Below are positions 1 to 64,000 of a DNA stretch of 64,000 nt, piece after piece (the stretch's first letter is position 1; every line of letters starts with the position of its first letter). This DNA is from a virus. Lineage: Duplodnaviria; Caudoviricetes. The position numbers and the translations under genes were made by a program. The stretch is taken from IMG/VR virus record IMGVR_UViG_3300021255_002777, positions 1 through 64,000 of that record; one strand, given 5' to 3'. The notes under the pieces were generated by a model that was not told the origin of the DNA, ran no database searches, and worked only from the letters and a program-made list of their open reading frames with translations.

Positions 1-108
1 TCACACACAAGTAGGTATTAATACTCTAATTCAAGATTATTATTTTACATGCCCTGTGTGTGGGTGTCAAGTAGATGCGCATTGGATTCCAAGAAAGGAG
101 GACAAGAA

Positions 109-333
109 ATGAGTAAGACATTAGGACAAAGGCTTGCTGACTTCAATATAGAAGTTGGCACTGCAATGACGATTGATTGGGAGCAAGTCCGCATTAATGC
201 TGCTATTGCTGCTATGCAAGGAATGCTTATAGGTGACACAGCACCACATGATGTGGCATTGTCCATATCAGCAGTTGAACTTGCCGATGCTTTGGTTGCC
301 GAATTGAAGAAAGGAGGGCAAGATGGGAACTGA
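109..333 (+). CDS. Hypothetical phage protein
   Basis: Part of ORF 49..333. The start was moved to ATG 109 (MSKTLGQ...) because AGGAGG lies at 96-101. Contains RINAAIAAMQGML, a motif I recall from small Bacteroidota phage proteins. Confidence 0.7.
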   Translation: MSKTLGQRLADFNIEVGTAMTIDWEQVRINAAIAAMQGMLIGDTAPHDVALSISAVELADALVAELKKGGQDGN

Positions 334-433
334 TTGGTTACTCCTTGTACTCATCATCATCGTTGCTGTTGGAGTCAAACACAACCGCAATGATATTGAT
401 GAACTGAAAAGACAAATAAATAAACTGAAATGA
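323..433 (+). CDS. Small membrane protein (36 aa)
   Basis: Manual translation MGTDWLLLVLIIIVAVGVKHNRNDIDELKRQINKLK*. AGGAGG at 312-317, one hydrophobic helix followed by a coiled coil, and it fills the gap between its neighbours. Confidence 0.65.
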   Translation: MGTDWLLLVLIIIVAVGVKHNRNDIDELKRQINKLK

Positions 434-440
434 GGAGAAG

Positions 441-626
441 ATGGACGAAATTAAAGTAGGCGACAAAGTGTTAGTTAGTTTCTATGGCGCATTGAAGTTC
501 AATGGCATAGTCACAAGTATTGATGGCAATGTTGTAAAAGGCGAGATTACGCCACATTTGAAGGATTTTAGAGCGCCAAAAAGTATTGTTTCACCAATAA
601 AGGAGGCGAACAATGAAACCGAGTAG
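441..626 (+). CDS. Small beta-rich protein, possibly SH3/KOW-like
   Basis: IKVGDKVLV...GIVTSIDG pattern; GAGGAG upstream. Confidence 0.6.
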   Translation: MDEIKVGDKVLVSFYGALKFNGIVTSIDGNVVKGEITPHLKDFRAPKSIVSPIKEANNETE

Positions 627-783
627 TGGAATATCAGTCACATTCCTTAAAGAAAAGGACGGATTGTGGCATTCATATTCAGCATACGCTGAGGATGTTG
701 ACTGTGAAACAATGGTCAAATTCATGAATTGTATAGGCAATGCGGTTGATGCACTTAACAAGAAAGGAGGAAACGATGAGTAA
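613..783 (+). CDS. Hypothetical protein (56 aa)
   Basis: Manual translation MKPSSGISVTFLKEKDGLWHSY...ALNKKGGNDE*. AGGAGG at 601-606; overlaps both neighbours. Confidence 0.6.
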   Translation: MKPSSGISVTFLKEKDGLWHSYSAYAEDVDCETMVKFMNCIGNAVDALNKKGGNDE

Positions 784-976
784 TATTAGAGTAACAATAG
801 ACCTGGATGACAGTAATCTTGCTGGCTGTCAGATCCTGAAAGATGAGTGTGTAGAACAGTTCGAGAATTTGTCAAAGCAAGACCAGATTCATATCTGCAA
901 CAGTTTTGTGAAGTTCTATCAACTATTCTCTAAAGTGATTAAAGAAGAAGACAATGAACCAACTAGACAAGTATGA
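776..976 (+). CDS. Hypothetical protein
   Basis: Part of ORF 740..976. The start was moved to ATG 776 (MSNIRV) because AGGAGG lies at 765-770. Confidence 0.65.
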   Translation: MSNIRVTIDLDDSNLAGCQILKDECVEQFENLSKQDQIHICNSFVKFYQLFSKVIKEEDNEPTRQV

Positions 977-1167
977 CATACAAGAGAGCAATCAAAGTCC
1001 TTAAGGACTACAATGAATGGCGCAGGCATGATGGAGAGCCGTGTCCATTTCCATACAGCGCCATGGAGATTGGAGCAGCCATTGACATCGCCATCCATGC
1101 ACTGTGGCAGGCAGACAAGATTCATGAGATAATATTTTTCGGGAAAGGAGGAGTAGAACATGACTGA
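973..1167 (+). CDS. Hypothetical protein
   Basis: ATGA overlap with the previous gene; sequence YNEWRR...AIDIAI. Confidence 0.7.
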   Translation: MTYKRAIKVLKDYNEWRRHDGEPCPFPYSAMEIGAAIDIAIHALWQADKIHEIIFFGKGGVEHD

Positions 1168-1411
1168 AGAGGAATACAAGAAAACAAGTGCAAGATGTTT
1201 TGAGGCATCTGGACTGATGCATGAAATCAACCGTACTGAAGAGATAATCAGTGACATTGAACGCGGGAGACGGCATATTGATATTGATGTAAGCACATCC
1301 AGAATCAGTAATGAGTTGCCGGATGACACATTCAACAAAATCAAGGATATTGTCATTGAACATTATCAAAATAAACTTCGTGAATTAAAACAGAAATTTG
1401 AGGAACTATGA
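1160..1411 (+). CDS. Hypothetical protein
   Basis: AGGAGG at 1146-1151; ends in a coiled-coil-like ELKQKFEEL. Confidence 0.7.
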   Translation: MTEEEYKKTSARCFEASGLMHEINRTEEIISDIERGRRHIDIDVSTSRISNELPDDTFNKIKDIVIEHYQNKLRELKQKFEEL

Positions 1412-1536
1412 TTGATAAAGAACAGATACGAGCAGAAGCCTCCAAGCATTATCTTGTAGGCTCAGCAAGTTACTATGCCTTCATCATAGGCGCAGAATGG
1501 GTATTGAAGGAAGGAGGAGAGAATGAAACGAACTAG
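1408..1536 (+). CDS. Hypothetical protein (42 aa)
   Basis: Manual translation MIDKEQIRAEASKHY...AFIIGAEWVLKEGGENETN*. ATGA overlap with the previous gene. Confidence 0.6.
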   Translation: MIDKEQIRAEASKHYLVGSASYYAFIIGAEWVLKEGGENETN

Positions 1537-1702
1537 TTTTTGGATAACAGCAGGCAGAACTGAATGCATTGCAATCATTCCTGCACTTATTCTACATAGG
1601 TTGCCCAGCGATATCTTTGATATTGACTGGATGCTAACTTGCAACTTTTTAATATGGCACGTTACACTTAACATAAGACGTAAATATGAACGATATTTTT
1701 GA
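1523..1702 (+). CDS. Hypothetical hydrophobic protein (59 aa)
   Basis: Manual translation MKRTSFWITAGRTECIAIIPALIL...ERYF*. AGGAGG at 1512-1517. Confidence 0.55.
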   Translation: MKRTSFWITAGRTECIAIIPALILHRLPSDIFDIDWMLTCNFLIWHVTLNIRRKYERYF

Positions 1703-2024
1703 AGCAACAGAAAAAGCTTGGCGCGAAATGACAGCCTATCCCTGCCCTGACTTTGACAAACCATCATTTGGAAGAGGGTTTGAGTATGGTGCTTGGTGGA
1801 AGAAAAGACAAGAAGATGAGAAGATAACAAATAATCAACACAAACTTACATTGCTTCTTGGGGACTTAACAAAGGTATACCAAAGTCTTACAAGCACTTT
1901 AGGAAATACGGAAGATTCGGATAACCTGAAATCCTGTATTGAATGGCTGCATAAATTCATCCATATTGATTTAGTAAATGGAAGTAATCAATGTACAGTT
2001 AAGTTGACATCTGGTAAGGTATGA
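1686..2024 (+). CDS. Hypothetical protein
   Basis: 112-aa ORF in the tightly packed + strand cluster. Confidence 0.65.
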   Translation: MNDIFEATEKAWREMTAYPCPDFDKPSFGRGFEYGAWWKKRQEDEKITNNQHKLTLLLGDLTKVYQSLTSTLGNTEDSDNLKSCIEWLHKFIHIDLVNGSNQCTVKLTSGKV

Positions 2025-2362
2025 GCAAAACATTACATGTAGCAAAGAAGTACGACATTCAGTGGGGTAATCATAGTGGTTTTAATTGGAAAATCTATGA
2101 GTTTCACGGATTGTTGACTGCTTTGGGAGCTGAATACTCAGGAGAGCCATTTGACGATGACTTTGATGTAAGTGAGGATGATCTGGTCAAGGCAGCAAGT
2201 GATCTTGAACACTATGATACTCTTGATGAGGATGCTAGGATTAGGATTGATAATGCCCTGAAAGAACTTGGATGCAGCCTTGATGAAGCAGCCACATTTT
2301 TGTGGGAGTATATCGATGAGGGTGATTGCAATGACGGATACTATCATTTCAGTTTCTTTTGA
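2021..2362 (+). CDS. Hypothetical acidic protein
   Basis: 113-aa ORF with an ATGA overlap; ends in YYHFSFF. Confidence 0.7.
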   Translation: MSKTLHVAKKYDIQWGNHSGFNWKIYEFHGLLTALGAEYSGEPFDDDFDVSEDDLVKAASDLEHYDTLDEDARIRIDNALKELGCSLDEAATFLWEYIDEGDCNDGYYHFSFF

Positions 2363-2364
2363 TT

Positions 2365-2548
2365 ATGAATACATACAAAGTAACAATCAATGAAATGCCG
2401 AAGTAAAAATATGGAATGTGAGTTTGCGGAAGATCTGCAACTCATTGACCAAAATACAGGTAAAGAACTTTTATTTACAATGTGCCACGCAAATCGGAAA
2501 GGCAGACCTTGCCCTTACTTGTGGTACACACCAAAGAAAGAAAAATGA
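2365..2548 (+). pseudogene. Possibly frameshifted small Cys-containing gene (or an intact 45-aa gene at 2411..2548)
   Basis: 2365..2406 reads MNTYKVTINEMPK*. 2411..2548, in another frame, reads MECEFAED...CHANRKGRPCPYLWYTPKKEK* and overlaps the next gene by ATGA. Confidence 0.35.
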
Positions 2549-2907
2549 ACAACGAATTTAGAGAGAAACTGCTGGACTGCCTTAACCATAAAGGTGAACT
2601 AGCAATAGTGTTTGAAGAGGACAAGAAGCAACAGTCATACATCTATGTTGACGAAAACAACTGCAAAGTGTATCATATGTACAATCTTGCTGGAGTGTAC
2701 AAAGGTTCAACATTAGTGTTCAACAGAAAGCAGTGGATGATGAGACTTGCCGGACCTGACAGAATCAAAGAGCTGAACGCGTCTAAAAAGGCTGTGTACG
2801 ATGTCCTTGAGAAAATTGAGAGCGTAATTGGCGAGGTTCCGGTAGCAGAAGAACTACGCAATGCTGTAAAGAACCTGATGATTAACACAGATAAAGTACT
2901 ATCGTAA
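2545..2907 (+). CDS. Hypothetical protein
   Basis: Part of ORF 2482..2907; the likely start is ATG 2545 (MNNEFREK). Confidence 0.7.
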   Translation: MNNEFREKLLDCLNHKGELAIVFEEDKKQQSYIYVDENNCKVYHMYNLAGVYKGSTLVFNRKQWMMRLAGPDRIKELNASKKAVYDVLEKIESVIGEVPVAEELRNAVKNLMINTDKVLS

Positions 2908-2908
2908 A

Positions 2909-3121
2909 ATGAGATTTCCAAAACCAGGAAGATGCCGTGACTGTGTTCATTATATCTGGGGATATGCCACATCTACACAGCAGCATGAGACAAGGGTGTG
3001 TGCTATGAAACCTAAGCAGGTAAGATGTGATACAGCACTTCATCCAAGACAGTATTATTACATTACATTAGCGAACAGAACATGTTCTGATTTTTCTAAA
3101 CGAGAAGACAATGAGGATTAA
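2909..3121 (+). CDS. Small Cys-rich, putative Zn-binding protein
   Basis: CRDCVHY...VC...TCSDF pattern. Confidence 0.65.
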   Translation: MRFPKPGRCRDCVHYIWGYATSTQQHETRVCAMKPKQVRCDTALHPRQYYYITLANRTCSDFSKREDNED

Positions 3122-3803
3122 GAAATACCGTCCAAACTACTTTGAAGGATTTCAAGAAATTGAATGCAACGTAACCACACGTAATGAGCTGTTGGATTGC
3201 GAAATATGCAAACCATGGATAGAGAACGGGTATACAATAGCAGTAAAGTCTGGCACTCAAGAAGACCCAACTGGAACCTTATTTGCAATTAAAGAGGACT
3301 TCAGCTCGTATGATGCCTGTATGTGGAATGTTATTGCAATAAATATTGACCCAGAAGATGTTGATGCCTTATACGAATGGTTACCATCCTTCACTGAGTA
3401 TAAAAGAAATTGCTTTGTGCATAAGTATGGACACACATCCAACGAAATACGTAAGTTTATAGATAATGGTTTTGAGTGGAACAACGAACACTCACAAGAA
3501 AGGTATGAAGCTGGTGTTGATCCTTGCGAATTTGTAGATGAACTTCCAGAACCGACAAAGCATAATGAGTTGATTGAATCCTGTGAACGTGTAGCAGAAT
3601 CAGACACTGGCTTATACTATTTTGTTATTACTGGAAATGAGTCAGCTTGTATGTCAAAAACAAACGGAAACATTGATATTCTTGCTGAAATGTTTGCAAT
3701 GGAGTTTGAGGAACGCAATGAGATTCTTGCTGCAGTAATTAAAGCGCTTGCTATACTTGAAGGAGTGGACAGATTAATATATAACAAACAAGACAATGAG
3801 TGA
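3111..3803 (+). CDS. Hypothetical protein
   Basis: 230-aa ORF overlapping both neighbours. Confidence 0.7.
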   Translation: MRIKKYRPNYFEGFQEIECNVTTRNELLDCEICKPWIENGYTIAVKSGTQEDPTGTLFAIKEDFSSYDACMWNVIAINIDPEDVDALYEWLPSFTEYKRNCFVHKYGHTSNEIRKFIDNGFEWNNEHSQERYEAGVDPCEFVDELPEPTKHNELIESCERVAESDTGLYYFVITGNESACMSKTNGNIDILAEMFAMEFEERNEILAAVIKALAILEGVDRLIYNKQDNE

Positions 3804-4125
3804 AAAAAGAGAAGTGACATTCATGGAGTCTGTGCAACTGTTCGATGAGATGGTTGTGGAAAAGTACTTCAAAACGGTGGATACCGAAGACCTCATGCTG
3901 TGCATTGCAGGTAATGCTGATTCTTCAGAATTGCATGTGACAGCATGTGGAAGCAGTGAATACCTTGTGCAAGCGTTGCTTGGTGCATGTAGGGAGGATA
4001 AGAATATCAAGAGAGTTGTTATGACAGTTGCAGCCAAAATATCAATGGAGGCATTGATGAGTAAACTTGCCAAAGAAAGGTTTAACCCTGATGATGATCT
4101 GGATGTGGAGGACGAAGATGATTGA
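3796..4125 (+). CDS. Hypothetical protein
   Basis: 109-aa ORF with an acidic tail; last gene before the terminator. Confidence 0.7.
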   Translation: MSEKREVTFMESVQLFDEMVVEKYFKTVDTEDLMLCIAGNADSSELHVTACGSSEYLVQALLGACREDKNIKRVVMTVAAKISMEALMSKLAKERFNPDDDLDVEDEDD

Positions 4126-4189
4126 ATAGTCCTGCAGATCAGGGCAGTTCAAACTATTCTAAGTGTTTACATGTTAGTTTCTTTTTCGT

Positions 4190-4227
4190 AGCCGCCAAAC
4201 CCGTGATGGGCAAGGCGGCTTTTTTTA
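4190..4227 (+). terminator. Rho-independent terminator ending the + strand cluster
   Basis: AGCCGCC ... GGCGGCT stem followed by a T-run. Confidence 0.75.
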
Positions 4228-4232
4228 CAAAA

Positions 4233-4350
4233 CCGCACCAGACTTCACAGCCCAGTGCGGATAGTGTATTAACTTTATTAAATAACAACATAAACCGAGA
4301 CCGAGAAACTCGGTTTCAGCGCCGCATAACTTCACAGAACAAGCGCTGAA
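4233..4350. repeat. Cluster of three hairpins; two share the loop sequence ACTTCACAG
   Basis: CCGCAC/GTGCGG (4233-4260), AAACCGAG/CTCGGTTT (4292-4316) and TTCAGCGC/GCGCTGAA (4315-4350). ACTTCACAG occurs at 4242 and 4329. Confidence 0.6.
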
Positions 4351-4379
4351 TACATATCATATTATTAACCTATAAAACA

Positions 4380-4784
4380 TTAATCAAGATGAAGTACCCT
4401 ACGACGGTGCCTTGGTCCGTAGCTCACATGAATCCAGTTGTATCCGTATTCATCTATGAGTTGGTCATAAGGCAATTTAAGCCGCTGAATCAAATCAAAC
4501 AGCTTTTTGTTTTCAGCAGGTATGTCTTTGAGTGTACGTATATCAGCGGCTTGGCCAAGCAAATGCTGGCTGTTTGCTGCACCTTTCACAGCTTTGTTGA
4601 GCTTAGGACAACGGTAACCACTATCGACAATGATTGGTTGACCCCATGCTTCACGCAACGGGTCAAGCACCTTCTCAATAAGCAGTTTGAGGTTAGCGAC
4701 AACTGCAGCAGATGGGGTATTATCGATGCCTCTACGCTTTGCCGTAGCTGACCTTGAGAGTTCATGTACTGAAAAATACTTCAT
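4380..4784 (-). CDS. Endolysin, peptidase M15 family (Zn D-Ala-D-Ala carboxypeptidase fold)
   Basis: SGYRC..LNKAV.GA.NSQHLLGQAADI ... WIHVSY motifs. Confidence 0.9.
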   Translation of the reverse strand: MKYFSVHELSRSATAKRRGIDNTPSAAVVANLKLLIEKVLDPLREAWGQPIIVDSGYRCPKLNKAVKGAANSQHLLGQAADIRTLKDIPAENKKLFDLIQRLKLPYDQLIDEYGYNWIHVSYGPRHRRRVLHLD

Positions 4785-4788
4785 AATA

Positions 4789-4820
4789 TTTGCATGATTT
4801 GTGTATTTATATTACCTTTG
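4789..4820 (+). promoter_or_regulatory. Bacteroidota sigma-A-type promoter
   Basis: TTTG (4789-4792), a 20-nt spacer, then TACCTTTG (4813-4820). This matches the TTTG-N19-21-TAnnTTTG consensus. Confidence 0.7.
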
Positions 4821-4890
4821 TTGCGGAATAGATTTTTTTTCATGAGGTAAAGAGATTTTTTAAGGTTTATGTTAATGGTATTAGAGGCAG

Positions 4891-4920
4891 ACTCCTCGCA
4901 GTGATGCGGGGAGTTGTTTT
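4891..4920 (+). terminator. Terminator-like hairpin
   Basis: ACTCCTCGCA-GTGA-TGCGGGGAGT followed by TGTTTT. Confidence 0.5.
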
Positions 4921-5002
4921 GTAACTCATGTCGGCATATACTGTAAACATAATATTATTAATTGTGTTACGTTTATAATTATATATAAATAAACTGAACA
5001 AA

Positions 5003-5458
5003 ATGAAACGTAAAAATAAAATAGGTATAATAGTGCTACTCATCGTAGCCACAACTTACTCTGCCTTTCATGAAAGGCAGGGATTCTCTGCGGAAAAAGC
5101 AGCAAACTATGCGACGGCTAACGCGGAATCCAAGTCTAGAAACATGTGTGCATTGTATATTGCATGTGCACTGAATGCAGGAGGACAGCCAGTTCCTCTT
5201 CTTAGAGGATGCGACTATAAGTGGTATTTTGATTTGTTTCTGCATAACCAATTTAAAGGCATTTCAGTAGAGCAATATAATCCACAAATCGGAGATATTG
5301 TGGTATTTCCGAAAGTTCCAGGTCATCCTTATGGACACATAGCTATGTGGAATGGGGAGCAATGGGTTTCAGATTTTAAACAGCGCAATATAATAGTATC
5401 TAAAGCATACGACATAAATAGTTGCTCACTATACCGTCCACAAACTATTGTTCGATAG
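5003..5458 (+). CDS. Exported or membrane-anchored CHAP/NlpC-P60-like amidase
   Basis: Basic then hydrophobic N-terminus (MKRKNKIGIIVLLIVATT). Cys49 in MCALYIACAL, GDIVVF, His112 in YGHIAMWNG, and WVSDFKQ. Confidence 0.75.
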   Translation: MKRKNKIGIIVLLIVATTYSAFHERQGFSAEKAANYATANAESKSRNMCALYIACALNAGGQPVPLLRGCDYKWYFDLFLHNQFKGISVEQYNPQIGDIVVFPKVPGHPYGHIAMWNGEQWVSDFKQRNIIVSKAYDINSCSLYRPQTIVR

Positions 5459-6647
5459 TAAAGGATTCGTCAGAAGCTGTCTTAGCACTGTTATACCTGT
5501 TGTGAGTAGTGCCCGGAATAGACATACCTATGCCAGATATCAGGCCATGTTTCAATACATTATTTATAATATTCGGAATCGATGGTGCTGTTTTGACGGC
5601 ATCCTTCAAAGTATTTATGGCGTTCTGGGTACGACTCTTGTTGCCGCGGTAACCGTTGTATACATTTGTCGCAAAGGTTGCGCAAGTGTTTAACAGGCTA
5701 TATGGATCACGAGTTTCATCATTGGCATATGAATTTATGAAGTCAATAGCCCCACGTATATCAGCATTGCCAGCTACTGATACATCCATTTTGCCGGCAT
5801 CAGCGTAAGGGAGGATGTCCTTAATCCTGCCTATATACTCAGCGTTGGATTCATTGGGTTTCATGTCTGGTATTTGCACTCTACGGACATTGCCTGAATC
5901 TTGCAAACGTTTACCGACAATCTCTGAACCATTTGGGGCAGAATTTATACGACCATATTCATAATACCTGGTTCTACCGTTTTTATCAACAAGTATAACG
6001 GCATCATGCCCTACAGGCAGGCTAATATCCGACAGGGCAGAGTTATTCCACACTCTCCCTAAGTCACCAGTAATTGTATTTTTTGAATGGTTGCTATATT
6101 CAGGATAATGGAGATACATAATTTTGCCACCGTTTTCAGGAACATGATTACTTGAGTTTTCAGAAGCGTCCTTTGAATAAACGCCATCTTTATATGTATA
6201 GCCGGAATCAAGGGCTTCCTGATGGGCGGCCCTAGTCTTTTGACCTACAATGCCATCAATATTCCCTTTGTAAAATCCGAGACGTTTGAGTTGAGCTTGC
6301 TGTTTCTGCGCTTCTGTATATACCTTGTTAGCTACACGACGCTGCAGCTGCGGTTTATGTACATAAATGCCATATTGATCAGTGACGTACCCTTGGTTAA
6401 GTGCTGCCTGATGTGCCGCTTTACTCTTTTTGCCCCAAATACCATCAATCACACCATTGTACAGTCCCATTTGTTTAAGCTGGCGTTGTCTACGAATTGT
6501 TTGGTTATACCCGCTTGGGTTTGAATTAGCAGTGCTTTGATGCACTGCATTATATGCAGCTTTCTCTGCTCTGTTAATCTGATCAAGCCTATAATCTAAA
6601 TCATTTTGAAGGCGTTGATAAGATGTTTGATTATTTTTTAACGGCAT
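5445..6647 (-). CDS. Two peptidoglycan-binding domains plus a putative permuted papain-like hydrolase domain
   Basis: Two repeats, QRQLKQMGLYNGVIDGIWGKKS and QAQLKRLGFYKGNIDGIVGQKT. Then GHDAVIL (His214) ... YYEYGR ... YSLLNTCATF (Cys322). Confidence 0.65.
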   Translation of the reverse strand: MPLKNNQTSYQRLQNDLDYRLDQINRAEKAAYNAVHQSTANSNPSGYNQTIRRQRQLKQMGLYNGVIDGIWGKKSKAAHQAALNQGYVTDQYGIYVHKPQLQRRVANKVYTEAQKQQAQLKRLGFYKGNIDGIVGQKTRAAHQEALDSGYTYKDGVYSKDASENSSNHVPENGGKIMYLHYPEYSNHSKNTITGDLGRVWNNSALSDISLPVGHDAVILVDKNGRTRYYEYGRINSAPNGSEIVGKRLQDSGNVRRVQIPDMKPNESNAEYIGRIKDILPYADAGKMDVSVAGNADIRGAIDFINSYANDETRDPYSLLNTCATFATNVYNGYRGNKSRTQNAINTLKDAVKTAPSIPNIINNVLKHGLISGIGMSIPGTTHNRYNSAKTASDESFTIEQ

Positions 6648-6680
6648 AATATTTAAATTTTTAATTGTTTATATTATTAA

Positions 6681-9191
6681 TTATCTATTCGCTAATGCAG
6701 CACGCTGGTTGGATTTCAATGCAGCAATGAATTGATTATAACCCATGGAAGGATTGTTCAGATAATTATTCATTATAGGTTGCAAAATCCTATGTGCTTT
6801 ATATTCAGCGGATTCAGGGTCATTGTATGAAGCATCAACAGCTTTTCTATTTTTTGTTATTGCCCTTGGGTTATACCCAATTAAATTAATTCCAGGAATA
6901 CTATTATTGTATTGGAACCCATGAACAAACTCACTGATATAAGGTTCAAAGAAATGACCATGAACAGGCTCTATCGTTGCTGTGTTTGTCTTTGCATTAT
7001 ATTGTGCACGAAGAGTCCCATCAGGCTTTACTTTATATGACTTTTGTTTTAACTTTGCTATATATTCTGGGTCTGCATTAAGTGTCATATATGCTGAATT
7101 GGCAGATAATGTATCAAGTTTATTAAGAATATTAGTTGCAGAGGCCGAACCACGATTCCACAAATCATCATAAACCAAATCCCTATTATCACCAAACATG
7201 CGAGTTGCTGCATCGATAGCATTAAGGTCATCGTCTTGTATAGTATACGTAACTTCATGTAATGGATATGCAGTAGCAGGAGTATTCATACTTGGATTAT
7301 TTACATTTTTACTGTAGTAGTCCCAATTACTTTTCATTGTGCTTGCTGGAACATAATAACCATCCGCATCAACTGCATATAACCCGTTTGGATTATGTTT
7401 TTGTATTTCCTTGAAATATGGATCGCTAAGATAAATCTGACTTCCTGGAACCCAACTATAGCCATAATATTTCATGAAATCATCATTATATGCGCCGCCA
7501 TCAGCAAACATTGCAGGATAAGTTGTGCCAGTACCAAGAGTTTCAGCACTTGGCTCAGGCAGAACAAGATTACCGGCTGCTGCTGTATACAGCGCATCCA
7601 TATCAGTATTATCCTGCTGACTTGACCACCACGGATTAAACGAATCTTCACTACCCTCAGTCGGGTCAACGCTGATTGGCTCATAGTAGGAACCATCATA
7701 AGCTTGTCCTGCATAAGTGGCACCCATAGGAACGGCAGTGCCATGCCCATAGAAGTTTCCGCCATCACGCACACCTAATCCGATGTGGAAATGCGGGCCA
7801 GTTGCCCTGGTCTTTTTCATCGTGGCTGGGTCACGTTCATCAAGGATAGTGCCACCAAAGCTTGCAAGGAACCGTTGTACTTGTGGCTGACGAAGTTGAT
7901 TCTCAAGAGCTGCCCATCCTGATGCTGATTTATCCAACGGAACAATATCTATGGCACCAGATGAACCGTCACGAAGATGTCGAGCATGACCACTACTCTT
8001 ACCAGCATTGCCGACTTTGCTGTTTGGGCCACGATAACCTGATGTGACACGGAAACCTGTCACACCAAGTGCACGCAGTCCGTCTTCAATGTAGCCACCG
8101 CCTGCAAAAAGATTAGGGTAAGAACCTGCATCGCTTTCACCGTAACCAAACAACCCGTCCTGTAACTCAGGTAACTGCGGATTACCAGCAGCGGCTGCAT
8201 ACAAGTCATCGTCGACAGGAGCCGAAGCATAGTCCTGCTCCCACCAAGGTTTAAATGAAGATTGTGCATCAGGTGACATTGTTATAGGTTCAAAGGAACC
8301 AGCACCGGCATACTGTGAATAGTCAGCAGCAGCTGATGAAGGATTGCCAAGCATAGAGCTGAACTGTCTTGCGTAGTCAGCTCTTTTTTGCAGACCCTCA
8401 TTAGCTGATTTCTCGTAGTCACTCTCCCACAACAAAGCAGCCTGAGCAGGATCAGTAACACCTCTCATGTGCTGCTTGTAGGAGTCAAACCTTTGCTGAA
8501 TCCACGGAGCTTGTGCAGCACCGCGGATACGGCCAGTAAGCCCGTCTTTGAGGAACTGCATTTGCTCATCATGACCATACCCGCCGTAGTACTTCTTGAT
8601 ATGGTTGGTGATATTCTTGTCGTTCTGCAGGTAACCAAAGTGTCCGCCATTCACAGAGTTCTTTGCCTCAGGATTTGCACTGCTTTCAGCGATGATGTTT
8701 CCAATAACACCGATAGCCAAGTTGTGTGGAATGTTAGCAGCTATGAGTTCATCATATAAAGGTCTTGCTTTGTCAAGGCTTCCGCCACCTGCGTGCCAGT
8801 GGCTTGCGTTCCTTGCAAAGTTCGCCTTCTTCACCATAGCAGGGCTGTAGTTGTCTTTGTTGGCAAGCACCTTGGAAGCAAATGCCTGCACACCCATGCC
8901 ATGCCTCGACGCGGCTGCTGTGAATGTGCCACGCTTGCTTGGATCAATATGTATGCTGCCACCTCCTGCATGAATATTGCCACCACAGGCATAAGCATAG
9001 GTAGCTATCCTGTTACGCACAGCTTCACGTTCCTGCATGGCTTGTATTTCTTTCATTATGCTGTGCACTTCAGGTGACATTTGCTCTTGTTGCACCTGGC
9101 TCTGTACTGCTTTCTGCATCAGCGGTGATTGCTGAGCCTGTTGCATCTCGCGTTGCTGAGCTTCAGATTCAAGTATGTTCAGGTCTATCAT
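6681..9191 (-). CDS. Virion cargo protein with a phage-tail-lysozyme-like domain, an M15-like peptidase domain and a C-terminal possibly zincin-like domain
   Basis: AIGVIGNIIAES...GYLQ (lysozyme2-like). VTSGYR..SGH..GAIDI..HFHIG (M15-like). SEFVHGFQ...EYKAH at the C-terminus. Also the crAss-type HIDPSKRGTFT...KKANFARNA motif. Start set at ATG 9191, downstream of the promoter. Confidence 0.7.
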   Translation of the reverse strand: MIDLNILESEAQQREMQQAQQSPLMQKAVQSQVQQEQMSPEVHSIMKEIQAMQEREAVRNRIATYAYACGGNIHAGGGSIHIDPSKRGTFTAAASRHGMGVQAFASKVLANKDNYSPAMVKKANFARNASHWHAGGGSLDKARPLYDELIAANIPHNLAIGVIGNIIAESSANPEAKNSVNGGHFGYLQNDKNITNHIKKYYGGYGHDEQMQFLKDGLTGRIRGAAQAPWIQQRFDSYKQHMRGVTDPAQAALLWESDYEKSANEGLQKRADYARQFSSMLGNPSSAAADYSQYAGAGSFEPITMSPDAQSSFKPWWEQDYASAPVDDDLYAAAAGNPQLPELQDGLFGYGESDAGSYPNLFAGGGYIEDGLRALGVTGFRVTSGYRGPNSKVGNAGKSSGHARHLRDGSSGAIDIVPLDKSASGWAALENQLRQPQVQRFLASFGGTILDERDPATMKKTRATGPHFHIGLGVRDGGNFYGHGTAVPMGATYAGQAYDGSYYEPISVDPTEGSEDSFNPWWSSQQDNTDMDALYTAAAGNLVLPEPSAETLGTGTTYPAMFADGGAYNDDFMKYYGYSWVPGSQIYLSDPYFKEIQKHNPNGLYAVDADGYYVPASTMKSNWDYYSKNVNNPSMNTPATAYPLHEVTYTIQDDDLNAIDAATRMFGDNRDLVYDDLWNRGSASATNILNKLDTLSANSAYMTLNADPEYIAKLKQKSYKVKPDGTLRAQYNAKTNTATIEPVHGHFFEPYISEFVHGFQYNNSIPGINLIGYNPRAITKNRKAVDASYNDPESAEYKAHRILQPIMNNYLNNPSMGYNQFIAALKSNQRAALANR

Positions 9192-9209
9192 TTCGTTGTA
9201 TTTAATGTG

Positions 9210-9217
9210 CAAAGATA
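9210..9217 (-). promoter_or_regulatory. Bacteroidota -7 promoter element (TATCTTTG)
   Basis: TAnnTTTG match about 19 nt upstream of ATG 9191. Confidence 0.5.
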
Positions 9218-9311
9218 ATCAAGTACACAAAGCGGGTAACTCAGGTAAACATTATTACTAATCATTGATTAGTCATTTTGTTAATGGTGTGCAGTACAAT
9301 AAAGATAAGGC

Positions 9312-9319
9312 TAACTTTG
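9312..9319 (+). promoter_or_regulatory. Bacteroidota -7 promoter element (TAACTTTG) for the RNA polymerase gene
   Basis: TAnnTTTG match about 30 nt upstream of ATG 9349, followed by an A-rich leader. Confidence 0.5.
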
Positions 9320-9348
9320 GCGGTAAAATTAAATAATCACATCAAAGT

Positions 9349-12300
9349 ATGATAAGCGAAAAATGTGTTAACATCAGTGAGCAGGAAGCATTGCAGATTA
9401 CAGAGACTTGGCACGCCACCGCACCTGATGAGAGTATCTATGCTGTGCTCAGCAGCCTTGGTCTGTATGGCAAAGGCTCGTGGGAAGGCGAAACAAAAAG
9501 TATGGTCGCTGCACAATTTAAGGCATTGATTGAGAGTTATTGTGTTGTAAATAACGAAGTAGTCATGCCTAAAACAACAGCGGAGATGGAACAGGTGCTT
9601 GCAGAAGCGAGGAAAGACAAGGCTGAGCAGGATAAGAAACTTGGAAAAGCTGGGTCACGGCTCATTGTAGTCGGTGGAATGTCCATGGATATGGAAGAGG
9701 TGACAGGTGTTTTAGGAAAACCTGTTTCCATCAACCAGGATGTGCAGACAGATAACCGCAAAGCTCTGGCTGATGTCGTCGAGAAGCAGATGATGAAAGC
9801 AGCCAAGCGTGCTGGACTTATCAGGAATGAAGCAGACTGGAATAGTGGAGAGATCGCTAGCAGCAAAGAACTGAAACCATACAAAGATGTGGTTAAACTC
9901 ATTAGCAAAGGTGCATTGAACGGCAACCTCGGCAATGTGTTCTGTGCGATCACTATGGCCTGCTCTGTCTACACCGAGAAGAACAAAGATGGCTCCATTA
10001 AAAAGACAGGACTGTATTATGATGTCAAGGATATCCGCAAAGCTCTCGAAGGTGACCGCCTGCTCATGGACAAAATATGGCAGGACTATTCTGATATGGG
10101 CAAGGGCAAAAGACCTTCAGCATTCGAGCAGTCAGTCATGGATGCATTGCTCGCCATCTATGCCGACAACAATGCGGACTTTGTAAAGAAGCTGAGGAGC
10201 AAAAATATTAACGGCTTCCGTGCAGCAAACGGCTCATCCAGGATTCAGAAGACACTAGCTGAATCACTGCGTGGACTGCGTGAACTTGTAACTGACAACT
10301 CACCTATCGAAATCAAATCATTTAAGGTGCCTGTCAAAGCATCCCTGACCACAGACCTTGTGATGCAGATTATCGGTATTGCAAGACCAGCTATGATGCA
10401 TCTTGGTGTTGACTTCATTGAGCAAATGACTACCAACATGCTAAGTTGGATTGACAACAATGATGTGACTATATATGGTGTAATCACTATGCTGTCAGAT
10501 GCAATAGAATATAATAATCCCAATGCTAAGTATGCAGATAACTGGACAAGTAATAACGCAACCGATGAAACTGGTGAATACGTGAATGGCCTTAAACGGG
10601 ATCAAGTACATGACATCCTTGAACTGCTTTACCGCAATGCTTTTGAGAATGCAATCGATGCTAACGCTGTTGATGTGATGAACACTTTAGCCTCGGCAGG
10701 AAGGCGCAAAGTAAAGGTGACCGGCAATTTCTCATACAACCGTGAGTTGCAAGAAGTGTTTGATTCAATGCAAGCCAGTGTACGTGCAAGAAGCGCAGAC
10801 AATGTTCATCCTGATATCATGGATGGCGGTGAGACTATATCTCCCGAGAATCAGATGCTGTTGGACATGACTTCAGCAAGGTGTTCTGCTGTGTATGATA
10901 CACCGACTCTGCGAACCAGGGTTAATGCGATAGCAACACGTATCCTGTTTAACTGTGAAAGAACAAGAGGTAAAGCATTAAAAGCAAACAAAGAACAGCT
11001 AGATGCTGTTAAGGGTGAACTGCAAGAGAAAGTTACAAGGAAAAAAGAACTAGACAAGAAATCAAACCTCACAGAAGACGAGGAAAAGGAAAAGAAGCAG
11101 CTCAGCAAAGATATTGTAAATAAGCTCCGAGAGCAGGCTACACTGCGCAAAAGCAGGACAAGGCTGCTTAATCGAAGGACTTTGTATAGTGAGGCTTTAC
11201 GACTCTCATTAGCTGAACATGTTGACTATGCAAAAGACCAGCTTGCACATGGAGCAGAAGCAAAGGCTGGTGAGGAAGCCAAAAGAAAGCAAGATGTTGA
11301 CACAGCGCTTGCTTTGTGGGATGATCTCCTGCCACGTGCTTTTGCGCAGATTGAGGCTGCGACTGGTGTTTCAATTATCTACAACAGGGACAGCAATGCA
11401 TATAAAGTGCAGGAAGAAAAGAATGAACCTGCCAATGGTGAACAAGATTCGGAGGATGGCAACAATAACGAGGACAGTGAAAGCCGGGAGAATGATGATT
11501 CGATGGACTTCCGTGAAGACGTTGACCCTTATGCACACCTTACACAGAATGTTCGTGCTGGTTTTGCGCTGCTGCCTATCCTCGACCCAGTAACCAACGA
11601 ACCAGTATTGGATGACCTTGGCTTGCCTCAATATTATGACCCGAAGTCATTGTATTTTGCAACAATGTCTATGCATGAAGGATTGGTGACTGAACCTGAT
11701 GATTTTTGTGAAATGAAAACCACCGACCTGGATGATACAGAAAAGAGGAACCCAAGTATGTTCAACCAACGTGGCATGAGTTTCAAAAACAGGAGAACAG
11801 ATGCAGAAGCATTCCCACACGGTAAACCGACATTCACTGTTCTTGAGGAAAACATTGGTCGACATCCTTGGGTAAAGCAGCTCATTGATAGGCTTACTGA
11901 GGATTATATGGAGATGTATGAAGACGAGGAAGACCGCAACGAGATGTCATATGGACAGCTGGCTACAGACTTGTATGACCAGATGGGTTACATATTCACC
12001 AAGAGGGCTGTGTACCGCAGCAACATGAAGAATGCACCTAACCCGTTTCATATTGTCAACACTATCGCAGAGGTTGAAAGTGTACGCCGTGCTCAGCAGC
12101 GCAACTACAATCAGCGCATACCTTTATCAAAAGAGTCAATGATATGGTATGAGGATGGCAAGATAAACATGACTACCTGCGATAATCTGGCCAAGAATCT
12201 TGCACAGCTTATGCCTGCTGAATCAATGACAGCAAAATCAGTTGAAGAGAAGCAGGCATGGATTGACACACTACATGATGCTTTGACACGCATGGGATTT

Positions 12301-15300
12301 GAAATCGACAAGCAGTTACTGATGAACGAGTTCAGCAGACCTAATGTCGAAGGATTGGGAAGACTTAACAGGATCGAAGACCGTGCCTCTACAGTACTGC
12401 GGTACCTCAGCAGCAACAATCCTAACGCAAGCAAGTTGGGTGTGTATGGTGAGCGTACAATCTTCTCAAACCTGACCGGTGTTTGGAGAAACCTGTACGA
12501 TGCTGTGGGATTCTTTGTTGACACTTCCGAGGTACAGTCAACGCAGAACATCAACGGAAAGGCACAGCAGAACTTCGTTGCTGAGAGCGCCTTCTCAAAG
12601 AACATGACAATCCTCACCTATGGCTGGAAGCAGATGAAGAACGCAACACCAGAGAAGCGTGAAGAACTGCTGAAGAAACGACAAGAGAAGATACGCAAAC
12701 TTTATGGTGATACATTCCAAGCAAGGTATGACGGCAACAGAATCATTCGTCAGCTGTACAACGGCGAGGATGTTGATTTCATGGGTGCAGATGATGTGCC
12801 TCAGCAGATTCAACGAATTGGTGAGACTGTGCTCATCAACATGAAGGATGATATCGAGTTTGCTCAGCTCAGCCCTGAAGATCAGGCTGAGATGCAGATG
12901 GCGGCTTTCTTGCGCAATGAGCAGGTTGCACGTGGTGGCTCTGCGTTGTACAGGTTCCCTGTACCAGCTGACTCTCCTGTAATGACATTCACATCAGGAA
13001 CTGCAATGGATAAGCAGGAATGTATTGCAGACCTTGCAACAAAGTCTCTTGCAGAAGCAGCAAGAATTGCACACAACAATGAAGAGGTAAGACCCAACTA
13101 TGTGCGCACTTGGGCTATTGAACGTGGCAGAGTGAACTGGAATGCAGGTACTTATTATGATGTGTTGGATAAGCGTGAACGTGAGATACCAGGTGCAGAG
13201 AAGTGGATGTGGGAACGTGATAGAGCAATCCATGCTTTCATCACGGCAAAGGACAACGCTGAGCGCAGTCTAGCCTATCAGGATATTCTCAACCTTGCAG
13301 AAGCGTCAAAGAACAATCCGAATAGTGTTGGTGCTTGGGATGCTGACGAAGCCATAGAAATGTATAGGGCATGGCGTAGGTGGTACCCGCGTGAGTCATT
13401 CTTCGGTTCGGAGTGTAGGTTCAGGACGATACCGAACCTCGAAACCACTGTTCTTGCAGTGCAAGACGTGCTTGAGCAGGTTGCACAAAGGGCACATGGT
13501 ACAAAGCTTGAGGCTGATGTACGTAACAAGATTGATGAGATTGGTCGTGCAATGTCGAGGCAGGATGGATGGAATATGCGCATGTATTCCATTCTGCACA
13601 ATGTCATTGATGTGCTTGGCACTGGTCTTTCTTTTGAAGAGTCCCTTTCGCTGGCAGCAGACCAAGAGTTCAACAAGCACAGAGCTGAAGCGACCACAGA
13701 GAATGTAAACAAATTCATCATAAGCCAGATTGCACAGCTATACACGCAGGCTGCGATGGATGAGCAGTACCGTGACTACAGGGCAAAGCTTACTGTAGAA
13801 GACTATGAGTTGCTGCAACTGCATCGCATTTCGTCCATGTTTGCCAATAACGATCCAGATAACAACCCTGGTGTGGATGCAGAAGGCAACAGTTGGAGGC
13901 TTGTGCAGTCACCTGACAGTGAGTCGGGATTCGGTATTATGAACACCGAATCTGGTACCATATTCAGGCTGAACACGCAGCAGTTCTCATTCTACCAGAA
14001 TCTGATAAGTGAACGCCGTGGTGGCTTTGGTAAAAATGGCAAAGTTGCTTTCGCCGTTGGTAAGTCAGGCAACAGCTATCAAAGAGACCAGATAGAGAGA
14101 TACAAACTTCCACTGAAGAATCAGGATGCACTTGAAAAGATTGTGAAGGATGCAGCCAATAGCCCAACATTGACTAACCCGATGAACATGACTCTGGCTG
14201 ACAGGACTGAAGCATATCTTGAGTTGATGTTCCTCAACACATACAGACACAACACCGAAATGCTGGATGCCATGATGGTTGACTCTGCAATGTTTCCTGA
14301 TGGGTTTGACGAGACCAAGCGCCTCAAAGGTCTGATGGCTAACGGTACGAGGCTGAATCCTAACCGTATCACAGCAGACAATGTGGAGTATGCTATCATC
14401 ACAGCCGATGATAAGAACTCCATAAGCCACGATTATGTAGGTAAAACCAAAGCACTTATAAAAGCTGTGGCACAAGGCAGGGTAACAGCTGAAGACGCTA
14501 TGGCTACCATGCGTGCATATAGGCACCAAAACGCAACCGATGCACAGGGTTACATTTCACCGCAGGGTTATAGGCGCAAGGCAAGTGCAGCAGGTTCTGC
14601 AAACTTCGATGTCGAAAGTGAGAACCTGTACCAGGATATGCAGAATGGTACCCGCCACCTCGGTGAGGACTACGACGGTAAGGTAGCATTCAATGCTTTG
14701 AAACAAGTCGGATACAGTTATGCTCCAGACATTGACCCCACTGGCAGGGTTGTGATGGTTCCCCAGTACGTGAAGAACTCTGAGGGTATGCTGATGCAGA
14801 CAAATCCGAACATGAAGTCACCGAAGTCCGCAAGGCTTATGGCCCTGCAAAGATTCATGGAGGAAACTGAAGCGCAGCCGCTGAGAACAAAGGATGGCAA
14901 GCCTGTTGTGATTTCGACATCACAGAAACCCTCTGGTGTAAAGACCCCCAAGAAGGGTGTAGTTGATACACGTTATCTTCCTTCACGTGTAAGGTTCTTG
15001 CAAAAGCTGGCTATGGGACAGGAAGTCCCGACAACAGTGGACGGTGTTGATGTCAGTGAAATGCTTGAGGAATGGAGGCTGTTCCTTCAGGCAATGGCTG
15101 AGAATCAAGGTATTGACCTGAAAAACGAAGACAGTGTTAAAAGCCTGTTGTCGTTTGACGTGATAGACGGTTTCATTCACAATGGTGACGCAAAGGTAAA
15201 GGGCACTAACTATAAGGGTCTTGCAAGGCTGACAGAGGAAGCGCTCAACGGTGTCAACTCCGACAACGCTGTGAAGCAGATAGAAAGGCTGATAGCAATG

Positions 15301-18300
15301 CGTGACTTCATGCTGCCTATCCAGGCAACAAGCAGAGTTGTAAAGGAAATGCAGGATGTTATCCGTGGCGCTGTTGTTGAGGAAGGTGGCATTGCAAACG
15401 ATCAGTTTGTTTATGGCTACAACACGGAGTATCAGCACATCCAGGTAAGACAAAGCAACCACCTTGTTGACAGCGAGGCACATCTTGGTTCTCAGATTTC
15501 ATATATCGCAGCCGAAGCAATCAACTTTGATGAGGATTATGAAGTGCTGATGAATGGTGTCAAGTTCAATGAGAAAGTCAAAGGCCGCGTGTTGTATAAC
15601 AAACTGTACGAGTGCTTGGCAGCAAGGCTTGTTCACGGACTGAATGAATACAACAAAATCCTGACAGGGGAAGACAATGCGGTAAACCTGCACAACCTTC
15701 AAGAGTATCTGCTTAAGCTTACGATGAACAATCCGAAGTTCAAAACGTCGGATATCTGGTATGCGTTGCAGATTGTCAAGAATGATGATACTGGCGAGGA
15801 GCGCTTTGCAACACCGCTTGCCAGTGTCGCTATCATCTACAAAATCAGCGATGTGCTGACATCTATTGTCCGCAACCATTCGCACCGCAAGGGAATGGAG
15901 GGCAGCGGCAATGCTGTTATTGAAGCTGATGAGTTGTATGAAAACCAGCTTGGTGTGCGACGTGATGATAACGGAAAGATTATTGGTGTTGAGTGCTTCC
16001 TTCCTGCATGGATGAAGGATATTGTCCAACACTGTCTTAAGGAAGTCACTGAAGAAATCACAGTAAACGGTGAGACAGTTACTGTCACACATCAGGAACT
16101 TGACTTCGAGAAACTGAAAGGCACAGGCCTTGAGACAATAGTAGGCTATCGTATTCCGACTGAGGATGCTCACTCTTGCCTGCCGTTGATTGTAAAAGGT
16201 TTCCTTCCGCAGGAGAAAGGCAACACGATTGTGGTGTCCAAGGATGTTGTGACGATGTCTGGTTCAGATAACGATATCGATAAGCTGTTCCTGATGCTGC
16301 GACACATTGACAAGCAACTACTAAAGAATGAAGGCAAACTCCAGCCAGTGCAGTATCACTGGAACCCCAACCAAACTGGTGGGGTACCTGATGTAACCGC
16401 TGTGTCACAGTCTGATGAGCAGATTGAGAACATGATTATCGACATCATGCACTCTATTCTCACACATCCAGGTAACGAGGCGAGACTGATGTCCCCGCAG
16501 AACCCAAACATCTTTGATGATGTTAGCGTGGAGATTGCATATATCAATCTGCCAGCAGCCAAGCACCTTAGATACAGAAGACCCGAATACACAAGAGAAG
16601 GAAGGATTAAGCATGGCACTGGGGAGTGGGTCTACAATCCCGATGATCCTGACTGGAACAACAAAGACGTTTATCAACGTGAATATCTGACTGGCCAACT
16701 GCCTGACTTCAGAGCAATGAAACGGCACTTGGAAGCAATACAAGTGATGCCTGTCCAGTCACCTGATGCGATGGCTTACTACCATGCCCAGCATACAATG
16801 GCAAAGACCGGTATTGGTATAATGGCAAACCGCATGGCGACACACTTTAAGATACGCACAGCATTGAAGGTGCTAAACCGAGAAGGTATACCCATTGAGA
16901 TGAAGGGCGATGCTAATGGTAAGGTTGTTATCGATGGCAAGACTGTGATGTATTGCCCAGGAACGAACATGGACGGTGAGAGCACAACAAGCCTTGTGGC
17001 AAACACCGGCGGTTCTGTTGTCGATAGCGGCAAGAGCCCCGCTCTGACCAACATGGGTATCACACTTGACAACCTAAGCTTCATGGGTTTCCTTGAGAGC
17101 TGTGGTCTCGGCAAGAGGCAGATTGGCTACATCTGTGCCATCATGAAGAAGTATCCAAACTTAAGAGATGGATACTACAAGGCAAAGGGAAGTTTGTATG
17201 GAGAAGGTAAGAAACACAAAGACAGTAAAGCAAACCTGTCGGCATTCACCACAGCAGATTTGCAGTTTGCGCTGCGTCTTGACAACCTGACAAGCCCTGA
17301 CGCATGGGAAAGGTTTACAAGCCATAACCTTGCTAATGTATGTCACGGTATTGTACATCTGATTAACGTGTACAATAAGGTGAAGAAATATGAAGCTGAA
17401 CTGAACGCCAACAGTGCTAAGCAGGGTATGAGCAACGACCCGTCTTCAGCAGTGTGGGCTAAGCAGCAGATTGACTTAATTTATGAAATGGTTACCGATG
17501 ACAAGTTCCCTTTGGTTATACCACAGGAGATGATTCTGCGTAATGGCCTCAGTGAGGAGGAAATTGCTAATGGTGAAATAAACCTTGCCAACGGCGACAA
17601 GATGAAGATGGCGATGTGGCTGCCACAGATGTATCACACACTTGGCGTTGAAAAGGGCTTGGAAGCAATGAGTGACTTGATGCTTCATGCAAGACCTGAG
17701 TTCGAGCAGATTGTAAGAATCTTTGCACCTGTGTGGAGAAGAATGTCGAAGGACGATGCCATCAAATTCATACGCAGGCTGCATGACCACTTCTCTACAT
17801 TCTTCATTAGCAGCATGAACCTGTTCGATAGCGAGACTGATGCTGATGGCAATGTGATACGTGGTAATTTTGTTGAGATGAGGAACTACTACTGCTACAG
17901 ATTCCCTGCAGAGTTTGCAAGTATGTCATCGAAACGCAGGGCAGAACTGAATGCGAAATATCCGTTCCTTGCAGTACTTGAATTTACCGAAGGCAGGCTG
18001 ATTCTGAACGATGAATTGAAAGAGGGTTTCAATGCCGAAGATATCAGGCAATCACTGAACAACATGGCTGCTAGCACTGACCCAGCGGAGAAAGCACTTG
18101 CAGAGAAACTGTTCAAATACGCTTACTTTACCGATGGCCTGCGCTTTGGTTACGGAGCATTGTCCAACGCATTCACGGCAGGCTTCCTTGCCTCGGATAT
18201 GTTCCAGGAATATAACGAGAGAATCAACAAGATTACAACTGAGCCTTTGCCCACTGACTTTGTTGGCAAGTTCTGCCTACAATTCATAGCCAATAATGCA

Positions 18301-21300
18301 AAGGATTGTCAGATTGGTGTGCTGTTCCGTGCAACCAAGGGCTATGAACGTGATGGTGAAGGTGGTGTGATTGAAATTGCCGAGGACAAGGCTGACCCAG
18401 CAAAGGATGAGCTGACACCGAAAGAGATTGCAAGGCTTGAACACTGGCTGGAAAGCAGAGAGTCTGGTGGTAGGCTATACCTTGACCAGAAGGAGCAACT
18501 GACACGCCCAGGCAAAGAGCCTGTTGAACTGCCAAAAGAATTGCTGCGTAGGATAACGGCATACTATGGCGACAAACCAGAAGGCAACTTCTTCAGGGTG
18601 CAGTCATCGTACAGCATCTATGCACAAAACACATATTTCATCAACAAGGACAGCAGCACTGGTAGAGTCTACATCATGAAGATAAAGGACTTCACAAACA
18701 CTGTGTGGTACAATGCCAACATGGACATTACGCAGATGGCCTACTACGATACGGTGAGAACCATTGCTGGCAAACGTGGTGCTTGGGACCGTGTGCTGAT
18801 AGGCAGGATGCGTGAACAGGATGAGGAGCGTGAGAAGTTTCTGAACAACGAGCCAAACCCGTGGCTGATGAACTACAAACCAAAGAAGGACGGAAACCTT
18901 ACTGACTCAGAGTTCTTTGCACAAAATGACTTCGATGATTGGGGAGCACCAGAGTTCGGTAACACAAACGACCCATGGGCTGAAGATGACCCTGAAGACT
19001 GGGATGAGTTCTCGGCACCTAACCTCGGTAACCTGCCGTCAGTCGAAAAGAACCAGGAACTGCGTGTTGAAAAGAGAGAAGGCGACAAGACCAGCGTAAT
19101 CTCAGTAACAGATGTGAAGGAGGAGCTTTTCCCGAACAGTGACCAGCCTTCAGGCATCATGTTTATGATTCCCGTACGCAATAACACAGAAAATGTTGAG
19201 GAAAGAAAAGCAGAGCTTCTGCGTAACAATGGTGCAGATGGTCAATTCACTTCCTGGGACGAGGCAGTAGCCAAAGCTCAGGAACTCAACGATGGTCAAA
19301 ACGAGTTTGTCGCAGTGATAGAAGGTACGGCCAATGACTACAAGATAACATTGTACAATTCGACAGACATACAAGCCGCGGAAGTGTGGCGCAGTCAGCG
19401 TGGCTCAACAATCATCACGGGTCCAACTGGAATCAACGAAGTGATGAACGGGTTCGGCGATCCTTCTGTAAACTTTGTTAAGCATGATGATGCCGTAGGA
19501 CTGAATGAGCTGACAAAACTTATTGATGATGTTGTAGCTTTGCTTAGGGCGATAGAGATGAAGGCAACTCTACCTGCTATGACACCACTTGCTGCACGTG
19601 CCATTGTTGCAAAATTCATGAAGAATGATGCAAGGCTGATGGACGAGGTAAAGAATATTGTTGAACAGGCAAGGAACGGTGAAGCTAATGCAAAGGATTT
19701 CGTTGAGAGCATGACCAGCATAGCAACGGATTCGTTGACGGATGCCGAAGTGGAGAATGTTGCAGTTGACTTGCTGAGTGCCATGATGGAGAATGCAGAG
19801 GAAGCAAGCAGCAAGCTTAAGCAGAAAAGCATGACATACTTCAAGAACCAGTTCCAGGCTGGCATCAACAGGATGCGCAACTCTCTTGGTGCAAACAGGA
19901 ACTCAACACCAGACTTCACTGAGCAGAGGAACAAGCTTCTGCAAATCAAGCAGAGGGCTATCACGGCAAGTGGCGGTCATGTCCCGAATGCTATAGAGCA
20001 AAGGCAGGCTGAACAGGAGCACATGAGGATGACCAACCAGTTCAATGCACTGGACAGGCTGTATAAGATAATGCGCAAAGCCTTGGTGATGGAGCAGCGC
20101 AAAGAACGCATCCTTATTCAGGACGGGTACTCAGCTGACAAGACAAGGAAGCGCATTAATATGCTGAGAAGGTATCTCAATAACAACGGCACAGTTGACC
20201 CTGCAGGTGTAGTGAATTACCTGATGCAGCTCACAAACGAATACAAAGACCTTGAGCAGTTCTTCAATGAGCTGAACAGCGGTGCAGGAGATTACCGCGG
20301 TACGCAGAAGCTTGAAAGGCTTGCACAATGTCTGAATGTTGTCCGCTCACATGAGGAGATTCTCGACAACTTGCGTGAGTTAATGAGTGATGATTCTTTT
20401 GTGCAGAAACTTATACAGTTCAATCTCGCAGACAGCAACGTAGCCACAACTATGAAGGAAATGTTTGACAGGGTTGATACTGTTAATCAGCAGATAAAGA
20501 CACAGTTGAAGAAGCATGCAGGTAATGCTTTCATGGACTTTGTTCGTGAATTTGTCGGTGATGTTCCATTGATAACAAACCGTGATGGCAGTGTGATGAC
20601 CTGGACTGAACTGATGAATGCAGTGGACTCTGACATCAGTCTGATAGACCAGTACCTGCGTTCAATGGGTAATACCAACGATCCGGTTGGCCAAATATTC
20701 GACCTTGTTGTGAAGAAGCAAAAGGACAAAGCACGTGAGATGGCTATCAAAGACCAGCAAGGCAAGATAAAGAGACTTGCACAGATGATGACCAGCATGA
20801 AGCTGACCAACTTCGAGTTCCTATTTGAGCACGATGAAAACGGTAAGAAGACCGGATACTATCTCAGCCAGATCAAGTGGGGTCAATTCCACAAAGAGTT
20901 CAAACCTGTTGAAGATGCACTGAACAAGGTGCTGAGGAGCGAAACCGCAACAGAAGCGGAGAAGGCAACTGCACAGGCAGAGTTTGATAGATGGTGTACA
21001 CAAAATGATGTCACACGTAACACAGCTGGTATATACACACCGAAGTCAACAAGCAGGTGGCTGAATCCTGAGTACACAAGGTTGCAGGATAGTCACCCTG
21101 ATGAGTTCCGGTTCTACAACGAGTTCATGAGCATCAAGAAGGAGTTCGATGAGAGGTTGGGTCAGTTCACCAACCATGAACGTGCCATTCAAAGGCGTAT
21201 GACTTCAGAGCAGCGATTCCGTGCAAACTTCACACTTGACCCGAATGCTTTGTGGGAGAATGTGAAGCAAGCTCTCGCATCTGAATACCTTGTGCGTGAA

Positions 21301-23016
21301 GATGATTATGAGGAATACGGAGAGCGTTCTGCTGTGCTGGACTACGAAGGCAACGAAAGAACTGTGATACCTGCACCGTTTGTAAGAATGCTGAAGAACC
21401 CGGATGAGTTGAGCACTGACCCGATTGGCTGTCTGATTGCCTACTCATACACTACGGCAAACTTCGAGATGATGAAGGAGATTGCAAACCCAATGGAGGT
21501 GGGTTTCAACGCCTTGGTCAACGACAAAGTGCAATATGACGTGAGAAGCGGAAGGACTGTGACTGAGACATTCAGGACAGGCGAGAAGCAGAAGGCCGTT
21601 GTTAGACAGAGCAGACTGCTGAAGAAAATCCGTGACTTCATGGACTCACAGTTGTATATGAAGTACATTGATGATGGTAGAGATACGTTCAAGATATTTG
21701 GTCTTGAGTTCCGTAAGTCAAAGGTTATCAATGCTTTCCTGCACATGAGTGCAGTGGCTCAGCTTGGCTTTAACTGGCTGGTTGACTTGGCTAACCTGGC
21801 TAACGGTATCCTGCAGACCAACATTGAGGCGTTTGGTAGGAAGCACTTCAGTGGTGCTCAGCTGCTGAAGGCTGACAACATCTACCGCAAAGAGCTTGTG
21901 AAGTTCCTGCCTGACTTGGGCAGACCAATCAAGGAAAGCAAGCTGGCTCTGATTGACGAGAAGTTCAACATCATGCAGAACTTTGATGTTAAGATATATA
22001 ACAACCGCAGGTATGATTTGCTGTCAAAGTTGTTCAACACTTCCTTTGCTTTCATGGGCACGGCTGGTGGTAACCATTGGTTGTACAACAGGACAGCGAT
22101 TGCGATGATGCTCAACACTGAAGTAATCATAAAGAACGGTGACACTGAGACAAAGACCAACCTTTGGGATGCACTTGATGTTGTTGACAACGACGAGGGC
22201 GGAAAGCAGGTTGTGCTGAAAGACGGAGCCACTGTTGACGGTAAGGCTATCGACAACGAATGGCTTGCAGAGTTTGGCAGGAAGATTGCTGATGTGAATC
22301 ATGGCATTGTCGGCATCTACAACAAAGATGACATGATGATGGCATCACGTATAAGTTGGTTGAGGCTGTTCATCGCATTCCGCAAACATCTTGTTCCTCT
22401 GATGGACAAGCGTTACCGAGGTAAGCATAAGAATGAGCTGACCGGTGAGGAAGTACAGGGCTATATGAGAACCTTCGGTGAGTATCTGCGCGGCCTGCAC
22501 AACGCACAATACAATGTGCCTGCTGCATGGAACGAACTCAGTGAAGAAGAAAAGCAAGATGTGAGGATGGCTCTCACAGACTGTGTACAATTCCTAGGAT
22601 TGCTGATGCTTTGCCTGCTGCCGTTTGGCGGAGATGACGATGATGACGAAGATGGCAAGCTGGCGAAGATATGCAAATACTTGCTGGCCCGTGAACGCCA
22701 TGAGATGGGAAGTATGTTGCCTACTGTGTATATGCCTAAAGAGATTGTGAACATGGCTGAGCAACCTACCATAGGCACGCCGCAGATTGCTGACATCACA
22801 AACTTCGCAACCACAGTGTTCACACCATGGACGTGGGACGACCAAGTGCAGTCTGGTCCGTTTGCAGGTATGTCAAACTTCGAGATGAGGTTACGCAAAC
22901 TGCCTGTTCCGCCGTTGACATATTACAGGAACATTGACAAGTCACTAAACGGCGTAAACAGCTCAACGTGGTTCTACAACCGTGGCTATGTAGGAGGCGG
23001 AGGAAGTAAAGCTTAA
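9349..23016 (+). CDS. Giant virion-packaged DNA-dependent RNA polymerase (crAss-type two-barrel), 4555 aa
   Basis: DxDxD-type motif in MSGSDNDIDKLF (residue about 2307), preceded by VGYRIPTED. Upstream NATDAQGYISP motif. Size and position next to the ejection proteins fit crAss-like RNAP genes. Confidence 0.85.
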   Translation: MISEKCVNISEQEALQITETWHATAPDESIYAVLSSLGLYGKGSWEGETKSMVAAQFKALIESYCVVNNEVVMPKTTAEMEQVLAEARKDKAEQDKKLGKAGSRLIVVGGMSMDMEEVTGVLGKPVSINQDVQTDNRKALADVVEKQMMKAAKRAGLIRNEADWNSGEIASSKELKPYKDVVKLISKGALNGNLGNVFCAITMACSVYTEKNKDGSIKKTGLYYDVKDIRKALEGDRLLMDKIWQDYSDMGKGKRPSAFEQSVMDALLAIYADNNADFVKKLRSKNINGFRAANGSSRIQKTLAESLRGLRELVTDNSPIEIKSFKVPVKASLTTDLVMQIIGIARPAMMHLGVDFIEQMTTNMLSWIDNNDVTIYGVITMLSDAIEYNNPNAKYADNWTSNNATDETGEYVNGLKRDQVHDILELLYRNAFENAIDANAVDVMNTLASAGRRKVKVTGNFSYNRELQEVFDSMQASVRARSADNVHPDIMDGGETISPENQMLLDMTSARCSAVYDTPTLRTRVNAIATRILFNCERTRGKALKANKEQLDAVKGELQEKVTRKKELDKKSNLTEDEEKEKKQLSKDIVNKLREQATLRKSRTRLLNRRTLYSEALRLSLAEHVDYAKDQLAHGAEAKAGEEAKRKQDVDTALALWDDLLPRAFAQIEAATGVSIIYNRDSNAYKVQEEKNEPANGEQDSEDGNNNEDSESRENDDSMDFREDVDPYAHLTQNVRAGFALLPILDPVTNEPVLDDLGLPQYYDPKSLYFATMSMHEGLVTEPDDFCEMKTTDLDDTEKRNPSMFNQRGMSFKNRRTDAEAFPHGKPTFTVLEENIGRHPWVKQLIDRLTEDYMEMYEDEEDRNEMSYGQLATDLYDQMGYIFTKRAVYRSNMKNAPNPFHIVNTIAEVESVRRAQQRNYNQRIPLSKESMIWYEDGKINMTTCDNLAKNLAQLMPAESMTAKSVEEKQAWIDTLHDALTRMGFEIDKQLLMNEFSRPNVEGLGRLNRIEDRASTVLRYLSSNNPNASKLGVYGERTIFSNLTGVWRNLYDAVGFFVDTSEVQSTQNINGKAQQNFVAESAFSKNMTILTYGWKQMKNATPEKREELLKKRQEKIRKLYGDTFQARYDGNRIIRQLYNGEDVDFMGADDVPQQIQRIGETVLINMKDDIEFAQLSPEDQAEMQMAAFLRNEQVARGGSALYRFPVPADSPVMTFTSGTAMDKQECIADLATKSLAEAARIAHNNEEVRPNYVRTWAIERGRVNWNAGTYYDVLDKREREIPGAEKWMWERDRAIHAFITAKDNAERSLAYQDILNLAEASKNNPNSVGAWDADEAIEMYRAWRRWYPRESFFGSECRFRTIPNLETTVLAVQDVLEQVAQRAHGTKLEADVRNKIDEIGRAMSRQDGWNMRMYSILHNVIDVLGTGLSFEESLSLAADQEFNKHRAEATTENVNKFIISQIAQLYTQAAMDEQYRDYRAKLTVEDYELLQLHRISSMFANNDPDNNPGVDAEGNSWRLVQSPDSESGFGIMNTESGTIFRLNTQQFSFYQNLISERRGGFGKNGKVAFAVGKSGNSYQRDQIERYKLPLKNQDALEKIVKDAANSPTLTNPMNMTLADRTEAYLELMFLNTYRHNTEMLDAMMVDSAMFPDGFDETKRLKGLMANGTRLNPNRITADNVEYAIITADDKNSISHDYVGKTKALIKAVAQGRVTAEDAMATMRAYRHQNATDAQGYISPQGYRRKASAAGSANFDVESENLYQDMQNGTRHLGEDYDGKVAFNALKQVGYSYAPDIDPTGRVVMVPQYVKNSEGMLMQTNPNMKSPKSARLMALQRFMEETEAQPLRTKDGKPVVISTSQKPSGVKTPKKGVVDTRYLPSRVRFLQKLAMGQEVPTTVDGVDVSEMLEEWRLFLQAMAENQGIDLKNEDSVKSLLSFDVIDGFIHNGDAKVKGTNYKGLARLTEEALNGVNSDNAVKQIERLIAMRDFMLPIQATSRVVKEMQDVIRGAVVEEGGIANDQFVYGYNTEYQHIQVRQSNHLVDSEAHLGSQISYIAAEAINFDEDYEVLMNGVKFNEKVKGRVLYNKLYECLAARLVHGLNEYNKILTGEDNAVNLHNLQEYLLKLTMNNPKFKTSDIWYALQIVKNDDTGEERFATPLASVAIIYKISDVLTSIVRNHSHRKGMEGSGNAVIEADELYENQLGVRRDDNGKIIGVECFLPAWMKDIVQHCLKEVTEEITVNGETVTVTHQELDFEKLKGTGLETIVGYRIPTEDAHSCLPLIVKGFLPQEKGNTIVVSKDVVTMSGSDNDIDKLFLMLRHIDKQLLKNEGKLQPVQYHWNPNQTGGVPDVTAVSQSDEQIENMIIDIMHSILTHPGNEARLMSPQNPNIFDDVSVEIAYINLPAAKHLRYRRPEYTREGRIKHGTGEWVYNPDDPDWNNKDVYQREYLTGQLPDFRAMKRHLEAIQVMPVQSPDAMAYYHAQHTMAKTGIGIMANRMATHFKIRTALKVLNREGIPIEMKGDANGKVVIDGKTVMYCPGTNMDGESTTSLVANTGGSVVDSGKSPALTNMGITLDNLSFMGFLESCGLGKRQIGYICAIMKKYPNLRDGYYKAKGSLYGEGKKHKDSKANLSAFTTADLQFALRLDNLTSPDAWERFTSHNLANVCHGIVHLINVYNKVKKYEAELNANSAKQGMSNDPSSAVWAKQQIDLIYEMVTDDKFPLVIPQEMILRNGLSEEEIANGEINLANGDKMKMAMWLPQMYHTLGVEKGLEAMSDLMLHARPEFEQIVRIFAPVWRRMSKDDAIKFIRRLHDHFSTFFISSMNLFDSETDADGNVIRGNFVEMRNYYCYRFPAEFASMSSKRRAELNAKYPFLAVLEFTEGRLILNDELKEGFNAEDIRQSLNNMAASTDPAEKALAEKLFKYAYFTDGLRFGYGALSNAFTAGFLASDMFQEYNERINKITTEPLPTDFVGKFCLQFIANNAKDCQIGVLFRATKGYERDGEGGVIEIAEDKADPAKDELTPKEIARLEHWLESRESGGRLYLDQKEQLTRPGKEPVELPKELLRRITAYYGDKPEGNFFRVQSSYSIYAQNTYFINKDSSTGRVYIMKIKDFTNTVWYNANMDITQMAYYDTVRTIAGKRGAWDRVLIGRMREQDEEREKFLNNEPNPWLMNYKPKKDGNLTDSEFFAQNDFDDWGAPEFGNTNDPWAEDDPEDWDEFSAPNLGNLPSVEKNQELRVEKREGDKTSVISVTDVKEELFPNSDQPSGIMFMIPVRNNTENVEERKAELLRNNGADGQFTSWDEAVAKAQELNDGQNEFVAVIEGTANDYKITLYNSTDIQAAEVWRSQRGSTIITGPTGINEVMNGFGDPSVNFVKHDDAVGLNELTKLIDDVVALLRAIEMKATLPAMTPLAARAIVAKFMKNDARLMDEVKNIVEQARNGEANAKDFVESMTSIATDSLTDAEVENVAVDLLSAMMENAEEASSKLKQKSMTYFKNQFQAGINRMRNSLGANRNSTPDFTEQRNKLLQIKQRAITASGGHVPNAIEQRQAEQEHMRMTNQFNALDRLYKIMRKALVMEQRKERILIQDGYSADKTRKRINMLRRYLNNNGTVDPAGVVNYLMQLTNEYKDLEQFFNELNSGAGDYRGTQKLERLAQCLNVVRSHEEILDNLRELMSDDSFVQKLIQFNLADSNVATTMKEMFDRVDTVNQQIKTQLKKHAGNAFMDFVREFVGDVPLITNRDGSVMTWTELMNAVDSDISLIDQYLRSMGNTNDPVGQIFDLVVKKQKDKAREMAIKDQQGKIKRLAQMMTSMKLTNFEFLFEHDENGKKTGYYLSQIKWGQFHKEFKPVEDALNKVLRSETATEAEKATAQAEFDRWCTQNDVTRNTAGIYTPKSTSRWLNPEYTRLQDSHPDEFRFYNEFMSIKKEFDERLGQFTNHERAIQRRMTSEQRFRANFTLDPNALWENVKQALASEYLVREDDYEEYGERSAVLDYEGNERTVIPAPFVRMLKNPDELSTDPIGCLIAYSYTTANFEMMKEIANPMEVGFNALVNDKVQYDVRSGRTVTETFRTGEKQKAVVRQSRLLKKIRDFMDSQLYMKYIDDGRDTFKIFGLEFRKSKVINAFLHMSAVAQLGFNWLVDLANLANGILQTNIEAFGRKHFSGAQLLKADNIYRKELVKFLPDLGRPIKESKLALIDEKFNIMQNFDVKIYNNRRYDLLSKLFNTSFAFMGTAGGNHWLYNRTAIAMMLNTEVIIKNGDTETKTNLWDALDVVDNDEGGKQVVLKDGATVDGKAIDNEWLAEFGRKIADVNHGIVGIYNKDDMMMASRISWLRLFIAFRKHLVPLMDKRYRGKHKNELTGEEVQGYMRTFGEYLRGLHNAQYNVPAAWNELSEEEKQDVRMALTDCVQFLGLLMLCLLPFGGDDDDDEDGKLAKICKYLLARERHEMGSMLPTVYMPKEIVNMAEQPTIGTPQIADITNFATTVFTPWTWDDQVQSGPFAGMSNFEMRLRKLPVPPLTYYRNIDKSLNGVNSSTWFYNRGYVGGGGSKA

Positions 23017-23035
23017 GTGATATGTGTATAAAGAT

Positions 23036-23062
23036 AAAGCGCGGCAAATCACCGCGCTTTTC
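23036..23062. terminator. Bidirectional terminator between the two convergent giant genes
   Basis: AAAGCGCGG-CAAATCA-CCGCGCTTT, with A/T runs on both sides. Confidence 0.8.
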
Positions 23063-23080
23063 TATTATCACTATACACTA

Positions 23081-26000
23081 TTACAGCACACACTTTCTGA
23101 TGCGTTCCTTGATTGTATCATGCAGCGATTTGTAAACCTTCTCTGAATAACCTGCCATACTGAGGAACTCTTTGTCCTGCTCGGTGAGCATATCAAGGTA
23201 AGCATGATTAGCCAAGAACATATCATCATGAGTAAGGCTGTACAGCATATCAGATGGTGTACTTTGATCGCTTGTTCTATGGCCAGACATAAGTTGTTTC
23301 TCAAGTTCTGCAACAGCATCAGCATTATCGACAAGCGACTGAATACCATTGCGCAGTTCCTTGAATATAGCGTCTGCTTCAGAATTGCCTGTGGTTCCTG
23401 AGTTAAGATAAACACGGAACTGATGTGCGATGTGTGCAGCAAGGTCAGTGTTTGATTCAACATCACTGACTGTGTTACGAACTGCTGACCATAGTTTGTT
23501 GCGCTGCTCTTCATTCAGCACAGTCTTCATAGCATCGACTGCATCTTCAAGGCTGAAGTAACCACGGGTAAGCTCAGCTGAGAACGCATCAAGCTTAGGT
23601 GAAATTCCAGTGAAGGAACGGTCTGTATTAAACCCCATGCCAAGATTAGTGGCAACAGTGCTGCTAACTTTGCTTGTGTCAACAGACTGAACAGGGATGA
23701 ACGGCTTGATGCTCTTCGGCCTTGGGTTTAGGCCAACATCTTTGAGTGCTTGGTCAGTGATATTTGAATCGAGCTTAACGTCAGTATCTGAGATATCATT
23801 TTCAGAAACACCCAGATCATTTATCAAGATGTCCTTCACTTCATCAGCACTAAGTCCAGTACCGTTACGCAATGCTTCAATGGATACAGTGTTTGATTGC
23901 TCTGCCTGTTCAGCACTTGCTGGCTCTGCTTCTGCTTGTTTATTTTCAACAATCTCATCAGCTGGTTTCTTCGGGTTGTCAATCATGTCGAAGTTGGAAA
24001 GAGGATTGTCACTAAGCATATCACACCACACAAGTTCTTGCATGGTTCGTGCATACTGACCTGCACCGAACAGACTCTTGATAAAGTCGATGATGGAGTT
24101 GACAAGCTTCATCAGCTTCTTCTTGATAGTCTCTCCACTGTCTTCGAGGTGTGCTTCAATCCATTGTTCACCACGCTGACCAGACAGGTGAGCGAACACT
24201 TCCTCGGCAATCAGGTCATCATCGTCAACAAGGTTGCCATGTTCATCACGCTTCTTGACAAGGTCTCCATAGGACTCCTTCACACTTTCCCACATCTTCT
24301 TTTCACTGCGAAGGTCTTCAACAAGCTTCTTCCAGCGCTTCTTGCCTTCAGGTGTCCTGCGCATGACATTGCACCACAAGTGCGTATACTCGTGGATAAG
24401 TGACTCCATGTTCATTAAGTCTGGGTCGAGATAAATGGAGTTGCTTGCTGAGTCATAGAAGCCATAAACAATGGTACCATCAGCAGAAAGGAAGTAACGT
24501 CTGCCTTGTTCTCTGCCTAACTCAAGCACTGACCTTTCACCGCCTGATTGTAGTCTATGGTTGGCTTGGTCTACAAGTCGTTGGCCTACGTCTGTTTTTG
24601 CTGATATCTCAATACCGTGTGATTTTAGCCTTGTAATAAGTTTATCAAGTTTACTACGCTTATCGATTGCAGCATCAGTACCACGGTCTTTCAAACTATT
24701 CACTATGGCAGCTTTGTCTTCCACACTAATAGCATCAAATGAAGTCTTGCCTTCACGGATTTCATCAAGCAGGACTTTGAGCTTTGCTTTGTCAACACTA
24801 TCAAAGAACTCTTTGGCGACAGCATCAATATTGCTACCATTGTAATGCCTCAGCACAGCAGACAGAACTGACGGCAACTGAGCATCCAGGTCATGCAAAG
24901 TATACTGCATACTCTTGTTCTCAGAGAACTTGATTTTGCCGAGGTTGCCTTGCTGTGGTGTGAACTCATACACGACGCCGTTGAACTCAAAGTAGTTGAC
25001 TTGACCCCAGCGTGGGTGCATATCAGACTGCATGAATGCTGTAGCAAGTTTCCTAAGCACACGTTGGTAGTTTGATGGTGTGACTGTGACATCAACAAAG
25101 GAACCAGTACCTGATGAAATCTTGATAGACTTAACAGCGGCAATATCAAACTTATTTCGTGCAAACTCAACACGAGTTGTTGTGCCCTCATTCGAGTCAC
25201 GCACCATAACCACACCAGGACTGATAACACGCACATTGCCAGTCTGTTCGATATAAGGCGATTGAACCTCGGATAAAGTACCGTCACCGTTGCTTAGGAG
25301 TTGGTTGACTGTGAAGAAACTGTCATGTGTGTCAGTGTCAGCAAGCTTGGTGTAGCAAATCTCTTTCAGGAAATCGCTGTAGGATTGTGGCAGATTATCT
25401 CCGCCGCGGATTGCCTGCTTATAGTCGGACTCGTCTTGCAGAAACTTGGCAGACACGTTGCAACGGACATCACCGTAGATTGATATACCGTTACCATCTG
25501 TTGCGATGTTAATGGCGGCTTCTACGTTCTGGCCTTGTTCGTTAGTCTCCCTGAGTTTGATCGCAAGCTGAATGACAGGCTTGTTGACAAGCTGATCATC
25601 AACCATAACCTCAGCCTCGGTCTCGCCTTCACGTTGATTGACATAGATGTTATCACAGTTGAGGAAGTGCTTGAGGAAAGCAATCAACTGCTCTTGGCTC
25701 ATGTTCTTTGCTGCCTGCTGAAGAACACGTGCAATCATGTCATTGCCGTACTTGGCTGATGTAGTGCCGGTGATTGACCTTGTCTTGACAGGGACAGCAC
25801 GCCACCTTGTCAAGCCGTTGTTGCCAGGTCTTTGTATCAGGATGCAGGGCTGGCCTTTGGCACCAGAGCCTGTGATTGATATGCCGGAGTTGAGGCCAAC
25901 GGCTCCTATGATATGGAACCTTGCTGGTTTATCACTGATAGAAGCTACAGTGACCTCGGCATCAGTACCTTTGTTTGCACCGTTTCTGTATTTCGGAAAT

Positions 26001-29000
26001 CCTGCGAACACATTGGCTACGTGGGTCTTGTGCTTTGACATGACACCGCCAAGTGCATCATCATAGGTTCCGTTTTCGTACTCCTCACGGAATACTTGAT
26101 ATATCTGGTACAGGTCTCCGTTGTCAGTTTTGGGACCGTAGTAAGGACTGTTGAGGTCAGTGACAATCTGACCATTGTGGACGATATAGACTATGAGTCC
26201 GAGTTCCTCGTCTTTGGTAATCAGGAACCCAACTTCATCACCACTCTTTACATTGCCTTTGTCAATGTAACCAAAGGCACCCTCACGTGAAAGCCTGTTG
26301 TAGATAGCCTCACTGCGCTTTGCCAACCTGCGCCATTCAGCGACACTCTTGGTGCCAAGCTCACCTATAGAATGTAAACTGGTTTCATCAGTTGTTTCAG
26401 GCAGTTTAGCAAGATACTCATTGACAATTTCATGATAAGGCTTGTAGGTAAAGCCACTGCGGTAAGCGAACTCACCAGTATTACTTCTCCAGACAGGACC
26501 GAGACGGCCTCTGTCTTCATCGCCTATGTTGATGAACTCCATCATAGCCTTTTCCTCTTCGGCTTCCGAAGGGTTCTGCAAATGCTGATTCTCCTGTGTT
26601 GCAGCAGGGCTTGGTGCTTCTTCGTTGGATGCCTGTTCTTGCTGTGCTGGTTGTGCTTGCGGAGCAGGACTGTGCTGCTCAGCATCCACAGGCTTGGTGT
26701 CAGGCTGACGTGAATTACGCAGTGAATCAAGCCTTGCTTTGACCTTCTTGAGGATGGCGTTGAACGCTGTGCGCTCAGTCTTTGCTCTTGCCGACTTGTC
26801 TTCCTTGATTGTATTGAGCCTCTGTTCAAGTATGCGTTCAAGTTCCTCAAGTAGGTTAATGAGTGTGTCGGATTCAGCAACCTTTGAGAGCAAATCCTTT
26901 GCATACTTGGCAATGGTCTCATAAGTACTGCTTGATGTGACTGCTTCTTTTGCATTCTGTGCTGCTGTGGTTATGCGGTTCATCCAGTCATGCACACCTT
27001 TGATTGCGGCATTCAGACCTTTAAGGAAGTTAGGAGCATCCTTCTTCAGCTTGTTCAATGCTTTATTGATTTGCTTGCGTTGAGCATCGGTAATACGTGA
27101 AACAATAGAACCGTCTTCATCGATGTCTGTGAGCTTGATAAACTCCATAATGGTCTGTGCTTCCTCAATGGCATCAACATCGAGGATTGTGGGCTCTTCC
27201 TTCTCTGAGTTTGAGTTGATGATACCTTGAATGAAATCCTTGGTTTTTTCAATCAGCTCTTCCCTGAGTTCAGGATCGGTGATGTCTTTAAAGTAATCTG
27301 CAAGTTTATCGTTGTAGAATTTCTCGACAGCCTCGGCGACTTTCTTTGCAAGGACTTTGGAACGTTGGTAAGCGGAGCTGCGTGCAATGGCTTCATCACC
27401 CTTTGCAATGAGTTCATCTACGGTCTGCTTCTTCTGTGCAAGTTTGTCCTTGGTCTTCTGCCATTTATTAACCAGCCAACGTATTGCTTTCTGCTTTGCA
27501 TTAAGAAGGTTCTCAGGATTAGCAAGTGCCTCGTCAAAGGCTTTATTGTATTCCTGTGCCTTCTCGTAGCACTTAGCAACATCTTCCATATCACGGAGAA
27601 AAGCATTGCGGTCAAACTTCTTCATCTTGCCTTCCCTGCGCATAGCCGCGTCGACAGCGTCCAGTGCTGCGGAAGCGAACCGCTGGCGTGTTTGGTTGAT
27701 GGTATCCTCATCGGTTTCATCCCAAGTGAGGTATTCATGTTTCAATAATCCACGCAGTGCAAACCTAGCAAACTGCTGGTCTGTCATGTCCTTAGTGGAG
27801 ACTATCGCTTTTGTTTCATCGCTGGGGTCAACTTGAACAGCACTTTCTTGCAACCCAAAAGCCTCAGCAAGTTTCTTTGCAGCACCCTTAGGTATTGTGA
27901 CGGTGAACGTTTCAGGCAATATACCACGCCATTTCTGTGTGAGTTCATCACCACGATCAAAGTGAGACCGACCTAGGTATTCTGTATACGCAAGATAATC
28001 TTCCTGGTCTTTGGAGAAGTAACCACGCGTTTCCCTGTTGATTCTTTCAACAGCGTCCTGATACCTCTGCACGGCTTCACGTATCCTGTCTGTGTTATGC
28101 TTGATAGATTCTCGTGCAGCCTCGACACTGGCTACATTACCGTTGTCATCGACAAGTGAAGAAGGGCCATCCCAGTAAGAGTCAGGTGCAGCATTATCAG
28201 CATTGCGCAGCAGTCTTGCACGTTCCTCTTCAAGTTCATCAATTCTTGATTTGCTCTCAGGTGACTTCATAGCAAGGTCATAATCTTGCTGTGCCTGCTT
28301 GCGTGCATCGATGGCTTGGATAAGTGCCTGAGCAGCATGCTTGACTTCAGTGTTTCTTGCACGTCTTGCAAGTCTACGCAAGTCATTGACCTTGCGTGAG
28401 TCTGTTGCTTTCTCACCAAGCACACCGACAACCTGTTGCCTTACCTGCTGTTCATTCAGCTTGGCTTGGTCAACATTCCTGCGGAGTGCTCTTTCATCAT
28501 CAGCACCGTCTTTGAGTTGCTCTGCAATCTGCTTGTCAATATTCTCGTTGATAGCTTCACGCATCTGCTGCCTTTGCATTTCAGGAGTGATTTCCTTAAC
28601 AGAGCCGTTGATGATGCTCTGCACCTGCTCATCACTCATGTTCTCTGTATGCTGGTCAATCATGGCATACAGGTCATCCATTCTGCCTGCACGAGCAAAG
28701 GTGCTGATAAGTGAGAACATAGCTTTGTCGTCTTCGGTTTTCCAGTCGTTCTGGTTACCTTCCTCAGCAAGCCTGATTTTGTTCTGCTCATGGAAGCTCT
28801 GTGCTACAAGATGCTGCAGAAGGTTGGGAAGCCTGTCGTTCTTGAGCTGGTTGTTCAACTCTTTTGCTGTACGTTTTGCAAAGCGTGTATCACGCCACTC
28901 ATCACGCATCTCACCGGCACCGAACAGCGCACCAGTTAAACCACCGATGAAACCTTCCTTCCACCCGTCTGCACTGCCATAGGTTTCTTTGATACCGTAG

Positions 29001-30559
29001 TTCAATGCACTGAGGAAGTCGTGGCTGCCATCGGCAACAAGGTCAACGCTGTCGGGATCAAGCCTTGCCCTCCAGTAGTTGTCAGCATCAGCATATTCGT
29101 GGTACTTCTTCGCGCCTGTGCTGGCTGCACCCTGACCCATCTCCTCGTAGATACCTTCCGAAAACATGGTGCTGCCGATACGCTTTGCATAGTTGCCAGC
29201 AAAACTTCTGCTTCCGTAACCTTCTGCAGCATTACCTGTGATGTTGCTCTGACCCAATGCATTCCTCATATTTATTTCGCCATTGCGCACAGCCCAAGCT
29301 CTACCCGCACTACGCTCAGCACTGCGGTATGCCTTGTCGATAAACCTGCCTGCAAGATTAAGGTTGCTCGGGATAAGGATAGCGAGGTTAAGACCAACTA
29401 CGGCATTGCCTGCTTTGGTCGCATTTTCTTCAAGCTGCTGGAGTGCTGCACCACGTCGGTTCTCATACTGAGCAGTGAGCTGACCGCGCCGCTGCTGATA
29501 CTGCGCATCCAGCCTTTGCTTGATTTGCTGATATTGAGGACTGCTGCGGTCATAGCCGAACTGCTGGTCAAGCAAAGCTGTTTGCTGCTGGTATGCGGAA
29601 TCAAGCTGCTGCACCTGTGGATCAGCCATGATGTGCTGGTCTATAGTGTCGTTGATACGCTGTGTTTCCTCTTGCACCATTTCACGCTTGGTACTGAGTC
29701 CTTCAAGTGCAGCCTCACCCATCGAACTGCTGGCAATGGAAAGATACTTGACAGCTGGCTGGCCTACATTGTTTACAGCATGGTTGATTGCAGCGTAGGT
29801 GTTACGAAGCAGGTTGTTGCCTTGTCTTGCAGCACTACGTGCAGCTGTTGCAGTTGCACCGCGAAGACCACGAACTGCTGCGCCACCGACACCTGCTCCG
29901 ACCATAGCCGAACCCATCATGCCTACAGTGAATCCGACATTGGTGAGCACGTCATCCATCCACAAGTTCATGCTGTTAATGTTCTTCCACCATTCACCGT
30001 TCTCGCTGTTCTGTTTCTGCTTCAGGCTTTGATAGTTGACAAAGTTTTGATCAAACCATTCATCTACATCAGCCATAGCATTGGAGAACTCGTTGTCCCA
30101 CAGATGTGACATGTTCCAGCCTTCGCCAGCAATACCATGGCCAAGGAACGAGCCAATACCGTAGATGCCTCCAGCGATGCCATTGATAAAGCTAGTTGCT
30201 GCCCTGCCAAGGAACTTTGCAGTTCCGTTGGCAACATTGTCCCACCAAGGCTGGGCTTCATACCTACGTTGCTGAAGGTCATCGAAACTTGTGACTGGAG
30301 TGAGCACATCACTGTCATCGTCATACTGGCTCATGCCACGCTCATAGCCTGGTGTGCCCGGAGCGTAGTGTTGTGACTCTGTAAAGCTGCCTATCTCTGG
30401 TTGGTATGCAACACTTACGCCATGCTTAATACGATTCCTGTCGCTGATGCGCTGTGCCCACTCAGCATCGTGTGCGTCCATTTCTTCCTGCGTTGCACCT
30501 GCTCTATAACGCAATCCGCTTATGGGAGATACCCCATTCTTTCTTGGATCTATTGCCAT
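23081..30559 (-). CDS. Giant virion ejection/cargo protein (2492 aa) with N-terminal membrane-type segments and a zincin HExxH domain
   Basis: Gly-rich hydrophobic segments (VGFTVGMMGSAMVGAGVGGAAV; GFIGGLTGALFGAG), long coiled coils, LIHEYTHLW at residue about 2056 and a downstream EEVFAH. Position after the cargo genes fits crAss-like phages. Confidence 0.75.
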   Translation of the reverse strand: MAIDPRKNGVSPISGLRYRAGATQEEMDAHDAEWAQRISDRNRIKHGVSVAYQPEIGSFTESQHYAPGTPGYERGMSQYDDDSDVLTPVTSFDDLQQRRYEAQPWWDNVANGTAKFLGRAATSFINGIAGGIYGIGSFLGHGIAGEGWNMSHLWDNEFSNAMADVDEWFDQNFVNYQSLKQKQNSENGEWWKNINSMNLWMDDVLTNVGFTVGMMGSAMVGAGVGGAAVRGLRGATATAARSAARQGNNLLRNTYAAINHAVNNVGQPAVKYLSIASSSMGEAALEGLSTKREMVQEETQRINDTIDQHIMADPQVQQLDSAYQQQTALLDQQFGYDRSSPQYQQIKQRLDAQYQQRRGQLTAQYENRRGAALQQLEENATKAGNAVVGLNLAILIPSNLNLAGRFIDKAYRSAERSAGRAWAVRNGEINMRNALGQSNITGNAAEGYGSRSFAGNYAKRIGSTMFSEGIYEEMGQGAASTGAKKYHEYADADNYWRARLDPDSVDLVADGSHDFLSALNYGIKETYGSADGWKEGFIGGLTGALFGAGEMRDEWRDTRFAKRTAKELNNQLKNDRLPNLLQHLVAQSFHEQNKIRLAEEGNQNDWKTEDDKAMFSLISTFARAGRMDDLYAMIDQHTENMSDEQVQSIINGSVKEITPEMQRQQMREAINENIDKQIAEQLKDGADDERALRRNVDQAKLNEQQVRQQVVGVLGEKATDSRKVNDLRRLARRARNTEVKHAAQALIQAIDARKQAQQDYDLAMKSPESKSRIDELEEERARLLRNADNAAPDSYWDGPSSLVDDNGNVASVEAARESIKHNTDRIREAVQRYQDAVERINRETRGYFSKDQEDYLAYTEYLGRSHFDRGDELTQKWRGILPETFTVTIPKGAAKKLAEAFGLQESAVQVDPSDETKAIVSTKDMTDQQFARFALRGLLKHEYLTWDETDEDTINQTRQRFASAALDAVDAAMRREGKMKKFDRNAFLRDMEDVAKCYEKAQEYNKAFDEALANPENLLNAKQKAIRWLVNKWQKTKDKLAQKKQTVDELIAKGDEAIARSSAYQRSKVLAKKVAEAVEKFYNDKLADYFKDITDPELREELIEKTKDFIQGIINSNSEKEEPTILDVDAIEEAQTIMEFIKLTDIDEDGSIVSRITDAQRKQINKALNKLKKDAPNFLKGLNAAIKGVHDWMNRITTAAQNAKEAVTSSSTYETIAKYAKDLLSKVAESDTLINLLEELERILEQRLNTIKEDKSARAKTERTAFNAILKKVKARLDSLRNSRQPDTKPVDAEQHSPAPQAQPAQQEQASNEEAPSPAATQENQHLQNPSEAEEEKAMMEFINIGDEDRGRLGPVWRSNTGEFAYRSGFTYKPYHEIVNEYLAKLPETTDETSLHSIGELGTKSVAEWRRLAKRSEAIYNRLSREGAFGYIDKGNVKSGDEVGFLITKDEELGLIVYIVHNGQIVTDLNSPYYGPKTDNGDLYQIYQVFREEYENGTYDDALGGVMSKHKTHVANVFAGFPKYRNGANKGTDAEVTVASISDKPARFHIIGAVGLNSGISITGSGAKGQPCILIQRPGNNGLTRWRAVPVKTRSITGTTSAKYGNDMIARVLQQAAKNMSQEQLIAFLKHFLNCDNIYVNQREGETEAEVMVDDQLVNKPVIQLAIKLRETNEQGQNVEAAINIATDGNGISIYGDVRCNVSAKFLQDESDYKQAIRGGDNLPQSYSDFLKEICYTKLADTDTHDSFFTVNQLLSNGDGTLSEVQSPYIEQTGNVRVISPGVVMVRDSNEGTTTRVEFARNKFDIAAVKSIKISSGTGSFVDVTVTPSNYQRVLRKLATAFMQSDMHPRWGQVNYFEFNGVVYEFTPQQGNLGKIKFSENKSMQYTLHDLDAQLPSVLSAVLRHYNGSNIDAVAKEFFDSVDKAKLKVLLDEIREGKTSFDAISVEDKAAIVNSLKDRGTDAAIDKRSKLDKLITRLKSHGIEISAKTDVGQRLVDQANHRLQSGGERSVLELGREQGRRYFLSADGTIVYGFYDSASNSIYLDPDLMNMESLIHEYTHLWCNVMRRTPEGKKRWKKLVEDLRSEKKMWESVKESYGDLVKKRDEHGNLVDDDDLIAEEVFAHLSGQRGEQWIEAHLEDSGETIKKKLMKLVNSIIDFIKSLFGAGQYARTMQELVWCDMLSDNPLSNFDMIDNPKKPADEIVENKQAEAEPASAEQAEQSNTVSIEALRNGTGLSADEVKDILINDLGVSENDISDTDVKLDSNITDQALKDVGLNPRPKSIKPFIPVQSVDTSKVSSTVATNLGMGFNTDRSFTGISPKLDAFSAELTRGYFSLEDAVDAMKTVLNEEQRNKLWSAVRNTVSDVESNTDLAAHIAHQFRVYLNSGTTGNSEADAIFKELRNGIQSLVDNADAVAELEKQLMSGHRTSDQSTPSDMLYSLTHDDMFLANHAYLDMLTEQDKEFLSMAGYSEKVYKSLHDTIKERIRKCVL

Positions 30560-30561
30560 GA

Positions 30562-32316
30562 TTATTTACCGAAAAGATTGATGTTTGAAACTGAGTTAGA
30601 ACTTCCTATCGAGCCTTGAACACCAAGCAATGCTGTGTTGTAATCATACTCAAGGCCCTGCAAAGACTGGTCTGATGGAAGCAGTGAGTAATACTCAGAG
30701 CTGCTCAGGCCACGTCTGCGCATTTCATTGTCACGTGCAGTTGCCATGCTTGACAGTCGTTCAAGATTTGCACGCAGATTTGGATCGCTGATATCTTCCA
30801 TCTTGATGAAGTAATACTTCTTCTTTCCGCCCTTCGTAACAACAAGCATCAACCCTTTGTTAGTTGGAGTCATGCTGACACCTGCCTGAACAGCATCAGC
30901 ATCCTTATCGTTAAGGATGGAGGCTATGGTTGTCGGGTTGTCTGTATCAGTACCGTATGAGCCATTCTTGTTTATCTTGTCTATAGAGTATATCTTCTGC
31001 GATTTGAATGCAGAATTGTAATCAGTGAGGGATATATCCTGGACTGTGTGGTAAGAGCCTATTACATTGCGTATCTTATTTGTGTATGCTTTGGCAAGCT
31101 CACTCTCGCGTACAGTCTTACCATTCTTGTCCTGGATGACCTGGAAGCCGTTGATGTCAATAAATTTCCAGCCGTTTTCCTGTGCTATCTCCTGCATAAT
31201 CTCACCGTTTGACCTCCTGAATGGAATCATTTCTGATACACGCCCCTGAAAAGCATCTATACCACGACCTATCACAGACGATGCTGGAGCATTGGGATCG
31301 TAACGGAACTCATTCTTGTCCTTATCATAGATGAGCCCATTCATAGCTGCGGAGTTAATAAGTTTATCCATCTCACCCTTGTCAGTAAGACTGTCATCTA
31401 TAGTAAAGCTGTGGTCATTGGGTCTGCCATAGTCGATGACTGAATCAGAATCTGAGCTCTTCTTACCAGCAGCTGCTCTTGCAGCAGCCATCTCAGCGGC
31501 ATAGACAGGATTCTGTTGTATGCTGACCTTATCCTGACCGGCACCAGCAGCAAGACCTGTAGACATGGCTTCAATAAGCTCGTTGGTAGTATTGGCATCC
31601 CACGTTTCGTTGGCCACACCAAATCCGTTATCATCCATGTTCATTCCGTTTGCTTTGAGTACTGTGGACATGATGGCTTTGAGTGCAGGAATATTGCGCC
31701 AGTTAGCGATTGCATCGGCAGGCAAGCCATACTGTATGATTGTCTCAAGCATGGAATCGTCAACACCCATAGCCTTCAGTTGTATTGCGGCTTCACCATT
31801 CGGGTTCTGCCTGAGCTGGTTCAGATAAGCCTTTGCCATAGTAGCAACCTGCGCGGTCATTGTTGCTGGGTTGGCTACCTTGAACCCGCCATTGGGATTC
31901 TGCACATACCATCCGAGTTTGGTTGTGCCTGCATCACGTGAATATTTCAGCTCGGGATGCTTGGCTTGCTCAGTGGCTTCGGCTTTACGTGTGTTGAACC
32001 CGATCTGAATAGGCATCATATTTCTTGAATAGCTTCCACGAAGGTTGCTGAACACGTCACGCTGTCCCCAGCCTCCACCTTTTGTAAGCGCATCAGCGGC
32101 TGTGTTGAGGTTGTTCATGAAAGCATTGAACATGGGCCTTGCAACCTCATCATCTTCATCAATGAGTCGGTCATACATCTGTGTGGTCATGTTCAGCTCG
32201 TCATACTTATCCTGCAAAGCCTGGTGATAGTCAGCGGCTTCCTTGACAGGAACAGCAATCTCTTGATATGTTAGCGGGTCATAGGTGACCCCTGCGACTA
32301 AACTGTAATTAGGCAT
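30562..32316 (-). CDS. Conserved crAss-like virion cargo protein
   Basis: N-terminus MPNYSLV...YDPLTYQEIAVPV; synteny between the C1-like cargo gene and the giant ejection gene. Confidence 0.65.
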   Translation of the reverse strand: MPNYSLVAGVTYDPLTYQEIAVPVKEAADYHQALQDKYDELNMTTQMYDRLIDEDDEVARPMFNAFMNNLNTAADALTKGGGWGQRDVFSNLRGSYSRNMMPIQIGFNTRKAEATEQAKHPELKYSRDAGTTKLGWYVQNPNGGFKVANPATMTAQVATMAKAYLNQLRQNPNGEAAIQLKAMGVDDSMLETIIQYGLPADAIANWRNIPALKAIMSTVLKANGMNMDDNGFGVANETWDANTTNELIEAMSTGLAAGAGQDKVSIQQNPVYAAEMAAARAAAGKKSSDSDSVIDYGRPNDHSFTIDDSLTDKGEMDKLINSAAMNGLIYDKDKNEFRYDPNAPASSVIGRGIDAFQGRVSEMIPFRRSNGEIMQEIAQENGWKFIDINGFQVIQDKNGKTVRESELAKAYTNKIRNVIGSYHTVQDISLTDYNSAFKSQKIYSIDKINKNGSYGTDTDNPTTIASILNDKDADAVQAGVSMTPTNKGLMLVVTKGGKKKYYFIKMEDISDPNLRANLERLSSMATARDNEMRRRGLSSSEYYSLLPSDQSLQGLEYDYNTALLGVQGSIGSSNSVSNINLFGK

Positions 32317-32322
32317 AGTATA

Positions 32323-35300
32323 TTAACCATAAGGATTAAACAAACCATTAAGAAATGAACCGAAGTTGAACGGCTGGTTCTGGACATAGGGATTGGTCGC
32401 CATTGTTGGTCTTTGACCAGCCTGCCTTGTGTTCGGGTTACCCCACCAGGGTGTACCGTTCTCAAAGGCTCCGTTGTAGATAGGACTGCCATAACGCGGG
32501 TCCATACCATAGCCGCCGTTTGCAGGATTGTGGTTGACCATGTTGAAGTACATGTTCTCCTTTGCTTTCTTTGCAACAGCATCTGTGAACATCTTGCGGT
32601 TGTTGAGCTTGATTGCGTCAACAGCATCCTTTTCAGCTTTGCGTGCCTGCAAAGCATCCTCCATTCTGTAGCCGAACAGGTTGCGTGCCTGAGCCCAGTT
32701 ATGGGCATTTTGCGCATCTGCACTGAGTATGCCTTGACTGTTCTGCATATCGGTGGTACGGTTAAAGTCAAGCATGTTACGGTACTGATCTGCATTGAAC
32801 TTCTGACCAGTCTCACCGATAGCGCCGTTGCCTATCATAGCGTTCCTTGCAAGAGCAACTTGGGCGGCGTTTGCAGCAGCTCCGTTGCCGTTGCTGTTAT
32901 CTTGGATTGCACGGCTTGCTGTACCATATTGAGCATCTGCGTTGAGCATAGGCTGATATGGGTCAAACAGCACTGGCTTCATCCTTTCACCTGAAGGTTT
33001 GTAACTTACAGGCATGTAACCTTGTGACTGCCTTGCAAGTTCCTCAAGACCATTTGCATATGTATAGTCTGGCTTGGGGGCAAGACCGATGTCGTCAAGC
33101 AGACGGGCAAGACCAGCCTCCCAGATAGGAAGGTCACGGCCTGCTGTGCTAAGCCAAGGCATGGTGTACCTGCCGTCAATGGCTGGGTTGAACTGATAAC
33201 GGTCATCAGTATCTTCCTCAGGATTAGAGCCGTCACCAACAGGAGTGTATGCTTCCTGTTCCTGGTTCTGCAAATCGTCTAACTCACTTTCAGTAAGATA
33301 TCCTTTATCTGTTGGACTGTTGACAAGTTTATAGCGGTATACGTCACTCCCTGCAGGAAGGTATGCTTCAATGCCGAGAGTATCACGAATAGTATCGCGG
33401 AACTTACCCCAATCGTTGTCACTTTCAGGAATACGAATACCGAAGTTGCGTAACTTGGTAAGACCACCATTCCAGTTATCAGGAACGAACCGTGTAGGGT
33501 TGTCAGTGGTTTGCCGTTTGTATGAACCAGGTTGTATTGCTGTGTTAAAGAAGTCATCAGTGAAGGCACTGTTCAGACCAAGATCTTGTGCAAGCCTCTG
33601 TACTGTGCCATACTTATCATCATACTTAGCGATGCTGAGATCGTCACCGTAGAGGTTAGCAGCATCGTATGCATCCTGAAGTTCGTTGACCTGTTTTAGG
33701 AACGCTTCAACCTCTTCTGGTGATTTGCCATTTAATCCACTGAACAAGTCACCGATTATTGGGAGCATATACGCTTCCCATGCCCTGTATGCGTTGTAAC
33801 CATCAGCATATTGGTTTCCTGCAGGCTTGCTACCACGTGTAGCAAACATATTCACAGGCTGGAAGTATCCGCCATTACTGTAGAGGTTACCACCGAAAGA
33901 ATGCCGTGCTGGAAGCTGAGTCACAACTGGAAAAACAACGTCATCCACAATATTGTCAGCTCTTTGCTCCGATAGCGGATATTCTGGGCCGTCACCCCAC
34001 TCTCCGCCACCACCAGCACCACCAAAGGCACCACCACCAGGTATAGCAGCTTCGGGATAAGCATCATCCGAATTGAAGTAGTCGACAACTTTGCCAGCAA
34101 AGTCTTCAGCCTTGTTCAGACCAGACGCAATCTTTTCAGGAATGCCAGAATTTCGAATCCATCTATGTAGTCTTCCATATAAGTATGGATTTGAGTTGAA
34201 TGCTTGATTAAATTCACCAGGAGTGTTAGGAAACCCTTTAAATGGACCAGACTCAACAGCACCCAACACAGCATCAGCAGCGCCTGAGCCAGCTGTATAA
34301 TCGAACAAGCCTTTTATTGCAGGCATAAGCCAAGCAAGGTTGGCGCCAGTCCAGTATGCGGAGTTAATTGCCTCTTGACTGCCACGACGCTTTCTTCTGT
34401 TTTGCTCATTAATCACCTCTCTAGTAGTGGCAATATCAGGCTGCTCCTGCCTCATCATATAATCGCTAAGATGAGGGATGTCTTCTACGTAGACGTGAGT
34501 AGGAGCATATTCAGTATAAGCTGTGCTAAGTGGAACTCTGTTGCCACTAGGGAAGGAGACAATAGTATCACCATATTCATCAACAAAGCCTCTAGGGATG
34601 TCACCGAGGGTGATGAGCCTGCCGCCAGGAGCAAACAGATTGCCTCCGAATGCCACCATCGAAGGTTGGGACGTTTCAGGCCCCTGCTGTATCATAGCTG
34701 CTTCTGGTGCCTGTTCCTGCATAGCCATTTCACCTTCCTGCTGCATGGCTTGCTGTGCCATAGCTTGCTGCTGCTCAGGAGGAAGCTGTTGCATAACCTG
34801 CTGAGCCATCGCCATCTGTTGCTGTTGTTGCTCAGCCTTGACTTGTTCCTGCATGTCACGTGCTTCTGCGAGGAACTTCTTGTTTGTATTCTCATGTATC
34901 GGGTCATTAGGTGTCTCCCTACTTTCTTTGGTGAATACTTCAACTGCCTTGGATACGCTGATACCATGAGGCAGATGATACTTGTCTGCAAACTCGTCAG
35001 TGATTGTAATGCGGTTGGAGAAAACATAGTCACTGTCACCTCCATCACCGAGCAATCTCTTAGGCGCGATGACCTCATCTTCCTCAACAACATTGGGAAC
35101 ACCACGGCTGTCATAGCCCATAGGTACGCCTTGATAAGGGTTCTCCTCATGAGTGCCACCGTTCTCGATGTAAATGAGACCGTTGGTGAAGTCACTGCCA
35201 TGGTTGTTCAGTGAACCACCGCCAGAGAAGAATCTGCCACCAAAGCAGAATGGCATACAGCCACCGAAACCATACTGCTTCTGCATGGGTTGCTGCATCT

Positions 35301-36126
35301 GGTTTTGCTGCTGCATTTGTCCTATCATCTGCTGCTGGTTAGCAAGGTTCTGTTGCTCTATGCCATAAGCCACAGCACCGCTGCCTGGATGTGAGAATGG
35401 GTTATCAAAGTAGCCACCGAAGGCAGCACTGTTCATCAGTAAGTTGTTCATCATATTTTTAGATACGTTTGTTTCAGCATTATCATAGTTTGCAGCCATG
35501 TAGTTCTGACCGCTTGCCATTGCTTTCTGAAGTTTGTTGTACTCATTCTCTACTTTGCCTTTAGCTGCCCAGCCCCAACTGCCTATGTCATGGATATCAA
35601 ACGCGCTACCCCAGTTCTGTGCAGCAGCTTGGTTTGCGATGCTCTCATTGCTGGAATCAGTAACACGGGTGTTATTCATCTCATTGACATCATTGTTGAT
35701 AGCATTGATTGTAGCATCGTTGAGGTGATAACCACTAATGCGATTCACGAGACCACCGACGAGACCAGAGCCTGCCTTGACAATACCGCCCAGCAAAGGA
35801 TTCACTTTACCAACAATGCCACCGACTGCATTACCTATACCACTGATTGCTTTTCCTGCACCAGTACCGCGGTCAAACTTGCCTATACCAATAGAGTACA
35901 GACCTTGACCCACAGCACCACCTATACTTGTTGCATCAAGCCCGAATTTACCAAGACCAGCGGTAATCTTTGAACCCTGTCCTCCAAACACATTACCAAG
36001 CTTGCCCGCAGCATCGTTTATGAGGCCACCGATATCATATCTGTTGGTGTATACATACGGGTCAGCAAAGTACCGCTGAACAGGCACCGTAGTCGGAACA
36101 TGAATATATTGTGGATAATTATTCAT
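32323..36126 (-). CDS. Cargo protein 1-like virion protein (PhiCrAss001 gp45-like)
   Basis: Directly follows the muzzle gene. Gly-rich amphipathic N-terminal helices, the GGTHEENP..GVPMG...VEEDEV...DYVFSNRI motif, a Gln-rich segment and repeated FGG motifs. Confidence 0.65.
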   Translation of the reverse strand: MNNYPQYIHVPTTVPVQRYFADPYVYTNRYDIGGLINDAAGKLGNVFGGQGSKITAGLGKFGLDATSIGGAVGQGLYSIGIGKFDRGTGAGKAISGIGNAVGGIVGKVNPLLGGIVKAGSGLVGGLVNRISGYHLNDATINAINNDVNEMNNTRVTDSSNESIANQAAAQNWGSAFDIHDIGSWGWAAKGKVENEYNKLQKAMASGQNYMAANYDNAETNVSKNMMNNLLMNSAAFGGYFDNPFSHPGSGAVAYGIEQQNLANQQQMIGQMQQQNQMQQPMQKQYGFGGCMPFCFGGRFFSGGGSLNNHGSDFTNGLIYIENGGTHEENPYQGVPMGYDSRGVPNVVEEDEVIAPKRLLGDGGDSDYVFSNRITITDEFADKYHLPHGISVSKAVEVFTKESRETPNDPIHENTNKKFLAEARDMQEQVKAEQQQQQMAMAQQVMQQLPPEQQQAMAQQAMQQEGEMAMQEQAPEAAMIQQGPETSQPSMVAFGGNLFAPGGRLITLGDIPRGFVDEYGDTIVSFPSGNRVPLSTAYTEYAPTHVYVEDIPHLSDYMMRQEQPDIATTREVINEQNRRKRRGSQEAINSAYWTGANLAWLMPAIKGLFDYTAGSGAADAVLGAVESGPFKGFPNTPGEFNQAFNSNPYLYGRLHRWIRNSGIPEKIASGLNKAEDFAGKVVDYFNSDDAYPEAAIPGGGAFGGAGGGGEWGDGPEYPLSEQRADNIVDDVVFPVVTQLPARHSFGGNLYSNGGYFQPVNMFATRGSKPAGNQYADGYNAYRAWEAYMLPIIGDLFSGLNGKSPEEVEAFLKQVNELQDAYDAANLYGDDLSIAKYDDKYGTVQRLAQDLGLNSAFTDDFFNTAIQPGSYKRQTTDNPTRFVPDNWNGGLTKLRNFGIRIPESDNDWGKFRDTIRDTLGIEAYLPAGSDVYRYKLVNSPTDKGYLTESELDDLQNQEQEAYTPVGDGSNPEEDTDDRYQFNPAIDGRYTMPWLSTAGRDLPIWEAGLARLLDDIGLAPKPDYTYANGLEELARQSQGYMPVSYKPSGERMKPVLFDPYQPMLNADAQYGTASRAIQDNSNGNGAAANAAQVALARNAMIGNGAIGETGQKFNADQYRNMLDFNRTTDMQNSQGILSADAQNAHNWAQARNLFGYRMEDALQARKAEKDAVDAIKLNNRKMFTDAVAKKAKENMYFNMVNHNPANGGYGMDPRYGSPIYNGAFENGTPWWGNPNTRQAGQRPTMATNPYVQNQPFNFGSFLNGLFNPYG

Positions 36127-36132
36127 AATATC

Positions 36133-39100
36133 TTATATAAAATACGTTACTATAATGTCGTGTAAAATATGTCTGTACTTACTGAGTTCTGGAGTCAGCT
36201 CGAGTTTAATGTGGCACCATGTGTCACGAACACGATCACGTGTTTGTACCCAGTTGCCTTCAGCATCTTGCTCTTTAGCCCTCGGCATAGTGGTGTGCCA
36301 TACCTTGAACTTCTTGCGCAGATTAACAGGTTTTGCTGGATTGTCAAGCTGCGGTGTATTGTTGTCAGGAGCATCACCATTGACTGCATTGAGTTCCATT
36401 TCAAAGCGTTGATAATGGTCATTGCCACTGAGATTGTCAAAAGTCACAAACGGTTTATAATCCCAACCATCATTGCGTTCCCAAGCATCAGCTCGCCATT
36501 CAAGGTTGTCGAATATCTTATCTGTGCCATAGTCGTTGCCTTGATTGTTACTGTTGCAGATAATCTCTACACTTGCTGAGTATTGCTTATTGTAGATGAA
36601 GCAGTGCTTGTTGATATTCTTTCTATGCAACCAGATGTGGTCAGTATACAACTTACCATTGTACAGATTGATGATTGATTCAGGCGTACTGCGATCAGGA
36701 GCAACAGTGAATACTGTATCATTTATTGCAAACATCGCTGTAGTGTTCTGATAATCATAGAAACTGGTAAACTCACCTGTCATTGTATCAAAGCACAAGC
36801 AAGTATCATTCCCGGTAAGGAAAAGTTCACCAGTCGTTTTATCGGAATGCATGAACAGTCCTTGCCATTCACCTGGATGCCATATTATACCAAGGTCACT
36901 TCGGTTTATAAACCAAGTGTACATTCCTTTAGTAGTCGATACGGGTTGAATGCCGTCTGCCAACACGTTCATACTGTTTGTTCTTGCATCAACCCAATAG
37001 ATGCCTGTTGGTTGAACAGCAATACTCCACTTATTCTGACATCCAACTTCCGTGGTGTAGTAACGCAGTCCTTGCATTCTTCCGCTGTTAGCAAGCTCAA
37101 ACGGAAGCCCATCTGCTGCTTGCATTTGAGATGTTTCATTAAACAGTATCTGAGCAATGCCACTATCCTGGAAGGCTACTAACTGCGTATCAAGTCTGAC
37201 TATACGGTTAAGTGAACCTTTATTGCCATCACAGTTATACGTAGAAGCAAGTGTCAGTCTTGTCCACTCATCACGGAGTGCGCCAGCAACTTTGTTCAGT
37301 GTCCAAGTAAAGCTGTATTCAAACACATCCAACTGTACTTTCTTTCTATTGATAGTGTGATAAGTAAAGAAGTTATCTTGCTGAGAATACACACGGTTCA
37401 GTTGGTTAAAGTTTGTTGGTCTGACATGATTGTTGTCACTCAGCCCGCGGTTCTTATCATACCTACCATCAATATTGATATGCGTTTCGGTCATGAAGGA
37501 CACAATGTCGATTACCTTGTTTTGGTCTTCTTCTGTAAACGGATAAGTCCTTAACGCGTCATATCTTTGGTAGTAGGTATCGCCAGCACTCCATTCAAGA
37601 GTTGCTGCATTGTCTGACTTAAGATACACAGCCTCGCCAGCAGGGAGCCACAGGTTCTGCTCAATAGCTTCTTCCGTAGTTCCACCAAATCTGTTGACAA
37701 CGGTATCTCTATACAGTTGCCCCAGGTAAAGATAGCCACACAGGTTGTCTACATAATTGTCAAGTGTAATCTGACCGCTGAAGAACTTAGTATAATTAAA
37801 ACTACAACTGCCGTAGCTATAAGTTGATAATGTGACTTCCCCAGCATCGAATACATCATTTGAGTTGAACAGGTCGACAGCCTTGAATTTATCAGCACTT
37901 TTGTCCCAGAATGGGTAGCCAGTATTTACCGAGGAATGATTGTATTGCACGTATCTGTCAAGACAACTCTGTACTTTATCATTGCCCTCTTTTATATAAT
38001 CAAGTGCAACAACAATGTGATTACCAGACTTGTACTTGATAGGCACAGATGACATGGTTCTGTCAGCACCTTTCTTAAGGTCAGGAAGTTCAACCATCAA
38101 AGATATGCCTGTACCCGCAATATAGGAACTCATTGCTGATCCGTTGATTGTGCTTGCTGCACTAAGCGGTATGTATGGCGTAGAGAAAGCATACTTATTA
38201 GGATAGTCATCTTCACCATGTTGTATCGAATGTTGCGCATACGGAATGAAGGTAACCATCTTAGGATATCCGCCATAGCGTGTAAGCGGATACTTGAATG
38301 CATCAGTGACTGCAGTCTCGCTGTCACCGTTAACATCAGTGACAAATCCGCTTATTGGCGTTATCAACTTATCGACACTGCCGAAGTAGTGAAGAGAGCC
38401 AAGTTCACTGTTATCAGGCTCAGTTATGTTGGTAAGAGATACTTGCTGTTCATCAAGTACAGTCTTTGCTTTTACACTGATGTCATTAGCAACACTGAGA
38501 TTCTTAATGTAGCAAGTCCTCCAACTGTAGTGCAGGTTCGCAAGAACTTTGCTTTTAAGTTCTGCTGATATATAGTTATCACCAGTGTTGTTCTTGGATT
38601 CTTTCTTGTCTTCCTTTGTGTCAGTTGGATACGTCTTCCTCGAACCAATACTGTCATTGTTCAATGAGCCTTGACATTGCCACGGGTATACAGCAAACCC
38701 GACTGGAGTTGCAGCATCGTTCTTATATGACTTTACATCCTCAACGCTGTTCCACGAGATGTCATCAAACCATAACGGTGCATTGATAAGTGATTTCCAA
38801 CCTTGTCCAACATCAGTCATCTTCGATCCGACTATCTCGGAAGCATACAAGCCAGGAGCTATAACCATACCATTGTTCTCTTCTGTATAGAACTTGTTAG
38901 GTGGAGTACTGGTCATAATGTCATAGCTGGAAATAAATGAATTGATGGGTACAAGTCCAACAATACGCATCTTACAATCATCCAACTTGGTTGCCTGCAA
39001 AGCATCGTCGAAGTCTATATCCGCAGAGTTCATTGTGAATATACTCTGGTCAACGTAGAAGAAGTCTGGCACAGTGCTTGTAAACTTCTTACGCAGTTCA

Positions 39101-41712
39101 TCGGATGAGCCTGTATACGGGAACGTCAACGAATACTTCTGATTCTGTGTTCCTTGACGTTGCACACTTCTGAAGTTTGGTCTGCGGTTATACATTGTGG
39201 GCAACTCACCATTCCTCTGCTGGCTGTCACCAAGCGGATGATTATGTCGGAACTCTGCCCATGAGCCAAACCTGGTGAACTCATCAAAATCAAATCTTGA
39301 TTGGTGAGTACTTGCATCGTAAGACACAAACAGTCTCGGGTCTATCGCTATTGATGCAAGCATCTTGCCTGAGTCCATTCCTCCGTAAAAGTTGCCTGTG
39401 CCATTATCAAATTCAGGTGATGGGATTGTGTAGCCGTTTGTTGTATCCCAGATGTAGTTCCCATAAGCATCCTTGTTACTGGCACTCAATCCATCTAATG
39501 TGAGTGATGTTAAATCAATCGGAGAGAATGGTCTAAGGAACCATGAACTCTGTGCAAATGGCGCATTACTTGCCCTATCCTTCACGTTATACACAGTAGG
39601 ATTAAGCAGACCGCTAGTATAGATGTTGCGCTCCCAAGGTTTAGGGTATACAACAACAGGGCGCACCTTCCTGTATCCTTCTTTACGTAGTTTAGTGACT
39701 ACATTGGTGTTGAGGCTGAATGTGGCATGTACAGTGTTTAACATACCGCTCTGAAATGTAGGAAATACATCGGAGTTCGTGTAATCCCCAAGCCACCATA
39801 CATCACTCCACTTTCCTGTTTTATCTTGCGCTTGGAATCCGAACCTGTACTCCTCACCACGTTGGAATGATGTGATGTTGTATGAATCAGACTTTAACTG
39901 ATTCTCGTGGCTGTAGTATCCTGAGAACTTATCAGAGGATATATCAGATTTGTGAAGTACGAATTGTACAGACTCGTCTTGCTGACCAAACGGTATTGTG
40001 TTCTCCAGAACATCACGCAGATTGTGGAATTGCTGCTTCAGGTTACCAAGAAACAATGTGTTGCTCTTCTGTTCGAGTGTGTTCGGATAAACACTGATAC
40101 CACCAAGATACAACAACTCATTGGGGTCAACAACTTCGCCAGTAGTGTTGGTGTCTGTGAACACTATCGGCGGGTAAGTCCCGTCTGCGTTGGCAGTCGG
40201 TACAGGTATATCAGCAACCCTACGTACTGCTACTTCTGCGTCAAATGAAGTGTGTACTATGTGGTATAGCCTGATGTAGTCAAACCGACCATCAGGTTCA
40301 TACTTCTTTATTGTGAGCGTAAAGGAGTTTGCACAGTTCTCACCAGGAGCACCACCACGGTCATCTGGCGAGGAGTAGTGAATAGGACTAATCCATGCGA
40401 TGTTGCTTTCTGCACCATAACGTTTCATGTAAGTGAAAGCCCACTGCACAGTACCGCTAGGGAACATTCCGCCTGTGCTGTTACGCTCAATGGTTACACG
40501 TTCTTGCAGATGCAGGATAGGAACAGAGTCAAACAGAAGATTAGATGTCCACGGTTTATCACCGTTCTTGTCTGCAATGTTCGCATAACGCATCGGATGG
40601 ATACCGTCAACCCAGTATATCTTTTTTATCTTCTCGTTTTCGAAGTATACAGTACTTTCAATGGGATACTCAGTACTGAATCCAAGATTGCCACGGAAGT
40701 ATTCAAACACGTTGGCAATAATATCATTGTTACCTTCGACAACGCGATTACTCTTCTCAGCTGTGATTAGGTAGATGTGGTCACAAACCTTGTCTTGCTT
40801 ATCCTCATCGTAGTCACAGATTACTGTGTTATCATCTGGGTCAGGAGTCGGATCAGGTGTCGGTGTTTCGCCACCGTCATCTTCTATAGAAGGAACGTGG
40901 ATATTTACATTAATATTTGCACCAATAAGCGAACTTGGAACGTTGTCACTGGTTTGTACAATGTCGGTAGAGGATAGTGCAACTGAACATGAGTAATCAA
41001 TAGGATTAGTCCTGTCGACACCATCAGGACGATGAAACCTGATATAGAATACGTATGGCTGCCGAGAGGATACAGCATAAGCATCTTTTCTGGATATTTT
41101 CAGGTTATACAAATCCTGCGCAGAATTAGGCTTCCTGATAGAGAAATTATCTGTACCAGAACCAAGCGTGATATCTATCGATTCATCATCGCCATTGTAG
41201 TTATTCGGGTCATAAGCCACACCGAAGAACTTTGTTATGGCTATAGTTATTAAAAGTTCTGTATTTGCTGTGGTAGTACTGAGTGATATATTACCGGCAA
41301 AGTAAGACTGAGTCACTCCATTGATGAGACAATCAAGCGAGCATAGCACTGGATGCAGAGTATTAGGCTTAGCGAATTTAGGCATGTGATCTTCGCTGGT
41401 CTCGTCAACCTTAATCAGTTCATCAGGGTTGATGTTGGTAATATAGTCAACGCCCTCTTCCTCATGTGTGAACAGCACGGCGGTTTCATTAATTGTGTTA
41501 AACCCGATTACCGTACCTTTAATGTTTACTATGTTTTGATCTTTGTCGCGTGCCTTCAGCGTACCCTCTTCATTGACAAGTGCCGTTAATGTGTTTGTGT
41601 CACTGTGCCTCAGCCTCATGTTCTGAAGATGGTAAGCGTGCTGTTTGTCAGCAGAAGAATCTGCAACATCCTTTTGCATTCCTAATATTTTATATAACGC
41701 TTGTTGTCTCAT
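36133..41712 (-). CDS. Tail muzzle / stabilization protein (beta-propeller type; gp44-like)
   Basis: N-terminal KI.GMQKD...AY..QNMRL, IYWVDGI..MRY.NI, FQRGEEYRFG.Q.QD..GKWS, WSAGDTYYQRYD.LRTYP and a C-terminal R.RDTW motif; synteny. Confidence 0.8.
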   Translation of the reverse strand: MRQQALYKILGMQKDVADSSADKQHAYHLQNMRLRHSDTNTLTALVNEEGTLKARDKDQNIVNIKGTVIGFNTINETAVLFTHEEEGVDYITNINPDELIKVDETSEDHMPKFAKPNTLHPVLCSLDCLINGVTQSYFAGNISLSTTTANTELLITIAITKFFGVAYDPNNYNGDDESIDITLGSGTDNFSIRKPNSAQDLYNLKISRKDAYAVSSRQPYVFYIRFHRPDGVDRTNPIDYSCSVALSSTDIVQTSDNVPSSLIGANINVNIHVPSIEDDGGETPTPDPTPDPDDNTVICDYDEDKQDKVCDHIYLITAEKSNRVVEGNNDIIANVFEYFRGNLGFSTEYPIESTVYFENEKIKKIYWVDGIHPMRYANIADKNGDKPWTSNLLFDSVPILHLQERVTIERNSTGGMFPSGTVQWAFTYMKRYGAESNIAWISPIHYSSPDDRGGAPGENCANSFTLTIKKYEPDGRFDYIRLYHIVHTSFDAEVAVRRVADIPVPTANADGTYPPIVFTDTNTTGEVVDPNELLYLGGISVYPNTLEQKSNTLFLGNLKQQFHNLRDVLENTIPFGQQDESVQFVLHKSDISSDKFSGYYSHENQLKSDSYNITSFQRGEEYRFGFQAQDKTGKWSDVWWLGDYTNSDVFPTFQSGMLNTVHATFSLNTNVVTKLRKEGYRKVRPVVVYPKPWERNIYTSGLLNPTVYNVKDRASNAPFAQSSWFLRPFSPIDLTSLTLDGLSASNKDAYGNYIWDTTNGYTIPSPEFDNGTGNFYGGMDSGKMLASIAIDPRLFVSYDASTHQSRFDFDEFTRFGSWAEFRHNHPLGDSQQRNGELPTMYNRRPNFRSVQRQGTQNQKYSLTFPYTGSSDELRKKFTSTVPDFFYVDQSIFTMNSADIDFDDALQATKLDDCKMRIVGLVPINSFISSYDIMTSTPPNKFYTEENNGMVIAPGLYASEIVGSKMTDVGQGWKSLINAPLWFDDISWNSVEDVKSYKNDAATPVGFAVYPWQCQGSLNNDSIGSRKTYPTDTKEDKKESKNNTGDNYISAELKSKVLANLHYSWRTCYIKNLSVANDISVKAKTVLDEQQVSLTNITEPDNSELGSLHYFGSVDKLITPISGFVTDVNGDSETAVTDAFKYPLTRYGGYPKMVTFIPYAQHSIQHGEDDYPNKYAFSTPYIPLSAASTINGSAMSSYIAGTGISLMVELPDLKKGADRTMSSVPIKYKSGNHIVVALDYIKEGNDKVQSCLDRYVQYNHSSVNTGYPFWDKSADKFKAVDLFNSNDVFDAGEVTLSTYSYGSCSFNYTKFFSGQITLDNYVDNLCGYLYLGQLYRDTVVNRFGGTTEEAIEQNLWLPAGEAVYLKSDNAATLEWSAGDTYYQRYDALRTYPFTEEDQNKVIDIVSFMTETHINIDGRYDKNRGLSDNNHVRPTNFNQLNRVYSQQDNFFTYHTINRKKVQLDVFEYSFTWTLNKVAGALRDEWTRLTLASTYNCDGNKGSLNRIVRLDTQLVAFQDSGIAQILFNETSQMQAADGLPFELANSGRMQGLRYYTTEVGCQNKWSIAVQPTGIYWVDARTNSMNVLADGIQPVSTTKGMYTWFINRSDLGIIWHPGEWQGLFMHSDKTTGELFLTGNDTCLCFDTMTGEFTSFYDYQNTTAMFAINDTVFTVAPDRSTPESIINLYNGKLYTDHIWLHRKNINKHCFIYNKQYSASVEIICNSNNQGNDYGTDKIFDNLEWRADAWERNDGWDYKPFVTFDNLSGNDHYQRFEMELNAVNGDAPDNNTPQLDNPAKPVNLRKKFKVWHTTMPRAKEQDAEGNWVQTRDRVRDTWCHIKLELTPELSKYRHILHDIIVTYFI

Positions 41713-41721
41713 TATTGTTTA

Positions 41722-42291
41722 TTAACTTGCCATAAGATTAAGTTTCTCTGGATAACCCGCCGTGATGTCATAGGCTTCGATGTCCTCCACATTGTCCATA
41801 GCCATCACCGCAGCCTTGTGTGCCTCGGTGACATTAAGAGCCTCCGCAGCATAGACCTCAAGTGCGTTAAGCATCTGCAACCATGCGCTTGTCGGGAAAG
41901 TGAACTGCTGACCTCCGAACCACTTTGTCACTGTCTCAGCACCAGTGGCTTGGTAAGCCTCTATGCTTATTCGTAACTGCTGCCTTGTAGGTGCATCCAA
42001 CCACATGGGGACACCACCAAGATAGAACTCATTGACGTTCTCACTTTCATCATATATGTCAATATCTGTAATCTTTCTATTCTTGGCTCGTTCCACCAGT
42101 TCTTCTTGTGTAGGTTCAATAACAGGTTCTTCCCACACGAGCCAACCAGCGGCAAGCATCATCTCCTCAGTTGGGTTGATTGTCGTTACAACTTCAACCT
42201 TGCCATCAACTTCTTCAGTGGTCTTCAGTACATTTCCAGTAAAGAAAACCTCTTCTCCGTTTATGATTTTATAATACTGTTTCATTATCAA
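41722..42291 (-). CDS. DUF4376-like tail fibre assembly/chaperone protein
   Basis: AKNRKITDIDIYDESENVNEFYL.G..MWLD...R...LE.YA....NVTEAHK..V...YD.T.GYPEKL. Confidence 0.75.
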   Translation of the reverse strand: MIMKQYYKIINGEEVFFTGNVLKTTEEVDGKVEVVTTINPTEEMMLAAGWLVWEEPVIEPTQEELVERAKNRKITDIDIYDESENVNEFYLGGVPMWLDAPTRQQLRISIEAYQATGAETVTKWFGGQQFTFPTSAWLQMLNALEVYAAEALNVTEAHKAAVMAMDNVEDIEAYDITAGYPEKLNLMAS

Positions 42292-43187
42292 CTAGGTATT
42301 GCTTGGATTCTACTTGCGTATGAACTCCAATTAGTCGCTGTTTTGTATGCATCAACGCTTTCCACTGGTACATAAATCGGTGCGTTGTTTGTATTGTTAA
42401 ACGCGTTTGACCCTAATGTCGGTGGTGTTGTTGCCTGTACTGTGATTTCTGTTAAGGTTTTCATATAACTGAAAGTGCCAGTTCCGATGCTAGTTACTCC
42501 ACTCGGGATAACGAGTGTAGTCAACACATTAGAACTAGAAGAAGAATTGTAACCACAATAATAAAAAGCATAACTACCGATTTTTGTAAGTGTGGATGGG
42601 AGTGTTACCTTACTTACATAGTAAGTCATTTCAAAAGCATCAAGTCCTATTTCTGTGATACCTTCAGGTATGTCTATAACCGCTCCTTTGGTGCTTGATA
42701 AAAAACAACAATAAGAAAAACAAGCATTCGGAATTTTGCCAATCCCTGATGGGATATTAAATGTCTTTAGAGACTTTTGGTACTGGAAAGCATTTGTCCC
42801 CAAACTTCTCAAAGAACTTGGTAACTGTACCGAAACAATGTTAGCTTCCCTTTCATTGGCTACAAGTTCAGCAGAAAACGCACGTTTTCCTATAGTAGTG
42901 ACTCCTTCTGGAATGACCACATTTTGTATACGTGTACGAGCAAATGCGTAATCACCGATGGTTGTTACTGTGCTTGGTATATCAAATTCGGTAAACATTC
43001 GGTTATCCACGAAGGCATATGGAGCAATCTGTGTTACTCCCGATGGCCAGTTAACTTTCTTGATATAATTCGCTCCAAAGTTTAAATCTGAGCCATTAGG
43101 CCACTTTACCTCAAATATGCACTGGTGATCACTATCACCACTGCTGGTGGTTGAAGTTAGTATTCTACGTCTAGTTAATTCACTCAT
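42288..43187 (-). CDS. BspA-type leucine-rich-repeat protein (putative receptor-binding or adhesion tip)
   Basis: Repeated IPxxVTxIGxxAF units and the C-terminal cap TPPTLGSNAF...IYVP.ESVDAYKTATNWSSYASRIQAI. N-terminus MSELTRRRIL. Confidence 0.85.
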   Translation of the reverse strand: MSELTRRRILTSTTSSGDSDHQCIFEVKWPNGSDLNFGANYIKKVNWPSGVTQIAPYAFVDNRMFTEFDIPSTVTTIGDYAFARTRIQNVVIPEGVTTIGKRAFSAELVANEREANIVSVQLPSSLRSLGTNAFQYQKSLKTFNIPSGIGKIPNACFSYCCFLSSTKGAVIDIPEGITEIGLDAFEMTYYVSKVTLPSTLTKIGSYAFYYCGYNSSSSSNVLTTLVIPSGVTSIGTGTFSYMKTLTEITVQATTPPTLGSNAFNNTNNAPIYVPVESVDAYKTATNWSSYASRIQAIPS

Positions 43188-43189
43188 AA

Positions 43190-46100
43190 TTAGTAATCTG
43201 TCATACTGCCAGTAACATCAATAAGATGAAACTCGCGTTGATAAATATTAAATTCATATGTATGATTCGCCAAAATTGGAGGATTATTGTCAGCAATGAG
43301 GACATTTGCGCGAATACTCAACGGCATATTATCCATCCCAGCAATAAATCTTCCTGATATTGGGACTTGGTTCATAAGATTCATATCTTGGGTACAAGTA
43401 AGATTTCTGGTCGAAACGGTTCCTTTTATAAGGAAACGTGGTAGACCACCATAACCTGTCAAGTCCCAAAATACACAAGGTGTGTACAGCGCGTGTACTT
43501 CTGTTAAGATACCACTCTGAGGTGCATAATAACCATAACCGTTATAAAAATAACATGTCTCATAAGTGTATTCAGAACTAGCCCATTTATCAACATTCTC
43601 AGAGTTGTTAAGCATGGTTATAACCTGATTGAATAATTTCTCTTCATGATTAACTGTTTCATGGTACACATGCCTTAAAGAAATAGAATATAACCAAGCT
43701 GTCTCATCAAGGCTCCCTAATGTGGTGTTTGGTACTTTCTTATAATGAACCAAATTCATTGTAAAATAAATATGGGTACCGAAAATTTGGTCGATTGAGT
43801 AAACTTGGGTACTGTCAAAAGTGAAATCACAAACTCTATCAACATCAAAACTTGTCATAGTTGCATTTGTGTATCTCATTGAGCACAAATATACCTTATT
43901 ATTCGCCAAGTCAAAAAATACAGGTTTTCCATATTCTTCATTTATATCACCAAACCTGTCTGCCCATATTTTGCCAAGTTCTGTATTGGTCAGCGAATAT
44001 TCAGCTCCACGAGTATAGATTTCAGTTAAATAACCCGCAAGCGCTGTTGGTCTACCGCCTGGGTAGTCACTACAAGAGTCCACAAGAAACCAACTAGCAT
44101 ATGAGCCGTAGGGTAATTCAGGGTCACCGCTGCGCATTGTAGTATAATTTAACCAATCTTCATCTTCAAAGCGCTTCACCTTGTAAGTGTCAATATCTCC
44201 AGTACCTACAATACTTTCTCCGTTGATGGTTTTGAATTGAGGACCCACAGGTATCCATTCTTGGTCCCAGCGATACAGGTTGCCGGTCTGCTTGTCGATG
44301 TAGATGATGCCATAAACGGGTTCACCGAGGATAACTTCTCTTCCTACTCCATAAAGCAGGCTTAGCCTGGGTTTGCCGGTCACAGTATTCTGTACAACGA
44401 TGATATCCCCTAATTCTGCATCTTTGGTGGACAACGTGGGGTCTATGCTGTAGAGCAGCACACGGGGCCATTGGTTGGGGGTAAGAACCGATTGACCTAT
44501 AAGGTCCGCCTTATCACTTACATCAGTTATAACCGTACCCAAATTAATAATACCACTTGTACCCTTGCTTGCACCATTCATGGTTATGCCCGTGATAGTG
44601 CCAGTATTTGAGGTGAAGCCACTGTCATTAATCAACTGGCTAACCTTCGTAGGAATAGTAGGTGTTCCATCTAAGTCAGAATATCTATTTGTAACAGCAG
44701 CGGGCCCAACAGTACTTACAGGAGTAAGGTAGTTGTACATAACAACATAGAGAATGGTTCCTGATGCCACACTTCCATTTAATACACTACCACTAAATGT
44801 TCCATCTGATGGTATAGTAATTTGTCTAACATCATTAATTTCTCCATTTGTCGTACTTAAATCATAAGTTATACTGCCAAAATTAAATCTAAACGTATAA
44901 GATTGCGTAGCAGATTTTGCATAAATTGATACAAGAAATGTTCCAGATGTAAGATTAGGTATACAACCTGAGTTACCTTTCACAGTAAAATTACCACTAC
45001 CATTTACATCATTACGATACAATTTACCAGCAACTGAACCTACTTTAATATCATTAGGTATATGTGTATTACTGGGCAATGCACCTACATCACTAGCACT
45101 AAGAGTTAGGTTACTTGACAATGCCTTGCCATTAACAGTGCGGGTTGATGGAACATAATTGGCGAAGTCTTCTGCGAATGCAATAGTATGTTCGTTCCCG
45201 TCATCAGGAAAGTTCATTATTACCTTTGAACCGAACCAATAATCATCAGTGAAGGCTAAACTCAATATAGTATTTTCATCGCCTTCTAAATCAACAGCAA
45301 TCAATCCATCAAGTGTGGAGTCATAAACTTCTAATTTAGAAACTCCAAATTTCTCGTTAAGATCACCGTTCTTATTAGCCTTGTCCTCCAACGCGCTATA
45401 AATAGCACCACCTTGAACTGGGTTAGTACCATTCTGCGTGATAGTTGAATCAACAGTAACAGCAGTTGGGATAACAGGCTTATCTGTCAAGTCATTGTAA
45501 CTGCCACTTGTCGCAACAGCAGCAAGGTCTGCTTGTTGTATGGCAGTAGCACCCTTAGATGCCCCACTGCGGATAGTCGCCAAATCACTGATAGCATCCT
45601 GCTTGTCTTGCCAACTGTCTATAGCAATCAAATGGTAGTAAGTATTGTATATAAATGTCGCAGTGTCACCAGCCTTAATCACTCCTGACGTAATTGCAGC
45701 ATCCTTATTATAGATAGCCTTTGCACCCTTTGAGTTGATATTAAGAGTAGCATTTGCAGGAACGTCATAAAGGAACTTAACACTTACAATACCATTAGCG
45801 GTCAAAGCATAACTTCCCAAGGTGGCAGTAATGGTAGCGGAAGCAGCAGAGTTATTTTGTACAGCGTAACCTTGGCCTAGCGCAACATTGCTGTATGTGC
45901 TGTTATTATCTACACTGTGCCCCATAAACACCCAATAAGTGCCGTCATACACATAGTGCAAATACCTGTTGGCGTAACCAGCATAGGCACTCTTAGCGGA
46001 TGCCAATACCGCATTGTTGTACCATATTCTGATTGCACCAGTGCCATTAACATTCAACTGAGGTGTCGTGCTTGTAGAGGAATTGGTCGCCGTGAACTTG

Positions 46101-46282
46101 ACGACGATCTCAGTGCCTGCATACGGCTTATCATTCTCATCAACGGGAAAATCCTCCACCGTGCATACCTTTGGATTGGTTGCAGCAGCCGTAGAGCAAG
46201 TGCCTACATACACTCTTTGCCCTTTAGCAGGCTCAAGTTCGTAGGTATCGTTGTTGATGGATATGTTTCTCGCAATCGCCAT
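43190..46282 (-). CDS. Mosaic tail fibre protein (1030 aa)
   Basis: Two GTCSTAA...VKF...LNVNG.GA-type modules, the fibre repeats DSTITQNGTNPVQ, SYNDLTDKP and VSQLINDSGF, and a C-terminal HTYEFNI domain. Confidence 0.75.
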   Translation of the reverse strand: MAIARNISINNDTYELEPAKGQRVYVGTCSTAAATNPKVCTVEDFPVDENDKPYAGTEIVVKFTATNSSTSTTPQLNVNGTGAIRIWYNNAVLASAKSAYAGYANRYLHYVYDGTYWVFMGHSVDNNSTYSNVALGQGYAVQNNSAASATITATLGSYALTANGIVSVKFLYDVPANATLNINSKGAKAIYNKDAAITSGVIKAGDTATFIYNTYYHLIAIDSWQDKQDAISDLATIRSGASKGATAIQQADLAAVATSGSYNDLTDKPVIPTAVTVDSTITQNGTNPVQGGAIYSALEDKANKNGDLNEKFGVSKLEVYDSTLDGLIAVDLEGDENTILSLAFTDDYWFGSKVIMNFPDDGNEHTIAFAEDFANYVPSTRTVNGKALSSNLTLSASDVGALPSNTHIPNDIKVGSVAGKLYRNDVNGSGNFTVKGNSGCIPNLTSGTFLVSIYAKSATQSYTFRFNFGSITYDLSTTNGEINDVRQITIPSDGTFSGSVLNGSVASGTILYVVMYNYLTPVSTVGPAAVTNRYSDLDGTPTIPTKVSQLINDSGFTSNTGTITGITMNGASKGTSGIINLGTVITDVSDKADLIGQSVLTPNQWPRVLLYSIDPTLSTKDAELGDIIVVQNTVTGKPRLSLLYGVGREVILGEPVYGIIYIDKQTGNLYRWDQEWIPVGPQFKTINGESIVGTGDIDTYKVKRFEDEDWLNYTTMRSGDPELPYGSYASWFLVDSCSDYPGGRPTALAGYLTEIYTRGAEYSLTNTELGKIWADRFGDINEEYGKPVFFDLANNKVYLCSMRYTNATMTSFDVDRVCDFTFDSTQVYSIDQIFGTHIYFTMNLVHYKKVPNTTLGSLDETAWLYSISLRHVYHETVNHEEKLFNQVITMLNNSENVDKWASSEYTYETCYFYNGYGYYAPQSGILTEVHALYTPCVFWDLTGYGGLPRFLIKGTVSTRNLTCTQDMNLMNQVPISGRFIAGMDNMPLSIRANVLIADNNPPILANHTYEFNIYQREFHLIDVTGSMTDY

Positions 46283-46284
46283 AG

Positions 46285-47718
46285 TTATTCAGTCGGGAAG
46301 GTGAACGAAATGGTCTCAGTTGTCGAGTCATAGCCGTCATACAAGTCTGCCAAGGCACTGTACACACCGCCACTCTTGACGGGGTTGGCACTTGTCTTTG
46401 TAGGAACATTGTCAAAGGTCAAGGCGTTTTGCTTGTTGTTCCAAGTTGACTTCTCGGTATCAGTGACAAGCCTATGTGTTGCATCATCAGTGAGGTCTGC
46501 CAACTCTTGTGGTATGCTTTGATATACATCTTCGATGGCTGTATCATAGTCCGCTTTCTTAACATACACAGGGAGTTGAACTAGACCAAAATGTGATTGT
46601 TCGTCGAATTGGATTCCAGTGACAACGGTAAGATTGACATTACCGTCCGTTGGCGATTGAGGAGTCCCGCTATTAAGACTAACGGTTTGCACCGAAGAAG
46701 CGCCCTTCCCCGCTCCACTGCGGATGGTATCAAGATCGTTAATCGCAGATTGCTTGTTGCTCCATGCAGTCTTGTTGGCATCTGTAATACTTGCGGCTGG
46801 ATGAGTGCTATCAAGCACAGTTGCGCTCTTGCCTGTTTCGCTTGTCAATGTGATGGTAGTCTTACCTGCATTGGTGCCAGTACCCTTTGACACTGACATT
46901 TCGCTCTTGTTAGCCTTGCCGCTAATATCCTGATGCTCAACCACAACGGTCTGCGATGTGCCAGACTTGAGTTGAATGGTCTTCTTCGTCGTATCGCCAG
47001 CGACAGCAGTTACAGTCAACTCGCTCTTGTTAGCCTTGTTATCCAATGCGCCATTGATAACCTTGTTCTGAACAGGGTTGGTTGACGTGCTGCTCAGTGC
47101 CTCATCAACAGTACCGCTGACTGCCTCGATAGCATCAATGCGGTCATTGATACCGAGCAACTGGTTGGCTAGCGTGGGGTCTGTCTTGTCAATGCCGTTC
47201 AAGAAATTCACAACCTCATTGAATGAGTCGATTGCTGCTGACACATCGCCAGTGCCTACCAAAGCAGCCAAGTCGTCAGCAACCGCGTCAACCTGGCTCT
47301 TTAGGGCAACTTCTCCGCTTGCGCCGACAGGAAGGGTGACCTCTGTTTTAGCGGTTCCGAGGCTTCCGTCAGCAGTGCTGCCGAATACGAACACTGGTTT
47401 GCCATTGACCTTTTTCACGATGATATAAGTCGAGTCAGCAATGCCATCCTCTATATTATCTATGCCAATCATGGGTGTAGCAACACCCTCTCTTACATAG
47501 ATTTGTTTCGCTAACAAACCTTCGAGGTTCATATATGAAAGGTCGAAGGAACCGAGTTCCTGCGTTTTGGCGGCGTCCTTGTAAAACACCAGCCTTGTCT
47601 GCAAATCCTCGTCATTATTGACCCTAATCACACTAGCATAGGCAAAGCCAGCCCTCGCTATAGCATCCTTGATGTCATAACCAGCATTGTTGATTTTAAT
47701 TTTACTAATGTCTGCCAT
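46285..47718 (-). CDS. Tail fibre protein (477 aa)
   Basis: IDSFNEVVNFLNGI, two KANKSE repeats, DEALSSTSTNPVQNKVI, and ELADLTDDATHRLVTDTEKSTWN. Confidence 0.7.
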   Translation of the reverse strand: MADISKIKINNAGYDIKDAIARAGFAYASVIRVNNDEDLQTRLVFYKDAAKTQELGSFDLSYMNLEGLLAKQIYVREGVATPMIGIDNIEDGIADSTYIIVKKVNGKPVFVFGSTADGSLGTAKTEVTLPVGASGEVALKSQVDAVADDLAALVGTGDVSAAIDSFNEVVNFLNGIDKTDPTLANQLLGINDRIDAIEAVSGTVDEALSSTSTNPVQNKVINGALDNKANKSELTVTAVAGDTTKKTIQLKSGTSQTVVVEHQDISGKANKSEMSVSKGTGTNAGKTTITLTSETGKSATVLDSTHPAASITDANKTAWSNKQSAINDLDTIRSGAGKGASSVQTVSLNSGTPQSPTDGNVNLTVVTGIQFDEQSHFGLVQLPVYVKKADYDTAIEDVYQSIPQELADLTDDATHRLVTDTEKSTWNNKQNALTFDNVPTKTSANPVKSGGVYSALADLYDGYDSTTETISFTFPTE

Positions 47719-47755
47719 CGTTTTCTGTTTTTATTGTTTATTGTTAATATTGTTG

Positions 47756-48580
47756 TTACCACTCGATATTAAGCGTCTCGCCGCTGACATAGGACTCCTT
47801 GCCCATCACATAATCGTGGAATCCAGTCACCACCTTGTTGGCGATGGCTCGCTCACTGGTGATGTCCCAATTCTGGTCAACAAGCATCTCGATGCCTTTT
47901 GTGACACTGAAGGATACCGTGTCTCCATCTGTAAGGAGAAATGTGACGGTTGTGGAGGTGCTGTCTTCTTCAGTCGTTATTTCAGCAATACCACGGTCAG
48001 CATTTCCGCTTGCAAAAAATACAGCGGCATCCAAATACCTGATCTCTCCAGGGATGTGTTTTATATCATCAGTTACAATATACAGCCTTTGGTTTTCTTT
48101 AAAGCGATACTGATTCCCTTCACTGTCTTTACATACGACAGCCATCGAATAGACACCAACAGGTATTGAGCCTGAATCCTGCACAACGACATTGTTTCTG
48201 TTGTGGGATATTATAAGCTTTATCTGGGATTCACCGTTGTCAAGTACCAGTGATATCGGATATGAATCTGAAGGAATGAAATCAGCATCTGCCGTTGACA
48301 ACACACCGTCATCTATGGTTATTGTGCGTATGACAAGAGGAATAATGAATCCGAACGGGTTACCTTGGCCGTACACCAGCTTTGATGTCTTGTCCGGAAG
48401 GTAAGGTATTGCGTCAGTAACTTTCTCTATTGTCTCACGCAAATCCTTTGACAAGTCACTGGCAGGAATGCCGTCTGAAGGCTTGCTGTATTTGTTTACA
48501 ACAAGCTCTCTGGCAACCCTGTCCTTGATGTCATAGGTAACCCCTTTGCGTTCTATTTTGCTGATTTCCTGCATAATCAA
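47756..48580 (-). CDS. Fibre base/adaptor protein with a BppU-like Ig-fold domain
   Basis: YSKPSDGIPASDL motif, a beta-rich middle (VVVQDSGSIPVGVYSMAV) and a C-terminal ETLNIEW. Confidence 0.55.
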   Translation of the reverse strand: MIMQEISKIERKGVTYDIKDRVARELVVNKYSKPSDGIPASDLSKDLRETIEKVTDAIPYLPDKTSKLVYGQGNPFGFIIPLVIRTITIDDGVLSTADADFIPSDSYPISLVLDNGESQIKLIISHNRNNVVVQDSGSIPVGVYSMAVVCKDSEGNQYRFKENQRLYIVTDDIKHIPGEIRYLDAAVFFASGNADRGIAEITTEEDSTSTTVTFLLTDGDTVSFSVTKGIEMLVDQNWDITSERAIANKVVTGFHDYVMGKESYVSGETLNIEW

Positions 48581-49467
48581 TTCTCTTTATCATCATCCCA
48601 TACGAGGGTCTCGTTCTCAACAGTAGGATCATCACCACCTTCATTGATCTCGATATTCTGAACAACTTCAACAGTGCTCGTAACTTTATCACCACTTTCT
48701 GGCTTAGCGTCTTCAGGCTTAATTGTTGCAGGAATAAGATCGAGTACAGCAGGAACATCTCCGCCATTCTTTGTAGCTTCAAGGTTACCAAGAGCCTCAA
48801 ATTGACGGTCAAATTCATGCATTCTGGGAATAAGTTGATTCCACATCCTTGTAATGCTTTCCATCTCACTCAGTGACGGCATCTTGAAGTGTGCACCGAG
48901 TCTTCCAGCAGCATATGCATACCTTTTCTCAGCATTTTGGAGCACTGCCGGTTGCAACTTGCCTTGGTCAAACAGAATTGTAAACACTTCTCTTTTTATA
49001 TAAGCATCAAGTGCAAGCATATAGATGGGGTCATCTATTAGCATAGGCATTCCAGTTTCATCAACAGCAACTGAGAGATATGCTATGCTAATCATTCCGT
49101 GTTCAAAAGATGTGAACAAAGTTCTTCCCTGCGTCTTAAAACTTAACTCGTGGAATCTTCTTCTTTCCCCAAAGTAAGGATGATTCCGCTGCGGGTTAAA
49201 TACATCAGTCATACTGCGCAGGCTAATACCGCTTTTGCAGTCCTTCACAAGTTCAATACTTATAAGGTCGCAAGGAAGTTCACAACGGAATGCATCAACT
49301 TTTAGAGTTACCTCTTTATGCTGATACATTTGAGGAAGCCCGAATATTCCTATAAAGTCTATAGTGTATTGCACCACCTGCTCAAGATTAACATCCTGAA
49401 GCAATGGGTGCCTTAATGTTCTTGATAAGGCTTCACGTATATTGATATATCTAACTTCTTTGTTCAT
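48577..49467 (-). CDS. Tail ring protein (R1/gp43-like) with a C-terminal extension
   Basis: YINIREALSR.LRHPLLQDV.LE..VQY.IDFI.IFG.P; G.PM.ID...Y..AL..YIK. About 60 aa of extra, low-complexity C-terminus. Confidence 0.7.
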   Translation of the reverse strand: MNKEVRYINIREALSRTLRHPLLQDVNLEQVVQYTIDFIGIFGLPQMYQHKEVTLKVDAFRCELPCDLISIELVKDCKSGISLRSMTDVFNPQRNHPYFGERRRFHELSFKTQGRTLFTSFEHGMISIAYLSVAVDETGMPMLIDDPIYMLALDAYIKREVFTILFDQGKLQPAVLQNAEKRYAYAAGRLGAHFKMPSLSEMESITRMWNQLIPRMHEFDRQFEALGNLEATKNGGDVPAVLDLIPATIKPEDAKPESGDKVTSTVEVVQNIEINEGGDDPTVENETLVWDDDKEN

Positions 49468-49943
49468 TGCAAAGTGTATTTTGTTTCTATCTCTCTTACC
49501 CTTCCTTTACTTGGTCTGATCTCCAGCATCAATGGCCAGTACCACTGTTTTCTGCTCCTGCTTATGGTGCTGTGTCTGATACGCAGTATGTTCCTGGTCG
49601 GATTTCTGCGGACTAACAGCCTGTCACGGAATGCATCGCTGTCAACACACCACCATTCGTGGGTTCGTTTCCAGTCTATAGCCTTCGGCCACCCTATCTT
49701 GTTGGGCACAACTTCCATATTGAACAGGAATGGAACTGCAATATGATGACCCGCGTAAACATACTCCCAAACTTTCTCACCCACTTTGTTGAGGATTTTA
49801 TTGAAGATGGTGTACTCGACGTTTATTTGCCCAGCCTTTTTCATGGCAGCATAGACAGATTTTTTACTGTTGAGGTATTTTGTACCAACGGTTCTGCCTG
49901 CCTTGGCGTTCCTGTCTTTTATGTACTGCTCAAACTCTGTCAT
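49464..49943 (-). CDS. Basic IHF/HU-like protein of crAss-like phages
   Basis: Basic protein with F.KIL...G...P.L..M...IDWKRT..WW pattern, located between ring-protein genes. Confidence 0.55.
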   Translation of the reverse strand: MTEFEQYIKDRNAKAGRTVGTKYLNSKKSVYAAMKKAGQINVEYTIFNKILNKVGEKVWEYVYAGHHIAVPFLFNMEVVPNKIGWPKAIDWKRTHEWWCVDSDAFRDRLLVRRNPTRNILRIRHSTISRSRKQWYWPLMLEIRPSKGRVREIETKYTLQ

Positions 49944-50641
49944 TGTTTAGTGGATTGCGGGGCAGACATACTGCCGAAGTCATCATTTGCGTTGTTGGCT
50001 GTGTCTTCTGGACGGTAAACACTGCCAGAGAGTTCCTTCACACACAGCTCAATCAGAGTGGGAAGCAATGCATTTTCGATAGGGAACTGGCTATCAAGGA
50101 TGTCACAATGCTTTCCGTTCTCGTCACAGAGTAATTCAGCCGCTGCTTCTGGGTCGTCAAATATGCCTGTAACTTTGGCTTTCTTCATATACAGATACTG
50201 CGGGTTCTGGCTTGTCAGCCACAGATGATTGTCTGGGCCAAGAGCAGAATAGATGATGTCCTTCATCCACTTGTTGTACCCGACGAATTTCATCCTGTCC
50301 ATAGTAACATAGGCAATGCGCTCACCTTTGAAGAAGTTAAGCGGATAAACCTTGGTGGATGCTGCTGTAATGGATGCGGGGATTTCCTGCACACTCTTAA
50401 GCATATACCCTTCCTCGCAAGGGAACCCATCAAGGGCTTCAACCTTCTTAAGGTCAAGGCAGATAGTCTGGTAGTTGCTTTCTGGAATATCCTTCTTAAT
50501 GTCCTTGTAATGTTGTTTCAACAACATGGAACGGTACTTGCTCGCAAGCCAGATGATGTGCTCCTGCGTAAACACAGCATCGTCACTGAGCAACTTCAGC
50601 TCATCAAGGATCATGTATGTAACTTCTCTGTAAGTACTCAT
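49940..50641 (-). CDS. Tail ring protein (R2/gp40-like)
   Basis: TYRE..YMILDELK..SDD..FT.EH..., SNYQTICLDL, Y.K...V.G.F.DP, and FPIE..L...L.EL.VKEL motifs. Confidence 0.75.
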   Translation of the reverse strand: MSTYREVTYMILDELKLLSDDAVFTQEHIIWLASKYRSMLLKQHYKDIKKDIPESNYQTICLDLKKVEALDGFPCEEGYMLKSVQEIPASITAASTKVYPLNFFKGERIAYVTMDRMKFVGYNKWMKDIIYSALGPDNHLWLTSQNPQYLYMKKAKVTGIFDDPEAAAELLCDENGKHCDILDSQFPIENALLPTLIELCVKELSGSVYRPEDTANNANDDFGSMSAPQSTKQ

Positions 50642-50657
50642 ATCGCGATAGTTTATG

Positions 50658-50665
50658 CAAAGATA
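50658..50665 (-). promoter_or_regulatory. Bacteroidota -7 promoter element (TATCTTTG)
   Basis: TAnnTTTG match about 17 nt upstream of the ring-gene ATG at 50641. Confidence 0.45.
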
Positions 50666-50730
50666 AAAACAACAAACCCACCATCGTATGGAGGTAGTGG
50701 ATTTGTAATTAAAGGTAAGTAATCTACTAA

Positions 50731-51120
50731 TCAGACAACATCAAACATTGTATCACCACGGTGCAGTGAACCGTCTTCTTTCTTACGCGGATTATCTACA
50801 GATGAGCGCTGTCTGTACTGTTGCGACTGCCTGAGATTGTGTGAATAAGAGCCATCACGGGGTTTACTAAACCTGAAGTGTGTTGTGCGTCCAATAATGC
50901 AGCCATTGTTATATAAGCAATTCAGGGCACGATTAAACGCGGATAAGCCAGTGTCGTCTAAGTGTTCACTGAGCTGCCCGTTAAACACTGCCTCAGTGAT
51001 GAACAAATAAATAAGTAGACCTCGCACACCTTCTTTCTTATAGTATCCAGCCTCTTCAAGTACATGAAAATATCTGGAAATGCTACTATACAAATTATCA
51101 GTATGTTCCATGACATCCAC
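50731..51120 (-). CDS. Tail hub protein B-like
   Basis: Y.SI.RYF.VL...GY......LLIYLFI...LNCLY..GCII pattern; synteny after the auxiliary capsid and hub A genes. Confidence 0.55.
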   Translation of the reverse strand: MDVMEHTDNLYSSISRYFHVLEEAGYYKKEGVRGLLIYLFITEAVFNGQLSEHLDDTGLSAFNRALNCLYNNGCIIGRTTHFRFSKPRDGSYSHNLRQSQQYRQRSSVDNPRKKEDGSLHRGDTMFDVV

Positions 51121-52099
51121 ATCCTTTACCGCCCATCATACTTGGACCGAATGATGAGCCTGAATTAAGATAATTGTTCCAGTAGTACAATGCTTGGCAG
51201 ACATCACCGCATCGTAATGCAAAATCAAAACCGTAGTACTTGAGAATAAAGTCTTCAAATGCGGATGCACTACTGTCGCTGCAGGATTCACCGAGTGCAT
51301 TTGCGTACCTTACAGCAGAATCGTAGATAGGTTTGCTGTTATAAACAACACCGGTAATAGTATTCTCATCCCAGCCACAGCCCATAGTTGCAATCTCAAC
51401 AGCCTTACCGTCAACACGTGCTTCAGCTGTCACGACAAATAATGAACTGCCAATGTCCGCATTATCAAGATTTATTAGATCAGTACTATTCAGACATAAA
51501 CGTTTGTGCTGAATCGGTTCTGGACTCTTATATTGCACACTATTGCGGGAAGGATCGTTAATAATATCTGTATATAGATTGAACAACTCAATGAACTCAG
51601 TATATTCATTATCAGTGAACAGACTCTTAGAACTTGTTATGAGGGAATTAATGTAATCAATGATTACTTTAACATCGAATATATTCTTTTGCCCGTCGTT
51701 ATTAACATCATACCTGTCTTCCATAGGTATTCGGCCTAGGATTGCATCAGTAACCAGGATATAATCGTGAAGGTCTACCTTGCCATCAAGATTGACATCA
51801 TACTTATTAAGCTCGTCTTTGTCTGGACGTAACTTTTTCATGAACATGTTGAGCCTATTGATCTGCTCAACATCACGTTCAGTAATCTTGCCGTCACCAT
51901 CCATATCAACGTATGTCAGACCTGAACCGCCTCGGTAAACAACCACACCGTTACCAGTTCCGTTACAGTAGTCTTCAGCAAGATTAACTGTTACTTTGTC
52001 AATATAACACTGCGCATATTCGTCAAAGTTGTCTATTTCAACATCAATAACGATATGACTGTTGTCATCAGTAACGTATAGTTCATTAAAATGTAGCAT
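51098..52099 (-). CDS. Tail hub protein A-like with an inserted dockerin-like domain
   Basis: MLHFNELYVT.D...I.IDV...YIDKV N-terminus and C-terminal F.DFILKYYGF..AL.CGD..QA..YW...GCGC. The internal DxDGDGKI, DVNLDGKVD and DVNNDGQKN loops are dockerin-like. Confidence 0.7.
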   Translation of the reverse strand: MLHFNELYVTDDNSHIVIDVEIDNFDEYAQCYIDKVTVNLAEDYCNGTGNGVVVYRGGSGLTYVDMDGDGKITERDVEQINRLNMFMKKLRPDKDELNKYDVNLDGKVDLHDYILVTDAILGRIPMEDRYDVNNDGQKNIFDVKVIIDYINSLITSSKSLFTDNEYTEFIELFNLYTDIINDPSRNSVQYKSPEPIQHKRLCLNSTDLINLDNADIGSSLFVVTAEARVDGKAVEIATMGCGWDENTITGVVYNSKPIYDSAVRYANALGESCSDSSASAFEDFILKYYGFDFALRCGDVCQALYYWNNYLNSGSSFGPSMMGGKGCGCHGTY

Positions 52100-52108
52100 A
52101 GTTTAAAA

Positions 52109-52141
52109 TAGAAAAGGGCGGCGGTTACAGAACCACCGCCC
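52109..52141 (-). terminator. Rho-independent terminator after the auxiliary capsid gene
   Basis: On the minus strand GGGCGGTGGTT-CTGT-AACCGCCGCCC is followed by TTTTCTATTTT. Confidence 0.8.
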
Positions 52142-52175
52142 AGGTTATACAGGATCGAGTAGATTAGGGCTTGGT

Positions 52176-53198
52176 TTAAATAGATGTGGCCACACCATCA
52201 GCGATGTAATGGTCAAGCCCTGCAAACGTAGCAACCGTTACTGCAATAGTATTAAGCGCAACATTATTGGTAGAATCAGCAACAAATACCATATCACGCT
52301 CAGACTTCTGCGGACCTTCATTGTCAATATCATCCCAGAAGTGGATGGTCAGGTAGTTGTACTCCTTGGTGGGATCGACAAGCAAAGAAGCAGGAGTGGT
52401 AATACTCAGAGGCCAATCTTTGCCACGATACTGGTCACCGCGCTCACCCATGCAGAACCACTCAAGGTCGGCAGTCTCTTTACCGTTACCGATAAAGCCG
52501 TTAGCGGCTACCTCTGTTACGGTGGCAGTGCCCCAATCATAGCGCTCAAGATTGTCAACAACAACGGGAACAAAGTGAACCTTGTAGTCAGGACGGGTCT
52601 GCTTCATGCGGCCAAGATTCCAAGGCTGCTCAACTTCGGTAAGGGTAATATCAGAAACGGTTCCAGTGAAGTCCTCCTTCTTGGTTGTGGGCGTTACCTC
52701 AACACCGCCTGCAGTGATAGTGAAAGGCATATCAACCTCACGGGAGAAGTTTTTGGCTGCGCTGATTGCAAGGCTAATGAGCAGGTCACTTGCATTGTTG
52801 CTGAATGCACGTGCAGAAGCATACTTCTCGTAGGTATCTTCGTCGCTCATTCCAAAATAGTTCTTGAACGCGAAGTTGATAATGTAGTCCTGTCCAATGA
52901 CAGGGGCACCATTGTTAACTCCAGAGTTCATAGTGATGACAACCTTGCGCTTGTTCTTCCTTAATGAGGCAGCTGAATTATAGCTTACCCACTTAACTTT
53001 GCGCTTCTTGATACGGTCAGTAGCGATTACACCACCATTACCAATATACTTGAAGAACATGAACCAGCCATCAGCGGATGTCTGTTGTGCAAGAGTGCCA
53101 ACAGGGTCATTGGCAGCAAGGGATGCACTGCCACTTTCACCGGGGTCGTTAACCTTACTAACGACATACAAATGCTTTACTTGATTTACAGAATACAT
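52176..53198 (-). CDS. Auxiliary capsid protein (gp36-like)
   Basis: M.SVNQV.HLYV, GQDYI..F, and GKE.ADLEWFCMGERGDQYR..WP....T..LVDPT.EY motifs. Confidence 0.8.
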   Translation of the reverse strand: MYSVNQVKHLYVVSKVNDPGESGSASLAANDPVGTLAQQTSADGWFMFFKYIGNGGVIATDRIKKRKVKWVSYNSAASLRKNKRKVVITMNSGVNNGAPVIGQDYIINFAFKNYFGMSDEDTYEKYASARAFSNNASDLLISLAISAAKNFSREVDMPFTITAGGVEVTPTTKKEDFTGTVSDITLTEVEQPWNLGRMKQTRPDYKVHFVPVVVDNLERYDWGTATVTEVAANGFIGNGKETADLEWFCMGERGDQYRGKDWPLSITTPASLLVDPTKEYNYLTIHFWDDIDNEGPQKSERDMVFVADSTNNVALNTIAVTVATFAGLDHYIADGVATSI

Positions 53199-53241
53199 AA
53201 TCGATTAAGTTTTAGTTATACATTATTATTGACTATCTAAG

Positions 53242-53949
53242 TTAACTTGCTGCGCCGACGTATGCAGCTTTTGCCGCTCTGACAGCGCTGTCCAGGATGA
53301 TGCGGTGCAGTGATTCGTGAAGCTCGCAACCGAGAGGCCCTGTCTGCTTATTGATGGTGTTGTCTGTCAGCTTCTCAAGGATGATGGGCTGCGGATGCCT
53401 TATGTACTTTACAAAGTACTTGCTGAGTTCATCCTTTGAAACGACTTCGATGACACGGTGTTCATCAACAATACCGACATCGAACCTCAGTGCCCTGCGC
53501 TTTGAAGGGCCGCGGAATGGGTCTCCTTTAATCCTATGAAACTCGTCATAGGTTGCGGGAACAATCTCCACAGGAAAATTGCGGGCATCAATCTGGCAAG
53601 GCTTCTTGTCCTCATTACTGTCTCCTTTGTACTTGGCGGCTTCGTAGACAATATACCACAACGAATCATCAAGTTCAAAGAAGGTGCTGTTGCTGGCTAT
53701 CATAGCATAGTTCAAGCCAGTGGGTTCAAGAACCTCCGACACAAGCAGGCTGTCAAGACTGCGGCGCATCTGCTCCGTGAGTTCAAATCCACCGTAAGAA
53801 CCAGCACCTGTATAAAGCGCGGTTACAAGACCCTCCTGCTCATGGGTGAGAAACACGCTTTTCTCGTACTCATCGAGGCCAGGGGACTGTGACGAGGTGA
53901 TGTTGTTATACATCAGATCAAACTCGGTGGAAAACTCTTGGATAGTCAT
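53242..53949 (-). CDS. Tail ring protein (gp34/gp35-like)
   Basis: MT.QEFS.EFD.MYNNITS.QSPGLDEYEKSVFLT, Y...Y.R.P.PIIL, and CELH..LH..IL..AV. Confidence 0.8.
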   Translation of the reverse strand: MTIQEFSTEFDLMYNNITSSQSPGLDEYEKSVFLTHEQEGLVTALYTGAGSYGGFELTEQMRRSLDSLLVSEVLEPTGLNYAMIASNSTFFELDDSLWYIVYEAAKYKGDSNEDKKPCQIDARNFPVEIVPATYDEFHRIKGDPFRGPSKRRALRFDVGIVDEHRVIEVVSKDELSKYFVKYIRHPQPIILEKLTDNTINKQTGPLGCELHESLHRIILDSAVRAAKAAYVGAAS

Positions 53950-53951
53950 AG

Positions 53952-54851
53952 TTACTGTTTCTGTTCCTTGACAGCTTTTTGTAATGAGAAAAGAAGCTCC
54001 TGTTGACGCGGACCCATGAGGTACCTTGCGGCACTGGTCAGTGTGGGGTCTTCACCACTATTGCACAACGGGGTGTTGTCGGCGGTGTTGTAGTAGAAGT
54101 CACCACGACGCGCAATCAGTCCAGCTTTGACGCATTGGCGGATAAGCAACTTGTTGGGGAACAACTCATCACGGATAACTTTGAGGAACAACTTCGGGTC
54201 TGCTTGGATAAGCTCGTTGATTTTGGTCTGAAGGTATTCCTCCGTGGTCTTGTAGTCCATTTCGTTGCCTGTGATGGTGAGGATGATAAAGCGCATAGCA
54301 TCCATATCATGCTCAATCTTTCCGAACTCTTTGTAACTCATCATCGTGTTGCTCATGTTCTGCTTTGCACTCTTGGTCTCATCATCCGATTTAAGGATAA
54401 CGAACTGGTAAGTTGCCTTAGGGTGTTCCTCAAGTTCCTCGATACTCGAAGCAATGAAGTCCTTGTTGGCCAACGCAATCTTGTAACGGATATAATCGTT
54501 GGGGTCACTAAGGTCGAGATAGGTATCACCCTTGCGCAACGTGATGCTGCTGATGCCCCCTGTGTTTGCATCTGACCAGAAGTTGTCCTCACCTTTGGTA
54601 TACACGGAAAGGGCATTGTATTCAAGGCCCATAACGTGCTCAAGATAATTCTTCTCATCATTGGTCAGCACATTAACGAAAGCACCGTTCTTCAACTTAG
54701 GGACACAGAAGGTACGTGTGGCACCCTCGCTGAGACCTCCGTAGAGGACATGCTTCGGGTTATCAACAAGACCTGTCTGTTTAGGAATATGCCTGATGAC
54801 AATCTGTTCATTGCGCAGGCAGTTTTTTAATTCACTCTGTTCTTTTGCCAT
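53952..54851 (-). CDS. Conserved crAss-like protein immediately downstream of the capsid gene
   Basis: CLRNE.I.IR.IPKQ.G.V..P.H.LYGG...GA...F.VP.L..G...NVLT..EK motif. Start moved to ATG 54851 (MAKEQ), which has GGAG upstream. Confidence 0.7.
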   Translation of the reverse strand: MAKEQSELKNCLRNEQIVIRHIPKQTGLVDNPKHVLYGGLSEGATRTFCVPKLKNGAFVNVLTNDEKNYLEHVMGLEYNALSVYTKGEDNFWSDANTGGISSITLRKGDTYLDLSDPNDYIRYKIALANKDFIASSIEELEEHPKATYQFVILKSDDETKSAKQNMSNTMMSYKEFGKIEHDMDAMRFIILTITGNEMDYKTTEEYLQTKINELIQADPKLFLKVIRDELFPNKLLIRQCVKAGLIARRGDFYYNTADNTPLCNSGEDPTLTSAARYLMGPRQQELLFSLQKAVKEQKQ

Positions 54852-54973
54852 TCTTTTGTTCTCCTGGGTCCTCCTCCTCCTGCCTGCCTCCGTCACACGA
54901 TGATACGTGTTCAGGAGGCTGGAAGAAGGCGGCGTTTAACTATTAATTATTTATGCATATGAAAAAACTATCC

Positions 54974-56485
54974 TTATGCAGAGAGCATGTTGGGGATAAT
55001 GCTCATGGTGCGGGTGGGATCGAGAACCATGATTCCAAGCTGTGCCATCTTGTGGATGACTGCGCTATCCTCATCATAGCTCATGTAGGGATTGTACGAA
55101 GTGCCCAGGAACGGATTGCGCATACCTGCTTGATAGCCACGGTACTCAGGCTTGCCCTTAATCTCACAAATCTGGATGTTGGGCTGGTCCATAGTACCGA
55201 TATCAAAGATATCATAGCGGTAACTCATTGCAGGGCCTCCAAGGTAGTGCTCAACCTTGTTACGTACAGGGTCATCATAGAACGGGTCAACCTCGACCTT
55301 CAATACCAAGCCGTTGGGAGCACGCCACTCGGTGAACTGGTAGCCGGCACTCAGTGAAGTGCTGTGCAGTTCGGAGTTAGTCTTCTTGATGGCACCCATT
55401 GCAGTTGCATCCATCTCAAAGGGGAGCCATCCGCTGACATCCTCCTTGACGGCCTTGTGGAACTGGGCTGCACCACGCTCACCAGTGCGCATAACGAAAT
55501 TACGCTCACCGAAATCAAGCTTAGCGGCACTCAGCTGATACAATGCATTCTCCAGCAGGCGTAGCGAGAAGTCACTGTAGTACATAGTATTGGCGACCTC
55601 CATCTGCTCAAACAGACCTGCACCAGTCTTAATGACACCACCGCTGCGGCCAATGTTGGTGTATTCACCGTTCTTGTTGCGGTTGCTGCGACCAAAGACA
55701 AGGGCGTTGTTCTTGTACTCGGAGAACTGCTCCTCGACCTTGTAGTCAACGTAGTACATCCAGGTGTCAATAACAGTGTGAGTGTAGCGGCCGTTGGTCT
55801 GCTTAACAATAGGCAGACCTACTGCCAATTTCTTGTCAAGCATGTTGCCGGTCACCTTGTGCTGGATACGTACAGTGCTCCACTCATTGCGCATGGCAAC
55901 AGGAGTCGAGAAACGTACATCGCCTACCTTGCGGCTCAGCTCACGCTCAACGAATGCTGCCTCAATGGAGAAACGCTCACCAGCAAGCAGACGCTCAGCG
56001 GGAACACCGTCGGTATTACCACCGCCAAGCTCTACCTTATAGACGGCGCGAGTACCTTCCATGCGGGCATTCTCAATGATGCGGAACTGGTAAACCTCGT
56101 TCAAGTTACCTACAATGTACTCACCGAGAGCGAACCAGTCCTCATCGAATACCAGCTCGAAGGGTGCAGTGCCTGCACCAATCATAGCACCGTTGTTGGT
56201 GACTTTTACACCGTTCTCATCACGGGCTTCAACCAGAGGAATGTTACGACGGCTGGAGCCAATGACGTTCCAATAGAACTCCTCGTCGTTGTCAAACTGC
56301 TTGCGAGGCAGGCGATTCAACAGGCTCTCAAGGGTATTGCCTTTCTTGAAGGCGAGCAGCTCAATCATCGTGTTGGTGGCGAGCTGGGGCTTGCGCTGGA
56401 AAATAGCACCCAGGTGGTTGTCTTTGGTCATGCCTTTCCAGGTCTTAAAGCCGATAGTCTGAAATCTACTAAGTCTTCCTGACAT
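54974..56485 (-). CDS. Major capsid protein (crAss-type HK97 fold)
   Basis: F..WKG.T.DNHLGAIFQ..PQ, YW.VIGSSRRNIPLVEA, MRNEWS..RI..KV.G, G..I..G.GL.EQM and D..YDD.VRNK..H motifs, recalled from crAss-like capsids. Confidence 0.92.
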   Translation of the reverse strand: MSGRLSRFQTIGFKTWKGMTKDNHLGAIFQRKPQLATNTMIELLAFKKGNTLESLLNRLPRKQFDNDEEFYWNVIGSSRRNIPLVEARDENGVKVTNNGAMIGAGTAPFELVFDEDWFALGEYIVGNLNEVYQFRIIENARMEGTRAVYKVELGGGNTDGVPAERLLAGERFSIEAAFVERELSRKVGDVRFSTPVAMRNEWSTVRIQHKVTGNMLDKKLAVGLPIVKQTNGRYTHTVIDTWMYYVDYKVEEQFSEYKNNALVFGRSNRNKNGEYTNIGRSGGVIKTGAGLFEQMEVANTMYYSDFSLRLLENALYQLSAAKLDFGERNFVMRTGERGAAQFHKAVKEDVSGWLPFEMDATAMGAIKKTNSELHSTSLSAGYQFTEWRAPNGLVLKVEVDPFYDDPVRNKVEHYLGGPAMSYRYDIFDIGTMDQPNIQICEIKGKPEYRGYQAGMRNPFLGTSYNPYMSYDEDSAVIHKMAQLGIMVLDPTRTMSIIPNMLSA

Positions 56486-56537
56486 AATTGTATAATTTAA
56501 GGATTAAGATATTTCATTTGTCGCCGCCATGAATACA

Positions 56538-57638
56538 TCAGACATCAAGCTCGAAATCATCAATGAACGAGTTCTGGTCTGTGTTGACTCCTGTGAGCAG
56601 GTTCAGGCTCCCATCCGGGTTGCGGCTTGTGCTGTTGATGACACGCTCAAGGTCTGCCAAGCCTTTGCTGGTTCTGCGGTTGACCTCACCCTTGACAAGA
56701 TTGTTGATGTTCTTGAACCCATCGGTGAGGACATACAGCAGCCCTACATTGCGGCTGAACTGGTCAGGGTCTGAACGCTGCACCCACTGAAGCTCTGTAT
56801 AATAGTTGCCGTCATTATCGCGTTTAGTCGGCTTCGTTAATGCATCTAGCACACGGCGGCGGGTAGTACTGTCAACATCAACTGAACCGAACACCTTGTC
56901 ATCTTCCAACAGAGACTTCTCAAACTTCTTTGCTCTGTCGTCATAGGCTTTCTTGGCTTGCTCACGCTGCTGTTTTGCATCTTCAAGAACTCTATTGTAA
57001 CGGTTGCTGAAGAACTGCTTGTTGGCTTCAAACGCATCGCGTGCATCGTCGATGTCCGTGCCAGCATCCAGGGATTTCTTGATTTCCTTCAGCGCCTTCT
57101 CTTGAGAGTAGCCTCTATTCATCAAATCTTGATAGATGAGGCGGCGACGAAGATCTTCACCCTGTGAGTTCTTGGCTGTGAGCATCTCGTCATTGATTTG
57201 CTCAAGGTAAGCCAAAGCACCTTCATACTGTTGAATCTCTGTAGGTTCAACACCGTTTGACAAGGCCGCATTGATACGGCGTTGGCGCTCATCGAGACCT
57301 GCTTCAATCTGTTTGTCAATCAGGCTGCGGAAACTGCCTGCATCTTTCACAGCTGAAAGGGTCTCGTCATCGAGGTCAGGAAAAACCCCCTCCTCACGCA
57401 AAGCGGCGGCGATGGAGTTGAACAGGTTTGGCGTAGGAGAACCGGGCTGCTGCTGGGCAGGGGGTTCATTGTCGTTGCCTACGCTCTCCGAACCTTCATC
57501 AAGGTCCTCAACAACGGGTTCTTCTTCCTGATTTTCCTCTTCTTGTACCTGATCTTCACCTTCGTCAGAGTCGAGATTGGCAAGGATGCTGCCCAGCTCC
57601 TCGTCAGTGAAGATGTTGTCTGAATCCAATAATTCCAT
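56538..57638 (-). CDS. Putative capsid scaffolding protein
   Basis: Very acidic N-terminus and helical coiled-coil body, directly upstream of the capsid gene; AAGGAG upstream of the start. Confidence 0.6.
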   Translation of the reverse strand: MELLDSDNIFTDEELGSILANLDSDEGEDQVQEEENQEEEPVVEDLDEGSESVGNDNEPPAQQQPGSPTPNLFNSIAAALREEGVFPDLDDETLSAVKDAGSFRSLIDKQIEAGLDERQRRINAALSNGVEPTEIQQYEGALAYLEQINDEMLTAKNSQGEDLRRRLIYQDLMNRGYSQEKALKEIKKSLDAGTDIDDARDAFEANKQFFSNRYNRVLEDAKQQREQAKKAYDDRAKKFEKSLLEDDKVFGSVDVDSTTRRRVLDALTKPTKRDNDGNYYTELQWVQRSDPDQFSRNVGLLYVLTDGFKNINNLVKGEVNRRTSKGLADLERVINSTSRNPDGSLNLLTGVNTDQNSFIDDFELDV

Positions 57639-57693
57639 GCTTTAATCTCCTTTGTGTATGTAGTTTAACTGATTCGTGTACAGAATTGATGTG

Positions 57694-57701
57694 CAAATTT
57701 A
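57694..57701 (-). promoter_or_regulatory. Bacteroidota -7 promoter element (TAAATTTG) upstream of the scaffold and capsid genes
   Basis: TAnnTTTG match in the intergenic gap. Confidence 0.4.
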
Positions 57702-57770
57702 CATTGTTAAAAAAGTGACGGTTTGCAGTAAATGTTTTCACTAACAAACCGTACACACTTTTAGTAATCA

Positions 57771-57860
57771 TTACAGATTTACAGCATACCCTTTCAGTCC
57801 AGCCTTTGGAGACATTGGCTTTGGCCTCGTCGATTTTGATGCTACTCTCTTTGTTGCCAT
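57771..57860 (-). CDS. Small basic protein (29 aa)
   Basis: Manual translation MATKRVASKSTRPKPMSPKAGLKGYAVNL*; starts 1 nt after the upstream gene's stop. Confidence 0.45.
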   Translation of the reverse strand: MATKRVASKSTRPKPMSPKAGLKGYAVNL

Positions 57861-57861
57861 A

Positions 57862-58308
57862 TCACAAAAATGTCGCTATAAACACTGCAATAATTATACC
57901 AAGTTCGCCATTCCATTGAAGCCTGTCTATACCACCTGATGCTGTCAGGATAAGCGGGATAAACAGCAACATTGGAGATATTATGGCAAGCCATACAATA
58001 GAACCAGCACATGCAATGAACGCACCTGAGTAATGGTAACGTGCATCATCACCAGATGCGATTGAAGCACCGCCAGTCAGCAGCAGCCCTGCTCCAATAA
58101 AGAACACAAGCCACTGCCATGACTCTGGGGTGATTGTAAACATTTTGGGTAACACAAGGAAGGTGACTGTCCATATCATGAGCATAAACAACCAACGATT
58201 CCAATCAAGCCCAAGCCTAGATAGACTGTTCCTTGTCCCGTAAAACAGTGTTCCATAACTGATGTATAGGACAAATACAACTATCGCTGTATAGACTAAT
58301 GTGTTCAT
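57862..58308 (-). CDS. Multi-pass membrane protein
   Basis: Four to five hydrophobic helices; HY.GA..A motif. A holin role is possible but unsupported. Confidence 0.7.
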   Translation of the reverse strand: MNTLVYTAIVVFVLYISYGTLFYGTRNSLSRLGLDWNRWLFMLMIWTVTFLVLPKMFTITPESWQWLVFFIGAGLLLTGGASIASGDDARYHYSGAFIACAGSIVWLAIISPMLLFIPLILTASGGIDRLQWNGELGIIIAVFIATFL

Positions 58309-58856
58309 CAGAAACTCAGTTTTTCAGGATAGCCTTCAGTATAATCATAGTCACGCACCTTCTTAATAGAAGTGAGTTTGGATACGGCAAGTTTGTGCCT
58401 TTCTGTAGTGTTTAACGCTTCTGCCGCATATACTTCCAAAGCGGACAGCATCTGAAGCCACGTTGTGCAAGGGAATGTGTATTCAACACCATTGAAGATT
58501 TTGGTGCATTCCTCCGCTCCTGTGGCAACATAAGCTTCAACGCTGGTCTTAACCTGCTGCCTTACCTCATGACTGAGCCACATGGATGTACCATTGATGG
58601 TGAATTGTTCAACAGCGTCAGAAGAATCATAGTTCTCGATCTGCTGAATCTTTTCCTCTTTAGCGGCCCTGAGTTTCTCTGCTGCCGTAGGCTCTGGAGG
58701 TGTCCATTCAAGCCAGCCGGCGTCAATCATATCCTGATCAGTCGGATTGTAAATTGACATCTTGTATTTTACACCGTCAATCTCTTTTTCGGTATACAAC
58801 ACATTGCCTGTAAACAGGACTTCTTTCTCATCAATTATCTTGTAATACTGTTTCAT
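58308..58856 (-). CDS. DUF4376-like tail fibre assembly/chaperone protein (paralog of 41722..42291)
   Basis: MKQYYKII..., AKEEKIQQIENYDSSDAV..F.ING..MWL...LEVYA....NTTERHK...YDYTEGYPEKL. Confidence 0.75.
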   Translation of the reverse strand: MKQYYKIIDEKEVLFTGNVLYTEKEIDGVKYKMSIYNPTDQDMIDAGWLEWTPPEPTAAEKLRAAKEEKIQQIENYDSSDAVEQFTINGTSMWLSHEVRQQVKTSVEAYVATGAEECTKIFNGVEYTFPCTTWLQMLSALEVYAAEALNTTERHKLAVSKLTSIKKVRDYDYTEGYPEKLSF

Positions 58857-58868
58857 ATGTCATTTTAT

Positions 58869-59207
58869 TTATATTACTGTCCCATTATAGAATGCATATA
58901 CAGTAATGTATACAACACCAGTCACATTCGGTATATTGATAACCCGTGTTGAATCCAAATCACTGCCACTGACATACGGTGACCCCAAAACTGTCGGTCC
59001 CATCTGCAGTGTGATGTCTAACGTGTTATATTTTGTGGGTCTGCTTACAGTAAGGTATAACGAACTACTGCCATCTGTTGGCATATAGATGATATCATCT
59101 CCTGGAACATTACCATTGCTGTCTGTTATGGATGCGCCGTTGTTGATTATAATTACAGAACGGTCATCCTCATGGTAGCCCAACACTCTTCGTCTTAAGT
59201 CATTCAT
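58869..59207 (-). CDS. Small Ig-like / bacterial-repeat fibre tip protein
   Basis: MNDLRRRVL N-terminus; ITLQMG...I.IPNVTG.V.ITV beta-sandwich pattern. Confidence 0.6.
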   Translation of the reverse strand: MNDLRRRVLGYHEDDRSVIIINNGASITDSNGNVPGDDIIYMPTDGSSSLYLTVSRPTKYNTLDITLQMGPTVLGSPYVSGSDLDSTRVINIPNVTGVVYITVYAFYNGTVI

Positions 59208-59212
59208 TGTGG

Positions 59213-60388
59213 TTAGCGTTCATCTTGTTCTGTACCTGTAACAGTCACATCAACGTATGACAACACACTGTCAAAAATATGGTATTCGTAAGTGTGTCCT
59301 GCTAAAAGAGGCGGATTGGAATCTGCCAAGTTGCAGCCCGTTGCCCACGAGAGCAATCCAATTTGGAATGGCAATCTTAGTACCAAGAATCTTCCGCACA
59401 CATCAATCAGATTACCTCCAGGAATGACATCAATAAGCGTGGTATCAAGATTGATGCCACCATCGTCCTCCCTCCTAACATAATCTATATATTCGTTAAC
59501 CTGAAGAACGGTTCTTGGGTTGCCATCTTCAATGCATAAAGTGTTGATGGACAGTGTCCGCTCAACATTAACAATCACAGGGATGTAGGTTGAAACAATG
59601 CTATGTTTAAATCTTAACCATAATCCGTATCTTGGAAAATAATAAATGACATCTGGTTCGATATCTCTACGTTTGAGGGATATTGTGCCAGTATTCCCAT
59701 CGATGGTAATGTCGTAAATAAAGCCGAAGAACTCATTTGGTAAATTAGTACGCTTACAGTCAAAACAACTGAATGTCAATGTATTGCCATCAATATCATT
59801 ACTATCAATATTAAATAGTCCATACTGAGCCAAAACATGATCATTGATCACTTCCGTGAATTCATCTGCTGTAAAAGTAAGATTGTCTTTGAAAAAAACA
59901 CCATTTGCTATAGACTCCTTGTATTCAGGAGTTTCAACGATATTGTATTTAGTATTTCCAAGAAAAAACGGAGCACCGTATTTACCCATGTTCTCAACAG
60001 GATAGCCAGTTGAACCACCTCCACCAGCATTCGTGTCTTTTGCAATACCATCTGAAATCTGCAAAGAGAATCCATTGCTGAGACTCGGCTGTGACCCTCC
60101 AGCCCAACTGACATCAGGCGGCAGTACAATGGTATTACTGTTCATCACACCAGCATCAGCTTCAAGGTAATAGAAACCTTTGCGGTTATGAAGTGTGGGA
60201 TATAATTCAATCTCTATATCAATGGTTTGCGGATTATGAAGTCTGTACCAGATGCCTGGCTTAAGTACAAGTTTATTATACTCAGTCCCATACAAATCTT
60301 CAATAGGGATTCCGTGTGCTAGTGTTTCCCGCATGGTTTGGTACGACTTACCAAGACCTTGGTCTGTTACTATGCTATGTTTTGACAT
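59213..60388 (-). CDS. Tail fibre-associated protein with two W..P..Y.I.I-type adaptor domains
   Basis: N-terminal LKPGIWY...LPPDVSW.GGSQP...LQISDGIA and C-terminal NPPLLAGHTYEYHIFD. Confidence 0.55.
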   Translation of the reverse strand: MSKHSIVTDQGLGKSYQTMRETLAHGIPIEDLYGTEYNKLVLKPGIWYRLHNPQTIDIEIELYPTLHNRKGFYYLEADAGVMNSNTIVLPPDVSWAGGSQPSLSNGFSLQISDGIAKDTNAGGGGSTGYPVENMGKYGAPFFLGNTKYNIVETPEYKESIANGVFFKDNLTFTADEFTEVINDHVLAQYGLFNIDSNDIDGNTLTFSCFDCKRTNLPNEFFGFIYDITIDGNTGTISLKRRDIEPDVIYYFPRYGLWLRFKHSIVSTYIPVIVNVERTLSINTLCIEDGNPRTVLQVNEYIDYVRREDDGGINLDTTLIDVIPGGNLIDVCGRFLVLRLPFQIGLLSWATGCNLADSNPPLLAGHTYEYHIFDSVLSYVDVTVTGTEQDER

Positions 60389-60400
60389 ATGTTCTAAATA

Positions 60401-61111
60401 TTAAGCGTCTATAATGTAATAAGTGGCAATCCAATTTAAGATGTGGATCTGAATACGTTTCCCACCAAGAGTGCTCCAAGTTGGCTCACCTTGCGGCCAT
60501 ACTACGGAGTCCGCTGATACTCGGTTAGTAAATGCTACTGCAGGTTCCACATTACTTGGAAAGATAAACTCAAGCCAGTATTCATTGATTTTATGAGAGA
60601 ACCCACGAAGGGTAACTGTGATTGACGGATAGTTCTCAAATATACAATACTGGCCAGACCATGCTAGACCAGAAGGATTGGAATAGCCAGAATCGTAAGT
60701 CTCTAGGTGACCCGAATAAAACCGATATTTGCTTGTCAATATGGAACCACCACCATAAGGCCCATCTGCTCTTGTTACGACGTCTTCCGGGGAAGTAGGG
60801 AACGCATATGAGATAGGCAGACTCTGTTTATCAAATGCACGCAGTTCAACCATACCGACGGAATACGCTTCTGGATTTTCACTAAAGGAAATTATGTTAC
60901 CCTGTTGTGGAAACACAAGATTTACGCTGCCTTTGCCCTCTGGTCCAACAAATGAAAGAGCATCAAACCTTTCATCATAGGACATTGTTACTTTGTCACT
61001 AACCTTCAATGAACTAACCTCAGCAGCACTACCCTTGCTGATCTTAGTATTGATACGATTTAATAAATCGTTATAGATTTTCTTAAGTTGGTCTAACGTT
61101 ATCAGCTTCAT
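60401..61111 (-). CDS. Tail fibre-associated protein
   Basis: N-terminal LITLDQLKKIYNDL; C-terminal NEYWLEF...VVWPQGEP...IQIHILNWIA domain. Confidence 0.55.
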   Translation of the reverse strand: MKLITLDQLKKIYNDLLNRINTKISKGSAAEVSSLKVSDKVTMSYDERFDALSFVGPEGKGSVNLVFPQQGNIISFSENPEAYSVGMVELRAFDKQSLPISYAFPTSPEDVVTRADGPYGGGSILTSKYRFYSGHLETYDSGYSNPSGLAWSGQYCIFENYPSITVTLRGFSHKINEYWLEFIFPSNVEPAVAFTNRVSADSVVWPQGEPTWSTLGGKRIQIHILNWIATYYIIDA

Positions 61112-61112
61112 A

Positions 61113-61880
61113 TTACTGTGTGATTATGCCACTGATGTCAGTGTCGGTTGCTATGTCATAAGTAGTATCAGTATCAGGAAGGACAGTTGTGGTTGTCTCT
61201 TTGCTGATTTCATTTAACAAACCCGTGTTCATGTCACGGTAATAGAATCGATCTGTTCCGATACAATAGTACAGAGTGAACGGCATTACCGCGCCAATGA
61301 ACTCAGTCTCCGAAACAATAGCCATATTTGTTCCAGGGGCGATAGATGTGTCTGTCACAAGATACAGACCAGTAGATGCGCCGAAGGGGGCTGTTGAAAT
61401 ATTGCTGGATGTCGGAGCAATATAATAAATAAGTTCACCGACAGCAGCCGTAAACCTAAGGCTAAGACCAACTGTGTTACCGTTTGCATATTGGTTAAAC
61501 ACGCAAGGCATCGGATTTACAGTAAAGTTGTAGTTTGTGCCATTAGTGTCAACAAGCACTTTCCTATCAGCCTTCCCGTCAAGCTGTACCGAATCCACAA
61601 GGTCTCCTCCAGTCAACGGAATACGGGTAATGTTACCATCACACGTAATCATAATGTAAGTCGGGTTGTTTGGAATCGTAGTCTTCATGATACTGAAGAT
61701 GGCTTGTGTATCCGACTCATTTAACGTCATAACCTTTGTGTTGAAAGGTTGAGTAACATCGCCATTTAATTTGGCATACTTACTATCGGCAGTAGCAGTA
61801 TTCATGAACTTAGTGCGCAGAGCATTGTAAAACGTCTGCAATCCGCCAAGAGTAATAAGAGCATTTGTATTTTCTGCCAT
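61113..61880 (-). CDS. Tail fibre-associated protein
   Basis: N-terminal LITLGGLQTFYNAL; YAKLNGD..QPF; C-terminal IATDTDISGII. Confidence 0.55.
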   Translation of the reverse strand: MAENTNALITLGGLQTFYNALRTKFMNTATADSKYAKLNGDVTQPFNTKVMTLNESDTQAIFSIMKTTIPNNPTYIMITCDGNITRIPLTGGDLVDSVQLDGKADRKVLVDTNGTNYNFTVNPMPCVFNQYANGNTVGLSLRFTAAVGELIYYIAPTSSNISTAPFGASTGLYLVTDTSIAPGTNMAIVSETEFIGAVMPFTLYYCIGTDRFYYRDMNTGLLNEISKETTTTVLPDTDTTYDIATDTDISGIITQ

Positions 61881-61887
61881 AATATAA

Positions 61888-62334
61888 TTAGTTTAAAATG
61901 TTCAGTATTTGTTCATTAGTAGCTGCAGTCGGGAAAGGATACTTACCGTAGATAATGTCAATCAACCCGCCTAAAGCACCGGCTACAGTTGTTGATGATA
62001 TAGCGCTGTTACTGAAGGTAATGGCACTTGCCGTTAATGGAGCTCCTTCATAAGTAGTCTTAGTCGAAGCTAACGAGTACAATTCGTTAAGCGCACTGAT
62101 TAGATCAGTTGCCTCCAACCCTTCAACGTCAACATCAGTAGACAACACATCAACAGAGTTAGCAACGTATGCTGCCAACATAGGTAAATCAACTCTTACA
62201 TTCTTGCCGTCAGACACGACAACAACTGTAGAGTCGTCGTCAATATATTCCGCCTTCGGGAACTCACTGTCACGAACAGAAATCCGCGACAGGTACCTGG
62301 CTATATCCTGATAATTTTGCTTTGTTAGAACCAT
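61888..62334 (-). CDS. Fibre base protein
   Basis: LSRISVRDSEFP...VVVSDGKNVRV N-terminus; ATDLISALNELY, TTVAGALGGL; C-terminal AATNEQILNIL. Confidence 0.5.
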   Translation of the reverse strand: MVLTKQNYQDIARYLSRISVRDSEFPKAEYIDDDSTVVVVSDGKNVRVDLPMLAAYVANSVDVLSTDVDVEGLEATDLISALNELYSLASTKTTYEGAPLTASAITFSNSAISSTTVAGALGGLIDIIYGKYPFPTAATNEQILNILN

Positions 62335-62345
62335 ATTATCTTATA

Positions 62346-64000
62346 TTAATTTGTAACAGTATTACCAGTGGCATCAACAAACTCAAGACCTGCATCAGTG
62401 AACTCGCGCAATGCCATATTCGGTGTCTTGCGATAGATTGCTTTGCCAAGCGTGGTATCAAAGTACGCAGCACCTTGACGTGTAAACCAGGGCCTTTCCG
62501 CACTTGAACCGGATTTGGCATCTGGAATGTGGGGCGCGGCACTGCCTGCTGAGCCCTTGGCAAGTTTTGCAGATACTCTGTTGTCGGAAAAGACGAAGTA
62601 CATCTTGTTGCTTGGCATCGTGAAGTTGAAGATATAGTTTCCGTCGATTTCAAAGTCACACCGATTAAACTCCAGATGGGCCGTTGCCGGATTGGTAGCA
62701 TTCAACACACCAGTAGCAACCATATGGGTCTCTGTCGATGACCCGACTTTTACTGTGGTTGACTCTGCGTTGCCTTCATTGTAGGTGTAATCAATACCAG
62801 CCTTGGCGAGGTTGGTGAAGTCGATGGCATCGCCAGCAGCAAACGTGGTCACTCCGTCAGCAACGCTTTTGCGGATATAATATTTGCCTGCGGTGGTGTC
62901 ATGATATACTTCCGCATCAGTGATGTCGTTAATTGCGCTAAACGTGCCGGACTGCTTCGACGATTTGCCATGCAGCGTGCAACACTCAAAGCGGTAGGTG
63001 ATGTCCTTGTACCACTTTGCACTATCATACCAAGCAAATTTTTTAGGAGCAGCCATGTAGTTTTGGTAACAGAACGATGACGATATGTTCTCCAACGAGA
63101 TATCACAGCCCACAAAATGAACGACAAACTTATATCGCGGGTCGGTTATATTGCCGTTGCTATCCTTGTTGCGGTATTTTGCGTATGGCGCAGCAACTTG
63201 TGACAGCAGATTCATTCCGCGCACATTAATCGCATACAGATGAATCGTATCCGTCCCATTGCCATCTGATCCGCACAACTTGAAAGCACTGTTATTGAGC
63301 CTGCAATTCTCAATGCGGTTGACATACCAGTTGGTGCCTCCTTCGATGTAACTGTTGGTCAGCGTTTCAAAGTAGGCGGTACTGTTACTCAAGAACTTGA
63401 TATGACAGTTATCGTAGTGCCTGTGCAACCTGAAGCCAGACATGATAGCCTTGCTATGAGCAGGCTCCACATTGCTATTGTCACGAATCTCGATATAGCA
63501 GTTTTTGATGTTATAGTAGGTATTGTATCTTACCGAATACTTTGGAGCGGAACACGAGATATAAGTGTTGTTGGTGTAATTCAACACTCGGCGCATCAGA
63601 CTCTTGGGAACACTCGACACATTATGACCCCAGTTGCTGTATGAACTCGATACTGATGTATCATAGAACTTGTTGCCGTCTATGTTGGCGACGAAGCAGT
63701 TGCCGATAGCGGGATTACAGCCATAGCAGATGTTGTTGCGGAAATCCAGACGCATGATGGTCGGGAACAACAGTTTGCCTGTGCTCTGACCAGAGAAGAA
63801 GATACAGCCCTCTATGGTGCAGTGGTTGCTGGCCGCATCCTCAAAGTCGATGTGATAATTGGTATTATCCGCCGTGAACACGGGTAATGCACCCTGGTCA
63901 GCTGAGGTTGTGTTGTACTGCTGCTTGCCGAAAATGCAGTTACGCATCACCACATTGCAGGCACCGCCACTGATTCCTCCGCGGGCATTGTCATGGATAT
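62346..64000 (-). CDS. Parallel beta-helix tail spike/fibre, 5'-truncated by the window edge
   Basis: The frame stays open past 63953 to the edge (IHDNARGGISGGACNVVMRNCIFG). Asn/Cys-rich beta-helix rungs (IEGCIF, FRNNICY, IDGNKFY); C-terminal RP...YFDTTLGK.I...VDATG module. Confidence 0.7.
   Translation of the reverse strand, partial: IHDNARGGISGGACNVVMRNCIFGKQQYNTTSADQGALPVFTADNTNYHIDFEDAASNHCTIEGCIFFSGQSTGKLLFPTIMRLDFRNNICYGCNPAIGNCFVANIDGNKFYDTSVSSSYSNWGHNVSSVPKSLMRRVLNYTNNTYISCSAPKYSVRYNTYYNIKNCYIEIRDNSNVEPAHSKAIMSGFRLHRHYDNCHIKFLSNSTAYFETLTNSYIEGGTNWYVNRIENCRLNNSAFKLCGSDGNGTDTIHLYAINVRGMNLLSQVAAPYAKYRNKDSNGNITDPRYKFVVHFVGCDISLENISSSFCYQNYMAAPKKFAWYDSAKWYKDITYRFECCTLHGKSSKQSGTFSAINDITDAEVYHDTTAGKYYIRKSVADGVTTFAAGDAIDFTNLAKAGIDYTYNEGNAESTTVKVGSSTETHMVATGVLNATNPATAHLEFNRCDFEIDGNYIFNFTMPSNKMYFVFSDNRVSAKLAKGSAGSAAPHIPDAKSGSSAERPWFTRQGAAYFDTTLGKAIYRKTPNMALREFTDAGLEFVDATGNTVTN

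What the first reader, a model, noticed from the sequence alone, without database searches (positions are those of the whole stretch)
41722..49467. Candidate daisy-chained fibre anchored on an extended tail ring protein
Seen in sequence: five fibre-type genes sit between the R1-like ring gene and the muzzle gene. The ring protein carries a roughly 60-aa tail ending in VENETLVW. The next protein starts EISKIERKGVTYDIKD and ends YVSGETLNIEW. The next starts DISKIKINNAGYDIKD and ends YDSTTETISFTF. The next starts IARNISINNDTYEL. So an '..ET[L/I]x[W/F/I]' C-terminus is followed by an 'Ix[K/N]Ixxxx.Y[D/E][I/L]' N-terminus three times in a row. Inference: these are complementary beta-strand plug and socket motifs that link separately encoded segments (ring, 274 aa, 477 aa, 1030 aa, LRR tip) into one extendable appendage. 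The ring protein would have gained the first plug. In PhiCrAss001, as I recall, the ring and muzzle genes are adjacent and fibres attach via the tail hub, so this would be a second, interchangeable attachment system.
Basis: partly seen in the sequence, partly recalled or inferred. Interest (0 to 1): 0.78.

Follow-up and report, generated by a model that had tools for sequence, protein, structure and literature searches.

The report
Tail-ring tether anchoring a chained fibre
In this gut crAss-like phage the first tail-ring protein has a floppy tail ending in a short conserved peptide, and it and the next three fibre genes carry matching end motifs that recur together in many relatives. This suggests, but does not prove, a snap-together way of hanging an extra, swappable host-recognition fibre on the tail.

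Summary
R1 (PF24228) has a 62-aa extension that AlphaFold2 models as disordered. It ends in a conserved peptide, D-D/G-P-x-V/I-x-x-E-T/V-L-V/I-W.

Three genes follow, each with an N-terminal I-S-K-I...Y-D-I-K-D hairpin. The first two also end in an E-T-L/I-x-hydrophobic strand.

- All six fetched loci whose R1 has this tail, including one with only 42% R1 identity and TAG=Q recoding, have a socket-type fibre gene starting 2-8 nt after R1.
- 49 loci with short R1 go straight to the muzzle gene. Five have other inserts there, none with the socket.
- Every socket gene examined follows a plug-ending gene. The plug pattern occurs in 1.1% of ORF C-termini.
- Codons vary synonymously, so selection acts on the protein.

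The socket opens over 600 protein clusters and has no Pfam family or solved structure.

Corrections: the fifth gene is a DUF4376 chaperone-like protein. The LRR tip joins through a different link.

My verdict is a probable modular docking system, a new variant of known fibre-attachment schemes. First-stage readers' notes of this scan, none of them checked, flag this stretch, and one flags a different R1-tail link in another genome.

The parts
48766..49467 (-). R1 tail-ring protein, folded core (aa 1-234)
   Evidence: PF24228 CrAss_Ring_1, E 1.6e-62. The AF2 core has pLDDT 70-90. Foldseek matches crAss001 R1 chains 7QOG_B and 7QOI_FS, E 4e-20, 48-49% identity.
48580..48765 (-). R1 C-terminal extension (aa 235-296): variable acidic linker plus terminal plug
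   Evidence: It is absent from about 110 of the 120 nearest R1 clusters, which are 227-243 aa long. AF2 pLDDT is below 50 from aa 221 to the end. Linker length and sequence vary between relatives.
48592..48633 (-). Conserved plug peptide of R1 (aa 279-292, DDPTVENETLVWDD)
   Evidence: D279, P281, E286, L288, W290 and D292 are invariant in six extended R1s that share 63-67% identity. The peptide is nearly identical in L081, whose R1 is only 42% identical overall. Codons differ synonymously between loci.
47756..48574 (-). F1, adaptor fibre (272 aa from ATG 48574): N-module aa 1-69, Ig-like body aa 70-225, floppy C-terminus ending in the plug GETLNIEW
   Evidence: AF2 gives a hairpin at E6-9/E12-15, a helix at 19-29, a beta-sandwich body with pLDDT 70-86, and pLDDT below 30 after aa 226. 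Foldseek hits are Ig, Fab and Siglec-like, with weak TM-scores. The body aa 70-272 is 55% identical to the 222-aa protein of L077, which lacks the N-module.
48521..48571 (-). Socket 1 (F1 aa 2-18, QEISKIERKGVTYDIKD)
   Evidence: The same F1-type socket (E-I-S-x-I-x-R-K/H-G-V) follows every tailed R1.
47759..47782 (-). Plug 2 (F1 aa 265-272)
   Evidence: An identical plug precedes F2 homologues in L077 and L078 on adaptors with a different N-terminus. A DETLNIE plug precedes a D-I-S-K-I-K socket in L079.
46285..47718 (-). F2, middle fibre (477 aa): socket at 47665-47715, plug TETISFTFPTE at 46288-46320
   Evidence: ORF and motifs. No Pfam or PDB relative. Homologues carry the same two ends.
43190..46282 (-). 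F3, distal fibre (1030 aa): socket variant at 46229-46279, no ETL plug, C-terminal about 60-aa 'TYEFNI' domain at 43193-43372
   Evidence: The N-domain is orthologous to the L002 395-aa and L079 547-aa proteins. The C-terminal domain is 36% identical to that of the 391-aa paralogue at 59213-60388, E 1e-7.
42288..43187 (-). LRR tip protein (299 aa) with an N-terminal Arg-rich leader and no I-S-K-I socket
   Evidence: PF13306 LRR_5, E 2.2e-46. An Arg-rich leader follows a TYE[FY]xI-type C-terminal domain in four adjacent pairs, two in the window and two in L079.
41722..42291 (-). DUF4376-like protein (187 aa from ATG 42285), a probable fibre chaperone and not a chain segment
   Evidence: PF14301 E 3e-4, 21.7 bits, below the 25-bit cut-off. 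It is 53% identical to the paralogue at 58308-58856. DUF4376 proteins are listed as the tail-fibre chaperones of Alteromonas phages V22 and A5 (PMC10579305; PMC7289586 found but not read).
36133..41712 (-). Muzzle protein, downstream boundary of the inserted cluster
   Evidence: PF25731, E 1.4e-234.
50731..52099 (-). THB and THA tail-hub genes: the canonical fibre-docking collar is retained
   Evidence: PF25711 E 6e-11 and PF25724 E 3e-23.
61888..62334 (-). 148-aa protein with a crAss001 gp22-like hub-docking N-terminus (first attachment system)
   Evidence: BLASTP aligns aa 1-47 with gp22 aa 1-48, 35% identity, E 9e-7.

Best explanation
This crassvirus has a second fibre-attachment route in addition to the usual THA/THB hub collar.

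Proposed mechanism (inferred throughout):
- The portal-proximal ring protein R1 carries a roughly 45-aa disordered tether. It ends in a short amphipathic beta-strand peptide, the 'plug' (E-T-L-V-W).
- The plug docks into the N-terminal beta-hairpin 'socket' (I-S-K-I...Y-D-I-K-D) of the adaptor F1.
- F1 ends in its own plug, which is cognate to the socket of F2. The plug of F2 is cognate to the socket of F3.
- F3 ends in a different domain (TYEFNI type), which holds the LRR tip protein through the tip's Arg-rich leader.
- The DUF4376 protein is an assembly chaperone.

Gene order would then equal assembly order: R1 > F1 > F2 > F3 > LRR tip.

Shown here:
- The motifs exist.
- They pair strictly at adjacent genes.
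- The R1 tail co-occurs with an F1-type socket gene.
- Selection acts at the protein level.
- The tether is modelled as disordered.

Not shown: the physical contact, the strand-addition geometry, the 3:3 stoichiometry and the serial order.
For: 1. R1 tails and F1-type socket genes co-occur in 6 of 6 fetched loci: the window, L001, L002, L074, L075 and L081. By contrast, 49 short-R1 loci go directly to the muzzle gene, and 5 have other inserts that lack sockets.
2. The terminal 14 aa of the tail are conserved while the linker varies in length and sequence. The peptide is nearly identical in an R1 that is only 42% identical overall.
3. On the tree of R1 cores, tailed R1s are scattered among short ones: 4 changes on the best tree and at least 2 forced by starred branches. 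Tail and cassette are therefore gained or lost together.
4. Every socket gene examined follows a plug-ending gene. The plug pattern has a background of 1.1% of ORF C-termini.
5. E-T-L is written with many synonymous codons, and intergenic gaps range from -8 to +37 nt. Conservation therefore acts on the protein, not on a DNA junction.
6. Modularity. In L077 and L078 the same F1 body, plug, F2 and F3 occur, but the adaptor lacks the N-terminal socket module. The socket module is what adapts this cassette to the R1 tail.
7. Socket subtypes keep their position in the chain across phages (F1 type; D-I-S-K-I-K type; I-x-R-x-I-x-I-x-N-x-T-Y-E-L type), each after a matching plug subtype.
8. AF2 monomer models fit the scheme. 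The R1 tail has pLDDT below 50. The F1 N-terminus is a hairpin followed by a helix. The last 47 aa of F1 are unstructured.
9. The socket sits at residue 1 in about 140 of the top 150 hits, out of 632 clusters at E <= 1e-3. That fits an attachment end.
10. R1 is a structural homologue of podovirus adaptor proteins such as T7 gp11. From established knowledge, gp11 helps form the fibre-docking site in T7.
Against:
- The AF2 models are of low confidence (mean pLDDT 65 and 56) and are monomers.
- It is not known whether the R1 C-terminus faces the outside of the barrel.
- The F1 body looks Ig-like and not like a classic trimeric fibre, so 3:3 stoichiometry is a guess. Twelve R1 tails do not obviously map onto trimers.
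- Many of the links counted are homologous, so the number of independent observations is smaller than the raw count.
- Most socket proteins elsewhere have unknown partners. In L080 the upstream C-terminus is only loosely plug-like.
- One protein, P0325, has the socket internally with no obvious plug before it.
Confidence: 0.6

Rival explanations
1. Branched or parallel attachment. The plug-socket contact is real but not ordered. Any socket fibre can bind any plug, whether an R1 tail or a fibre end, giving a bush of fibres on twelve tethers and not one linear chain.
For: All plugs share E-T-L-x-hydrophobic, and all sockets share I-x-x-I...Y-x-I-K-D. There are twelve R1 copies per virion (PMC10172136). 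Branched receptor-binding systems are common in other phages (established knowledge).
Against: Plug and socket subtypes are position-specific and conserved across phages. Terminal fibres lack plugs, whereas intermediates have them.
Confidence: 0.2
2. No inter-protein docking. The N-motif is a folding or trimerisation nucleus. The C-motif is a common fibre ending. Both were inherited together through tandem duplication of fibre genes. The R1 tail is a recombination scar, a captured 3' end of a donor gene left when the cassette was inserted.
For: F1, F2 and F3 N-termini are paralogous. The cassette is clearly mobile, with junction DNA identical to L077 and L078. No contact has been demonstrated.
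Against: A neutral scar would not keep 6 invariant residues in 14 aa across R1s of 42-67% identity with synonymous codon turnover, while the adjacent linker diverges freely. R1 has only the plug and terminal fibres have only the socket, so the two motifs are not simply co-inherited ends.
Confidence: 0.12
3. The conserved gene junctions are DNA or RNA elements, such as recombination boundary sequences or translational-coupling signals. The amino-acid motifs are by-products.
For: The motifs straddle stop/start junctions, and most gaps are 2-3 nt.
Against: Codons for the conserved residues differ widely. E-T-L alone is written in at least eight ways. Gaps range from -8 to +37 nt, and no nucleotide consensus is visible.
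Confidence: 0.03

Closest known systems
PhiCrAss001 tail hub docking (THA2-THB trimer holding gp22 residues 1-26; Bayfield et al. 2023, PMC10172136)
   Same: Same virus order and same tail barrel. A short N-terminal segment of a fibre is held by a barrel-associated protein, and further fibres hang on the first. This window keeps THA, THB and a gp22-like N-terminus.
   Different: Here the proposed anchor is a flexible C-terminal tether of R1 itself and not the hub collar. The fibre N-termini (I-S-K-I hairpin) are unrelated to the gp22 N-terminus. crAss001 R1 has no tail, and its R1 gene abuts the muzzle gene.
T4 long tail fibre (gp34-gp35-gp36-gp37), serial end-to-end assembly of separately encoded segments (established knowledge)
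   Same: Separately encoded segments are joined head to tail. The genes are adjacent and lie in assembly order. A chaperone gene is nearby.
   Different: There is no sequence relation: none of the three fibre proteins hit any Pfam family, T4 fibre families included. The T4 joints are not known to use this motif pair. The T4 fibre docks on the baseplate, not on a ring tether.
Anchor-and-branch receptor-binding systems of Klebsiella KP32-type, E. coli G7C and CBA120 phages (established knowledge; recent work listed)
   Same: A short conserved N-terminal peptide on one RBP docks onto another RBP. The cassettes are modular and exchangeable.
   Different: Those systems dock onto a folded T4gp10-like domain. 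Here the partner would be a short C-terminal strand. No such domain was detected by Pfam.
T7 gp11 adaptor / gp12 nozzle interface binding the fibre gp17 N-terminus (established knowledge)
   Same: R1 shares the podovirus adaptor fold (Foldseek hits to T7, SU10, N4 and KP32 adaptors), so a fibre-anchoring role has a precedent in its homologues.
   Different: In T7 the fibre binds the folded adaptor-nozzle surface. Here a disordered tail added to the adaptor homologue would do the job.
Donor-strand complementation in chaperone-usher pili (established knowledge)
   Same: A terminal beta-strand of one subunit completes a beta-structure of the next, so a polymer is built from separate gene products.
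   Different: This is an analogy only. There is no homology, the polarity and fold are unknown, and nothing was tested here.

Membership tests
CrAss_Ring_1 (PF24228), crassvirus tail ring protein R1 | Profile match above the curated cut-off | tested here: met
   E 1.6e-62, 211.8 bits against a cut-off of 27.
CrAss_Ring_1 (PF24228), crassvirus tail ring protein R1 | Fold of crAss001 gp43 | tested here: met
   Foldseek 7QOG_B and 7QOI_FS, E 4e-20, 48-49% identity, for the core only.
CrAss_Ring_1 (PF24228), crassvirus tail ring protein R1 | Gene placed after R2 and the small 159-aa gene, upstream of the muzzle gene | tested here: met
   The order is kept, but five genes are inserted before the muzzle gene.
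crAss001-type hub-docked fibre (gp22 N-terminus) | N-terminal about 26-48 aa similar to gp22 | tested here: not met
   The F1, F2 and F3 N-termini show no likeness to gp22. Only the 148-aa protein at 61888-62334 matches.
T4-type long tail fibre proteins | Sequence homology to gp34-gp37 families | tested here: not met
   Pfam scans of F1-F3 returned no family at E <= 0.01. No PDB relative was found for F2 or F3.
T4-type long tail fibre proteins | Physical head-to-tail assembly of the segments | not testable with these tools
This needs cryo-EM or biochemistry.
Anchor-branch RBP systems (T4gp10-like docking domain) | T4gp10-like domain on the anchoring protein | tested here: not met
   No Pfam family was detected on F1-F3, and R1 matched only CrAss_Ring_1. 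This is a sequence-level test only.
DUF4376 tail-fibre chaperones (PF14301) | Profile match above the curated cut-off | tested here: inconclusive
   21.7 bits against a cut-off of 25, E 3e-4, covering profile positions 2-105 of 106. The L077 homologue scores 20 bits.
DUF4376 tail-fibre chaperones (PF14301) | Gene placed directly after the distal fibre or tip gene | tested here: met
   True for both window cassettes and for L077, L078 and L079.
BspA-type LRR (PF13306) | Profile match above the cut-off | tested here: met
   E 2.2e-46, three stretches.

The most novel reading that the evidence does not exclude
Crassvirus and other gut-phage fibres may be assembled by a small, portable 'grammar' of cognate terminal links. 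At least three types appear in these loci:
- a beta-strand plug (E-T-L-x-hydrophobic) with an N-terminal hairpin socket;
- a helical pair (T-N/D-x-D/Q-I... with L-x-x-x-G-L-x-x-F/W);
- a TYEFNI-type end domain with an Arg-rich leader.

Under this reading, gene order spells out the architecture of the appendage. Any virion protein, here ring protein R1 with at least two different plug types in different lineages, can become a new anchor simply by acquiring a tether and a plug. The hairpin socket alone heads more than 600 protein clusters, so this would be a widespread and undescribed assembly code.
Probability: 0.4. Interest if true: 0.82.

Novelty: new variant of a known kind. Interest (0 to 1): 0.68.

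Why it matters
Crassviruses are the most abundant phages of the human gut, yet how they recognise hosts and change host range is largely unknown. Only one virion structure exists, and its fibres were poorly resolved.

If a ring protein can become a fibre anchor by gaining a tether and a 6-8 residue plug, and fibres snap together through cognate ends, several things follow:
- Fibre architecture could be read from gene order in uncultured phage genomes.
- It would explain how whole receptor-binding cassettes move between unrelated phages. Here the junction DNA of the cassette is identical to that of L077 and L078, whose phage type was not determined.
- It would give a direct handle for laboratory study of crassvirus host range.

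It would also assign a role to an N-terminal motif that opens more than 600 protein clusters and has no Pfam family or solved structure.

Tried and rejected
- Complex prediction was set up with 3 copies of F1 aa 1-69 (alignment A4) and 3 copies of R1 aa 255-296 (alignment A3). No multimer test exists.
- Megablast of the cluster against the phage collection found no match.
- The search for related loci with R1 alone and with the F1 N-module in viral contigs found no relatives. The one metagenome scan gave a single locus, L081.
- PDB sequence searches with F2, F3 and the socket profile gave nothing meaningful.
- PHROGs gave no functional names for F1-F3.
- Pfam and PHROGs could not say whether L077, L078 and L079 are crassviruses. 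The genome search does not hold those records.
- One context look-up (P0226) returned no DNA.
- I looked for a Rosetta-stone fusion of plug and socket in one chain. P0325 has an internal socket with no clear plug before it, and P0354 looks like a mis-called start.
- BLASTP could not confirm the similarity of the short Arg-rich leaders of the 299-aa and 112-aa tip proteins. That link rests on recurring adjacency only.
- I rejected the reading of the junction motifs as a DNA element.
- I rejected the fifth gene as a fibre segment.
- The top hits of the socket profile include RCC1-like repeat proteins, which are false positives. The figure of 632 clusters is therefore an upper estimate.
Full report
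CONTEXT

The window is part of an 82.7-kb IMG/VR virus record estimated to be 82% complete. On the minus strand it carries a crassvirus structural module, identified by Pfam. In order, it encodes:
- the major capsid protein;
- ring protein R3/4;
- the auxiliary capsid protein;
- THA, which carries a dockerin insert;
- THB;
- R2;
- a 159-aa gene;
- R1;
- five ORFs;
- the muzzle protein;
- cargo proteins 1 and 2.

In PhiCrAss001 the R1 gene (gp43, 236 aa) directly abuts the muzzle gene (gp44). Its fibres dock through gp22 residues 1-26 on twelve THA2-THB hubs.

THE OBSERVATION

R1 (48577-49467, 296 aa) matches PF24228 only up to aa 234. The remaining 62 aa are acidic and of low complexity, and they end DDPTVENETLVWDDDKEN.

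The next gene most likely starts at ATG 48574, 2 nt after the R1 stop.
- F1 (272 aa) begins with an I-S-K-I...Y-D-I-K-D motif and ends GETLNIEW.
- F2 (477 aa) begins with the same motif and ends TETISFTFPTE.
- F3 (1030 aa) begins with a variant of the motif, but ends in a different domain.

The quoted strings are therefore right apart from a few trailing residues.

The fourth gene is a BspA-type LRR protein without the N-motif. The fifth is DUF4376-like. DUF4376 proteins are listed as the tail-fibre chaperones of Alteromonas phages V22 and A5 (PMC10579305; PMC7289586 was found but not read). I therefore read the fifth gene as a chaperone and not as a fibre segment.

IS THE R1 TAIL SPECIAL?

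Among the 120 nearest R1 clusters, almost all are 227-243 aa long and stop just after the Pfam domain. Six have extensions ending in the same peptide, at 63-67% identity to the window R1 for the four distinct ones.

In those six, the linker differs in length and sequence. D279, P281, E286, L288, W290 and D292 are invariant.

AlphaFold2 with the family alignment folds the core (pLDDT 70-90). Residues 221-296 stay below 50, with only two 3-residue strands at the plug. Foldseek confirms that the core is the crAss001 R1 fold (7QOG_B, E 4e-20) and, more distantly, the podovirus adaptor fold.

CO-OCCURRENCE SURVEY

Every fetched locus with a tailed R1 has a gene starting 2-8 nt after the R1 stop whose product opens with the F1-type socket (E-I-S-x-I-x-R-K/H-G-V...K-D). 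These loci are:
- L001: one 674-aa fibre, then the muzzle gene.
- L002: five genes, then the muzzle gene.
- L074.
- L075.
- L081: a TAG=Q recoded crassvirus whose R1 is only 42% identical to the window's, yet whose tail ends in an almost identical 17 residues.

For comparison, 49 loci with a short R1 run straight into the muzzle gene.

Five short-R1 loci have something else in the gap, and none of these inserts has the socket:
- a roughly 215-aa gene of unidentified function in L016, L037 and L069;
- five small ORFs in L049;
- a 570-aa esterase-like protein in L076.

On a tree of the R1 cores, the tailed forms are scattered among short ones (4 changes on the best tree, at least 2 forced by well-supported branches). 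Tail and cassette are therefore gained or lost together.

THE MOTIF PAIR IS GENERAL

In L002 the chain runs through these junctions:
- the R1 plug to the 145-aa protein;
- DTETLILF to the 388-aa protein;
- STETLSLTL... to the 395-aa protein;
- TTTTLTIS to the 595-aa LRR protein.

Each downstream protein opens with the socket.

In L077 and L078 an adaptor of 222-230 aa ends exactly like the window's F1 and precedes F2 and F3 homologues. It shares the F1 body (55% identity over F1 aa 70-272) but lacks the 69-aa N-module. The socket module is thus the piece that fits this cassette to an R1 tail.

In the TAG-recoded L079, a 206-aa protein ending DETLNIE... precedes a D-I-S-K-I-K fibre ending AETLEIV.... 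That fibre in turn precedes an F3-type fibre.

A scan of all held loci found the plug pattern in 1.1% of 2126 ORF C-termini. It found the pattern in 11 of the 13 distinct ORFs upstream of socket genes. The two misses are artefacts whose true neighbours also carry plugs.

Codons for the conserved residues vary freely, and gaps between genes range from -8 to +37 nt. Selection therefore acts on the peptides, not on a DNA junction.

Socket subtypes keep their rank in the chain across phages, which favours ordered, cognate links.

BREADTH

A profile of the socket finds 632 clusters at E <= 1e-3 among 1.84 billion representatives. In about 140 of the best 150 the match starts at residue 1. A few RCC1-repeat proteins are false positives.

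Only 6 of 110 full-length representatives also end in the plug. Most socket proteins are therefore terminal fibres and a minority are intermediates.

No Pfam family and no solved structure covers the socket.

STRUCTURE OF F1

The AF2 monomer model is weak (mean pLDDT 56). It shows:
- an N-terminal hairpin (strands at aa 6-9 and 12-15) followed by a helix;
- an Ig-like beta-sandwich body, pLDDT 70-86;
- an unstructured last 47 residues.

Foldseek hits are Ig, Fab and Siglec-like. This fits a floppy C-terminal plug, but it does not show binding.

WHAT COULD NOT BE DONE

I also could not establish whether the R1 C-terminus faces outward.

INTERPRETATION

The best-supported reading (about 0.6) has four parts:
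- The R1 tail is a flexible tether whose terminal strand docks the F1 socket.
- F1, F2 and F3 are joined by the same kind of link in gene order.
- F3 holds the LRR tip by a different link. A TYEFNI-type end domain precedes a protein with an Arg-rich leader in four adjacent pairs, two in the window and two in L079.
- The DUF4376 protein assists folding.

Because THA, THB and a gp22-like N-terminus are retained, this is an additional attachment route and not a replacement.

The rivals are:
- unordered, branched binding of sockets to any plug (0.2);
- no docking at all, with the motifs being inherited fibre ends and the R1 tail a recombination scar (0.12);
- a nucleic-acid junction element (0.03).

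The last two fit poorly with synonymous codon turnover, with a conserved plug next to a free-running linker, and with R1 having only a plug while terminal fibres have only a socket.

NOVELTY

Serial and branched fibre assemblies, and docking by short N-terminal peptides, are known from T4, from the Klebsiella/G7C/CBA120 systems and from the crAss001 hub.

My literature searches found no description of three things:
- a ring-protein tether used as an anchor;
- this plug/socket motif pair;
- any role for the widespread N-terminal hairpin.

I therefore class it as a new variant of a known kind.

EARLIER NOTES

First-stage readers' notes, none of them checked, flagged the same chain and a second chain in this genome. 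Another note (e1-5840811) describes an R1 extension with a different, helical link type in another genome. The R1 tails of L035 and L051, and the window's own upstream fibre cluster, look like that second type.

Noticed in passing
window 60401-62334 (-); L035 10001-12068; L051 10001-10852: A second link type, probably helical. The 148-aa and 255-aa proteins end in T-N/D-x-Q/D-I...I, and the next proteins start L-I-T-L-x-x-L-x-x-F/I-Y. Two other R1 lineages (L035, 280 aa; L051, 283 aa) carry tails ending in this second plug type. In L035 the next gene starts with an F-L-D-K-N-G-L-D-F-L-W motif. R1 tails thus seem to have evolved as anchors with two different link chemistries.
   Followed up: partly
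window 41722-43372 and 58308-59400 (-): Two paralogous terminal cassettes. Each has a fibre ending in a TYE[FY]xI-type domain (36% identity, E 1e-7), then a tip protein with an Arg-rich leader (LRR 299 aa or 112 aa), then a DUF4376 protein (53% identity). The same triplet occurs twice in L079.
   Followed up: partly
window 51098-52099 (-), aa 64-120: The tail hub protein A carries a dockerin type I insert (PF00404, E 3.7e-11). The THA of L076 has one too, and a 1173-aa fibre in L079 has a weak dockerin hit.
   Followed up: no
L077 9295-12990; L078 9273-11491 versus window 46148-47900: The 111 nt inspected at each of the F1>F2 and F2>F3 gene junctions are identical or nearly identical between the window and L077/L078, although the adaptor N-terminus and the surrounding genes differ. 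This points to recent exchange of the F1-body/F2/F3 cassette between different phage backgrounds.
   Followed up: partly
L076 3733-5445: A 570-aa esterase-like protein (weak BD-FAE hit) sits between a short R1 and the muzzle gene. Its N-terminus reads M-A-V-E-T-L-F-P, which resembles the plug motif but lies at the wrong end.
   Followed up: no
L081 3042-3998; L079 whole locus: Two relatives need TAG read as Gln to keep their structural genes open. The R1 of L081 also has a His-rich insert of about 60 aa in its beta-sandwich region.
   Followed up: partly
window 62346-63998 (-): An ORF that is open at the window's edge, possibly a beta-helix fibre (not tested), has a C-terminal stretch (...A-L-R-E-F-T-x-A-G-L-E-F-V-D-A-T-G) that matches the end of the 1666-aa fibre of L077.
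   Followed up: no
P0325 (367 aa), residues 132-150: A protein in which the hairpin socket is internal, preceded by a 130-aa domain and with no Met before it. It may be a natural fusion of an anchor with a socket fibre. It ends in the TYEFNI-type domain.
   Followed up: no
window 9349-23016 (+) and 23081-30559 (-): Two giant ORFs of 4555 aa and 2492 aa lie next to the cargo genes. I did not examine them.
   Followed up: no
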